The translations under genes and the position numbers were made by a program. Of a stretch of DNA of 64,000 nt, positions 1 to 64,000 are shown piece by piece. Position 1 is the stretch's first letter. Every line of letters starts with the position of its first letter. The stretch spans positions 27,218,001 to 27,282,000 of the forward strand of contig CM114271.1 of the NCBI GenBank assembly GCA_050084515.1, written 5' to 3'. Origin of the DNA: Blasia pusilla. Taxonomy: Eukaryota. The notes under the pieces were generated by a model. The model ran no database searches, had not been told where the DNA came from, and was given only the letters and a program-made list of their open reading frames with translations.

Positions 1-1935
1 GACGATTCCAACGAATGATCGCGAGACGATTCGAGCAAACGATCGCGAGACGATTCAAGCGAACGATCATGAGACGATTCAAGATACTCATCACGGCGAC
101 TCATTGCGACATCAGCAAGGCAACTCATCCTGCCAGAAAGTAACTTCGTTGTCGAGGAGGAGGCATTTTCAGGAACAATGACGAGTAAAAAATCTCAAGA
201 AAACAAGGCTGGGAGCTTCACTCCCAAGTCCATGAGGACTCATGCCTCACCATCTCCAGGGCCTCGTTCGGCCAATGAGATAAGGCAACAAGAGATTGAG
301 GAGCGGGAAAGGGAAGGGGATATGCGTTGGCAGGAGCTTCTTGCAAAACGTGTTAAGGAGGCGCTCGAAAAATAGAACTGAGAGGCTGAGGCGTCGCAGG
401 CCTTGAAGAAAAGAATAGCCGAGGAAAAGCGTGAAAAGAAGCGTCTAGACGCCTTGGTGAGTAGAGCAGAATTGGCAAAAGCTTGAAGGTAAAAAGAGAT
501 TGCCATTGAAGCCCGGCCCGTCCAACCAAAAGTGTTGAGATGCAGGAAATATCCCCGATGAAGTACGGGGACACAATCAATATAAAATTGGCTGAGGAAA
601 CCGCCGAAGTTCAAGTGACGGATGATGAGGTCATGAGGACCGCCAGCGTGGATATGGTGGACATCTCTGAAGAAGCAAGAGAGCGGTCTTCCTCGTCTCT
701 GAGCCTGGCGGAAGAAATCGACCTCTATCAGATCGACGAGTTTCTAGTGGACTTGCCAACTGTTGTCCCAGAGGAGTTGGCGGGCCAAGACATCGACACA
801 ATCTTTGAGCGGGTAAGAAATTATCTTTGATCTTTGAGTTATGTGAAGGCCCATGTTGCAATTCATTGGCAATTCAATGTAGTTTATTGACTTTGTCCCC
901 GTTGTGACAGGTTGTAAAGCAGATGGCACTAATGGAGGGCCAGAACGCCCCGAGAATTCCACTTTGCCTATTGCAGACAATGGAGTACGTACGTAAAATC
1001 AGTCTGACGAGGATATTGCAAAGCTGAAATAGTCGGCAGCGACAGCATCCTACGTTGACAACTTCCCTCCATTCTATGTTGAGCCTTACGATCAACATGG
1101 AATCCAAGCGTTGGTGACGAAGGAGGACTTGGAAGCGCTCAACACATTCTCGAGGATGAGAGATCAGGAATTCAGAAGGGCGATTGAGGGGACTAAATTC
1201 AGCTGGATGCGGAACCTCTATTTTTTCATCTGGGATGTAAACCATAGGTTCATGGCGTGGACCTTGTTTGCAGAGGAGCGCCAAAATTCATTGGAGGCGC
1301 ATTTTTGCGTGAAGTCAGTCGTGCTAAATCCATACCCTCATCACATGGCGATGGTGGAAATGGCCATGCATGCCATGAACATGTAAGTTTCCTCTTCCTT
1401 TTTTTTTATTGCTGCAAACCATCGGACTCCGACGAGTTGTTTAACGAGTGGTAAAAAAACATCGGATGCCTTAAAGCAAGTTTTTGGAGTCGGACGAGTT
1501 GCTTGACTGGCCATTGTTTTTAGGATGTTTTTGGCCGAAAGCAACTCGTCGGACTCCGACGGGTTGCATTCGCCGCCACGGGTAGGTGATGGGAGTAAGG
1601 GAGCTTGATTTTTGGCATCAAATTGTTGCTTTACTTGAAATTGCGCAACCTGTCGGACTCTGACGGTTTGATATGTTCACTTTTTCCGCGGAGACCACTC
1701 TCTGAATACAAATTATCTGACAACCCGTCGGAGTTCGACGGGTTGTAACCAGGCAATCATAAATCTGAATGCAATCCGTTGGACTCTGATGGGTTGCAAT
1801 ATTTAGCTCTTAGCTATCATTTCGACCATGAGGTATAGCGACCTGTCAGAGTCCGACGGGTTGTGGGAATTTTGTCTGATATGTATGTACTACACTGACA
1901 TATATGTCATGTGTAGACTATGTGCAGGATGGATT
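1..1935 (+). mobile_element. Partial copy (copy 0) of the MULE-like element: 5' part of the ParB-like cargo gene
   Basis: Collinear with 17650-19760 and 47880-49063. ATG at 178 (MTSKKSQENKAG...), GT-AG intron ~813-911, exon reading FFIWDVNHRFMAW...MAMHAMN, then an intron with the palindromic repeats. Contains stops and frameshifts. Confidence 0.85.
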
Positions 1936-4089
1936 CTGCAACTACACCAAGGGACCCTATCATGCGATGCCAAATAATCAAGATCGGTTTAGAATTATCC
2001 AATACCTTTATGGACTCGATAATAGCACTCCTGACATGTATGGACAACCCCCATGAGTGGGGCTAGGACCAACTCAAGGAGTGCAAATGACAAAGGGTAC
2101 AAGTAATGGCAAGTCATATATATATATAGAGAAGTATCTTCCCTATTTGGAGAATTTCTTCCTCGTGTTTTGACTAATAAGTAAGTAACCTGATATCGAT
2201 GTGGAGAGTCTGTTTCTAGGCATGAAGATTTGCAAAGTGGGATGGAGTCTTGACTAAAGTGTTTCATGTGTGTAGCAAACTATACGACTCTAGGCTTTCG
2301 ACGGGCAACCGTAGGGACAACATACACACCAAACTCAGTGACTGAGAGCAGTGTGCGAGGCGAGGGGGTGAAGGTTGGAAAAGTGGGTGTGAACAAATCT
2401 TTTTGGGGGGCTGGTATTCTGGCAAGAGAGAGTAAGAGAGGAGAGGAAGAGAGGAAGAGAGGAGAGTCTCTCTTAAAAAAAAAAGGGCCAAATCCGCCTC
2501 CTCTCTTCAAAACTTTTTGACATATTTGAAATTTTTGTTTGCTTTCAAATTCATGAAATCTTTAGAAGAGAGTAGGTAGTGGTCCACATTCGGGCCTAAA
2601 GAAACCTTCTTTTTCCAGGGGGCGAAAAAAAAGTAGACATCATAAGACCACTACAAACATTTTTCCATCACTCTCCATGTGAGCCTAAGTTTCTTAACAT
2701 TACCTGTCTCGGTCTACAAAAAGCAGTGCCCATGGGTATTTTTGTTGGAGGACCACCCGTATGCCAACCTCTCTTTTTGCAAGGATTGTTGCCTGCATCA
2801 TGGCCTCCCCTGAATTGCCCCATAACCAACTTTCTGTTGGTTATGAATGGTGTCTGCTCAAGACCAACTTTGTGAAATGTGAACACATGAGAGGATAATT
2901 GAACCAAAAGATTGTTAGCTGTCTCGAGTAAAGACGAACTGACGTCCCTTCATTCAGATCCTAAAGCTGAGAAACCGAGAAGCTGCACCCCTCCCAACCC
3001 GTAAGAAACCTCACCATAAGAAAGGAAAGATTTTTAGAAGTGATTTTCTTCCACCCTGCACCCACGACAATCTAACATGTTGGGAATCCGAAATGGCAAT
3101 CCGACAGGTAGTAGGAATCCTGCACATCTTAGACAAGAAAAGAAGCCTACAATTGGTTTGACGAATGTAGGGGAAGGAGCCAAAAGTTAAGAAGCCCGCC
3201 ACAATGCGTCAGAACCTGGTCTCATAGGGAAAGAGTCCGATCACTCAAGCAGAATCCGACAGCTTGCCTAAAAATGGTTAAAAAGTTGCAGTGGGAAAAA
3301 GCAAAAAGTTGCAACTTGTCGGAATCATACGGGTTGCAAAATTATAATTCTGAGTAGCTAAAAGAACACAATCCACAAGTCCAAAAAAATATTCCAGCAA
3401 ACTTTTACAAATACCAATATGGGTTGAAAAAATCTCGTCCTTTATTACCTCCGAAGGAACCTCGGAAATGTACATTTAACCTAGTCTATGATTTCTTCAG
3501 CCTCATCATCTACAAATTTACTCCTAACTCTCCTCGGTGACAGTACAAAAGGAATGTCCTGGGATACAAGTGGCTCCTCTGGCCGATTGTAGACGGGGAT
3601 CGAAAATGTTGGCGAATTCAAGAGCCTTGGCCCCCCCTTAGGTACGCCATAACAATCCCATGTAACCTGATTTGAGTCCCACCGCCTTCCTCGGCAGTAT
3701 ACCTTGTACGCTCTGCAATGTGACACCCATCCAGTATCAATATGTGCCCCGTCCTTGGTAATACCATGATGGCAATCGCACAGGTAGAAGGAATCCAACA
3801 CGTCTGAGAGAAGAAAAGAAGCCTACGCCTGCCTTTACGAGTTGAGGGAAAGGTGCCAAGGGAAGAAGCCCGCCAGACTGCCTCTTAAGTTGGACCAATA
3901 GGGAAAGAATCCGATCAGGCAACCTGTGGTAATCTGAGGTGCGGTAAGAGGAGAGGAAGAGAGGAAGAGAGGAGAGAGGAGAGAGAAAACTACCTTCAAT
4001 CGAAATAGATACTTTTTTTTGAAGAGAATTTCCGTTGGGTTGAAGAGAGGAAACTTTTTGTGTGAATTTTTTTGCACTTTTGTTGAACC

Positions 4090-7000
4090 ACCCCAGTAAC
4101 AGGATGTTGCGAACTTCCAGCAACGGAGGGCTTTTGAAATAAAACATTCACTCATTTTGGAGAAGTAACTCCATCACGGATTTGGGACTGGTCCGGGGTC
4201 CCCGAATACCTGGGCGGTGTAATTTCCTCATCCAAATCAATCAGCGGATTGGTTCCTCGATGCTACCTCTTCACCTGCCTGAAGTCAAGATACTTATCTG
4301 GTCTCCACGAGTCTCGCTCGGACTGCTCTACCACCATCTGTATGGGACGTCTTGAAACCCGCCCACGAATATCCCCACCAATGTGTACGTCTTGCTCGAG
4401 TGGAGTTCCAGCTACGCACCCGTTGAAGGCTTCGACATACAAATTTTCATCACCAGATCTCACAGCCGCCCTGACATTGAGCTTGTAGATCGACGGCCCT
4501 TTTCGTTTTGTTATGCCTTTTGTGAGAAAGATATGGGATGTTGCAGACTGTAGCATTGCTCTTGCCTGGTCTTGTTGGCATGCCTCCACAAGTGAAATTC
4601 GTTGGCATGCTTGTGACGACCTCCAAGAGGAATGAACACTTTCTGCTCCACTTGTGTTGGGGGAGAGGGCATTTTCATGAACGTTCAATCCCTGCAACGA
4701 CGGCAATGTTAGAAGGGAACCAAAATAACCCAGGAGTCAAAGAAATAAGCGACGTGTCGGAACCAGACGGGTTGCAGGCCCGAGGCATCCCATGAACGAC
4801 TCTGCGACCCGTCGGGTCCTGACGTGTTGTAACCTTAAACCCACCTATTGCAAATCGTCGGAACCCGACGGGTTGCAAGGCCGAGGCATCCCATGAATGA
4901 CTCTGTGACCCGTCAGGTCCTGAATGGTTGCACATCCGGGACGACACCAAACATGTGGATGCAACCCGTCGGTTTCCGTCGGGTTGCACCCTTGGGCAAC
5001 CCGTCGGTTTCCGTCGGGTTGCACACTCGGGCAACCCCCGTCGGTTTCCGTCGGGTTGCACACTCGGGCAACCCGTCGGTTTCCGTCGGGTTGCACACTC
5101 GGGCAACCCGTCGCATCCGACAGCTTGCTTGGTCTCTTGGGTTTGAAATCCATATAATTCCCATGCTTCTCACTTTGAGCTACAACTTTACAAACAATTC
5201 TCAGCGTGAGCTTGACAAGACAAAATAGTGAACTCACCTGCCGCATGAAGTTTCCCCATTGTCTCATACGTACAGTCCACCAACTCAACCAAGAGCACAA
5301 CTCTTTGTACTTCCCCTCAATCGCATGCTTCCTCCACCACCCATGAAGTTCTTCCTGGCATTCCATGACTCGCTTCAAGGTTTTTTGCCCTTGCAGGCGT
5401 TGGAGTTGAGTGACATGCTCTGTCCTCTTATTCTCCTTGATGCAAGATTTGGTGTACCGGGTCACAGACTGTTGCCAATGGAAAGCATCCGACCTTTCCC
5501 TCTCCGGTTGAACCTCTCCATCCCAGAACACTTCCCGGATAGCAATCCACCCAGGTTGTGCATTGTCCACCATGAACCCATAAATTTCCGGAGGTGGCCT
5601 TTTGTTTTCCTTCACCACCTCCACTAAGAGTAACCATCACATCTTCAAACTGCCAACGTCTTCTGCCTTTACTTCATAGACAAATATAGTTTTGAGTCCC
5701 TTCTCCACATGGTCATAAACGTGAGCACCCATCGTCAACCATCCGTTCAAAGACTCAGAGCAAATATCAAAGCCGACCCGGCTCCGTAAAGATCTTCCCC
5801 TTCCTCATTCGATCTATAAGATCGAGGCCACTCGACGGACCTGTGGTTGACATTTTGAAGACATAGGCCTTGGATCCCTCACCTCCTTGGCCCATGAACT
5901 GCCATCTCTGAATGAATGGAAACCTGAAGTTGGCCTTGATTCTGGCGATGGCATCCATTTCGGCCGTCTTTCCATCCGTAACTCAGATCGACGCAAACAA
6001 ATTCTGAAGCATTCGGGATCAGCGAGAAATGCAAGATTTTCCCGAGTTGTTTCTCCTCAACCGTGATCTCGCCCTCGCCCGGGATTCCAAGCAATTGTTC
6101 ACAAATTTGTGATGCCGTTGCAGAGCTTGATCACCCCGGGCTTTGAACCCAGGAGAGTTTCAAGACCTCGACTACTTTCTTCGCCACATCCTCCTTGATG
6201 TGTCTTTGAATTGCATCGGTCACAGGATGAGTGTGGGAGCCAACATGAACCGCCACCTTGTATACTCGACGTGGAGCCCAAGTCATGGACAATGAAAAAT
6301 ATGTATATGCAGGACACGCCCAACGCAAAAGGGCGATGCGACAATGAGGACATCGATGGCCTCCGGCGGTATTGTGGCACCCACCTCGTATGGAGTTTTG
6401 CATTCTTGGGGGAATTGCGACGTATTGACTCGCCCGTTGCGCTCTAGATACGGGCATCTTTGGACTTCTACACTCCAAGGCTCCCACGCATTGGCGGCGG
6501 GAGACAATCCAAGGACCATGTGGGATGGAAGCACTGGTCCGTTGAAGCCTGCACCATCGATGACAATCAGACTTTCTCTCCATACCCTTCAGGCGTCCTC
6601 CATCCTTCTTTTGAGCAGGAGCAGCAAGTGGAGGCAACTAAAAAATGCAGTTACCATCGTACGTCGGCGGCAACTCGTCGACAAGAATATGCTTGAACAT
6701 TTTCAAGGGCAGAGACGAAAGCAAACTATTGCTTGATACTCGCAAGAGGAACTAGTAGGGCCCGATTGGTGTCCGACAGATCCGCTGAGGTTGATAACAT
6801 CTGGAATCTCTTCTGGAAAAACAACATTGTTACGAGTGTGCGAAGTTGGAGTCGAAGCCGGATCTTCAGAGCTTGGAGTTGCAAACGTAGAGCTCGGAGC
6901 ACTAAGAAAATCTAGACCGTCTACTTGGGAAACAGACGAATTCAAGGGCAGGCCGTAAACTCTGTATTGACCATTTGCGACAGGTAGGAGATTGCATACT

Positions 7001-7232
7001 TTACGGTCTGAGGTCACTGGCTGGACCGTCTCACCTATTATGTCTTGCGTACCGTCTCCACCCTAACATCTTTGGATACAAAGATGGTTCCAATTTGAAG
7101 AAGAAATCGAAGACAGATGAGAAAATTTTCATCCACTGCTACGAAAGACTCACAAGCTTGGGGTTGAATGATTTCTGATTGAGGAAGGGCCGCCAGATGA
7201 CTGCCACAAGTGAGCTTAACATAATTATCCAT
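4090..7232 (-). pseudogene. MULE (Mutator-like) DDE transposase with N-terminal GCM/WRKY-like Zn finger, copy 2
   Basis: RRQCVGALEC...CPY...CPHC...C...HVGSHTHP Zn-binding pattern. GFD and TMGAHVYD (~5715-5775), GFMVDNAQPGWIAIREVF, AFHWQQS, WLSWW and PNTSGAESVHSSW match the MULE D-D-(C/D)xxH-E layout. Frameshifts present and the SWIM part is deleted. Confidence 0.8.
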
Positions 7233-7290
7233 TCCAAAAAGATTCCTACGGGAGGAGACTGAGAATGAGAATGAGAATGAGAATATTTAA

Positions 7291-8269
7291 TTTATAGTGA
7301 ATAGGAAACAGATACTCCTGAATGATTTTTACTGACAAGATGAATTCGGTGGGGGAGATTGTGTGACACAATGGATCCAATTCTGTAACACATTCAATTG
7401 TGGTGCAATATGTTCCCTGATTTGGGAAGCAGAGGGTTGCGCATCACTTGGAACCCGTCGGAGTCCTGGTAACTTAGAAATTACCCAAAGCTTACGGCTG
7501 GCAACCCGTCGGCATCGGACAAAGTTGCACGCCGCTAAACATTGTCGAAGCGAGCAACCCGTCGCTCTCCGACGACTTGCTGGGATACCGCTCCTTCTTG
7601 CTCGAAGATGCCGGAGGCGTGCAAACCGTCTATTCCCGGCGAGGCGTGCAACCCGTCGCCGCCCAACGGGTTGCGCAAGGGCGTTGCCTTGTGGTACAGC
7701 CAGCCAGACTCCGACGACTTGCACGGGAAGCCATTGGTGCAAGTCGTCGGAGTCGGGAGTCGTCGGAGTCGGGTGCGTGCCTCCGCCATCCTTGATAAGG
7801 GAAGCGTGCAACCCAAGAGTCTCCGACGGATTGCCCAAAATACGTCCCGTTCCCGTCCCAAACACGACGGAGGCGCGCAACATGTCGGTCTCCAACGGCT
7901 TGCGCGGGTACCTCGCGTTGTTTTCCGAAGACGACGGAGGCGCTCAACTCGTCGGTCTCCGACGGGTTGCTCGCGCACGTGGCGACATTCGAAGGATGGC
8001 GGAGGCACGCAACATGTCGGTCTCCGACGGGTTGCGCGGGTACCTCGCGTTCTTTTCCTAAGACGACGGAGGCGCTCAACCCGCCGGCCTCCGACACAGG
8101 TTGTTTCTCGCGCCGCGTGGCGGCGTACCAGGATGGCGGAGCCGCGCAATCTGTTGAACTCCGACGGGTTGCAATTTTTCACGTCCGGACTTCCGTAACA
8201 TTCGGCACGTCGTCGTCGAAAGGACGACGGGACCCAACGGTCAGCCCAACGGCTAGAAAAGTATAAATA
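7291..8269. promoter_or_regulatory. Divergent promoter region between transposase and cargo gene
   Basis: TATAAA on the minus strand (7291-7296) lies ~60 bp above the transposase ATG (7232). TATAAATA on the plus strand (8262-8269) lies above the cargo ATG. Both are followed by CTCATT repeats. The layout is conserved in copy 3 (~16577-17543) and copy 4 (~46605-47736). Confidence 0.55.
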
Positions 8270-8542
8270 GGGCAGAAGTCGCTCATTTCCGATTTCTCAT
8301 TTCGCGATCTTCATTCCTCACTCCTCACTCTCCCCATGCGATCGATCGATATCTGAAGGGGCATTTCACGCGGCGACACATCGCGAGTCGAAAGGACAGA
8401 ACGAGAGCGAGACGGTTCGACCGAGCGATATCAGGACGATTCGAGCTAACCACCAAGGCGAGACGAGCTCCCATCTCGACATTTGCAAGGCGACTGATCA
8501 AGGGATTCCTCGTGGACATAGGCGGAGGCATTTCCGGCAAAA

Positions 8543-9721
8543 ATGACGAGGAAAAAACACAAGCCAACAAGTCCGGAGCTTCACTCCCAAGTCCATTAGG
8601 ACTCTGCGTCGCTTCTCCTGCGCCTCGCTCGCGAATGAAATTAGGCAGCAGGAAATCGAGGAGCGGGAAAGGGAAGCCGAGATGCACAACCAAGTGCTTC
8701 TGGCCAGACGTGTTCAAGCGGCGCTAGATAAACAAAACGAAGAGGCCGAGACGTTGCAGGCTTTGAAGAAAAGGATCGCCCGGCGATTTAAAAGAGAGAA
8801 AAGAAGCGCCGACGCCGCGTGGGAGGGCGGAATTGGCTAAAGCGAGGCGGGAAAAAGCGATAGCCATTGACGATAGCCCAGCCCGTCCAACCGCAAGTGT
8901 TGAGATGCGGGAAATGTCCCCCACAAAGTCCGGGGACACAATCAACATAGTGGAAACAACACTAGTTCAACTCGATGACGACGAGGTCATGAGGACCGCC
9001 AGCGTGGAGATTCGCCTTCCGACGGGTTGCATCCGAAAACCAAAATCAACTTGGAAAACCCAAAAGCAACTGCAACCCGTCGGGTTCCGACGAGTGGATC
9101 TGGGACAAAACAACCCGTCGGACTCCGATAGGTTGATCCAAAGTCAGTTATGGAAAATCTTCTCAAGGCGACTTCTTTAGTTTCAGACATTGTTTTGTGC
9201 TGATTTACAGATGGACCACTCCTACGTGTACTACTTCATTCGGCCCGAGCACAATTTCCAGGTGTTCAAGATCCAGGATCCTGTGGATCCATGCTCAGAT
9301 GGGTATAGCTTAAATTCCCCCCCATGCTCAGATGGGTACAGTTTGTACAATTCCCCCCCGGGAATTTACATGCAAACAAGACCGCTCGGGAGGAAGGAAA
9401 AGTTGCGACCCGATGCAACGCTCATCGAGCTCTGCTCAAGGCCGGGTGACTTGGTGTTCGACTTAGTGGGCCTTTCGGCAAGTATCGAGGCGCTGGCAGA
9501 GTGGCGGGAACATTCTTCGCCTCGAGGGAAGGGGGAACTATTTGACCTTTGCAAGGAGGCAAAGCGAGAATACAAAAGGCTCGTTAGGCGTACAACTCTC
9601 CACCGGCCGAGAGCTCCGGTTCAGAGCCACCCTTGGTAGTGACTCCATCGTCACTTCCAACGATTCCCAAAATCGGGAGGGCAAGGCCGAAAGTGATTTT
9701 GCAAGAGCTCTCGGACGATGA
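8543..9721 (+). pseudogene. Cargo gene of copy 2, with the ParB and motif-IV portion deleted
   Basis: Exon 1 homolog is joined at ~9010 to the last intron. The last exon reads TLIELCSRPGDLVFDLVGLS with frameshifts. Confidence 0.75.
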
Positions 9722-12700
9722 CGAGTGAGTTCAAAGAACTCAACTGACTTGACTCTGACGTTTGGAGTAGGGAGTTTTTTGATTATTTTGGCAAAAGATT
9801 TCATAGAATAGATCAAATGTACAGTTCCGAGCTTTTTTTGGATGATATAAAGCAGAAGATTTTTTCGATCGATGGTGGTGCTTGTAAATGTTTGGTGATC
9901 ATTTTGTCTTTTTGAATGTGATCGTCTATGTACTCCACAGTCTTCTACTTTGCAACCCGTCGGATTTCTCCTGCTTGCAATTTTCACTTTATGACCACTG
10001 CAACCCGTCGGATTTCTCCTCCTCGCTTTTTGACCACTGGACCCTTTTTACCACCTCCAGGAAACCGATCTGATTCCGACAGGTTGCCTGATCGGATCCT
10101 TTCGGATCAGGCAGTCTGGCGAGCTTCTTCCCTTGGCACCTTCCCCTCAACTCGTAAAGGCAGGCATAGTCTTCTTTTCTTCTCTCAGGCGTGTTGGATT
10201 CCTTTCTGTCGCGGTTGCCATAGTGGTATTACAGGGGGACGGAGCGGATATTGATACTTGGATGGGTGTCACATTGCAGAGCGTACAAGGTATATCTTTG
10301 CCGAGGAAGGCGGTGGGACTCGAGAGACATGTTACATGGGACCGTTATGGTGTACCTAGGGGGCCAAGGCTCTCGGGTCGCCAACATTTTCGATCCCCGT
10401 CTACAACCGGCCGGAGGAGCCACTTGAATCCTAGGACATTCCTTTGGCATCACGAGGAGAGTTAGGAGTAAATTTGTAGATGACGAGGTGAAGAAATCAT
10501 AGACTAGGTTCAATGTACATTTCGAGGTTCCTCGGAGGTAATAAAGGACGAGATTTTTTTCAACCCATAATTGTGTTTGTAAAAGTTTTTGGAATATGTT
10601 TTTGGACTTATGGAGGTGATGCAAGAGAAAGGCCCAAAGATCAGTCGCCCAAGAACAAGTCAAGAAGATTGTACAAGGTGATAATGCAGCCAAGTCACTC
10701 CATTGACCTCAAGCCTAGAGGAGACAAGGGAGATGGTGTAGGCACTAGGAGTCTCAGTGGTATCCAATGAAGGAGATAGAGTGCTTGATTTCTTTGTTGT
10801 AGAGGAGGGTTTGAACCAAGGGGTGGATCTAATTGTTAGGGCCAAGAAATGAAGAATAAGGGGCTAAGAAGAGGTCAATGGAGGCTGAGCTCAAATGCTT
10901 GGACTCTTGTGGGCTAGAAGATTCCTCATGGAAGCCTAGAGGACCTCATTTGAAGGCCATAAATCTTGAGAATCAAGGGAGATATCTATAGAGTTGAGAG
11001 GATCCAAGGAGTGATTTCGGAAGATTTGTGTAGGTGGAGCTAAGTGGAGGTGTGAACTGAGGGGGGGGCTCGGAACCAGATTGAGAAGAAGCAAGCATGG
11101 GAAGAATATAGAGGTAGATCTCACCTTCAAGCATGTCCAAGAGACAGTCGAGCCTATGCCATCAATGTTGCTCAAGAGGCTTTAGTTAGGCAGGTTGAAG
11201 TAGATGAGGTAGAAATTTCAGGCGAGTAGATGCCTTGGAGTAGATGCTTAGGGTTGGCATCGGGTGGTCCTCCAACAAAAATACCAAGGGCACGCTTTTT
11301 GTTGACCAAGATGAGGAGATGGAAAAATGTTTGTAGTGGTCTTATGATGTCTACTTTTTTTCGCCCCAAGGAAAAAGGAGGTTTTTTAGGGCCAAATGTG
11401 GACCACTACCTACTCTCTTCTAAAGATTTCATGGATTTGAAAGCAAACAAAAATTTCAAATATGTCATAAAGTTTTGAAGAGAGGAGGCGGATTTGGCCC
11501 TTTTTTTAAGAGAGACTCTCCTCTCTTCCTCTCTTCCTCTCCTCTCTTACTCTCTCCCGCTGGCTAATGGTAATTTGACACGTTACTGGAAGTGGTAAAA
11601 GGAAAAACCAAACGGGTTGCAAAATAGAAGTCATGAGTACATAGCGATCACATTTGAAAAGACATAAAAAATGTTCAGCAAACTTTTACAAGCACCACCA
11701 TCGTTCGAAAAAATCTTCTCCTTTATATTATCTGAAAAAAGCTCAGAACTATACATTTGATCTATTCTATGAAATCTTTTGACTCATCATCAAAAAACTC
11801 CCTACTCCAAACGCCAATTTTGATCAAGTGGTCGTTGAGTTCTTTGAACTCATGTCATCGTCCGAGAGCTCTTCAAAATTACTTTCGGCCTTGCCCTCCC
11901 AATTTTTGGAATCCTTGGAAGTGACGATGGAGTCACTACCAATGGTGGGTCTGGAACTGGAGCTCTCGGCTTCGGTGGAGAGTTGTACGCCCCAACGAGC
12001 CTTTCGTATTCTTCCTTTGCCTCCTTGCAAAGGTCAAACGATTCGCCTTCCCTTGAGGCAGAGAATGTTTCGCCACTCGCCAGCGCTTTGATACTTGCCC
12101 CGAAAGTTCCACTAAGTCGAACACCAAGTCACCGGCCTTGAAGCTCGATGAGCGTTTGCACGGGGTTGGCAAGATATACTTGCATGTAAATTCGGGGGAA
12201 TTTACAAACATCTCGAGCATGGATCCACAGGATCCTCGGATCTTGAACCCTGGAAATTGTGCTGAAAACGAGGAGTGGTTTGAAGACGTTGGAAACAATG
12301 TCAAGAACTAAAGAAGTCGGCTTGACTCAGAGAACTTTCTCAATTACTAACTTTGATCAACTCGTTTGAGTCCGACGCGTTGTTTTGTCCCGACCAACCC
12401 GTGGCCTTCCGACGGGTTGGTCGTGACAAACAACCCATCAAGCTCTTTGTTGTTTTTGTCCGTGAGCAACCCATTGAAGGTGATTTAATTTTAGAGCAGC
12501 CCATGCTGGCCGAGACCAACTCGTCGCTATCGATGAGGATTGCTGACTTTCCGGAAACACAGGAAAAACCAAAAGCGCAACCCGCCGGGTTGCGATTTAC
12601 ACCACGATTTTCCTCGGTATTCGGGAAAGATGCAACCCATCGGAAACCAACGGGTTGCTCTCATCCAACCATGGGCTGCTCTAAGACAACCCGTCGCTTT

Positions 12701-13223
12701 TTCGACGGGTTGTGACAAAAAAACAACGGAGATAGATTTAACCCGAATTTGAAAATATATTTGAGATTATACTACAGGAATTGAGCCTTACCCGAATCAG
12801 ACTCGTCGCGGATCGGAGTGGGTACTCATTTTTTATGAGGTGCGGTAAGAGGAGAGGAAGAGAGGAAGAGAGGAGAGAGGAAACTACCTTCAACCGAAAT
12901 AGATACTTTTTTTTTAAGAGAGTTTCCGTTGGGTTGAAGAGAGGAAACTTTTTGTGTGAATTTTTTTGCACTTTTTTGTTCATTTATTAAACAATCCCAC
13001 AGTTTTTTTTTCCTCTTCCATATTTTGGCAACCCCTGTGAGTCCGACGAGTTGCAAATTGGACAAAATTTACAAAACTGAAAAATCATAAGTGTGGAACC
13101 AATCACTTTTTCCATCCAAGGTCTGGAAAAAATCTATCATTTGCCCCGGGCTGAATAGAGTTCAAGCTCAAAGTGAAGGTTGAGGAAAAATAAAAGTACA
13201 ATATAAAACCTCATTTTGCATCC

Positions 13224-16200
13224 TCAAAGTGGTTTGTTTAAAATACTTCGCACTTCTTTGAGGGATAGAATTGGTTGGTGGATTCCTACTCCTACCTCCG
13301 ACTCTCTTAAAACTACCAGCAACACATAGTACATGTGCTTATAAGGGAAATACCTTTTGCCACTTGTTTCTCTTTGGACAAAGTCATCACATGAACATGT
13401 GGGAAAGCAATAGATGTGCACCACATACACCCTTGTGACACTTGAATTTACAGTGTTGTTCCTAACCCAATACATCCTTCCTATTCCATTGCCACTCAAT
13501 ACATCTTTCCTGGCGATGATCTCCATTTTTGCCTCCCGAGCTACTGCAATTCGCTTTGCTCTCTCCACCGTTGGCCTACACATTATGTTTCTCTTCACCC
13601 CATTTCTAGACTCAAACAGAAATAATGGATTGAGATCATCCACCTTCTCCGGGTACATGTTGACATCAATTTTGGGTTGAATACGAAATGCGAAGGTCTC
13701 TGTAATGGGAACATGCTCCGAACTTCCCCCGTCTACGAGTCTGAAACCGCACTTGTAAGATTGTCCACCGTCTTGAGTGCGCACAGGTACTGCGGCGATG
13801 GGCCAAATCGTGGGGGTATTCCCGGGAGCTCCAATGGCAGCCGGATAAGACTTCTGGAAAGCGCAAGATTCATTTGGGCGGAAGAAGTACTTCAATTGAT
13901 CCCCGGTCCTCGTGAAACGATCAAAGGTTTTGAGTCCCCAAAACCCAGGCAAAGGTCATCCAGTCCTTGAACAGTTCTTATTTAGGAAAGTGCCGCATGC
14001 TCTCCTAATGCCATCGAGATCGCCGCCTCGCAGTGGGTCCACGCCCCTGGGTTGCTCCGAGATATATGCCACCGTTTTAGGTTGCAATCCACCTCCATTA
14101 TCGGAATCCCATATTGTTGAACCACCCCAATGACAGGATGTTGCGAACTTCCAACAACGGAGGGCTTTTGAAATAAAACATTCACTCATTTTGGAGAAGT
14201 AACTCCATCACGGATTTGGGACGGGTCCGGGGTCCCCAAATACCTGGGCGGTGTAATTTCCTCATCCAAATCAATCACCGGATCCGTTCCTCAATGCTGC
14301 CTCTTCACCTGCCTGAAGTCAAGATACTTATCTGGTCTCCACGAGTCTCGCTCGGACTGCTCTACCACCATCTATATGGGACGTCTTGAAACCCGCCCAC
14401 GAATATCCCCACCAATGTGTACGTCTTGCTCGAGTGGAGTTCCAGCTACGCACCCGTTGAAGGCTTCGACATACAAATTTTCATCACCAGATCTCACAGC
14501 CGCCCTGACATAGAGCTTGTAGATCGACCGCCCTTTTCCTTTTGTTATGCCTTTTGTGAGAAAGATATGGGATGTTGCAGACTGTAGCATTGCTCTTGCC
14601 TGGTCTTGTTGGCATGCCTCCACAAGTGAAATTTGTTGGCATGCTTGTGACGACCTTCAAGAGGAATGAACACTTTCTCGCTCCACTTGTGTTAAAGGCG
14701 GAGGGCATTTTCATGAACGTTCAATCCCTGCAACGACGGCAATGTTAGAAGGGAACCAAAATAACCCAGGAGTCAAAGAAATAAGCGACCTGTCGGAACC
14801 AGACGAGTTGCAGGCCCGAGGCATCCCATGAACGACTCTGCGATCCGTCGGGTCTCGACGTATTGTAACCTTAAACCCACCTACTGCAACCCGACGGGTT
14901 GCAAGGCCGAGGCATCCCATGAACGACTCTGTGACCCGTCGGGTCCCGACGGGTTGCACACTCGGGACGACACCAAACATCTGGATGCAACCCGTCGGTT
15001 TCTGTCAGGTTGCACCCTTGGGCAACCCGTCTGTTTCCGTCGGGTTGCACACTTGGGCAACCCATCGCATCCGACAGCTTGCTTGGTTTCTTGGGTTTGA
15101 AATCCATATAATTCCCATGCTACTCATCCTGAGCTACAACTTTACAAACAATTCTCAGCGTGAGCTTGACATTTTGAAGACATAGGCCCTGGATCCCTCG
15201 CCTCCTTGGCCCATGAACTGCCATCTCTGAATGAATGGAAATCTGGAGTTGGCCTTGATTCTGGCGATGGCATCCATTTCGGCCGTCTTTCCATACAGAA
15301 CTCGTATTTGACGCAGAAAATTCCTGAAGCATTCAAGATCAGCGAGAAATGCGAGATTTTCCCAGAGTTGTTTCTCCTCAACCGCCGTGATCTCGCCCTG
15401 TCCAGGGATTCCAAGCAATTGTTCACAAATTTGTGATGCCGTTGTGAGCTTGATCACCCCGGGCTTGGAACCCGGAGAGTTTCTGAAGACCTCGGCTACT
15501 TTCTTCGCCACATCCTCCTTGATGTGTCTTTGAATTGCATCGGTCACAGGATGAGTGTGGGAGCCAACATGAACTGCCAGCCTTGTATACTCTCACGTGG
15601 AGGACACGCTCCAACGCAGAAGGGCGATCCCTGACAATGAGGACATCGATGGCCTCCCGGCGGTATGGTGACACCGACCTCATTTCTGCATTCTTGGGAG
15701 GAAATTGCGACGTATTGACTCGCCCGTTGCGCTCTAGATACGGGCATGCTGGACTTCTACACTCCAAGGCTCCCACGCATTGGCGGCGGGAGACAATCCA
15801 AGGATCATCTGGGATGGAAGCACTGGTCCGTTGAAGCCTGCACCATCGATGACAATCAGACTTTCTGTCCATACCCTTCAGGCATCCTCCATCCTTCTTT
15901 TGAGCAGGAGCAGCAAGTGGAAGCAACTCAAAAATGCAGTTACTATCGTACGTGGGCTCGTCGACAAGAATGTGCTTGAACATTTTCAAGGGCAGAGACG
16001 AAAGCAAACTATTGCCTGATACTCGCAAGAGAACGAGTAGGCGGACGAGAGGACCCGATTGGTGCCCGAAGCGGATCCACCGAGGTTGATAACATCCGGA
16101 ATCTCTTCGGGAAAAACAACATTGTTACGGCGTCAGCGGTTGAGTCGGCCGGATCTGCAGAGCTTGGAGTTGCAAACGAGAGCTCGGAGCACTAAGAAAA

Positions 16201-16518
16201 TCTAGACCGTCTACTTGGGAAACAGACGAATTCAAGGCGGGCCGTAAACTCTGTATTGACCATTTGGTAGAGGTAGGAGATTCCATACTTTACGGTGCGA
16301 GGTCACCTTTGGCTGGACCGTCTCACCTATTATGTCTTGCGTCGTCCACCCTAACATCTTTGGATACAAAGATGGTTCCAATTGAAGAAGAAATCGAAGC
16401 AGATTAGAAAATTTTCATCCACTACTATGAAAGACTCACGAGCTTGGGGTCGAATGATTTCCGATTGAGGAAGGGCCGCCAGATGACTGCCACAAGTGAG
16501 CTTAACATAATTATCCAT
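13224..16518 (-). pseudogene. MULE transposase with C-terminal SWIM zinc finger, copy 3
   Basis: MDNYVKLTCG start and GCM-like Cys/His region. C-terminal YVVHIYCFPTCSCDDF...FPYKHMYYV is a SWIM pattern (intact PCKH in the copy at 25226-25585). The region holding the first two catalytic Asp is missing through a ~0.63 kb deletion at ~15168. Confidence 0.82.
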
Positions 16519-17792
16519 TCCAAGAAGATTCCAACGAGAGGAGACTGAGAATGAGAATGTGAATGAGAATATTTAATTTATAGTGAATAGGAAACAGATA
16601 CTCTGACAGATTTTTACTGACAAGATGAATTCGGTGGGTGACATTGTCTAACACAATGGATCCAATTCTGTAACACATTCAATTCTGTTGCAATATGTTA
16701 CCGGATTTGGGAAGCAGAGGGTTGCGCATCACACTTGGAACCCGTCGGAGTCCTGGTAACTCAAAAAATTACCCGAAGCTAACCGAAGCCTGCAACCCGT
16801 CGGCATCGGACGGGTTGCACGCTTTTGCTAAAGAGTGTCGAAGTGAGCAACCCATCGCTCTCCGACGAGTTGCTCGATACCGATCCTTCTTGCCTGAAGA
16901 TGCCGGAGGCATGCAAACCGTATGTTCCCGACGAGTTCCGCGGGTGCCTCGCCTTTTAGCCCAAAGACGGCGAGGCGTGCAACCCATCGCCCTCCAACGG
17001 GTTGCGCAAGGGGCTCGCCTTGTGGTGCAGCCAGCCAGACTCCGACGACTTGCACCGGAAGCCCTCGTTCCTCACCCTTGATGAGGGAAGCGTGCAACCC
17101 AACGGTCTCCGACGGATTGCCCAAGATACGTCCCCGTTCCCGTCCCAAACACGGCGGAGGCGCGCAACATGTCGGGCTCCGACGGGTTGCGCGGGTACCT
17201 CGCGTTGTTTTCCGAAGATGACGGAGGCGCTCAACCCGTCGGTCTCCGACGGGTTGCTCGCACACGTGGCGACGTACCCATGATGGCGGAGTCGCGCAAC
17301 ATGTCGGTCTCCGACGGGTTGCGCGAGAACCTCGCGTTCTTTTTCAAAAGACGGCGCTCAACCCGGAGTCCGCGGGTTGCTCATGACATGTGGCGAAGGA
17401 CACAGGATGGCGGAGCCGCGCAACCTGTCGGACTCCAACGGGTTGCCATTTTTCACGTCCGGACTTCCGTAACATCCGGCACGTCGCCGTCGAAAGGACG
17501 ACGGGACCCAACGGTCAGCCCAACGGCTAGAAAAGTATAAATAGGGCAAAAATCGCTCATTTCGGTTTCTCATTTCGCGATCTTCATTCCTCACTCCTCA
17601 CCGCCCCGGCAGCAGAAATGATCGATCTGAAGGGCATTTCACACGGCGACACATCGCGAGTCGATAGGAGGGAACGAGAGCGAGACGGTTCGACTGAGCG
17701 ATAGGGGGATGATTCGAGCTCCCATCTCGACATCAGCAAGGCGACTGATCAAGGAATTCGTCGTGGACATAGGTGGAGGCATTTTCGGAAAA

Positions 17793-20700
17793 ATGACGAG
17801 GATAAAAACACAAGCCAACAAGTCCTAATGGACTTGGGAGCTTCACTCCCAAGTCCATTAGGACTCCTGCGTCCGCTTCTCCTGGGCCTCGTTCGGCTAA
17901 TGAAATTAGGCAGCAGGAAATCGAGGAGCGGGAAAGGGAAGCGGAGATGCACAACCAAGTGCTTCTTGCGAGATGTGTTCAAGAGGCGCTAGATAAATAG
18001 AACGCAGAGGCCGAGACGTCGCAGGCCTTGAAGAAAAGGATCGCCGACGAAAAGAGAGAAAAGAGGCGCCTGGACGCGTCGGTGAGGAGGGCGGAATTGG
18101 CTAAAGCGAGGAGGGAAAAAGCAATAGCCATTGACAATAGTCTTGCCCGTCCAACCGCAAGTGTTGAGATGCGGGAAATGTCCCCCACGAAGTCCGGGGA
18201 CACAATGAACATAGTGGAAACTACAGAAGTTGAAATCGATGACGACGAGGTCATGAGGACCGCCAGCGTGGAGATGGTGGACATGGCCGAAGAAGTCGGA
18301 GAGCGGTCATTCTCGACTCCAAGCCCGGCGGAGGACATCGACCTCTATCAGATCGACGAGTTCCCAGTCGATTTGCCAGCCCCCGTCTCACACAAGTTAG
18401 CTGGTCAAGAAACCGACCCCATTTTCGAGCGGGTAAGAGAGGTTCTGGGTTTTTTTAATTATGTGAATTGCAATTCATTTGGATTTCATATGTAGCTTAT
18501 TCCTCTTGTCCCGGTTCTCACAGGTGGTAAAGCAGATGGCACTCATGGAGGCCACAACGCCCCGAGGATTCCACTCTGCCGATTGCGGACAATGGAATAC
18601 GTCCGCGAAATTCAGTCCGACGAGGACATCGCGAAGCTAAAACAATCGGCGGCAAGAGCATCCTACGTCAACAGCTTTCCTCCCTTCTATGTTCAGCCTT
18701 ACGACGAGCATGGAACCCAAGCTCTGGTTACCGAGGAGGACTTGGAAAAGCTCGACACATTCAGGAGGATGCGAGACCAGGACTTCAGAAGGCAAGTTGA
18801 GGGCACGGAATTCAGCTGGATGAGGAATCTGCATTTCTTCATCTGGGATGGGAATCACAGGTTCATGGCGTGGACCAAGTTTGCGGAGGAGCGCCCAACT
18901 CATTGGAGGCACATTTCTGCGTGAAGGCAGTGGTCCTTCACCCATACCCTCATGACATGGCGACGGTGGAGATGGCAATGCATGCCATGAACACGTAAGT
19001 ATCTTTAACACTTTCGCAACTCGTCGGACTCCGACGAGTTGCTTGATTGATGAATGGGTTAGGTTTGTTTTTGCCAAAAGCAACTCGTCGGACTCCGACG
19101 GGTTGCTCGATTGCACGCTTTTTCGGATCTTTTTTTAAGATTGCCACTCGTCGGACTCCGACGACTTGTTTGATTGAACGTAGATTTAACTAGTTTATGG
19201 CCCAAAGCAAACCGTCGGAGTCCGACGGGTTGCTCGACAGGCCGCCTTGTGAGGATGTTTTTTGAAGAATGCAACTCGTCGGACTCCGACGAGTTGTTCG
19301 AGTGACTGCAGGTTTAGAAGGTTTTTTCCCCAAAGCAACCCGTCAGAGTCCGACGGGTTGCTTGCCTCGAAGCTATTTTTCCCCATATCAACCCGTCGGA
19401 GTCCGACGGGTTGATTTCGGCCAAAAACAGTTTCGAGGCAAGCAACCCCTCGGACTTCGACGGGTTGCTTTGGGGAAAAAACCTTCTAAACCTGCAATCA
19501 CTCGAGCAAATTGTCGGAGTCCGACGGGTTGCATTCTTAAAAGAACACCCTCACAAGGCGGCCTATCGAGCAACCCGTCGGACTCCGATGGTTTGCTTAC
19601 CAGGCATTAGCAAATCTGAATGCAATCCGTTGGACTCCGACGAGTTGCATCATTTAGCTCGTTGCTAGAATCCGACCTTGAGCTGTGACGACCCGTCGGA
19701 GTCCGACGGGTTGCAGAAACCCATGTAATTTCCTGACGGGTTGAGTTTGGATGTGCATGATTGTATCGGAGGGGAATGTCACCCACCATTGGATCCAAGA
19801 CTGCGACTGGTGAGGAAGGTTCTTACGACGCACCCGAGAGAGTACAGGGGTTCTTGGCGATGCCTCGTCAATCGATCTTTGGCAAAGGGTGCTCAGATTA
19901 AGAAGAAAACTTGGGCAAACAAGTTTATTTCTCAAGATGCAGCCGTAACCATCCTTTGCTGGTCGAAGATACATGCCGCAAGAAAGCGCTTTGACCGAGT
20001 GGAGCGGAGGGAGAAGGTATCTGCGTCTGAGCGCGCCAAATTCATCCAAGCTGCAGTATCCGCTGCAACGAAATACACGACGAGCAAGATGTAGCGATAC
20101 ATCAGCATTCTCAACCTCGAACTTGGTCCATAGTTCTACAAGGAGCTGAAGGCGATTATCAAGCGCCAGCGGAAGAGGGATGAAGATCCGCATGGTCTGA
20201 TTGGGGAGAAAGTGTCGCTGGATCGCGTGCATGGGTTTGCGTTGTCCGGGATAAGCGAGTTCAGGAGGATACGACTGATGAAAATCAGTCTCGAGGGCTC
20301 AGAGGCCCAGAAGAGGGCGGCACACCATCCTCCGGGTGTGTCTGATCCAGTGATCTCGCATTGGCTACGCGAATGGTCGTTCTGGGACACATTGCGGGTA
20401 ATCGGGAAGTCCGTGCTGGACGGTCTGCAAGCGGAGCTCAGAAGATTGGAGCCCATTCCGCCGGAAGCAAACCTTGAAAGTTCTGGAGATTACGAGGTTT
20501 GGCTCGACGACATCCTGGACAAGCCAACAAAAAACCCAGGATTCAAGACCATGTTCAAGGTTTGCGTCCTACCTCAGGCAGAGCTTGACGAAGAAGTAGA
20601 GGGGATCAAACGGGATCAAGCGAAGAAGAAGCAAGATCTAGAGGAGCAGACGGCCGATAATGTTTGATTAAAAGCTGCCCAACGGATGGTCTTCACGTAC

Positions 20701-22814
20701 CTCGTCAAGTGTAAGAACGCAGGTACGTGGGGAAAATTACCCGTAGCCTTGAAGTTGTGGGCTTCGCCGCCGGATGCAGAGACATTCTCCATGTACGACG
20801 TGGAGATGGGGCAACACATGTCCGATTGGGAAGTGGAGAATTGCCCCATTTGGCTCGACTTCAACGACCCTGAAGACATCGCGGATAAGAACTTACGAGT
20901 GCTTCATGATGCAGTGGCCTCAGGACAAGACGACATCCCCAATTTCATCCAGCCTGAAGACTTCTTTGGAGGAGATGCAGAAGAGCAGGCCCATGAGACA
21001 GCTGAGTTGGCTTCCAAGGTCCGGACAGCCAAAGACAAATCCACAACGAGTCTCAAAGGCAAGGCGAGGGGAGGGAAAAATTCAGAGGCCGAGTCTTCCC
21101 AAAGAGAGGCTGAAGATTCAAGGCCAAAGGCGGAATTGTCCGGACGAGCGGGGAGAGAGGGTCGGACCAGGTCCTCGGCGAAAAAAATGCCACCAGAATC
21201 CGAGGTCATAGAAACCCCGACAAGCCGTCCCCAAGCTAGGGAGAAGCGGAAGCGAGAGGTGCCCGGGTTGTCCCAAGGAGAATACAACCCATCGTCCTTG
21301 GGAAGACACTGACAAACAACGACGCGGACAAGTGTCCTCCTTCAGTTCACTCCTTTACTGGATGAGCTGAAGAGCTTCAGTTCTCAAGCGTCGACACCAG
21401 CCATCAAAAAATTGACAACGCTGGGACGGAAGCTCCAACAAAATGGGCACGCTGCCTAGACGGTGAATGGAGTGGTCGAAGAGGTTGCGGTGGATCTCTT
21501 GATCGCCGATCTGCCCTCGGGGTTGCGACTTTGGGGCGAGAATCCGTCGGACGAGGTACCTGAGTGGAATGTGCCGCTCACTTATGACCAATTGCACTTT
21601 TGTTCTCCTTTGCATACGCCTATCTGAGTGACAGGGGCTGCTTCCTGGTGTTGACTGGAGGGAGCGAGGACAAGCTCTTCAACCTCCAATGCGTCAAGAG
21701 GTCGCTAAAGTGGAGGACGGCCCAATCGTGGATCATAAAAAACGAGTACCCACTCCAATCCGCGACAAATCAGATTCGGGTAAGGCTCAATTCTTGTACA
21801 ATAATTTCAATTATCTTATAATGATGTGTAGAATGAGAGTCAATCTGGGTTTTTTTTTGTCCGTGAGCAACCCGTCGGAAGGCGACGGGTTGCTGGCTTA
21901 GAGCAGCCCATGCTCGGCTGAGAGCAACCCGTCGGTTTCCGACGGGTTGCATCTTTCCCACATACATAGGGAAAACCACGGTGTACCTGCAACCCGTCGG
22001 AACCCGACGGGTTGCAGTTGCTTTTGTGTTTTCCCAGTTGATTTTGGTTTTTGGATGCAACCCGTCTCATAGCAACGGGTTGCTCTTAGGCGAGCATGGG
22101 CTGCTCTAGGCCAACAACCCGTCGCCTTCCGACGGGTTGCATCCAAAAACCAAAATCAACTGGGAAAACCCAAAAGCAACTGCAACCCGTCGGGTTCCGA
22201 CGGGTTGGTCCGGGACAAAACAACCTGTCGGACTCCGACAAGTTGATCCAAAGTCAGTTATTGAAAATGTTCTCAAGGCGACTTCTTTAGTTTCTGACAT
22301 TGTTTCCAACGTGTTGATTTACGGATAGACCACTCCTACGTCTACTGCTTCGTTTGGCCCAAGCACAATTTCCAGGTGTTCAAGATCAAGGATCCTCTGG
22401 ATCCATGCTCAGATGGGTATAGCTTAGATAGTTTGTACAATTCCCCCGGGAATTTACACGCAAGACAAGACCCACTACGGGAGGAAGGAAAAGTCGCCAC
22501 CGATGCAACGCTCATCGAGCTCTGCTCAAGGCCGGGTGACTTGGTGTTCGACTTAGTGGGACTTTCAGGGGCAAGTATCAAAGGCGTCTGGCAAAGTGGC
22601 AGGAACATTCTCTGCCTCGAGGGAAGGCAGGAACTGTTTGACCTTTGCAAGGAGGCAAAGGCGAATCGAAAGGCTCGTTGGGCGTACATCTCTCCACGGC
22701 CGAGAGCTCGGTTCCAGAGCCACCCTTGGTAGTGATTCCATCGTCACTTCCAACAATTCCCAAAATCGGGAGGGCAAGGCCGAAAGTGATTTTGCAAGAG
22801 CTCTCGGACGATGA
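17793..22814 (+). pseudogene. Cargo gene: coiled coil + ParB/Srx-like domain + beta-class N6A/N4C DNA methyltransferase-like domain (4 predicted exons)
   Basis: Predicted exons 17793-18432, 18524-18994, ~19746-21779 and ~22325-22814, with GTAAG donors. Motifs: IPLCRLRTMEYVR, FFIWDGNHRFMAW (DGNHR 18847-18861), VDLLIADLPSG (~21490-21522), AYLSDRGCFLV, LIELCSRPGDLVFDLVGLSGASIKGVWQSGRNILCLE. Scattered stops and frameshifts. Confidence 0.75.
19010..19745. repeat. Dense array of 27-bp palindromes in cargo intron 2
   Basis: More than ten degenerate copies of GCAACCCGTCGGA(C/G)TCCGACGGGTTGC, e.g. 19081-19106, 19390-19413 and 19691-19714. Confidence 0.9.
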
Positions 22815-24623
22815 CGAGTGAGTTCAAAGAACTCAACGACTCCGCTTGACTGCAATGTTTGGAGTAGGGAGTTTTTTGATAATGAGGCAAAAGATTTCAT
22901 AGAATAGATCAAATGTACAGTTCCGAGCTTTTTTCGGATGATATAAAGCAGAAGATTTTTTCGATCGATGGTGGTGCTTGTAAATGTTTTCTGATCATTT
23001 TTTCTTTTCGAATGTGATCATCTATGTACTCCATGGACTTCTACTTTGCAACCCGTCGGATTTCTCTTGCTTGCAACTTTCACTTTATGACCACTGCAAC
23101 CCGTCAAATTTCTCCTCCTTGCAACTTTTCGCTTTTTGACCACTGCACACTTTTTACCACCTCCAAGCAACCTATCTGATTCCGACAGGTTGCCTGATCG
23201 GACCCTTTCCCTGTTGGTCCAACTTAAGAGGCAGTCTGGCGGGCTTCTTCCCTTGGCACCTTCCCCTCAACTCGTAAAGGCAGGCGTAGGCTTCTTTTCT
23301 TCTCTCAGACGTGTTGGATTCCTTCTACCTGTGCGATTGCCATCATGGTATTACCGGGGACGGAGCAGATATTGATACTGGATAGGTGTCACATTGCAGA
23401 GCGTACAAGGTATACTGCCGAGGAAGGCGGTGGGACTCGAGACAGGTTACATGGGACCGTTATGGTGTACCTAGGGGGGGGGGCCAAGGCTCTCGAATTC
23501 GCCAACATTTTCGGTCCCCGTCTACAATCGGCCAGAGGAGCCACTTGAATCCCAAGACATTCCTTTCGTACTGTCACCGAGGAGAGTTAGGAGTAAATTT
23601 GTAGATGACGAGGCTGAAGAAATCATAGACTAGGTGAAATGTACATTTCCGAGGTTCCTTCGGAGGTAATAAAGGACGAGATTTTTTCAACCCATAATGG
23701 TGTTTGTAAAAGTTTGCTGGAATATGTTTTTGGACTTGTGGATTGTGTTCTTTTAGGTACTCATAATTACAATTGTGCAACCCGTATGATTCCGACTTTT
23801 TGCTTTTTGCCCACTACAACTTTTTAACCATTTTCAGGCAACCTGTCGGATTCCGACAGGTTGACTGCTTGAGTGATTCAACTCTATCCCGGTGAGACCA
23901 ACTTCTGGCGCATTGTGGCGGGCTTCTTGACTTTTGGCTCGTTCTCCTTCATTCGTCCAACCAGTTGTAGGCTTCTTTTCTTGTCTAAGATGTGCAGGAT
24001 TCCTACTACCTGTCGGATTGCCATTTCGGATTCCCAACCCGTTAGATTGTCGTGGGTGCAGGGTGGAAGAAAATCACTTCTAAAAATCTTTCCTTTCTCA
24101 TGGTGAGCTTTCTTACGGGTTGGGAGGGGTGCAGCTTCTCGGTTTCTCAGCCTCAGGATCTGATTTGTTCACATTTCAGAAAGTTGGTCTTGAGCAGACA
24201 CCATTCATAACCGACAGAAAGTTGGTAATGGGGAAATTTAGGGGAGGCCATGATGCAGGCAACAATCCCTGCAAAAATAGAGGTACCCACCCGGGTGGTC
24301 CTCCAACAAAAATACTAAGGGCACTACTTTTTGTTGACCGAGACAGGGAATGTTAAGAAACTTAGGCTCACATGGAGAGTGATGGAAAAATGTTTAGGGT
24401 GGTCTTATGATGTCTCCTTTTTTCTCGCCCCCAGGAAAGAGGAGGTTTTTTTAGGGCCAAATGTGACCACTAAATACTCTCTTCTAAAGATTTCCTGAAT
24501 TTTAAAGCAAACAAAAATTTCAAAAATGTCAAAATTTTTTGAAGAGAGGAGGCGGATTTGGCCTTTTTTTTTTTTAAGAGAGACTCTCCTCTCTTACTCT
24601 CTCCTGTCAGAATACCAGCCCCC

Positions 24624-25195
24624 GTTCAATCCCTGCAACGACGGCAATGTTAGAAGGGAACGAAAATAACTCAGGAGTCAAAGAAATAAGCGACCTGTCG
24701 GAACCAGACGGGTTGCAGGCCCGAGGCATCCCATGAACGACTCTGCGACCTTCGGGTCCCGACGGGTTGCAAGGCCGAGGCATCCCATGAACGACTTTGT
24801 GACCCGTCGGGTCCCAACGGGTTGCACACTCACGTTGCACCAAAAATCTAGATGCAACCCGTTGGTTTCCGTCGGGTTGCACCCTCGGGTTGCACACTCG
24901 GGCAACCCGTCGCATCCGACAGCTTGCTTGGTTTCTTGGGTTTGAAATCCATATAGTTCCCACGCTTCTCACCCTGAGCTACAACTTTACAAACAATTCT
25001 CAGCGTGATCTTGATAAGACAAAATAGTGAACTCACCTCCCGCATGAAGTTTCCCCATTGTCTCATACGTACAGTCCACCAACTCAACCAAGAGCACAAC
25101 TCTTTGTACTTCCCCTCAATCGCATGCTTCCTCCACCACCCATGAAGTTCTTCCTAGAATTCCATCGCCTGCTTCAAGGTTTGCTGTCCTTGCAG
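24624..25195 (-). pseudogene. Transposase fragment inverted relative to copy 1
   Basis: Matches 4683-5400 in the same orientation (WLSWWTVRMRQWGNFMR) and abuts end B of copy 3. Confidence 0.75.
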
Positions 25196-25225
25196 CAAAA
25201 CCTTGACACCCCTGTGACACCCTAA

Positions 25226-25585
25226 ATGTGTAGGCCAACTGTGGAGAGAGCAAAGCGAATTGCATCAGCTCGGGAGGCAAAAATGGAGATCATCGCCACA
25301 AAAGATGTCTTGAGTGGCAATCGAATAGGAAGGATGTATCGGGTCAGGAACAACACTGTAAATTCAAGTGTCACACGGGTGTATGTGGTGCACATCTGTT
25401 GCTTTCCCACATGTTCATGTGATGACTTTGTCCAAAGAGAGACAAGTGGCAAAAGGTATTTCCCTTGTAAGCACATGTACTATATGTTGTTGGGAGTTTT
25501 AAGAGAGTCGGAGTTAGGAGTAGGAATCCACCAACCAATTCTATCCCTTAAAGAAGTGCGAAGTATTTTAAACAAACCACTTTGA
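25226..25585 (+). pseudogene. SWIM zinc-finger C-terminus of the transposase (copy 1)
   Basis: ORF reads CFPTCSCDDFVQRETSGKRYFPCKHMYY and is the reverse complement of 13224-13583. Confidence 0.85.
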
Positions 25586-25988
25586 GGATGCAAAACGAGG
25601 TTTTAGATTGTACTTTTATTTTTCCTGAACCTTCACTTTGAGCTTGAACTCTATTCAGCCCGGGGCAAATGATATATTTTTCCCATACCTTGGATGGAAA
25701 AAGTGATTGGTTCCACACTTATGATTCCATTGATTTTTCAATTTTCTAAATTTTGTGCAATCTGCAACTCGTCGGACTCAGAGGGGTTGCCAAAATATGG
25801 AAGAGGAAAAAAAAACCGTGGGACTGCTTAATATATGAACAAAAAAGTGCAATACAATTCAAACAAAAAGTTTCCTCTCTTCAACCCAATGGAAACTCTC
25901 TTAAAAATAAGTATCTATTTCGGTTGAAGGTAGTTTCCTCTCTCCTCTCTCCTCTCTTCCTCTCCTCTTACCGCACCTCGTCTTTTTG

Positions 25989-28900
25989 GATCACCAAAAC
26001 TTCATAGGGAAAGAATAGGTGGCATGCAAATTTAAGAGCCGAGGTGTTGCGATGGCTTGACATCTCCATTGTGAATTTTTCAGACCAACCATCTGGCGAT
26101 TGGAATTCAGTGTTGAGTGATATTTCTACTAGATGGGAGTATGTTGGAAATGATGGCAATGGAGTGGTTGTTCCACGTTTGGAGGAATATGCACAACGAA
26201 TACTCAAGACGGAGAGATTGAGATTACTTTGGACATGAAAAGAAGTTGGAGGAGGCAAGAAAGTGGCCCCACCACCTCATGTACACCCCAACCAATGGGG
26301 GAGATTACTTACGTACTTCATGAGCAAGAGTGCGAAGAAAAAGAGTGAGCACATGTCCAAAGCACGGACATCAGTGACCAATCCAAACCCTGCAGGAAGA
26401 AACGGGAATGCACCAATTGCAGAGCGCTTGCTATGAATAATATTGAAGGACCCATCTTTGATTTCTATTACCATCATACAGTTTTGCAATTGGTGTTTGA
26501 TAGAGTGAACTTGGTTGGTGTAACATGTCTTGTAGAGAAAAGAGAAGGGGCAAACCCCTACTAAGGCGTAGGTGCACGAGGCAAAGAACCAAAGGAGCCA
26601 TGGTATAAGTACAGTGTCCAAGCACGTATTTGCATCTAGTTTCTTTAGAGTTGAGGTGACTCTAGTGTATTTCTAGTACAAGGCTATTGATATAAGATCT
26701 AGGTCTTGTGTGTCAGGCTACAGGAACATCTGAGCTGACAGAGATCTCTGCCCGATTAAACTCTATGGAGGAGTTATTTCCTGAGTCTGTGGCTTACAAG
26801 ATTGATCGCATGGATGCATTCTCCAATGGCTTGGATGTGCTAGAGGCAAGCATACAACTGCTATTGCTAATCAACAGGAGAACTAAACAAAGTTGATGGA
26901 ATTGATTTCCATGAGCTTGAGAAGGGACCATGAGGACATAAGGGGTTCCAATGAGAGATATGAAAATCCAAGAGTCGTATCCTCTCCTCATGGAATTAGT
27001 GATACTGACCCTGCTCCTAGTGGAGCACCTGCCTCTATGCCGTTGAGTGTATCCTCTCCTCATCCAATCACGGGACCACCTTCAAGGGAGAATGTACCCT
27101 CTCTAAAGCTAGTCACTATTGTGCCTTCACCCCCAGTTCTTCCACAGGTTGCCAAGGGTGTTCATATAGTAAGAGGACTAGATACAGTTATTGGCATTGC
27201 ACCAACTAGTCCAAAGAAAAAGGGAGGCACAAAAGAGATTAATGCTACTATGTTTGCATGTGATCCTTTGAGTTCAGGTATCTGAGTTTAGAGTGATGGT
27301 GTGCACTTTACTTTGAAGTTGCTGAAGAATCATGATCTATTTGAAAGGGTGGTTAAAGTTTCCTATTGATTGTGATTGTAGAGACCATAGATGAGGCCCC
27401 GACCATTGTAGGCAAACACCAAGGTAAGACATTGCGGAGATGCAATTTGGAGGCCACGGTATTTTCAGAGGAGAATGAGGATAGTGGAGGGATGTTGGGG
27501 AGTGATGGACCAATGGAGTTGGATCATTGGGATCTTCTGCAAAAGTCAACGGTGGTGAGAAGAGCGATACTCATGAAGAGGACCCGAGAGGCTACCAAGC
27601 CAGTGTTGAAATATGTTGTGCCTCCGTTGTAGCACTTGATCTCAAGTGAGAAACCTTTGTGGTTGTAGGTTATGGCAACTTGCATGATGGTTGTTCTACT
27701 CTCCATTGATGTGACATTCTAGATGGGCATTTTGTTCTCCATTTGAGAGAGGTATGCAAGAAGAAATATGTGTTGGATTCTCAACATCCACTTCTCTGAG
27801 CACCATTAATCTGATTGGCCCCCTTGTATGAGGAGAAGCTTAGATTGATGGTTTCAACTTATACGTCGAAGGAGTCATAGTAATATGAAGTAGGTGTTTC
27901 AGGAGTAGCGTTACTATGATTATCTAACCCAATTTTTTCTATTAATAGAAACAAAGAAAATTAGGTTAAAAACCCTAGTTTCCCGAGTAGTGAAATAGTC
28001 GGGAGCCGCAGCGGTAGCGCATTCTCATATGTCGAGTTATCTATATGTTCAAGTTCCATCGAAGCTCTTTTGCGAGCACACGGATGGACTATGCCACTTT
28101 GTATCTCTAAGTTTTGTAAAGATTTGAGTGATTTCATCACTTTTGTTTTCTCACAATATGTATTGCCATTTCCAAATATGGCTGACGATCCAATGCAGAT
28201 TTATGTTGGAGATGCCATTGATAGTGTAGTGTTATGGCCATCTCATCTTGTTATGCCTTTTCAGAAGTAGGGGCACCTTCGCTTTGTGTATAGTTTGAGT
28301 GAACCTTCCTTTTGACATCCCTCATGAGTATGTCCATTTCCATGAACTTGTAACTTTTGTACTCATAAGTAGAGGATCTCGATGTTTGTGTTTCAGTTTT
28401 TAGTGTGACAATTGAGATGTACTTGGATTTTAATGTCTTAATTTTGAGTATATCAGAGGGGGAGTTTGTAATTAGAAGTAGAGGAACTTAGAAGTAGATT
28501 TTGTGTTCTTCCATTGATGAGGGAAATTGAAAAGAACTCGGGCTTGATTTTAATGTAAGTCTCCATTTTTCATAGAAAGCATCATTCACTATTCACTATG
28601 CATTCTTCTCATGTAAGTAGATAGTCCATTTCAAGGTGAATGGATGCACTTTGTAGCTTTGGATCTATGGCCACAATTGGATGTAAGAAACATTTTCTAC
28701 CTCTATCTTTCAATAGACAAGGATTTCTAAGTGTGAAAACTGATCAGATGCTACAACATGGTTGGGTTGGTACATGAGTAATGTGCTTGTATGCTTTCAC
28801 ACGATGTAGGTAGCATTAGGACTGTACAACATATACAAAACGACGTCTATATTGCATGGATGTAAGAGAAGTAATGATAGGTATAGGGAAGATAGGTAGG

Positions 28901-29480
28901 AAGGAGTGATTCATATTCATGGATACAAAATGGACTAAAATGCCAATTTCATGTACATATTTCTGTCAGCAATAAAGCAAGCCTGTCATACATAATGATT
29001 GGCTATAGTTGTTATTTGCATATTTTTTGTTAGTGAATAGGATTGTAAATGACATGGACAAGTCATTTTAATGACTCTGAGTCATTATTTTGTGACGCAT
29101 GAAGTCATTATTTGTTACTCTGAGCAGTCACTCTCAATGACTCATCTAGTCACTCTTAATGACTCGTCGAGTCATTCTTTATGATTGATCCAATCATTGT
29201 TTATGACTACACGAGTCATTCTTTATGACTCTTCTAGTCATTTTTTATGACTTAACCTTGTCATAAACAGTAACTGGGTGAAGTCATATTTAGTGACTAT
29301 GTTGAGTAACAAAAATGAGACTCGGATATGACTACCCTCGATTTCAGTAACAACTTATACGACTAGGAGTAATTTCTATTACTATAGTCTGGTTAAGTAA
29401 TTACTTAGTCTCACAGGCCCAGTTAGAGTAACATCCAATCATTTTTTTGAGTTATCCAGAGGGGGGGTTTTGTATCGGTG
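25989..29480 (+). mobile_element. CACTA/En-Spm-like remnant (3' part; the 5' part lies at ~1995-2396)
   Basis: Decayed ORF ending LPFP...VGDAIDSVVLWPSHLV (28070-28270), resembling C-termini of CACTA accessory proteins. Subterminal array of ATGACT/AGTCAT motifs at ~29050-29440. Terminus TTTTGTATCGGTG (reverse complement CACCGATACAAAA) at 29480. The reading frame continues across the MULE TSD. Confidence 0.55.
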
Positions 29481-29959
29481 GATTTCTTCCAACATATCAT
29501 GCAGATATAATGCAACGTTGCACGTGAACTTGTCCATGTCCGTGGACTTATGTCCATCATAGGGAAGGACATATTAGTATGTGCATGACTGTTCACATCC
29601 CATGAACCCGAGCCTGCCCTACTTGCACCAAGACCCGCATCCTTCCCACAACCCTAGCCCACATCAAGCCTGTATCCGACCCGCGTGGAAGGGTCGGAGG
29701 CAATATCCTGCACCTACCCCATGCGGGCTTGATTTCTTTTTTTAAAAGAAAATTTCATATGTGAAAAAAAAAATTGGCCTATGTCTAGCCCGCATAGGAG
29801 GGACGTAGGCTCGGTGCGGGCCAAGCACGGGAGGAGGTTCCGGTAGGGACGTAGGCAACGGTGTGAAAACGGATGCGCATACATGTATGGACTTGTCTTG
29901 ATAAGTGTGTCCCTTGGACAGACTAGTCCGTATTTGCGCAAATATGATATAATGACTAC

Positions 29960-30430
29960 CCTTCAAGAAGAAGAAGCAAGGTTTTTCTTAAGAAGTTGCA
30001 TGTAAGTTCGAATGGATTGAAGATATGGTGGAAGACCTTGTTGTACTAAGACATCAGTAGACTTGGGAGCTTGTTGATATACCTTCCAATAAGGCAAGTA
30101 TTGGTTGCACATGGATACATTAGGTCAAACAAAATCAAGATGGTATAGTGAACATATACAAAACCAAATTGGTAGCCTAGGGAAATGCATAACAATATAA
30201 CATCGATTATAAAGAGTTATTTAGCCCTATTGCAAAGATGGCAACTACAAAAATTGTGGCTGTTGTTATGATGAGTAAAAAATGGATAACACATCATAAG
30301 AATGCCTTCTTGAATCGAGATCTGCATGCATGAGGAGTTATATAGGACTCAACGAGTTGGATATGAGCATTTTGAGTTTCCATTTCTGTAGGTTAAAAGA
30401 AAGCACTATACGGGCTCAAGCAAGCTCTAA
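29960..30430 (+). pseudogene. Ty1/Copia reverse transcriptase relic
   Basis: Translates with stops and frameshifts to ...TWELVD.P..K..IGC.W...KQNQDGIVNIYKTKLVA*G..*..IDYKELFSPIAKM...NAFLNRDL...KKALYGLKQA. Confidence 0.85.
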
Positions 30431-30744
30431 CTTGCGCCTAAGCACATACTCGTTGGCGGGCACTAACCGCGCTCTGATCAAGTGAATGAGTTCCTAATAT
30501 ATGCCAACAGATGGCTGGGCAGCCACCTTCTGCTCAAGCCACATGAACATTAACCAACTGTGCGCCACTTCTCCCAAGCAAGAACATGCATATGTGAACC
30601 ACCCGGCCCAAGAGAAACGGTGGAGATATAAAGACATTGCCCATTCCCTAGACTTAAACAAGCCCAAATCCCATTCTATATTGTAAACTAGAGATTCATT
30701 TGGCTTCGGCCAACAAAACCCACATAGCTCACTAGGTTCTGGGC

Positions 30745-31817
30745 GGGATTAGAAAAGAACTTTGAAATTTGAAATCTTACGAAAGTGGTCATTTTTGCTA
30801 CTAAGTTGTTATGTTGCACGTTACAAAAAATTCTTTTGTATTCGCCTCCATTTAGCGATAAAATTTCAAAGTTCTTTTCTAATCCCTACCATGGCACTAT
30901 CAAAACAAGTCTATTTTCATGCACAAGACTGTCGTAACCAGTCTTGTTCATGGATTAGCTCTTTTTCGATTCATAGAGTTTTGAGGAAGCAAGTTTGTCA
31001 AGATTATGACAATTGGTCGATCGCAATTAAAAAGAAAGTCAAGAGTGTGCGAAATAGATGATTCACAATGTATCCTCCTGCACTTTTGACTGACAACAAT
31101 GGAGCGCAACATCTTCCAGTTCTTCATTGTTATGTATTCTATGTTAAAAGTTTTATGTGCTAAAATTTGATGTGAGTGCATCGCATGCACATTCTTTCTA
31201 GTGTTTATTTAATATTTGGATAATCTTTATGGTGGGCATCTCACATTTTGTCACATCAAGTTTTGACTAGTGTTTTTAATAATTCCAACTCAATTTTGAA
31301 ATCAATCAAGTTTCCAGTCGACTTAAAATCCGTCAAGTTCAGGGTTAACTAATGTAATTTTTGGATAACTTAAATTATCAATCATAAGCACTTGATGGAG
31401 CAAATTGGGGCCTAAGCGGCCAACGCTGCACACACGATTCTGTAAAACAATCTCTCAGATGGAGCAAAAATTAGCATATGCTCAAGTGCATTGGGCTCTT
31501 ATAGAGATCGAACTTAAGGAATGGAAGGATGAGCTTGAGTCAGGTTTAGGGTCCAACGGGCCATATTTGTCTATGTGAGTGAGGCGGCAATGCCACTTGA
31601 AGTTCCCGCGGTAGTCATTGAACCTGCTGCTCGTGCGTACAACTAGTTAGGGTGACACAAAACTCCCCTCTCAATCAATCTAAATGGCGGAGCGCCCTAG
31701 CAAATGTTTAGAAAAGAACTTTGAAATTTTATCGCTAAATGGAGGCGAATACAAAAGAATTTTTTTGTAACGTGCAACATAACAACTTAGTAGCAAAAAT
31801 GACCACTTTCGTAAGAT
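30745..31817. repeat. Inverted repeat pair plus local hairpin
   Basis: 30774-30882 is a near-perfect reverse complement of 31708-31817. 30745-30770 is the reverse complement of 30861-30886. Confidence 0.85.
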
Positions 31818-33060
31818 GACTTTATACTAGAGGCTTCTAGATGTGTGAGGAAAGGGAGTAGTTGCAAGAGAATAAACAAGGAGAAAATATCACTTCCAAA
31901 ATAAAATTGATGGTATGTTTTTCGTAGCTCAATGACCCATGGAATCGCAACGGAGGCAGACTGAGCACAACTACCAGTGCCTAAGGAACGCTAGAAGCAG
32001 TGGTTGGAAAGGAGCTCGGCGTTGGAAAAAGAAAATACTTTACAAGCGTACAAGAGCGGCGTAATGCAATGGATGGCAACCGAATAGCAACACCTCTCTC
32101 AACAATTTTTTACTTTTGATTTTGCATCTCCTATCACATTGAGGGAATTGACATATAATACGATTGTCAATTTTCAATTGTATCGTATCATTGTGTTTCA
32201 AGCATGTATGCTCGTCATGGAGTGGAAGTGCAATTAGTCTTTTTTTGCGGTGAGCGCATCTCACTCTTTGTCTTCATCCATGCTTCCACTAAGCAAGAAG
32301 ACCAGGCATGTGTGGACCGGTTATTGTCGACACGGTAGCAAGAGGAGGATTGGACTTGGGTAGGCCCGATGATACGAGAGCACAGAGAGCGGTAGAGAAT
32401 AGAGAGGAGGAGAACAACGCTCAAAGAAGAGAAATTAGGACTTTTGTCACCAGAGGCTCTAACAAAGGGCTTAGAGAGCATCAAATGTGGTTGCAAATCC
32501 TGCGCAAAGCTGCTATGTGTCTTATTCGCTCACGCTAATAGTTTCACCACCATTCCCTCTTTTGCTAAGTGGTAGATGCCTCACTTCCGCTCCCTCCTCC
32601 CTTGGAATGGTAGCTCCACCTATTCTGCCTCCACTTCCTTCCCGTAAGTAATTAAAGAACAATCATTTCTTTGCACTCAAGCGAGCTTCGATGCTCCCAA
32701 GTATTTGTTTCTATCAATAATAGTATGAATAGGTATCCCTAGATTGAACACACATCATCCTTTGAATATTCCTTTGACGTTTGTTCCCAACCAAATGGCT
32801 TCTTCACTTCCTCTTTTCCAAATTAGAAAACAAAGCTGGTGTTTATTATGGATGTGACATGTGTTGTTATGTGGAAATCAAATCAAAATCTAAGACATTC
32901 AAATACAGGGAGGCGGGAGTTGCCCTTATCCTCAAATATTTTTTTGAATTATTACAGGTATGAAGAGGTAAGTTCTAGACACCTACTCATCAACATAAAT
33001 AAGAAAAAGAAATAGCAAATAAAATAACCCCCCTCCTGGCATTGCAATATAGATACTTCA

Positions 33061-35260
33061 ATCATACTATTAAGGGTGTTAGCCCTGGCTAAGAAGCTCC
33101 TCGTGAACGCCACGTATGAAGCCTGTCAGATATTAGTTATTGTTTAATTTTCCCTTTACTAAGCTAAGATTTGAATGAATATAAAAGAGGTTTCTAAATA
33201 ATAATATTTTTGTTTCATGATAAAAATTTAAAAAAATCTCAAGAAAAAATCAACCTCTTTTTCATTATCAGTTTATTTTTCATTTTTAAAACAAAAATAA
33301 TTATTTAAAAATTTAGGAAAAAATAAAAATTTAATTTCAAGTAATTTTTGGAAGGGAAATTACATAGAACTTTAGAAATACATCATTTAATCTCCTTTTC
33401 AGACTTTAATTGTGAGGAATTTTCTAGGAAAATTTTGAGACAAACTTCGGATCAAAATGAATGATTTCTTTTACAAATTGAGAAACTTTGAAGACCCCTA
33501 TCAAATTTGTCCATGAATTCATGATTTTTAAAAATTTTACCCTATACTAAGCAGAAAACAAGAATGGATAAGGTTTTCATAATAATAAATTATTTATAAT
33601 TGACTCAAATTCAAACATCTTCCCCGAGGAAATCTTCTAGAGTCTTTTTCATTTAAAAAAAAATATTTCCTCATTTGAAAATTTCAAATTATTTTTTCAA
33701 AGTTCATGCAAACGAGATTTAAAGTTTAGGTTGGAGGGTAAACTAAAATTTCTTTTGGGACAAAATGAAAAGGATAATAGGACACTAATGGGAAAATAAT
33801 TATTCTTCAAAATAAAGGAAGATATCTTATTTATATTTTAATTTTCACTTTCAAGTTCGATTGGGGGGAAAATTTAATCCCTCTTTTGGGAAAAAAATTC
33901 ATCAAAATAAGCGTTTTTCTTCTATTTATTGAAATACGGGGATTGGTTTAATTTTAAAAAATATTAGAAAAAATACTATTTTTTATAATACATCTAACTT
34001 GGCTCAAGAAAATTTTTCATAGATTTTTCTTTATCAATTAAAATTTTTATTTCAAAATTTAGGAAAGAAACAAAACTTTTAATTTCAAGTTAATTTTGGA
34101 AGGGAAACTATAAAGTAATATGTAATCAATTTACTAATTGAGAAAATTTGAAGACGCCTATCAAATTTGTCCATGAATTTTTTAATTTTACACTCTACCT
34201 AGTAGGAAACAAGAATCATACTATTAAGGGTGTTATCCTGGCCTTAGAAGCTCTCCGTGAATGCCACGTGCGAATCCTACCATACTCAATTGTTGTTTAA
34301 TTTTTCCTATTCTAGGCTAAGATTTGAATAGAAAAGAAGTTTTGAAAAAAATCTTAAATTTTTTTAAAATAATTTTAAATTAAAAAATCGAATCCCCAAA
34401 ATTTTTAACCTCTTTTTCACATTATAGTTTATTTTTCCATTTTCTAAATTAAAATTTTTATTTCAAATTTTTAGAAAAAATATTAAAATTTTAATTTCAA
34501 GTCAATTTTGGAAGGGAAATTATATATTACTTTAGAAATATGTAATTAATATTCTAATTGAGAAAATTTGAAGACCCCTATCAAATTTATCCATGAATTC
34601 ATGATTTTTTCAATTTTACCCTCTACAAGAGTGGGTAAGATTTTCATTATCATACTATTTAGGGCGTTAGGCTTGGCTAAGAAGCTCCCTTGAATGCCGT
34701 TTGAAGCTTGTCAGATATTCAATTTTTTTCTAATTTTGTATGTAACAAGGTAAGTTTTGATTCAATAGAAAAGAGGTATTTAAATAATATTTTTTAAAAG
34801 ATAAATTTAAATTAATAATGTAGAATCCCAGAAAGAACTGACCTTCTTTCATTCTCATTTAATTTGTTCATTGTAGAAATAAAAAATTTCATTTAAAATT
34901 TAAAAAAAAAACTTAAAATTTTAATTTCAAGTTAATTTTGGAAGGAAAATTTTGATTACTTTAGAAATATGTCAATATGTCACTTAATCTCCTTTTCAAG
35001 TCTTAATTGTGAGGGATTTCTTAAGAATATTTTGAGAAAAAGTTTGGATCAAAATGAATGAATTTTTTTACTTATTGAGAAATTTAGAAGATTCCTATCA
35101 TATTTGTCCATGAATTCATCAATGTTACCCTAGACTAAGCACAAAACAAGAATGGGTAAAGTTTTCGTAATAATTAATTAATTATAATTAACTCAAACAT
35201 CTTCTCTTTGAAATCTTTTAATTTTTTTTCATGTTTTCAATCTGTCCTCATTTGAAAATT
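33061..35260. repeat. AT-rich degenerate tandem repeat
   Basis: ATCATACTATT(A)AGGG.GTTA...AGAAGCTC recurs at ~33061, 34215 and 34649. TTGAGAAA.TT.GAAGA..CCTATCA.ATTT.TCCATGAATT recurs at ~33478, 34138, 34558 and 35075. Confidence 0.75.
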
Positions 35261-35922
35261 ACTAGTAATAATATACTAGCAATAAAAACAAAAAAAAGAA
35301 TTACGAGAAACCCACGCGTGTGACCGATAACGGTGACCTGCCCAATTGGCCCCTATTGAATGCCTTGGATGTGATTGGACCCTTCGTTCATTCATTCATT
35401 CATCGTACATGCTGTATGGGTCCCATGACGTGACACCGCGCGCTTTCTGCAGAGGGTGCCCGATGGCAACCGTCGTCGAGAATGTCTACGAGCGCGTCTG
35501 GTAGCGGCCGCTGGAAGGAAGCATCATACCTCCCTCCACCTGGACAGGGACGCTGGAGCCGAAGCACAGCCACCCCTTACCACTACACCTTCTGCTGCTG
35601 CTGCTACTACTAGTAGTACTGCCACTCTTGCTACTGCTGCCACTACTACCACCACCTGCATAGTCTTCACGCTCGAGCGGTGTTTCATTCGTCGAGCCCA
35701 GGCAGGAGCGGAGGCGGAAGTCCGTGAGCTTGCGGGTGTTTTGCGGAGCTGAGAAGAACTGGTTCTCGGAGCTCGGCAGACGGTTGTGATCGTTTGCCAC
35801 GGAGCTCGAGAGATGTGTGAGGCGTTCCAGTCGCGTTGAGCAAGCGTCTCTGTCAAAGATTATGCGCACTGCGCAGTCGGGGCGGTCCGGATAATTTGCC
35901 GAGCCGATCTCTCTTAGATAAA

Positions 35923-37929
35923 ATGCTGAAGATGTTGCGCCTTAAGCTACCCGGAGGGTGCATTTTAATGCGGATTGTTGTTCTTATCTGTTTCTGGGCA
36001 AGTGACACCAGCGCAGAGGCTTTCGGGGTGAATTGGGGCAACATCGCGCGGCAGCCTCTTCCACCGGGAATCGTAGTGAAGATGTTGCAAGATAATAACA
36101 TTACTAGAGTGAAGCTATTTGATGCTGACTATAACACGCTGAAAGCACTCGTTGGGAGCAATATCGAGGTCATGGTGGCGGCACCGAATGATATGTTGAA
36201 ACCACTGGCGGGAAGTGAGAAAGCAGCTCGTGATTGGGTTAGGGAGAATGTGACTCGCTTTCTTTTCGATGGTGGTGTGAACATCAAGTAAGTTAACGTC
36301 TTTCTTTGGCCAGTTCAGCTCGTTACACGTAACGAGCTGCCTGCCGCCCCTCTGTTTCGAATGTTGGCCCGGCACTCGTATAGCGAACTGCATGGGAGCC
36401 AGGGGGGCCTTCTCAATTTCAATCTGTAGGCGTCCGCTCGCGAAAAGTTCAATCTAGCGTGTGGCACGAGTTGTCCAGGGAATTAGATGCCGAAGTGCTA
36501 GTGGTAGATGAGGTCTTGAATTGTTGTCAAGGCGGGATGCTCGATCTATTCCCTTAGTTGAGTTAGTGTGGTCGGAGAGCGTGGATTTTTTGGAAGGATC
36601 GCTGCTGTCACGTTTTCTGTATCTCCATGCTTCACTAGATCATTAAGAGTTTTCATTCAAGGTCCCCTCCGCGTATGGTCAAGATGTAGTTTATGTGCAC
36701 CATCGCTAGACTGGGTCTCCATGTGCATCAAATTCAAATGGCAGTCAGATTGTTCCTAAGATTCTAATTCGTCTCTACAATGCAGGTATGTAGCCGTTGG
36801 CAATGAACCTTTTCTGATAGCCTACAATGGCAGCTACCAAAACGTGACATTCCCCGCACTACAAAATATTCAGAAGGCGCTAGACGAGGCGGGTCACGGC
36901 GACAAGATTTTTGCAACTATTCCCTTCAACGCAGATGTACTCTGCGGGCCAACTGTAGATTGTTCATCACCGTCACAAGGAGTGTTCAGGCCCGACATAT
37001 CCGACCTTATGACAGGAATCTCGGCATCCTTAAATCGGACAGGAGCTCCTTTCAGCCTGAACATATACCCATTTCTCAGTCTAGCCTTGACTCCCGACTT
37101 TCCGTTGGAGTACGCCTTCTTTGATGAGTTTAGTCTTGTCGATCAGGGAACAGGTTCTGTCTACACCAACACGTTTGACGCAAGCTATGATACTCTTGTT
37201 GCGGCTTTGAACAAGGCCGGATTTCCAAATATGCACATCATTATTGGAGAGATCGGTTGGCCAACCGATGGGAATCAGTTCGCAAGTCTCGAGTATGCCC
37301 AGAAGTTCAACAATCAAGCCATGGCGCATCTTAAGCAAAGGAAGGGAACTCCCCTGCGTCCAAACATCGAGTTGGATGTTTATTTGTTCGGTCTGCTCGA
37401 TGAGAATTTGAAAAGTATTGATCCTGGTTCTTTCGAGAGGCACTGGGGTATATTTTACTACGACGGTAACCCTAAGTACGCGTTAGATCTTTCTGGTCAA
37501 GGAGATGCGAATGCCTGGCCGAAGCCTGCCGTGGGTGTAGACTACCTGGAGCCCAGGTGGTGTATCGTGAACCCCAGCGCTTTGGTAGATCCCCAGCTTC
37601 TAGCTACGAACGTCGATTACGCGTGTCAACGCACCGATTGCAGTGCCCTTCAAACGGGAGGCTCGTGCTTTGCGCTGGATCCCAAAACAAAGGCCTCCTA
37701 CGCCTTCAACAATTACTACCAGTTCAATTATCAAGATCAGTTTGCTTGCGATTTTGATGGCCTCGCCACGTTAGTGTCCAGCGATCCTTCTCCAAGTGCT
37801 CGACAGTGCAGATTTCAAATCGGATTGAACTACAAACCTCTCACAGCATCCGGCACCAGGTACCATGCGGAATTGTCCGCCACCGCGTTTGCCGTGGTAA
37901 TCGTCGCCTTGTTCCTATCTTATTTTTGA
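35923..37929 (+). CDS. Glucan endo-1,3-beta-glucosidase (GH17) with X8/CBM43 domain and likely GPI-anchor tail; exons 35923-36287 and 36786-37929
   Basis: Signal-peptide-like N-terminus then FGVNWG and VKLFDAD. The GTAAGT...TGCAG intron splices to NIKYVAVGNEPF. Also IIIGEIGWPTDG and FERHWGIF, an X8 Cys pattern (WCIV...YACQRTDCSAL...SC...ASYAFNNYYQ...ACDFDG) and a hydrophobic C-terminus. No stops. The start could instead be ATG 35932 or 35968. Confidence 0.95.
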
Positions 37930-38924
37930 TATCGCAGTCCGACTCACAAATAGCTTTAGTGTAAATTACGTAATTGATCATTGTTTTTCCTGGAATAACC
38001 CTCCTAGCGGGTGGTGTAGATTGCGTCTTCGAGTCGTGGTTGACGGGTACACTATTAGCGGGGGAAATATGGTTGTGCACACCATTTAAGTGCCGACGAC
38101 AGACTTGGAAGGTAGTTTTACCTGGGAGTTATGGGGTAAGGGACATGTGAACTAGCACAGCTGGAGAGAGCGACTGGGCTCAGATCCATATTTTCCTACG
38201 AATGTCAGAGTTCTGTTTTTGAAATCAAACGGGCAATTACTGTCCTTCCGTAATTGACGAGGTCAATACTCGTGCATTGCTCTCGGTTTGGACCGTTTTG
38301 GAATTCTCCGACAGCCTGGACCTCTCGGCAATTTTTTGAATACGCGCGCACACTTTTCAGCTGTATGAGATGGATGGATGGGTTTAGGTGGTGGGTCGGT
38401 CGCACAGTGTGTACGTTGATATATATCGTCCGAGTTAGTTTCATACTGCGGATTTCGTCGCCTTCAGGCAAAATCGCCGACTATTCCTGTAGTTCGAGCT
38501 ATCGTGTGTGGAGATCGAGACAAAGTAACTTAAGATGAACGCTCGAGCCCTCGTACTAGTAACTAGACCACTCGAGTCTCGACTACCCACTCGACCCTGA
38601 AAGAGGAAAGTAATAATGCCAACGACTTTTGAATTTGAAAGTAGAACGTACAACTTCCCATATGCGTCTCGTTCACTGTCAGAACGGTAGACGGCGGAAT
38701 CCGACACGCGTGTCGAACGGCAATGTTGTCAGTCGGGATGAAGTTTCTAGACTCACACCGACGAATCACAGCTCACGGAAGCGCCGAAATACCATCCGCC
38801 ATCTGTCCACCTGATACACAAACTTGTCAAAGCTACGTCCACAACTTCGCCAGAGTTTGCCGACGAAATGTATCGCTCATGGTAAGCATTTCATGTGCTA
38901 TTCAACTTTTCTCGGACTCTTAAG

Positions 38925-41900
38925 AGGCCGTGCACGGCACTTACTATGCACGGGAAATTAAAAAGAGTTTGAACAATCCATCGAGAACTAATGATTAATG
39001 ACACCTCGCACAAATGTAAAATTGTTTCTTTTCATGTGAATTTTCTTTTTTATGTCACGTGTCAAACAGAAGGGGTTCCAAATAAAAAAAGTAATTTATT
39101 ATATAAACTAGATTAATAAAATATTCATATCTGAAAACATAAGAATGCGGAGAAGTGTTTTTAGATCCACTAATAAAAATGCATCAAAATTTAGCATATA
39201 TAGAATTAATCATATCAATAAATGAAACATTATAAAATTTAGAAAATGCATATTAATATAAAATTTCACATATATAATTTTTTAAAATTTAATTTAGCAC
39301 TTCATTATATACAAAATTCTTAGTGTGAATATTTATTTTGTTAGTAGCATTTTCATTATCTGTCATAATATGAATATAATTCCTCGAGCCTACTCTTGAC
39401 AAGGCAACATACAATTGCCCATGAGAAAATACTGGATTGGGCAAGTAAATACCAATTCTATCTAATGTTTGACTTTGAGACTTATTAATAGTCATTGCAA
39501 AAGTAGGACGGATAGGAAATTGAAATTGTCGTAAATCAAAAGGTAGGCCCGAATCAGAAGCAATCAATGGAATGCGTGGAATGAAAACTCGAGCTCCAAT
39601 GTTTTTTCTCGTGATAATTGTTGCATGTATAAGATGTCGACTAAAGCCAGTTATCACCAGCCGAGTCCCGATTATGAACAATCAATCTCACAATACTTGG
39701 TTGCTCTGCATGTAGACTAAACTTGAAGATTCGCCAACATGCTTCTGAAGAAGAAACATACCTTCATACCATACAATATAAATATTGTTAGAGACCCACA
39801 TAATATCATAGGAAAAATTGGGAGATCTTGAAAGATAGAAGGGATCAAAATACCTTGCATCAAGATATAATGATGTCTCATCAATAGTATCCTCTCCTGA
39901 TGTAGTATTTGCCAAGGTATATGATATGGCATCAGATCCTTTGTACACAAACTTATAAAAGTATTTTACTGCCAAGATGCTATTTGTTATCTCCATATTG
40001 ATATGAAAATCAAATAAAGTAGATAACATTGGATTGTATGGAACCACCCAACGATTATCAAAGTCATGATTTGACTTATTAATCAATCTGCCATTATCAC
40101 GCCTGCATAAACACATACAGAAGTATGTTAATAGTTGGGGAAAAAAGATAACACACTTAATAGAAGAACATTAAATGACGAAATAAACAAGAAAACCAAT
40201 GAATTACCTCTTATAGATAGGATATCCATCCTCATTCTCCATTGTAATTGATGCAAAGGGCATTGGGTATCCTTTGGAACATTTTTTGGTCGTTTTATCC
40301 GTGCAAGGTGCAGTTGGATGTGCTATTCCACACGGACCATGAATCATACAATTTCTTACAGTACAATGTAGCCTAGGATGAGTCATGGGATTCGAAATCT
40401 CAGCAGATATGATATCGCACATGTGGTAGCCCTCTCTTTTGGAACTCGACCACATGAACGCATCCTACCACTCGACCCAAAATATGCTTATCCAATATAA
40501 TTCTCAACAAATCCTTCTTCTTTTGTTGGAAAACACGTACAACCAGGTCAGGACGATCAGACGTTGATTGCCCATGAAGCAGAGCAGAAGTAATCTCTAG
40601 CCATTTAGGATTGCAAGTCATAGTCAAAAAATAGTCAGGCTTCCCAAAATGTCTCACAATGGCCATAGCATCATGGTACAATTGATGCATGTGACGGGGT
40701 CCTCCTATGAAAGACGAAGGTAAGATAATACGTCTCCCTATGCCTTGACCGTTAACATCATGCCGAGTCATGGCATCTCTGACTCCTTGGTATAAATCAG
40801 CTCTCAACTCTTTTTGATGCAATCGTATCCAAGTTAGCCGTTGCATTTCGATAGTCACATACATATCCACCATATACTCTTGAGTAAGACGACCAAACCT
40901 CAACAACCGATTATTATCCATAGCGTTAGTTTGCATTTGAAGTCTGAATGAAGCAAATTGTAAAGCTGTAATAGTCTTTGAACTCGCCTCATGAGTGGTA
41001 ACCTCACCTTGAATTCCTCCTTGTACAATATCATCTCTATCTTCGTCCATCATAGCATCCCCTCTTAACGGCAGATCATCTCTATGATCATATTGCCCTT
41101 GCAAAGGTATCCCAGGATGCTAACCTGCTTCACCATAAACAAAAGGAAAAACAAAGTGCAATGGGATATATGCTTCATTCAAGTCTGATAGACAATGAAT
41201 CCCTCCTCCATGTAAGTGAACAATAATATCACGTCCTTCTACTGGCTCACTCCTATCTCTAGACAAGATAGCTGCAATCTCTGAAGCAACAGGCAAGGTG
41301 TATCGTTTTGCATCGAGACCTCGCTTACTACCCTTAAGAACAATATGAAAGTCAGAATTATATGGATCAATAGCCACATTTCGAAATAAAGCCACATATG
41401 GATTATGGGCATGTAATATATCTTGTAATCCCCTTAAGATCTCTGGCCTCAATTGATCCCGATAATCTCCACTCATAATCCTTCTTCTATGTTCCATCTG
41501 ATGCTCATCATCATGAATATAAATTTGCGCAAATTGTGGAGGAGCACCACTTTCAGCATGAAGAGGTCCAATAGAATAATATACACCACCTTGAATCCTG
41601 AAGTTTCCTGTACCGCCTCGTTGCTCTGTCACATGTGCCCCAGTAGATGCCAATTGAAGAGCACTATTATAGGCACGTGCATTACGCAAAAAATGAAGAC
41701 TATTTGAACTCATACCAGAAAGTAATTCTGCTAGTATAGAAGGTGAAGCTGTCATATACTAAAAGGCAACACATACTAAAAGGCGAGCTTATAAACCTAG
41801 TATACTTCACTCTCTCACATTTCCAATGTAGAGCATTGCAAGTCGGACAAACAACATTCATAAGTCCAACACTAAAACGACCAGTCATACTATCAATACG

Positions 41901-44900
41901 ATCTCCCAACCTAAGAATTCGAATGTGATTCTCTTCAAAGTTAGGAATACGTGCAATATTGAGCAACTTTTTCAAGTTCACAACCCTTCTAGATCCCACA
42001 TTTGGAATCAAGGCATATACATTGTCTTCATTTTCTTCCATGTGGCCTTCACGATTGGCTGCATTGGCATCGCTCCTTATCAACGGATCACAAACATGTG
42101 CAATCTCATGTACTTCATCCAAATGTGATCTCACATTTGGAATCGAGGCATGTACATTGTCTTCATTCACTTCTATGTGGCCTTCACGATTAGGTCCATT
42201 GGCATCATTCCTTATCAACGAATCGCCAACATGTGCAATCTCATGTACTTCATCTAAATGAGCACGTCTTCTTCTTTGGCCCTCAGCTCGAGCAACTTGA
42301 AGCATGTGAGATAATCGTAGAGGATTGGTAGGAACTGGAAGCCTGCAAGCAGAGGTTAAGAAATTAATATATATGATTATAATAAGAATAAAAATACATA
42401 CAAACATATCTATATTAAAATTGAGTATATAGTTTAGAAATATACATTGAAGATGGAAAGACCAAAATCCTAGAGTTTGGAATAGCTTCAACTTCATGAT
42501 GTACCATAATTGGCCTGCAAAAAAATTTGTTATTAGAAATCATTCATAAAAATTTAAGACCAAGTAGGAAGCATCAATAATAAAAGTATGTAAAGCAGAC
42601 CTTGTATTAGCTTGAGTATGAAAGTCATTAGTAGTCATAGCCTCGACTTCCTCTGTAGGAAGAAGATTCACAGACATTCGCTTGGGCCAAATTATTGTGC
42701 CTTCTTCTCTGGCCTTGTGCTCGTGCAACTTGAAGCATACCATGTAATCCCCGAGGGTTGGACGGAAGTGGAAGACTGAGAAAAACAATATTAATAAAAA
42801 TCAAGTCAAACTAATTAAATTAAAAAAATCACATTAAAAAAAACCAATAAAAAATAAGAAATTAATGAATGGATGAAACATACATTGGAGACGATGTAGA
42901 GTCTATTAAAGCATGAAGATTTCCATTGGAAGGTGTTGCTACCAACATGAACAAAGAATAAAAAAAAAGTCATAATACGAAAAAAAATTATAACTATTAT
43001 TACAATAAAAAGTAAAAATGTTATACATAAATAAATACCTTCTAGTATTTGCGCCTGGTGAGTCATCGATGATGGGTGGTTGTAATTCTTCCATCAATGG
43101 AACATTCACAACAGCTTCAATAGATCTCAATTCAACTAATTTAGCATGTCTTCGCTTTTGTCCTTGAGCTCTCACAATTTGATATTATATCACGTAATCG
43201 TTGCGGGTTCGATGAATTTGGAAGTCTACATCACAAACATGAAAGATATTAAAGTCACACAACAAATCTAGAGTGTGCACATATGGTTACGATATCATTC
43301 TATAATCATAATGCTAAGTATCCTTGCATTGGAGATGACAAAGTCGTTGAATGAGTTACAAATCGCATATCTTGAAGCGCCCTTCTGTTTCTTTGAGAAG
43401 CAACCCTTCGAGCCTTCTTATATGCAAGCTTCTCAGTTTCCTCCGAAATCCGTATAGAAGATGGAGCACTATATGAAATATGGTGATCATGCTCCACATT
43501 AGGTAAAGAGACTACATTGGTGATGTCTGCGAATGGTCTTTTTTCATTTTGCCTCAATGGTTCCTCTTGAGATTCATGCATCTTGTGACAATATCAACCA
43601 TCTGACCAAAATATGTATTGTCAATATATAGAAAAATAATAGAAGAAAAGTGAACAATTTGTAAACAAAATTTATACTCAAGATTTGGTCTGTGAATATT
43701 ATAATCTATATTAAAAAATAAATTTACACATAACTGAAGTTTTTATAAAAATCTGAAATAGGAAAATCATTCTAACGGGCAATGAGACTCGGCCGTACTC
43801 ATCTCACTTGAGTCCTTAGAGCAAATTGTATGACAATCACTAATTTCCCATGACCCCGACCCGCAACAATCACGTACAAATGAATGGCTAGATGCTATAG
43901 GGTCTGAGGAAGGGATTCAATCATGTGTGGAATCTGTATCTCCTTCTCCCTCATTACTTCCAACTACTTCTTGTGAAATAGAATGATGATTCACCACAGG
44001 TGTGGTTAAAATCCTAGATGCACTCTCATCATAACTACAACTCTAACCATTTCTCAAAGGGCTTATGCTAAAATTAGGAGCATTAATCCCATTTTCGAAA
44101 ATTGGCAATGGTACATAGCTAGGACTTAAAACCTTATCCATATTTTCAAAAATCGGCGATGGAACATAACCACGACTTGAAGCATTATTCCTATTTTCAA
44201 CGATCGGCGATGGGACATACTCCGGACTTGATATTTGTATCACCTCTACGACGTCGACATCTATAGGTGTATAATCCCTTTCTTGTTCATCAAGAGGAAC
44301 GTAGAACTCACCATCGCTAAAGCGTAATTCGTCAACACTCATTTATAAAGTATCCTGCATTATCCACACAATTATTTTAATAAAAGAAAATTTTCAAAAT
44401 AATAAAAGAAATACTCAATAGAAAAGGATACTAAATCTCCACACCTGAATATTAGAACACAAGCTGAGAAGACTTACTTTTTTGACTCACTCTACTCCCA
44501 AAGAAATGAAACTTGATCGTTTGCTCAACTCAACAATCTCAAACAGACATATATGAGAACAAAACGAACATGGATTTGATGATTAATTGGATATACACAA
44601 TAGATAGTACTCTCTAGGCTACTTATCTCCAATATCTCGACTATATGCACTTATGTCTAAATCCCCACAATCCATACACCTATATTCCAGGTCGAACCCA
44701 TCACCAACATACCATCCCTCGGAATCATAGAGGGAAGTGGAGGAATATTCTCCATCGTCAAGTTCTTCAAGACCAAGACAAATATCTACAGAATATCTCT
44801 CATTACTATTGAGAGTAATCACAATTTCCTCGCCTATTGAGACTTCTCTAACCTCATGAGTCTCATTGAAACCATTTGAAATAGGAGCAAAAAATTTAGG

Positions 44901-45600
44901 GTCCACATCAAATAATTTTTGTTTCCTTTCAAAGCGAGATAATGAAAATATATGTTCATCTCTCTACCAAATATTCAGGACTCGTATTTATTACAATTTC
45001 TTCCACAATTATCGGCCTCTTGCATCTCGATGAGAGAGTTGACATGGCGTAAGCTAGTTAGGCTCACTCCGCATAGGCAATATTATTCACTGCAAATTTA
45101 AAAAGAGCATATTAAAATTTCAACATAAATTAGATAATTCAAGAAAAAAAAAACTACTAATATAATTTCATAAGACTCAAATAATAAAAACGCTATAAAA
45201 TTTGTAAGAGAACCAAATCCGGGCATAAGAAAAAAGATTTTCATAACTAAAACCCAAAGTCCCCCTAGCTCTTGACATATCTCAGGGCTATGTGAGTAAG
45301 GCCGAGTCATGAAGTGCGGGCCAATTGGGTCGGGTTCGAGCCCCGCTTCGAGCAGGAATATGTTTCCACACTGCCCATCCTCTAGTGGCATTGACAACTG
45401 ATAAAGGTCACCCACGTAACTTGCAAGTAGCAAAACGAGATGGTCGCGTTTTTCCGCTCTTGTAGTCTCCGCGGGTAGTTGAGGGATGAACGTAAGGGTT
45501 CTAGAGGACATAAATTCGATTCAAGAAAAAAAAAAACTACTAATATAAGCTAGGAAGAAAGAGCTATAAAATTTGAAAGAAGGGGATCATGGTTTGTCGC
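38925..45600 (-). mobile_element. Helitron 1 (decayed, internally deleted RepHel); boundaries approximate
   Basis: CPTCNALHWKCE...CC, ARAYNSAL, FAQIYIHD, ILPSSFIGGPRHM, YFLTMTCNPKW, VEFQKRGLPH (HUH Rep), MIHGPCG, DNRWVVPYNP, and the Pif1 C-terminus FAMTINKSQ...[13 protein letters not shown]. Multi-exon, with stops. Confidence 0.9.
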
Positions 45601-47960
45601 AAAGTCCCGCTAGCTCTTGCTACGTTCGAGAACAATGAAGTGGTGAGCAGTAGCTCACCCCTCCCGGCGGTATGGTCGCACCGACCTCATATGGAGTTTC
45701 TGCATTCTTGGGGGGGAATTGTGAGGCATTGACTCGCCCATTATGCTCTAGATACGGGCATGCTGGACTTCTACACTCCAAGGCTCCAACGCATTGGCGG
45801 CGGGAGACAATCCAAGGACCATCTAGAATTGAAGCACTAGTTTCGTTGAAGCCTGCACCATCAATGACAATTAGACTTTCTATCCATAACCTTCAAGCGT
45901 CCTCCATCTATCATTTGAGCAGGAGCAACAAGTGGAAGCAACTCAAAAATGCAATTACCATCGTACGTGGGCGGCAGCTCGTCGACAAGAATGTACTTGA
46001 ATATTTTAAAGGGCAAAGACGATAGCAAACTATTTCCTGATACACACAAGAGGAACGAGTAGGCGGACAGAGGGCCCGGTAGGTGTCCGACAGATCCACT
46101 GAGGTTGACGACATCCGGAATGTCTTCAGGAAGTACAACATTGTTACGAGCGTGTGAAGTTGGAGTCGATGCCGGATCTACTGAGCTAGGAGTTGCAAAC
46201 GTAGAGCTCAGTGCACTAGGAAATTCTCGACCGTCTACTTAGGAAACAGAGGAATTCAGAGGCAAGCGGTAAACTCTGTTTTGACCATTGCTAGAGGTAG
46301 GAGATTCCATTCTTTACAGTTTGCAATCACTGGTTGGACTGTCTCTCCTATTATGTCCTCCGTACAGTCCACCCTAACATCCTTGGATACAAAGACGGTT
46401 CTAATTTGGAGAAGAAATCGAACTGAGAGAAAATTTTCATCCATTGGTATGAAAGACTCACGAGCTTGCGATCGAACTATTTCTGATTGAGGAAGGGCCG
46501 CTAGATGACTGCCACAAGTGAGCTTCATATAATTATCCATTCCCAGAAGATTCCACCGGGATGAGACTGAGATTAAGAATGAGAATGTGAATGAGAATGT
46601 TTAATTTATAGTGAATAGTGACTCAGATTCTCCTAACAGAATTTGACTGACAAGATGTTGTTTGCTAAGTGAGATTGTCAGACGGAATGGATTCAATCCT
46701 CTTGGAACCTGTTGGAGTCCGATGGGTTGTAGAATCTGGGAATCAGACACGTGGGTTGCGAAGCTCAGAGTTCCATTTTTGTTAGTGTCCCAATGCGAGT
46801 TGCAACCTTTTAGAGTCCGTTGGGTTGGTATCCCCTTCTTGTCCGACCAATGTGATTTGAGTCGAGATTGCTAGCATCAAACACGAGACATCGCATGGAT
46901 TTGCTACGGCAACCCATTGGGGACTGTTACGGGATCCAAAGGTACCTAACCTTGCTTTCCCTTTTGAATCTCGAGTCGATTTCTCTTATTCAATTAACCG
47001 TCCAAACCGTGAGTGCAATTTTGCGGTATGTTGGGAAGTGGACAACTTCGCGTAGACCTTGTAACCCGTCGGAGGGCAACGGGTTGCCTTGGAACTATGC
47101 TTTGTTACATTGTTACCCGAGGGAGAGAAAAGCGTGCAACTTTTCGGTATTCGACTGGTTGCCGGTACCTCTCCTTGTAACCCGAAGATGAGGGAAGCGT
47201 GCAACCCGTCGACCTCCGACGGGTTGCGCGGGCACCTTGCCTTGTAACGCCAACATGCAGGAAGCGTGAAACCCGTAGGCCTCCGACGGGTTTCACGGGT
47301 ACCTCGCCTTGTTATCCCAAGACGAGGGAAGCGTGCAAACCCCCGGTCTTCGACGGGTTGCGTGGGTACCTTGGGTTGTTACCCCAAGACGGGGGAGGCG
47401 TGCAACCCCCCGGTCTCCGATGAGTTGCGCGGGTACCTCGCGTTGTTACCCGAAGACGGGGGAGGCGTGCAACCTGTCGGTCTCCGACGGGTTGCCAAGG
47501 TAGCTTGGCTTGTTACCCGAGGAGGACGGATGCGTGCAACCCATGGGTCTCGGACAAGTTTCCTGGGCAACTCGCCCTGCATCCCCAAGACGCGGAAAAC
47601 GTCCAACCCGTCGGAGACCGTCGGGTTGGCCGGGTTCCTACGTCCAAAGTTCCATAATGGCCGATACGTCACCGTCGGTACGCCGATACGCCGGTGCGAC
47701 CTAACGGTCAGCTCAACGGCTCAAAAAGTATAAATACCCGAGGTTTCGCTCATTTCCATTTTTTGTTTCGCGATTTCATGTGCTCTTCCGCGCAGTAGCT
47801 GACCATATACCAAGGGGAGTGAGGAGGGTGAGGGCTCTTCATCACGAAACACAAAGAGAGTTGGGTCTAGGGTCACGGCGACTCATCGCGAGACCATTCG
47901 AGGGAATTTTTTTGCACAGAAAGAGACTAGACTGTCAAGGAGGAAGCATTGACGAGAACC

Positions 47961-50900
47961 ATGACGAGGAAAAAAACGCAAGCAAGCAAGGTAGGGAGCA
48001 TCACTCCCAAGTCCATGAGGACTCCTGCGTCACCATCTCCATGGCCGCGTTTGGCCAATGAGATAAGGCAGCAAGAGATAGAGGAGCGAGAAAGGGAAAC
48101 AGATATGCACATGCATGAGCTTCTTGCAAAACCTATTCTGGAGGCGCTCAAAAAACAAAACGCTGAGGCCGAGGCATCGCAGGCCTTGAAGAAAAGAGTC
48201 ACCGACAAGAAATGTGAGAAAAGCGTCTGGACGCGTCCGTGAGGAGAGCACAATTGGCAAAAGCTCGAAGGGAAAAAGCCATTGCCATTGAAGAAAGCCT
48301 TGCTCGTCCAACAGAGAGAATGTTGAGATGTAGGAAATGACCCTGATGAAGTCTGGGGACACCATGAATATAGAATCGGCTAAGGAAACGGCCAAAGTTC
48401 AAGTGACGGACAATGAGGTCATGAAGACGGCAAGCGTGGAGATGGTGGACATCTCTGACGAAGCACAAGAAGAGTCTTCCTCGTCTTTGAGCCCAGCCAA
48501 AGAAATTGGATCGATGAGTTTCATGTGGACTTGCGAGCTGCTGTCCTAGAGCAGTTGGCGGGCCAAGACAACGACCCAATCTTTGAGCGGATAAGCAACG
48601 TTTGAGTTATTTGAAGGCCCATGATGCAATTCATTGGTAAAATATTGTAGTTTATTGACTTGGGCCCCATTGTGGCAGGTTGTTAAGCACATGTCACTGA
48701 TGGAGGGCCAGAACGCCCTGAGAATTTCACTTTGCCGATTGTAGACAATGGAGTACGTCCGCAAAATTCAGTTGGAGGAGTATATTGCAAAGCTGAAACA
48801 GTCGGCAGCGACAACATCCTACGTCAACAGCTTCCCTCCGTTCTATGTTCATGAATGATCATGGAACCCAAGTGCTGGTGACGGAAGAGGATTTGAAAGC
48901 GCTTGATACATTCTAGAGGATGAGAGATCGGGAGTTCAGAAGAGCGATTGAGGGGACGTAATTTAGCTGGATGCGGAACCTTTACTTCTTCATATGGAAT
49001 GGAAACAACAGGTACATGGCATGGACCCAATTTGCAGAGGAGCGCCCAAATTCATTGGAGGCGTTGTCGTATAGTGAAATCAACCAGTGTGTAAACTCCT
49101 TCGTCATTAAGTGTTAGATAGAGTTTCATTAGTATTAAGTAAATTGGCTTAGAAAAAGGAGATTCTTATGTTTAAACCTCTTTATGGTGCCTCTTTTATG
49201 CGGGCCCAACTTAAGGAAAAGGAGGTAATAAATAAAAGATGACTTTATAAAAGTAAAGTAGTTGTTTTAATGAAAAGCAAAAGTAGTCTTGGTTGGTTGC
49301 TAGGTTAGTTGGGGTAATTTGGAAAATATCAAGTGGGTAAAAGAGGATATTTTGGAAGAGATAAGAGGAAATCTACTTGTGTCAAAATGTGATTGGCTAA
49401 GCCTTGAGAGGAAGTCATGTGGCACAAGATAAGATAAGCTCTATTTCGTATTCTTGTGGATCCCTTGTGAATATATAAAGAGGAGGGACCTTCAAGGGTT
49501 CATCACCTTCTATTCCACATCTTAAGTCTCTCGTGTCTCTTTTGAGTGTATGGCTTTGGGATTGCTTGCTCTTCCAATGAGAGTGGATCACCCCTCTTGG
49601 GATAGTAACTTGACCATGGTCTATTCTTCGAGAGATTTCTAGAGTGTGGTATGTGTGTGTGGAGATGAGAGGTTTGTCACCGTAGAGGAGTTTAGTCATA
49701 CAAAAATAGCGGATGTTTTGGCTTGTTACTTCCCCAATGAGAGTGGATTACCCCTCTTGGGAGAATAACTCCGCCAAAACCCATTCTTGAGGAGAGTAGA
49801 GAATGTGTGTCAAACATGGATAGGAGTGGAGCACGAGCTGTGCCCGACTTTCCTTTCCTCAATCCTTACCATGTCAAGGTACTCTTTGTAGATAGGCACT
49901 GATTCACTTGCTATTTAGTTTATCACTTTGGGGATGCGTTCATGAACCAGGTCATGCAATCTCCAACTCCGGTGATTCTTCCTATTGTCACATATGGAAG
50001 GACATGGGATTGTACTTTGTATGTCCATATATAGCAATCCATGGATGTCAATAGGCCTGCTCAAGTAGAGTTTAACACTAGTTGTGCTATCTTCCTCGTG
50101 TACAAGCGTAAAATAGTTTATAGGGATTTTATAGTTAGGAATTTTGGGGTCCGATGTTACGAAGAAGTGATTGCCTCGGCACTTCCATTTGTGATACCTG
50201 TCGTGAGAGAATGGAGAGTGTATATCATAATTTTGTATTGAAAAAGGAGAACTTATTAGAGAGTTCACCTTGCATCGACTGCATCTACCGCAGCTAGAAG
50301 GCCCGCCCTTGCTCGAAGAAAGACTCTCGACACGACAAATGGTGCTTCCACTGAGAGCTCTTTGAGGCGGTAGTTTGTGTTTGCAAGTTGGAGTCTTATC
50401 AAGATGACTACTTTTGGGAGTACTTCATCAATGGGAACTGAGGGAGCTGAGGATCTTCTCCGAACTTTGACAACATTGTTGAGCCAACAAGGAGGAGTTC
50501 ACATCGGAGAGCAAAGATCAACAAGGGCTCTCCAAGCGATTGTGAAGAAGTTGGGGAGATTTGATGGCAAGAACATCACCAAGTATGTTCGAGAGTACGT
50601 CTGTAAGATGGAGGTAAACCGTGTACCCAAAGGTAATATGGTGTCAAGTTTTGAGTTAGCTGTAATATCAGAGATCCGTAGTCAAGTAAAGAAGTTGAGA
50701 GCAGAAAATCCAACCTCATGGGAGGAGTAGGAATAGTTGCTGAAAGGAGAATTCTTCGATGATGATGTGGATCGGGTGACTAAGAGGAGTTTTCTAGAAT
50801 GGATAGAGCAACGTCCAAGGAAGGGAATGACTCCAAATGAATTGTTGCGTGAGTTTGAGAAGCGGTTTTTTCAGCTTTCTCCTTCTGAAAGGGCAACTCT

Positions 50901-53900
50901 AGACTTGAGGAAAACCGAGTTATTCCTTGAGGCGGCAGATGAGAATTTGGAGGACAAGCTTTTCATAATGTTGGCGGACAAGAATGAAGAAGGAGGTGTC
51001 AGCACTAATTGGAAGAAAGTGGAAGAAGTTGTTGCTATCCTCACAAAGCAAAGTCGGAGTAGAGGTAGAACCACAATATTCAAGTCGGAGGTACCAATTT
51101 CAAATACATTGCCTAAGCCCATGCGTGCAAAGCTTGAAGATTCTACCATTGATGAGTTGGTGAAAGGTTTGAGAGAGTTGAGAGTAGAAATGGCTGAGCT
51201 TAAACTTGATAGGAATCCTAGTGTTGGTGCTCCTTCAACAAGTAAGAACTTTGTGAGAAGATGTATATGGTGTGATAGTGTTGAGCATCAACGTCGAGAA
51301 TGTGAAGAATTTTCAGAAGCTCTTAGAAATGGAATGGTAAACTTCAAAGATGGGAAGATTCATTCAACGCAGACTGGTATACCGTTGAATACCAACTTTG
51401 GTAGAGGAGGTATGAAAGGCTTAGTGAGAAGTCAAGTAGGAGTTGCCACTACGACATTAGATTCTGATACCTTTGCAGTAAAAGTTGAAGCGCCTATTGT
51501 ATCTGTAGCTAAAAGTGAATCATTAGAATTTCCTCGAGAAGTTATGATACGAGGGGCAGAGACTATCCGTCATCTGACTGGATGGGATGATCCAGTGGAA
51601 GCTGGGTGTGTTAAAGCATACCTAGCACAAGAGGAACATGTGAGTTGGCAAGATGCTAGTGTGGAGGAGAAGAGGAGACGCGACAATGATGGTGTTGATG
51701 CTGAGGAAGCCGCAAGAAGAGCAAGGACCTTAAGAAGAAAAGGACAACCGGAGGCGCAGCCATCAAGAGAAGAAGGATCTTCCACATCTGAATCTGTGAG
51801 GGATTCTCATGCCAAAGAAGCAGGGACCAAGGAGAACGAATTGAGGTCTCCTCAGAAGACCAAGGGTAAGACTCCTACATACACAAATTTAAAGGAGATT
51901 CTTCCTTAATTTTAATTGCTTCAACCCGTTGTTGTTAAACGGGTTGCATAATTGGAAAGCTTCAAGCAAACCGTCGGAGTTCGACCGGTTTCCTGGTGGC
52001 CAAGCAAACCGGAGAAAGCCGAGATACCGAAACCAGTCCACCATCGAGGGGTGTAAAAATGAGTGCATGATTTATATGTTCTGCAAACCGTCGGACCCTG
52101 ATGAGTTGTTAAACTAGTGGTAACAAATCATTGGACGCCTAGAAGTAACTCGTCGGAGTCCGACGAGTTGTTGGACTGTCCGCTATTTTTTGGATGTTTT
52201 TGGCCGAAAGCAACTTGTCGGACTCCGACGGGTTGCATTTTTCCCCCACGGGTAGGTGGTTGGAGTAGGAGAGGTTGCTTTTAGGCATCCAATTCCAACT
52301 TTACAATGAATTGCGCAACTTGTCGGACTCCGACGGGTTGATATGTGCAATTTTTTTCCGGAAACCAGTCTCCGAATGGAAATCATTTTACAACCCGTCG
52401 GAGTCTGACGGGTTCTAGCCAAGGACTTAAACGGATGGACCAAAAAGTCACAAATCCGAGTGCAATCTGTCAAACTCTGATGGGTTGCAATTATGTCTCA
52501 AAATTTGCCTGAATGTTGCAATAAGTGTAACAGAAAAAAAGTTGTTGCGACCCGTTGCACTTGGACGGGTTGCAATATTTTTCTCTGTGCTACCATTTCG
52601 ACCACCAGATGTTGCGACCAGTCGGAGTCCGACGGGTTGCAGGACCCCGGTAGCTTGCAATAATTCTTAGAGTATGTTTGGATGTGCACGATTGTATCCA
52701 AGGGGAACCTCACCCACCAGTGGATCCAAGATTGCAACAGGGTGAAAAAGGTGCTTACGACGCACCCGGTAGAGTACAAGGGGTTCTTGGGCGACGCTCT
52801 GGTAAATGAGACGGTGGCGAAGGGGGCTCAAATTAAAAAGGAGACTTGGGCAAATACCTTCATTTCCCAAGATGCAGCCGTCATAATCCTTTGTTGGTCG
52901 AAGATCCACGCCGCCAAGAAGAGCACTTCATTGGAATTGGAGCGAAGGGAGAACGCGTTTGCGTCTGAACGTACAAAGTTTATCCAGGCTGCAATATCTG
53001 CAGCTACAAAGTACACTCCAAGCATGATGCAGTGATACATTGCCATTCTGAACCCCAAACTTGGCCCGGAATTCTACAAGGAGCTCAAGGCGATAATCAA
53101 GCGCCAACGAAAGAGAGACAAAGATCCACAGGGTCGGATCGGCGAGAAAGTATCTTTGGATCGTGTTCACATATTTGCACTCTCTAGAATTTCTGAGTTT
53201 AGGACAATCCGACTGATGAAAATCAGTCTCGAGGGCATAGAGGCCCAAAAGCGGGCGGCACACCATCCTCCGGGAGTTTCTGATCCAGTGATCTCCCATT
53301 GGCTACATGAAGGGTCATTCAGGGACGTGTTGCGGCTTCTCGGGAAGTCCATGCTCGTGGGTCTTCAAGAAGATTGAGCAAGTTACGGAGGAACCAAACC
53401 TAGAGAGTGCAGAATATTTCAAACTATGGCTTGATGACATCTGAGACAAGCCCACGAAAAACCCAGGCTTCAAGATAATGTTCAAGAATCACATCCTCCT
53501 TCAGGCAGACGTGGATGAAGAAATTGATGCCAAAAAAGGGATTTCGCAAAGAAGAAGCGGGATCTTCAGGAGCAGGCGGCCGATTCATCTCGACAAAGAG
53601 CTGCCCAATGGATGGTGTATAGGTTCCCATCAATTGTAAGAATGCAGGTACTTGGCGAAAAATACCAACAGCTTGCAAATTATGGGCTTCTCCACGTGAT
53701 GGAGAGGCATTTTTCATGTATGACATGGAGATGGCACAGGGCATGTTTGACTGGGAGATTGACAATTGCCCAATCTGGTTGGACTTAAACGACCCTGAGG
53801 ACATAACCGAAAAAAATCTACGCTTGGTCTAGGATGCAATGATCCCAAGTAGGGACGACATTCCGAATTTCGTGCAACGTGAAGATTTTTTCGAAGGAGA

Positions 53901-55640
53901 TGCGCAGGAGCAAGCCCTCGAGACAGCGGAGTTGGTGTCCAAGGTCTTCACCGCCAAGGACAAATCTACAGCGGGTTTGAAAGCAAAGGCGAGGGGATCG
54001 AAGAATTTTGAGGCCGACTCTTTCAAAAAAGAGGCGGACACCTCAAGGCGAGAGGGTTGGACTTGGTCCTCTGCCAAGGAAACACGAGTGGAGTTTGAGG
54101 TAACAAAGACCCCCATAAGCTGACTGCAGACTCGGGAGAAGCGAAAGCGGGAGGCGCATGGTTTGTCCTAGGGAGCAGATAAGCATGTGGAATACAGTCC
54201 ATCATCTGGGAAGGCATAGAGAAACAAAAATCATGACAAATGTCCTCATTCACTTCACTCATCTTGTGGATTAGCTGCAAAGTATCAGTTCCTAGGAGTT
54301 GACCCCCGCCATCGACAAATTGACCATGCTGGGACGAAAACTTCAACAAAACGGGCACGCTCCCTCAATGGTCCATGGGGTGGTCGAGGAGGTGGCGGTG
54401 GATCTCCTCATCGCAGATTTTCCCTCAGGGAAACAAAAATCCGTCTGACACTGTCCCAAACAGGAATGTCCCTCTTTCCTACGACCAGATTGCGTTCTTG
54501 TTTTCTTTTGCATACGCTTATCTGAGTGACTGGGGTTGTTTCTTGGTCTTGACTGGAGGGAGCGAGGATGAGATCTTCAACCTTCGGTGCGTGAAGAGGT
54601 CGCTGAAGTGGAGGACGGCGCAATCATGGATCATCAAGAACGAGTATCCACTCCGATCGGCGACAAGTCAAGTTCGGGTAAGTGCTCTTAATCCAAATTC
54701 AACCCGTCGGATCCCAACAGCTTATGGCTGCGGTGTTGCAACCCGTTTGAAAGTGAAAAGTTGCAAATTTACCACAAGTCTCCATTGAGTGAGTGCAACC
54801 CATCGGAATCCGACGGGTTGCAAGTACTTGTGCTTTTCCTTATGTTTCTAGAGTGATGCAACCCGTCTGAAAGCAACAGATTGCCTTGAGCCAACCATGG
54901 ATTGCTCTAAGCCAGCAAGCTGTCGGCTTTCAACGAGTTTCTCATGGCAAGAAAAAACACTTACACTTGTAAAACAAATCGTGGGACTCTGACAGGTTGC
55001 TCTATTTTTAGGACTATAGGCCAAGTTCTTGTGGGTTGGTAATCAACAGGGACTAGAATGCACTATGGATATGTTGCACATTGTGTCACCATATTGAGAG
55101 TAGACCAGCGGTCGAGTAGCTCTTTCTTTTTGCTGACATTGTTTCCAACCTGCTTCTTTACACATGGACCACGCCTTTGTCTAGTGTTTTGTAAGGCCCG
55201 AGCACAACTTCCAGCTGTTCCAGATCCTGGATCCAGTCGATCCATGCTCCGATGGGTATAACTTAGATAGTTTATACAATTTCCCCCAAGGAATTTACAT
55301 GCAAGACGGGACCCTCTTAGTTGGAGGAAGGGAAAAGTCCCTTGCCTTGATACAAACGCTCATCGAGCTCTGTTCAAGGCCAAGTGACTTGGTCTTCGAC
55401 TTAGTGGGCCTATCAGGGGCGAGTATTAGAGGCGCCTGGCAGAGTGGGAGGAACATTCTCTGCCTTGAGTTAAGGCAGGAACTTTATGACCTTTGCAAAG
55501 AGGCAAAGGCAGATTATGATAGGCTAGTGGGAGCATACAACTCTCCTCCAAAGCCGAGAGCTCCGGTTCCACACCCACCATTGATAGTGACACCATCGTC
55601 ACTATCAATGCTCGGATTCTCAGATTTAGGATCTGAATGA
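47961..55640 (+). pseudogene. ParB-like/DNA-methyltransferase-like cargo gene, copy 4
   Basis: FFIWNGNNRYMAW (~48985-49025), VDLLIADFPSG (54398-54430), and REKSLALIQTLIELCSRPSDLVFDLVGLSGASIRGAWQSGRNILCLELRQELYDLCK (within ORF 55299-55640). Confidence 0.75.
49065..51890 (+). mobile_element. Truncated Ty3/gypsy-like LTR retrotransposon: 5' LTR (49065-50337), PBS and gag
   Basis: LTR bounded by TGTCGT...ACGACA. PBS TGGTGCTTCCACTGAGAG at 50340-50357. Gag-like ORF ~50404-51909 with RFDGKNITKY and zinc knuckle CIWCDSVEHQRREC. It interrupts cargo exon 2; pol and the 3' LTR are absent. Confidence 0.8.
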
Positions 55641-56415
55641 AGGGACATGGATGCGTCAGTTCTTCTTTACTCCTAATAGCTAAATATCTTTTGCTTCAAT
55701 TGTCGTCTCGTCTGATCACATTTTCTTCTTGATCAGTTCCTCTTTACTCCTTACAACTATCAATCTTTTGGTTCAATTGTTGTCTCGTGTGATCACATTT
55801 CTCAGTGGGAGAGAGAATGGTGAAACCAAGTTGTCAAACGTATAGCAATCCATGGTATACTTTTTGCACCCATTCAGGAGCCCACATCATCAAATGATGT
55901 AATGAAAGTCTTCGACTACCATGAGTGACGAGCAATCTTTCCTGTTGTGGAAAACCCCCTTATGGATGAGTATTGATGCCTTCTGCAAGAAGAGTCGACA
56001 ATCATTTAAAGGCATTTCCTTTTGCCTTTCTTTTTCTCCTTATTGATGAGTATTTGATGCCTTTTGCAAGAAGAGTCAACAATCCATAATATCAACCACA
56101 TATTCAGAGAAGTTAAACCTTGAAGGGCACCAGAGTCAATTGAGACTTTTATTGAGACCTTTCATTGAGATGAAATTGCTACTTCTGGTCAAATTATGTG
56201 CCAATAGTCCTCCAACAATAATACCCCAGGGCACAACTAACTGTAGACTTAGATAGGAAATGTGAAGAAAATTAGGCTCACATGGAGAGTGATGGAAGAA
56301 TGTTTATGTAAATTTCAAATATATCAAAAAGTTTGAAGAGAGGAGGCGGATTTTGCACTTTTTTTTAAAGAGAGACTCTCCTATCTTCCTCTCTCCTGCT
56401 AGAATACCAGCCCCC

Positions 56416-59400
56416 AAAGCAATTTTGGTATCCAAACTTTCCAAAAATAAAATTCCCATAAAAAATTTATATGTTAACAATAAGAACCTCTTTAGGAAAT
56501 CGAGACACAACGTCTATATTTATGTCGTCAATATCTTTATTTCTCAAAGTCAAAATAGCCGTATCCCTTAAGAAATCAATGTCATGGAATCGGCTAGGAA
56601 AATTGCCATAGATCAAACCAATAAGATCGTATATCTTGTTACTTTTAGTAACAATTTCAGATGGTAATTGTTTAAAGTCTTCTCCCAAATGAGGGTACAA
56701 AGGTACACGATCCTCTCCCACTTCCAATAACCAATCGGCAAAAGCTTGTTGTTCACTACAAAAATGACCTTACAACCTTTGAACTCGCATGTTTGTTATC
56801 AACTTCATGACCTTCACATTAGACCAAAGAGATGAACTCTTTACAGTAGCTTGGATGATTTAAGGCCAATCCCCATGACAAACAACATGCAACACTTGAC
56901 CAAAATCACCACCAAATACCATTAGTTTTCCACCAAATGGTATTTGTCAGAGATCATCTCAAACAACTCCCATAATATCTTGTAGAGTTTGATTCATAAC
57001 CTCAAATGCATGATGATGAGCCATAGGTGCTTCATCCCATATAATAAGCATTGCATCACGATTAAGCGCTCCATCACTATCGACTGATAAATAAATAAAT
57101 AAAAACCGAAGTATATTTGAAGTTGTAATACTTCAAGAGTAATCCAAATTTATGTATCAACATAATTCAAGCCAGTTAAAATGAGTAATGGCACTTCCTT
57201 GCAAGTAGAGCTCTCATAAAGCTTGATGGGGATCTTGAAGCAAGAATGAGGAGTACGTCCTCCGTCTAACAATAGAGCAATTATTCTAGATGACGCTACG
57301 GCTAGAGCTATATCTCTTGCACCTTTTACACTTGGAAGGACAAGATTATTAAAAAAAAAATTCCAGTTCCTCCTAGACCATCGACGAAAAATACTTTTGG
57401 AGATGATGGAGCATTCAAACATATTTGATCAAGCTCATCATGTATAGCGTCCCAAATAATACGTTATCCTTCATTAAGATAAGCTTCTCCTAATTGCACT
57501 TGCTCAAATAATTCTTCCACATCATATAATAGTTCTTGTTCCTTCAAATATGAGTGTGAATGAAGGCTTTGGAAATTAGGTTGGGGTATGTCTGGAAAAT
57601 CAGACAGTCTCTTTCCTTGATCTTTTAAATAACAAGGGTTCCAACAATGGAGTATTAACTATGGCATCATCAACAGGAAGATTAGGAATGTCCATTTTTT
57701 GCAATAGAAGAGTTCCAAAAAAGGTTCAAATCATAGTTAGTAGGTTGAATACTTAATAGTAAGATACTATTGGGAATATCAAATTAATTAATAAAAGGAA
57801 GTATTAGGATGAAAAAAAATGACGTTATACCTTGGCAATAATGAATTCTTACCTGACATCTCTCATATAAAAGATTTTCTACCAATAGAACCAAGAATTG
57901 ACTCCATAGTCTAGCATGTTGAGCGAGTGTGCTATACACTAGAATAATTGCAAATAGATGGCGAAGTGAGAAACCTGTATGGATCATAGAAGCTTCTTAA
58001 AAGCAAGAGAAAACTTCTCTATCATCTTCAAGAAGTCCGAGTTGGATAGCAACCTCCTTGAGTGTTGGACATATTACCCCATGAACAATTCTTAGGTATT
58101 TTTATGTAGTTGCTCCTTGAACATGATGGAAGAGTAATCTCAACCAATGACGTTCTCCTTCACCTGTGAACAAGTAGAATAATTAGCTCATCCCAATATA
58201 AGTAACTTACCTAAGATAAATACATCGCTTTAGAGGATGGTATATAAAAGCAAATATTTACAAAGATTTTTTTAGTATTTAACTGGATGAATAAGGTAGA
58301 AGCGGCCGATGGGATTACCACAACCACTTATATTTTGTATCCTACGAATCCATTTCTTATTACTCCAAGGATAATATGAAGGTAAATCTATATATAGATA
58401 TTGTTGAGCACTAGAGTCACATAAATTGGTTGCAAACCATTGGGTAAATTTATCTCTCTTTTTTGTTGCAAAATATCTAGAGGAGCATCCACTTCATTAA
58501 AGTAGACTAATTGTTGCTCTGGAAGATGAACTCCTAATCGCACAATACTTGGAAGTTCAGCATATAGACTTAACTTGAAGAGACGGCAACATGCCTCTGA
58601 AGAAGATATATATCTGAAGAAATTTGTCTCCCAAGTATTTGAGTAAGTATGAATCATAAATAAAATATATTGCAACACGACAATGAATTGGAGGAATCAT
58701 ACCTAGCATCAAGATACGTTGTGTCTTGTCAATAACATCAATTGTGTTGGATGTATTCATATCCTTTGACAACTTAAATGACACAGCATCAGACCCCTTA
58801 TAAACCTATTTGTATAAGTCCTTGACAACAAAAACACTACTTGTGAATTCCAAATTAATGTGACAATCGAAGAAGGTGCATAACATAGGATTGTAAGGCA
58901 TGACCCAACGGTTATCCAATGAATGTTCACCCTTAATAATCGCCCTCCCATTCTCCAATCTACAAAAATACAATAACAAATTTTGAATATCTCGTCATAT
59001 TATAGATATATACCACATCTATTGTAACAATAAAGACTTAAACAAAGAAATAATCCTTACCTGATAGATTGGATAACCATCTTCTATCTCTACAGTGCTA
59101 GCCGCAAAAGCTTTAGGATAGCCTTTTGTACACTTCTTTGTTTCCTTATCCATACACGGTGCATTTGGATTTTATGGTCTACATGGCCCATGAACCATAC
59201 AGTTAGCAATGGTAGAATACAACCTTGGATGGGTAGGTTGATGAGGGATTTCTGTTGAAATGATACGATCATAATCATAACTAATACGTGATTTATCCTC
59301 ACAACCTAAAATAATAAGTACTTGCACATATGGCAAACATCGTTTTTGGAATTCCACTACATGGATGCATCCTATAACTCGGCCCAATCTCTTCTTGATG

Positions 59401-62400
59401 ATGAGTTGTAACAACTCCTTTTTCTTCTCTAAAACTCACACAACCAAATCTGGTTGGTTTGCAAGTGTTTGGCCACGTAATAATGCAGATGTAATCTCCT
59501 CCCATTTTGGGTTGCATGTCATGGTCAAAACAAGGTCACACTTCCCCAAATGTCTTACAATTGCCATTCCATCTTGATACAATTGATGCATATGACATGG
59601 CCCTCTAGTAAAAGAAAAAGGTAATAGGATGTGTCTCCCAAACCTTCGACTATCCACATCATGTCGATGCATGGCGTCCTCTACACCTTGATATAATTCA
59701 GCTCTCAACTCCTTTTGATTTAAGCGAACCCATGATAATCGTTGCATCTCTACATTGGCATAAAGGTCGATCATATATTCTTGAGTAAGTCAACCAAACC
59801 GCCATAAGCAATTGACATCTTCTTCTCCAATCTGTGTTTGAAGTAAAAAACATGCAAATTGCATTGCAATAACACTCTTTGTTCTTCTTTCCTCAAGGAT
59901 ATTACCATCAACTCTTTCCTCATCCATGCAATCATCCAAAGGTTCAAGGTGTTCCTCCTCCCCAGGAATAATATGGCCCATTTGTTGGGATTCTTTGTAG
60001 CCTCCGATTCTCCCAAAGGCTATTCGAGGATGCCAACCTGATTCACCATAGATAAATAAAAAAACAAAGTGTAATGGAATATATGCTTCATTGAGGTCGG
60101 GTAAATGCTTCACTCCTCCTCCATGTAGCCGTACAATTATATCACGATAGTCGATATGATCACTCCCATCACTCGGCAAAATAGCAGCAACCTCAGAAGC
60201 AGTTGGTAAGTTATAACGCTTTGCATCAAGACCTCTCTTACTTTCCTTGAGGATGATCCGCATATTAAGGTTACTTACTTCACATGCCATATGATGAAAG
60301 ATCTTCACATGTGTATTACATTCATGTAACATGTCTTGTAGACCTTCCAAAATATCTATATTAAGATCAAAAGATCTAGACATAACTCTAGCATGATTCT
60401 CAAATAAATAGCCCGTTGATTCTCTATATTGTCAACACGATAGAACTCTACCTGCGTCGAAATAAGATGTGACAAGATGCAAGTTGAAGTGCAGAATTGT
60501 AAGCTCGAGCATGTCTAAGAAAATGAAGACTTCTAGGATCAATACCTAAAATCAAGGATTTCAGAAATGGAGGAGAGGGTTTCAAGGAGGGTAAATGTAT
60601 TTTCTCATGGCCACAACACATGCCATATGGTGAGTCACTGCTCTTTGCACCTTTCACCATTTCACATTTCCAATGCAAGGCACAGCAAGAGAGGCATATT
60701 TATGTCATAGAACCCAATGTACGATGACCACTCGTATGATTCAAACTCCTTTGTAATCACAACTTCCTAATATCAATTTCTTGGAAATTTTGTCTCTTTG
60801 CGAGATTGAGTAATGTATTTAGTCTTACAGTCGACCCCGGACGGATTCTAGAAGGGTTTGGTATAGTGGCACTTTGTGGAGATAACACTACTCCATTAGA
60901 AGACATGAGATCTACTTTTGACCTTAGTTCAACCCTGAGATGGGGAAGAGTCAAAGAATTGTCGACAACTTCATGTTGAACCAAAATAGGAAGAATGGTA
61001 GGTAACTCAACTCTTTGTTTTACATTAGTAGTTGGGCTGATTGTGGGTGTATTCTCGACAACTTCATGGAATGAATTGTCAACCAACGCAAGTCTTGGTG
61101 ATCAAAGATGGACTTCTTGACTTTCTTCTACCATTTCTCCACCCTCATTGGAAGGCCTGCAAAAATAACAACACCAACATATTATAAAGAATAGATACAA
61201 ATCTTGTATAAAAAATGAAAGATTTACAATGAGGATATAAAAAGTTATATATATGAATTGACTACCAATACTCAAAACCTTCTTATTTGAAATAGTTGCA
61301 ATACTCTCTACTACCAAAGCGGGCTCAAATTCAACATGATTTTCTTTCCTTATTTTTCTATACTCTCCATAATAACTTATCTTTTTTTTCTTTAAGAGCT
61401 TCCATTCTATCAGCGTGGATAGCACGTTTTTGATTTTAGGCTTCATCGCGTAGAACCTTCCAAAATCATGTATATCGACAGGATTCAATGGAATTGGAAG
61501 CCTGGAACAACACATGAATGTTAAGAGCAACAAAACAAATAAAAATGAAAAGTTGAATTATGCACTGTGGAAATGTGGACATGCTAAATGATCTTCAATG
61601 CTATGAACTTATGTAGGAGATGTCTCGAGCGGGAGTTCATCTTCAACATGTGTTGTTTGTGCTAAGATTTTTTTGGGACGGGCAAGCCTTTTTTGTAGTG
61701 CGTTCTCACGCATCAATTTTTGGAAGTCACGCAAGTCCGACTTGATGGAATAGGAAGTCTGTGCAAAAATTGGGTTATAAGTATATAAATAAAAAATTGC
61801 AGGTAAGGCGTGAGAGTAGAGATGGATATATGATGCTCCCATGAACAAAGGTGCTTACATTGAGAGGTGTTCTTTAGTACTTCGATTTGTCTCCCTGAAT
61901 TTTACTGCGGAATTGGTATATTTTTTATAACACCGAGAGGTCGTCTCTCCACATTCAATAATAATCCATTGACGCTCGCCATCTACATAACACACCATGA
62001 AACTATTAATCAAAATATTTTCGGGGTATAATTCCCATGTTTGTCAAAAAAATAAAATTAAAAAAAGAGACAAAAATTCATGAGAATTAAATGGCAAACA
62101 AATTGTATGGGAAGAGGGAAACAAAGGGAAATTAGGAAAGAAAAAAGGAAGCAAGCGAATTTAAATGGAAGGTTTTACCTAAGATTTGTACAAAGCTTTA
62201 AAATGGTACATTTACAAAGAAATAAATGTGCCTATTTTAATTTTAATTTTTAAAACGTATTTAAAAATAGAAGAGCCAAAAAATTATGAAAATAAAATCG
62301 GAAAAAATAGGGAAATTTCCCGAAAATGTGGAAAATTGGAGAGAAGGGGAATTTTTTATTTTTAAAAGGATATTTTATTTATAAAAATATATAAAATATT

Positions 62401-62896
62401 AGGTTAGGGCTAGAATCAGTAGCCCAAACCTACCCTTCATCTATCTACATGTCCCGACTCTACCTGCCGCTGCCTCCTTCGTGAATCGTGCGGCCCCTAA
62501 ACGCTCTCGCTCTCTCCGTCTGATCTGCGATCGGACGGCTGGGGCTAGGGATGCTGCCGCCACTGGCCCGCTTCCCCCTTCTCCCCTACCCCGCACGACT
62601 CTCACTCTCCCCCGACCAATTTATGATCAGATGGGTGGGGCAAGGACGCCGCTGCTCCTGGCCCCCTTCCCCCTTCTCCAATCAACTTTCTCCCCTCCCT
62701 CGTATGATCTGCGCTCAGACAGATGGGTAAGGGACGTTTCCGTCCCTTGCCCCTTCTCCCCTACCCCAATCAACTCTCACTCTGCCCCGCTCCTCCGCTC
62801 TCACTCTCCTCCATTTTTCTTTTGACCTCTAGTCTCCATTTTGTGTTTTGGTCTCGTTTGTCGTGCGCATACACATCGATACACAACGTACATCGC
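56416..62896 (-). mobile_element. Helitron 2 (decayed RepHel), 3'-truncated at the MULE end; 5' boundary approximate
   Basis: ARAYNSALQL, YNLPTASEVAAI, LTMTCNPKW, VEFQKRCLPY, MVHGPC, plus Pif1 motifs AVASS.I.ALLLDGGRT.HS.FKIP, IIWDEAPM, FGGDFGQVL and AILTLRNKDIDDIN. Confidence 0.9.
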
Positions 62897-64000
62897 TGTC
62901 ACCCAACACACATACAAACACGCTTGATCCCATGCTAACTCATGGCATCCTAACAACGAGACAAGAAGTACTAAAATATCTCCAATAAAGTAAGATCCAA
63001 TCTCTCTCTATACCATCTCACACCATAACTCTCAAAGGTGTGCACTCTATCTCATGTCAAACCAAACCCACTCTCCTAATGAGAGGCTTGGGTTATACTC
63101 ACAAGGCAAGGGACCATAGCTCCGCCGCCTCATACCAAGAGGTTCAACAAAGAGAGAATGAGCTTTCAAGCTCTCTCTCCTTAAGGTAAATCCCTCCCCT
63201 CTCCCAAGCTGTCGCGCCCCTACTCTCCTTGAACATCAATCTTTAGTGTTGCGGAAGCGTGCGTTCAGTAGGTCACGAACTCATCGCCGATCTGCACCCA
63301 AACACGCACTCTCGTTAGTCGGGTTTGGCCAACCGGCGTTCCAACCCACCGAGTCCTAAACTCGGCGTCTCATCAAGCTCAACCTTCCTTAGTTCCTAGC
63401 TCCCAACACATGGCAAGTCCTTCAAGACTTGGAACAGACTTCCTGGTTAGTCCAGGGATCTGAAACGGCACTTGCACGCCTAGCGATCCCAACTGTTCAA
63501 CGGTCCTCGTGTGAGTTCCAAACCGAGCCCGAGTGTAATCCAACACAAGGTCCTGTTCTAGGTGCTTATCCATATACGAGCTCTCACCTCAAATACTCCT
63601 TGTCTGTCCACTTGTCGTACATTCTAAGTCTATGATGAACGACTCATAGCCATGCACTACCACATACAAATTGCAATCAACACTGGTATCGAATCTCCAA
63701 ATCCATACACTCCTTTATTGCAACACTAGCATATTCTAGTTACAACGGCCTTCGGCCCAAGATTCCACTGATTACAAGTCATGTCTCTAGCTTCTCCTCG
63801 TACTAACGTATGTGCTTCGCTTGTGTTCGCTTGAAGTCACGCAACAATTCTTGCGCGTGTTCCAAATCCTCTTCCGCAATCCAAGTCGCCTCCTTCACAT
63901 GGTAGCCCTTCCATTTTACCAAGTATTCATACTTGTTGGCCCGACGCCTCGAACGTTAGATGGTCTCCACCTCGAACTCCGGCTCCTCATTTACGATGAC
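62897..64000 (-). mobile_element. Chromovirus (Ty3/gypsy) 3' end: integrase chromodomain and probable 3' LTR (62897-63744)
   Basis: The minus strand at ~63830-63950 reads RRRANKYEYLVKWKGYHVKEATWIAEEDLEHAQELLRDF (chromodomain). The following segment is bounded by TGTCAC (62897) and GTTACA (63744). Confidence 0.75.

Follow-up and report, generated by a model that had tools for sequence, protein, structure and literature searches.

The methylase-like domain encoded in the 64-kb stretch of DNA analysed here (the window) is, as judged by sequence comparison, a real, very diverged homologue of the class-beta (PF01555-type) amino-methyltransferases, and profile alignments show that it descends from phage/bacterial class-beta N6-adenine/N4-cytosine DNA methyltransferases. 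It is the C-terminal, intron-split part of a three-exon gene of ~1,200 codons, which belongs to a very high-copy, two-gene, intron-bearing mobile element. What is new here, as read from the sequences, is that the methylase domain of such an accessory gene is degenerate yet conserved as such. The domain probably acts by binding, as a module without catalysis, rather than as a functional methylase; the earlier suggestion that it may be catalytically dead is plausible in view of its motifs.

The accessory gene and its mobile element

The interval previously singled out for its non-canonical methyltransferase motifs (21490-22640) takes in the last part of exon 2, the 545 bases of intron 2, and the greater part of exon 3 (Table 1). 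The donor of this second intron (TTCGG^GTAAG, with the splice site marked ^) is invariant across copies 2, 3, and 4, and the acceptor has the consensus TTTACAG^AT(G/A)GACC, its AG being unbroken in copy 1 only. No intact copy of the gene was found among the copies in the window. Copy 3 is a pseudogene, its coding sequence being interrupted by 7 in-frame stops and changing frame at least 3 times, and it has a 1-base deletion near 21590, in the N-terminal half of the domain; copy 4, also a pseudogene, has 11 in-frame stops, and its frame changes between 54430 and 54435. Copy 1 has lost the stretch corresponding to positions 18275-22122 of copy 3, and its 2-base deletion in exon 3 is found also in 19 contigs (~15% of depth) of the DNA run X1.

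Table 1. Positions of the element copies, genes, exons, introns, and dyad arrays in the window
Feature	Positions	Strand	Remarks
Fifth, partial copy at window start: intron 1 dyad array	1415-1863		
Copy 1: second conserved gene, opposite strand	5202-6682		
Copy 1: dyad array between divergent genes	7555-8171		
Copy 1: exon 3 alone	9226-9636	+	DLVGLS 9460-9477, then 2-base deletion
Copy 2: inverted, 5'-truncated	11919-12839	-	Exon 2 end, intron 2, badly decayed exon 3; DLVELSG ~12118-12098
Copy 3: second conserved gene, opposite strand	15113-15953	-	
Copy 3: dyad array between divergent genes	16793-17445		8 sites
Copy 3: full accessory gene	17812-22750	+	From tblastx against copy 4 (collinear coding-frame matches) and splice sites
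Copy 3: exon 1	~17812-18921	+	
Copy 3: intron 1	ends ~19744	+	
Copy 3: intron 1 dyad array	19017-19713		11 sites, period ~64 bases
Copy 3: exon 2	19745-21779	+	
Copy 3: N-terminal half of domain (exon 2 end)	21460-21779	+	D-L-P-S 21508-21519 at the place of motif IV
Copy 3: intron 2	21780-22324	+	Phase 0; 7 dyad sites; long palindrome 21990-22207
Copy 3: exon 3, C-terminal half of domain	22325-~22750	+	H-N for H-E; D-L-V-G-L-S-G 22550-22570 for motif I
Copy 4: second conserved gene, opposite strand	45656-46052		
Copy 4: dyad array between divergent genes	47062-47628		
Copy 4: intron 1 dyad array	51922-52639		
Copy 4: N-terminal half of domain	54374-54680	+	D-F-P-S 54416-54427
Copy 4: exon 3	55164-55640	+	D-L-V-G-L-S-G 55398-55418

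The window contains four to five copies of the element, and a 3.6-kb stretch of it is matched by 18,625 contigs from one DNA run at an identity of at least 80%. The introns are kept in the copies, which implies that the copying of the element went through DNA or through unspliced RNA. The second conserved gene has a single relative, P0123 (783 aa, E 9e-30), with which it is collinear on all three copies, and neither Pfam nor NCBIfam assigns it to a family. The ideas that this gene encodes a DDE transposase, and that the ORF at 13227-13955 contains a SWIM-like finger, found no library match and were dropped, as was a gag-like ORF (50374-51906) considered as a part of the element: it occurs only in copy 4, inside intron 1, and neither copy 3 nor the partial copy at the start of the window has it. 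Among the 91 window ORFs of at least 110 residues no reverse transcriptase (RT), RNase H, integrase, or recombinase family was found. Transcripts were represented by 180 and 219 reads from two RNA runs, mostly in the sense orientation, with a depth of 25-39 over motif I; in intron 2 the depth is ~0 vs. 1-3 in the adjoining bins, and no spliced reads over this intron were reported in the two runs.

The element also carries arrays of a CpG-rich 25-bp dyad, CAACCCGTCG-N5-CGACGGGTTG, which stand in both introns and between the two genes. There are 68 such sites against 0 expected, every one of them within element copies and at homologous places between the copies. Three of the 24 sites with two mismatches are perfectly paired (~0.4 expected), two of these three being one duplicated unit. 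We rejected the reading of the dyad changes as compensatory, because they are C-to-T and G-to-A changes at equivalent positions, which parallel deamination explains equally well.

Descent of the domain

In copies 3 and 4 the motifs come in the class-beta order (motif IV, target-recognition region, motif I), with D[L/F]PS preceding DLVGLSG. Most searches were carried out with the open frame 55185-55637 (exon 3 of copy 4) as a query. With the exons scored singly, the Pfam family PF01555 matches exon 3 of copy 4 at 22.1 bits (E 1.7e-4), below the gathering threshold of 26.7 bits, and exon 3 of copy 3 at 12.6 bits. The motif I exon matches four methylase families of PHROG at E<=0.006 (best 6.7e-6) and 13 MTase families of PADLOC (best E 2.1e-5), and a purpose-built HMM, made from 107 sequences related to a phage methylase, detects it with E 1e-8; in these profiles and in the PDB match M.RsrI, DLVGLSG is aligned on D-x-F-x-G-S-G. 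All five PDB matches are beta-class enzymes (M.RsrI, with E 0.01, DpnA, and MboIIA), and all 30 Atlas neighbours are PF01555 clusters. A phmmer search of 1.84 billion representatives returned a fragment of a beta-class methylase as the sole true match; the match P0001 was discarded as a repeat-protein artefact. Matches were obtained in 96 phage records; of the 15 listed, all fall on genes annotated as methylases, except that one record has an unnamed ORF at this place.

The global hhalign alignment of both exons is collinear over 195 columns (P 6.2e-6) and places D[L/F]PS on DPPY. The motif IV exon by itself gives a marginal hhalign P of 0.044; it is not significant in the HMM comparison and has no match in PDB and Pfam. 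The AlphaFold model of exon 3 is uninformative (pLDDT 41.8). No eukaryotic relative was returned by the protein searches, no protein relative was found for the middle region (20134-20664), and two metagenome scans for relatives found none. To our knowledge, PF01555 domains are not expected in land plants or their close relatives.

The best bona fide match is the gp14 DNA methyltransferase of Bacteroides phage BT-TP2 (PQ571279.1, 224 aa), which is 33% identical to exon 3 along 91 residues (E 3e-5). It resembles the window domain in its compact size and motif order, and differs from it in being a single-domain protein with canonical DPPY, HE, HPTQKP, and DTFGGSG. The gp14 gene is located two genes upstream of the terminase gene.

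Degenerate motifs, selection, and function

The sequence-only reading held the motifs to be non-canonical in all copies. For motif I this is true throughout: DLVGLSG is present in copies 3 and 4, and slight variants of it in copy 1 (DLVGLS, followed by the 2-base deletion) and copy 2 (DLVELSG). Motif IV is legible in only two of the four copies, since copies 1 and 2 are without the motif IV exon, and its state is accordingly that of two lineages; here the sites read as first described, GAT CTG CCC TCG (DLPS) in copy 3 and GAT TTT CCC TCA (DFPS) in copy 4, at the same coordinates. In class-beta enzymes motif I is FxGxG and the motif IV consensus is (D/N/S)-P-P-(Y/F/W) (PMC7544214); the aromatic residue of motif IV stacks on the target base, and the Phe of motif I contacts the adenine of SAM (PMC7544214).

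An alignment with homologues, which had been proposed as a check, shows the deviation at both motifs. In the canonical comparison set, comprising the 107 bona fide relatives of the phage methylase, motif IV is composed of D (100%), P (97%), P (100%), and Y (100%), vs. D, L/F, P, and S in the window copies. Motif I of the class, D-x-F-x-G-S-G-T-T, is replaced with D-L-V-G-L-S-G-A-S, in which Val takes the place of Phe (F184, 95% in the relatives) and Leu that of the first GSG glycine (G186, 100%). Moreover, E118 of the HE motif (100%) is replaced with Asn (HN), and in the profile alignment the HPTQKP block is not preserved. Motif IV retains its Asp and its second Pro, and motif I its Asp, Ser, and final Gly (of the three Gly residues near this motif, two are preserved); the conserved Arg and Glu downstream of motif I are retained as well.

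We regard it as unlikely that the domain still functions as a methyltransferase in spite of its unusual motifs; it would then bind SAM and transfer methyl groups to DNA, RNA, or protein via a rearranged D-x-P-S and V-G-L-S-G pocket. The preserved residues would allow residual or altered activity, purifying selection is compatible with any function, catalysis included, and the PF01555 proteins of algal transposons are presumed active by their authors (PMC12477816; bioRxiv 10.1101/2025.02.11.637652). However, four separate signature blocks are changed together, two residues lost here, the Tyr of motif IV and the leading Gly of GSG, are invariant in 107/107 bona fide relatives, and with the aromatic residue the platform for base stacking is gone (role as given in PMC7544214).

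The comparison of copies 3 and 4 indicates, at the level of codons, that their divergence was built up mostly under purifying selection. The dN/dS ratio is 0.17 over 736 codons and 0.20 over the 274 codons of the domain (bootstrap pN/pS 0.20-0.38), with shifted-frame controls of the same blocks at 1.21 and 1.41. By block, pN/pS is 0.11-0.58 in exons 2 and 3 and 0.24-0.61 in exon 1. Within and beside both motifs there are synonymous differences, e.g. Ser TCG/TCA, Gly GGA/GGC, and Leu CTT/CTA, hence the non-canonical motifs are a selected state. As the changes are common to both copies and dN/dS is ~0.2, they are older than the split and the constraint persisted after it, which upholds the earlier claim that the deviations predate decay. 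Between copies 1 and 3 dN/dS is 0.81 over 76 codons, therefore the recent divergence would be neutral, with the reservation that this comparison includes a frameshifted stretch and is compromised by it.

These figures bear also on the possibility that the odd motifs merely reflect decay in a dead sub-lineage, with active masters elsewhere having canonical DPPY and FxGSG. In its favour, every copy in the window is a pseudogene and the family spans thousands of contigs; nevertheless, we consider it improbable, because both changes are common to lineages at dS ~0.7-1.1 (~0.7 in the domain) and dN/dS ~0.2, and these lineages show synonymous differences at the Ser, Gly, and Leu codons of the motifs. 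That the resemblance to methylases is due to chance or convergence of an unrelated fold, as the sub-threshold Pfam score, the uninformative AlphaFold model, and the non-significance of the motif IV exon by itself might suggest, is very hard to maintain when six profile/feature libraries independently give one family over the same columns and both exons are collinear on one domain.

The explanation we favour as a whole, with some reserve, is that of a degenerate class-beta domain under selection in a gene of a high-copy element, to which the sequence evidence points. By analogy with other such domains, it would on balance perform no methyl transfer to an exocyclic amine and be retained for its structure, for binding nucleic acids, or for dimerisation, in a role akin to that of METTL14 and MTA9 in class-beta dimers or to that proposed for the MT domain of DIRS1. 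In the lineage of copies 3 and 4, D-[L/F]-P-S, H-N, the loss of HPTQKP, and D-L-V-G-L-S-G were already in place before the split, and the altered domain was then held by purifying selection. The state of the motifs is, to judge from analogous cases, a poor predictor of activity: retrotransposon Dam domains with intact motifs produced no 6mA in E. coli (bioRxiv 10.64898/2026.05.21.726589).

As to the ligand, it is a tentative conjecture, unlikely as it stands, that the domain binds the 25-bp dyad of its own element and that this binding aids the escape from, or management of, host silencing; the connection between the protein and the dyad is their co-location alone. More doubtful still is the complete scenario, in which a phage-type methylase turned pseudo-enzyme dimerises on the dyads of the element and shields it from host DNA methylation or steers the latter. 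If this scenario is true, a self-recognition and anti-silencing device would have been made from a dead methyltransferase. SAM binding, base reading, and anti-silencing by the domain, as envisaged in the sequence-only reading, are likewise conjectural. The persistence of selection on the domain despite the lost catalytic residues argues that at least some accessory proteins of this kind bind rather than write marks, and the protein and the 25-bp dyad offer a concrete pair for testing.

Comparison with known systems

Among mobile elements, the DIRS1/DAM-TE retrotransposons share with the window element a prokaryote-derived adenine-methylase domain in a eukaryotic host. Iyer and co-workers considered the DIRS1 copies to be probably without activity and proposed that they serve in binding (PMC4738411). 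The DIRS1/DAM-TE domain, as described, is Dam-like, retains the Asn-Pro-Pro pocket (bioRxiv 10.64898/2026.05.21.726589), and is part of an RT-bearing polyprotein, whereas the window domain is of the PF01555 class-beta type, in an element with its introns kept and no RT or tyrosine recombinase found. We therefore rejected the identity of the window domain with the MT domain of DIRS-type retrotransposons: the latter is Dam-like, and neither RT nor recombinase was found in the 91 ORFs.

Among host proteins, METTL14 (with EPPL at motif IV) and ciliate MTA9 are described as non-catalytic class-beta partners, which within a dimer bind nucleic acids or act as a scaffold (PMC7544214). They resemble the window domain in the class-beta fold and in an eroded motif IV kept by selection. 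In contrast to the window gene, which is element-borne and has phage PF01555 enzymes as its nearest relatives, they are, as described, host genes of the MT-A70 clade with an active paralogue. The few pseudo-methyltransferases listed so far would gain, with the window domain, a class-beta example from outside this clade.

VANC, also an accessory protein encoded by a mobile element, is considered to act on short arrayed motifs in its own element. It has no sequence or fold relation to the window protein; the likeness, by analogy, would be in the putative role of the arrayed motifs. VANC anti-silencing proteins of the Arabidopsis VANDAL transposons are named in bioRxiv 10.1101/2025.02.11.637652. 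Accessory genes of mobile elements with prokaryotic methylase domains have been described only recently, in algae. In Ectocarpus, Sola1-1_Ec32 (1104 aa) is a ParB-like and N4/N6 DNA methyltransferase accessory protein of a giant DNA transposon (PMC12477816), and in the red-algal Plavaka elements PAG2 combines PF01555 with SET, and PAG3 combines ParB with a 2OG oxygenase (bioRxiv 10.1101/2025.02.11.637652). In these two sources the authors propose that the accessory protein acts on its own transposon. By description, the algal ParB-methylase proteins are like the product of the window gene in having >1,000 residues and a PF01555-type domain, and in being encoded in a multi-copy element on the strand opposite to a second gene; inverted-repeat arrays within the element are also common to both. 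They differ, again by description, in that the catalytic and cofactor motifs of the window domain are degenerate and conserved so, and in that its host resembles a land plant or a near relative of one.

A SET domain was not found in the window gene. Its exon 1 contains an ORF (18496-18921) with what we take to be a resemblance to ParB motifs. Pfam, NCBIfam, PADLOC, and phage searches with this ORF were without match, PHROG gave two non-significant matches (E 0.04 and 0.32), neither of them ParB, and the best match among PDB profiles, also non-significant, was a SET/NAP protein. Of its 30 Atlas neighbours, five are in a cluster with ParB_N in 11% of the members, seven are DUF6551, and 18 are unnamed; the AlphaFold model (pLDDT 37.2) is too poor for use, and a search for PF02195 in three phage records obtained no sequences. 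Taken by description, the closest known cases to the window domain are the ParB-methylase genes of the algal giant transposons, the MT domain of DIRS1, and METTL14.

Methylase homology and state of the motifs

Exon 3 of the three-exon gene, which encodes the C-terminal half of the methylase-like domain (query: the copy 4 open frame 55185-55637), matched DNA methylase models in every library searched. The Pfam match to PF01555 (N6_N4_Mtase; E 1.7e-4) scores 22.1 bits, under the 26.7-bit cut-off. Four DNA-methyltransferase families in PHROG matched at E<=0.006, the strongest with E 6.7e-6; PADLOC matches covered 13 MTase families (lowest E 2.1e-5), and NCBIfam contributed one family (E 0.0033). 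All five PDB matches are class-beta enzymes, namely M.RsrI (E 0.01), DpnA and MboIIA, and PF01555 clusters account for 30 of 30 neighbors in the ESM Atlas. Phage searches returned 96 records; the 15 matches listed are annotated methylase genes, apart from one record with an unnamed ORF. A family HMM, derived from 107 of 120 relatives of the best match (phage BT-TP2 gp14) after length filtering to 205-250 residues, matched exon 3 with E 1e-8 at model positions 117-215. Throughout the methylase alignments of exon 3, the D-x-F-x-G-S-G column corresponds to DLVGLSG.

The part of the domain encoded at the end of exon 2, taken alone, has no match in Pfam or PDB and gives P 0.044 by hhalign; the family HMM aligns this part of copies 3 and 4 to 'ipdksvdaiitDpPy' at a non-significant level. 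When rows from both exons were pooled in a single alignment, each kept separate, hhalign found 195 columns collinear with the methylase family (P 6.2e-6), pairing DPPY with D[L/F]PS, HE with HN, and DTFGGSG with DLVGLSG. The motif order IV to I is described as that of class beta (PMC7544214).

Re-reading from codons bore out the motifs of the sequence-only reading: DLPS in copy 3 (21508-21519), DFPS in copy 4 (54416-54427), DLVGLSG in both (22550-22570 and 55398-55418), and the variants DLVGLS followed by a 2-base deletion in copy 1 and DLVELSG in copy 2. Its generalization to all copies holds for motif I; the exon with motif IV is present, and the motif readable, in copies 3 and 4 only.

Among the 107 reference enzymes, the motif IV residues Asp, Pro, Pro and Tyr are conserved in 100, 97, 100 and 100%, respectively, and copies 3 and 4 have D, L/F, P and S. 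The Glu of HE (100%) is replaced by N, the motif I Phe (95%) by V, and the first Gly of GSG (100%) by L, while the HPTQK block is lost. According to PMC7544214, the first residue of motif IV abstracts a proton, the last forms a stack with the target base, and the SAM adenine is contacted by the Phe of motif I. Judged from these residues, the domain has likely lost catalytic activity; a reader or anti-silencing role is conjecture.

Antiquity of the substitutions

Both copy 3 and copy 4 are pseudogenes, with 7 and 11 in-frame stops, respectively, and frame changes in each, although their coding frame is still readily traced. Over 736 codons their dN/dS is 0.17 (Nei-Gojobori), and in the methylase-like part (274 codons) 0.20, with dS 0.68 and a bootstrap pN/pS range of 0.20-0.38, versus 1.21 and 1.41 in two wrong frames of the same blocks. 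Synonymous differences between the two copies occur in and beside the motifs (Ser TCG/TCA, Gly GGA/GGC, Leu CTT/CTA, and others at Val, Ala, Cys, Pro, Ile and Gln), which argues that the motif substitutions are older than the copy 3/4 split and that the protein was constrained afterwards. The earlier proposal that the deviations predate decay is thus supported. For the recent pair of copies 1 and 3, the ratio over 76 codons, a frameshifted stretch included, is 0.81, which would be consistent with neutral decay following insertion.

Gene structure, transcription and surroundings

Coordinates of element copies and associated features
Feature	Position	Strand	Basis
Copy 1, methylase-like stretch	9012-10094	+	
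Copy 2, methylase-like stretch	12838-11612	-	
Copy 3, methylase-like stretch	19601-23200	+	
Copy 4, methylase-like stretch	52546-55603	+	
Fifth copy, partial	window start		
Coding block 1	~17812-18921	+	tblastx between copies
Coding block 2	19745-21779	+	tblastx between copies
Coding block 3	22325-~22750	+	tblastx between copies
Second gene, copy 1	5202-6682	-	
Second gene, copy 3	15113-15953	-	
Second gene, copy 4	45656-46052	-	
Inverted repeats, copy 1	3372-3937 / 10069-10614		
Inverted repeats, wider copy 3 region	12837-13584 / 25225-25979		
Duplicated frame, left	13227-13955	-	
Duplicated frame, right	25226-25582	+	
Exon 1 ORF	18496-18921	+	
GH17-X8 frame	36760-37926	+	
Helitron fragment	40403-41758	-	
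Gag-like ORF pair	50374-51906	+	
Helitron fragment	59793-60431	-	

The intron 2 donor, TTCGG/GTAAG, is invariant in copies 2, 3 and 4; the acceptor is in phase 0, its AG left intact in copy 1 only. Intron 1 boundaries are less sharply defined. Since the copies retain introns, they were not produced from spliced RNA. Intron 2 contains a 218-base palindrome (21990-22207, 86% self-complementary); as single-stranded DNA, the region 21860-22250 has a folding energy of -174.6 kcal/mol (z = -23.5).

The family has a very high copy number: in one DNA run, 18,625 contigs match the 3.6-kb stretch of copy 3. Two RNA runs yielded 180 and 219 reads, mostly <90% identical and therefore derived from other copies, with the orientation mainly of sense RNA in most stranded libraries. 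Read depth over motif I is 25-39, against ~0 in intron 2; no spliced reads were reported in these runs. Neither an intact gene copy (among window copies, protein searches and two metagenome scans) nor relatives beyond this organism group (in the same searches and scans) were found.

A second conserved gene lies upstream on the opposite strand, divergently oriented, in copies 1, 3 and 4. Its sole database relative (P0123, 783 aa, E 9e-30) has no recognised family in family libraries. The gene has a Cys-rich middle and a block 'DNA..W.AIR..F...FHW.QS', which may resemble DDE transposases; we suspect that it encodes a transposase.

A 25-bp dyad, CAACCCGTCG-N5-CGACGGGTTG, with four CpG each, occurs at 68 sites versus 0 expected (<=3 mismatches), all within element copies (1415-25789 and 47062-54820); the 30 kb beyond these copies (25790-47061 and 54821-64000) contain no site. 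Arrays with a period of ~64 bases occupy the space separating the two genes as well as introns 1 and 2, and their positions are homologous across copies. The long inverted repeats around copy 1 (85% identity, 96-base core 95%) and the wider copy 3 region (93.5%) could represent either terminal inverted repeats or products of inverted duplication. A 243-residue frame, duplicated in inverted orientation on either side of copy 3 (93.5% identity), has no family match.

The open 142-residue portion of exon 1 contains 'FFIWDGNHRFMAW'; a 'DGNHR'-like motif in this ORF hints at a possible ParB-type domain. Profile libraries and phage searches gave no significant match, none to ParB; the Atlas match to ParB_N/DUF6551 clusters and the best PDB profile match, to SET/NAP histone chaperones, are weak and non-significant. 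AlphaFold models of this ORF and of exon 3 were both uninformative.

The window is eukaryotic and plant-like, with GT-AG introns, fragments of Helitrons, and a GH17 glucanase that bears an X8 domain. The 389-residue GH17 (E 1.9e-43) and X8 (E 3.7e-17) frame, with a hydrophobic C-terminus, resembles a typical beta-1,3-glucanase gene of plant type. The two Helitron fragments (Helitron_like_N, E 9.8e-57) share ~68% identity. The gag-like ORF pair, 118 and 390 residues long with a single stop separating the two, includes a CCHC knuckle and has no Pfam match. Because copy 4 alone carries it, within intron 1, the pair probably represents a nested retroelement fragment.

Relation to known element-borne methylases

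The gene belongs with known transposon accessory genes, and its conserved degenerate PF01555-type domain is what sets it apart; the literature searched gave no description of such a domain in a plant-lineage element. Accessory genes with PF01555 domains have been published for giant algal DNA transposons (PMC12477816; bioRxiv 10.1101/2025.02.11.637652), e.g. the 1104-aa ParB-like and methylase protein of Ectocarpus Sola1-1_Ec32, on the strand opposite the transposase (PMC12477816), as well as PAG2 and PAG3 in the Plavaka elements of red algae, where inverted-repeat arrays adjoin PAG3 (bioRxiv 10.1101/2025.02.11.637652). Both accounts assume these methylases to be active (PMC12477816; bioRxiv 10.1101/2025.02.11.637652). 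The element-borne methylase domain of DIRS1 has been proposed to be likely inactive (PMC4738411), and a DIRS1-type domain is reported to conserve its pocket yet to show no activity in E. coli (bioRxiv 10.64898/2026.05.21.726589). Eroded class-beta partners are described in METTL14 and MTA9 (PMC7544214).
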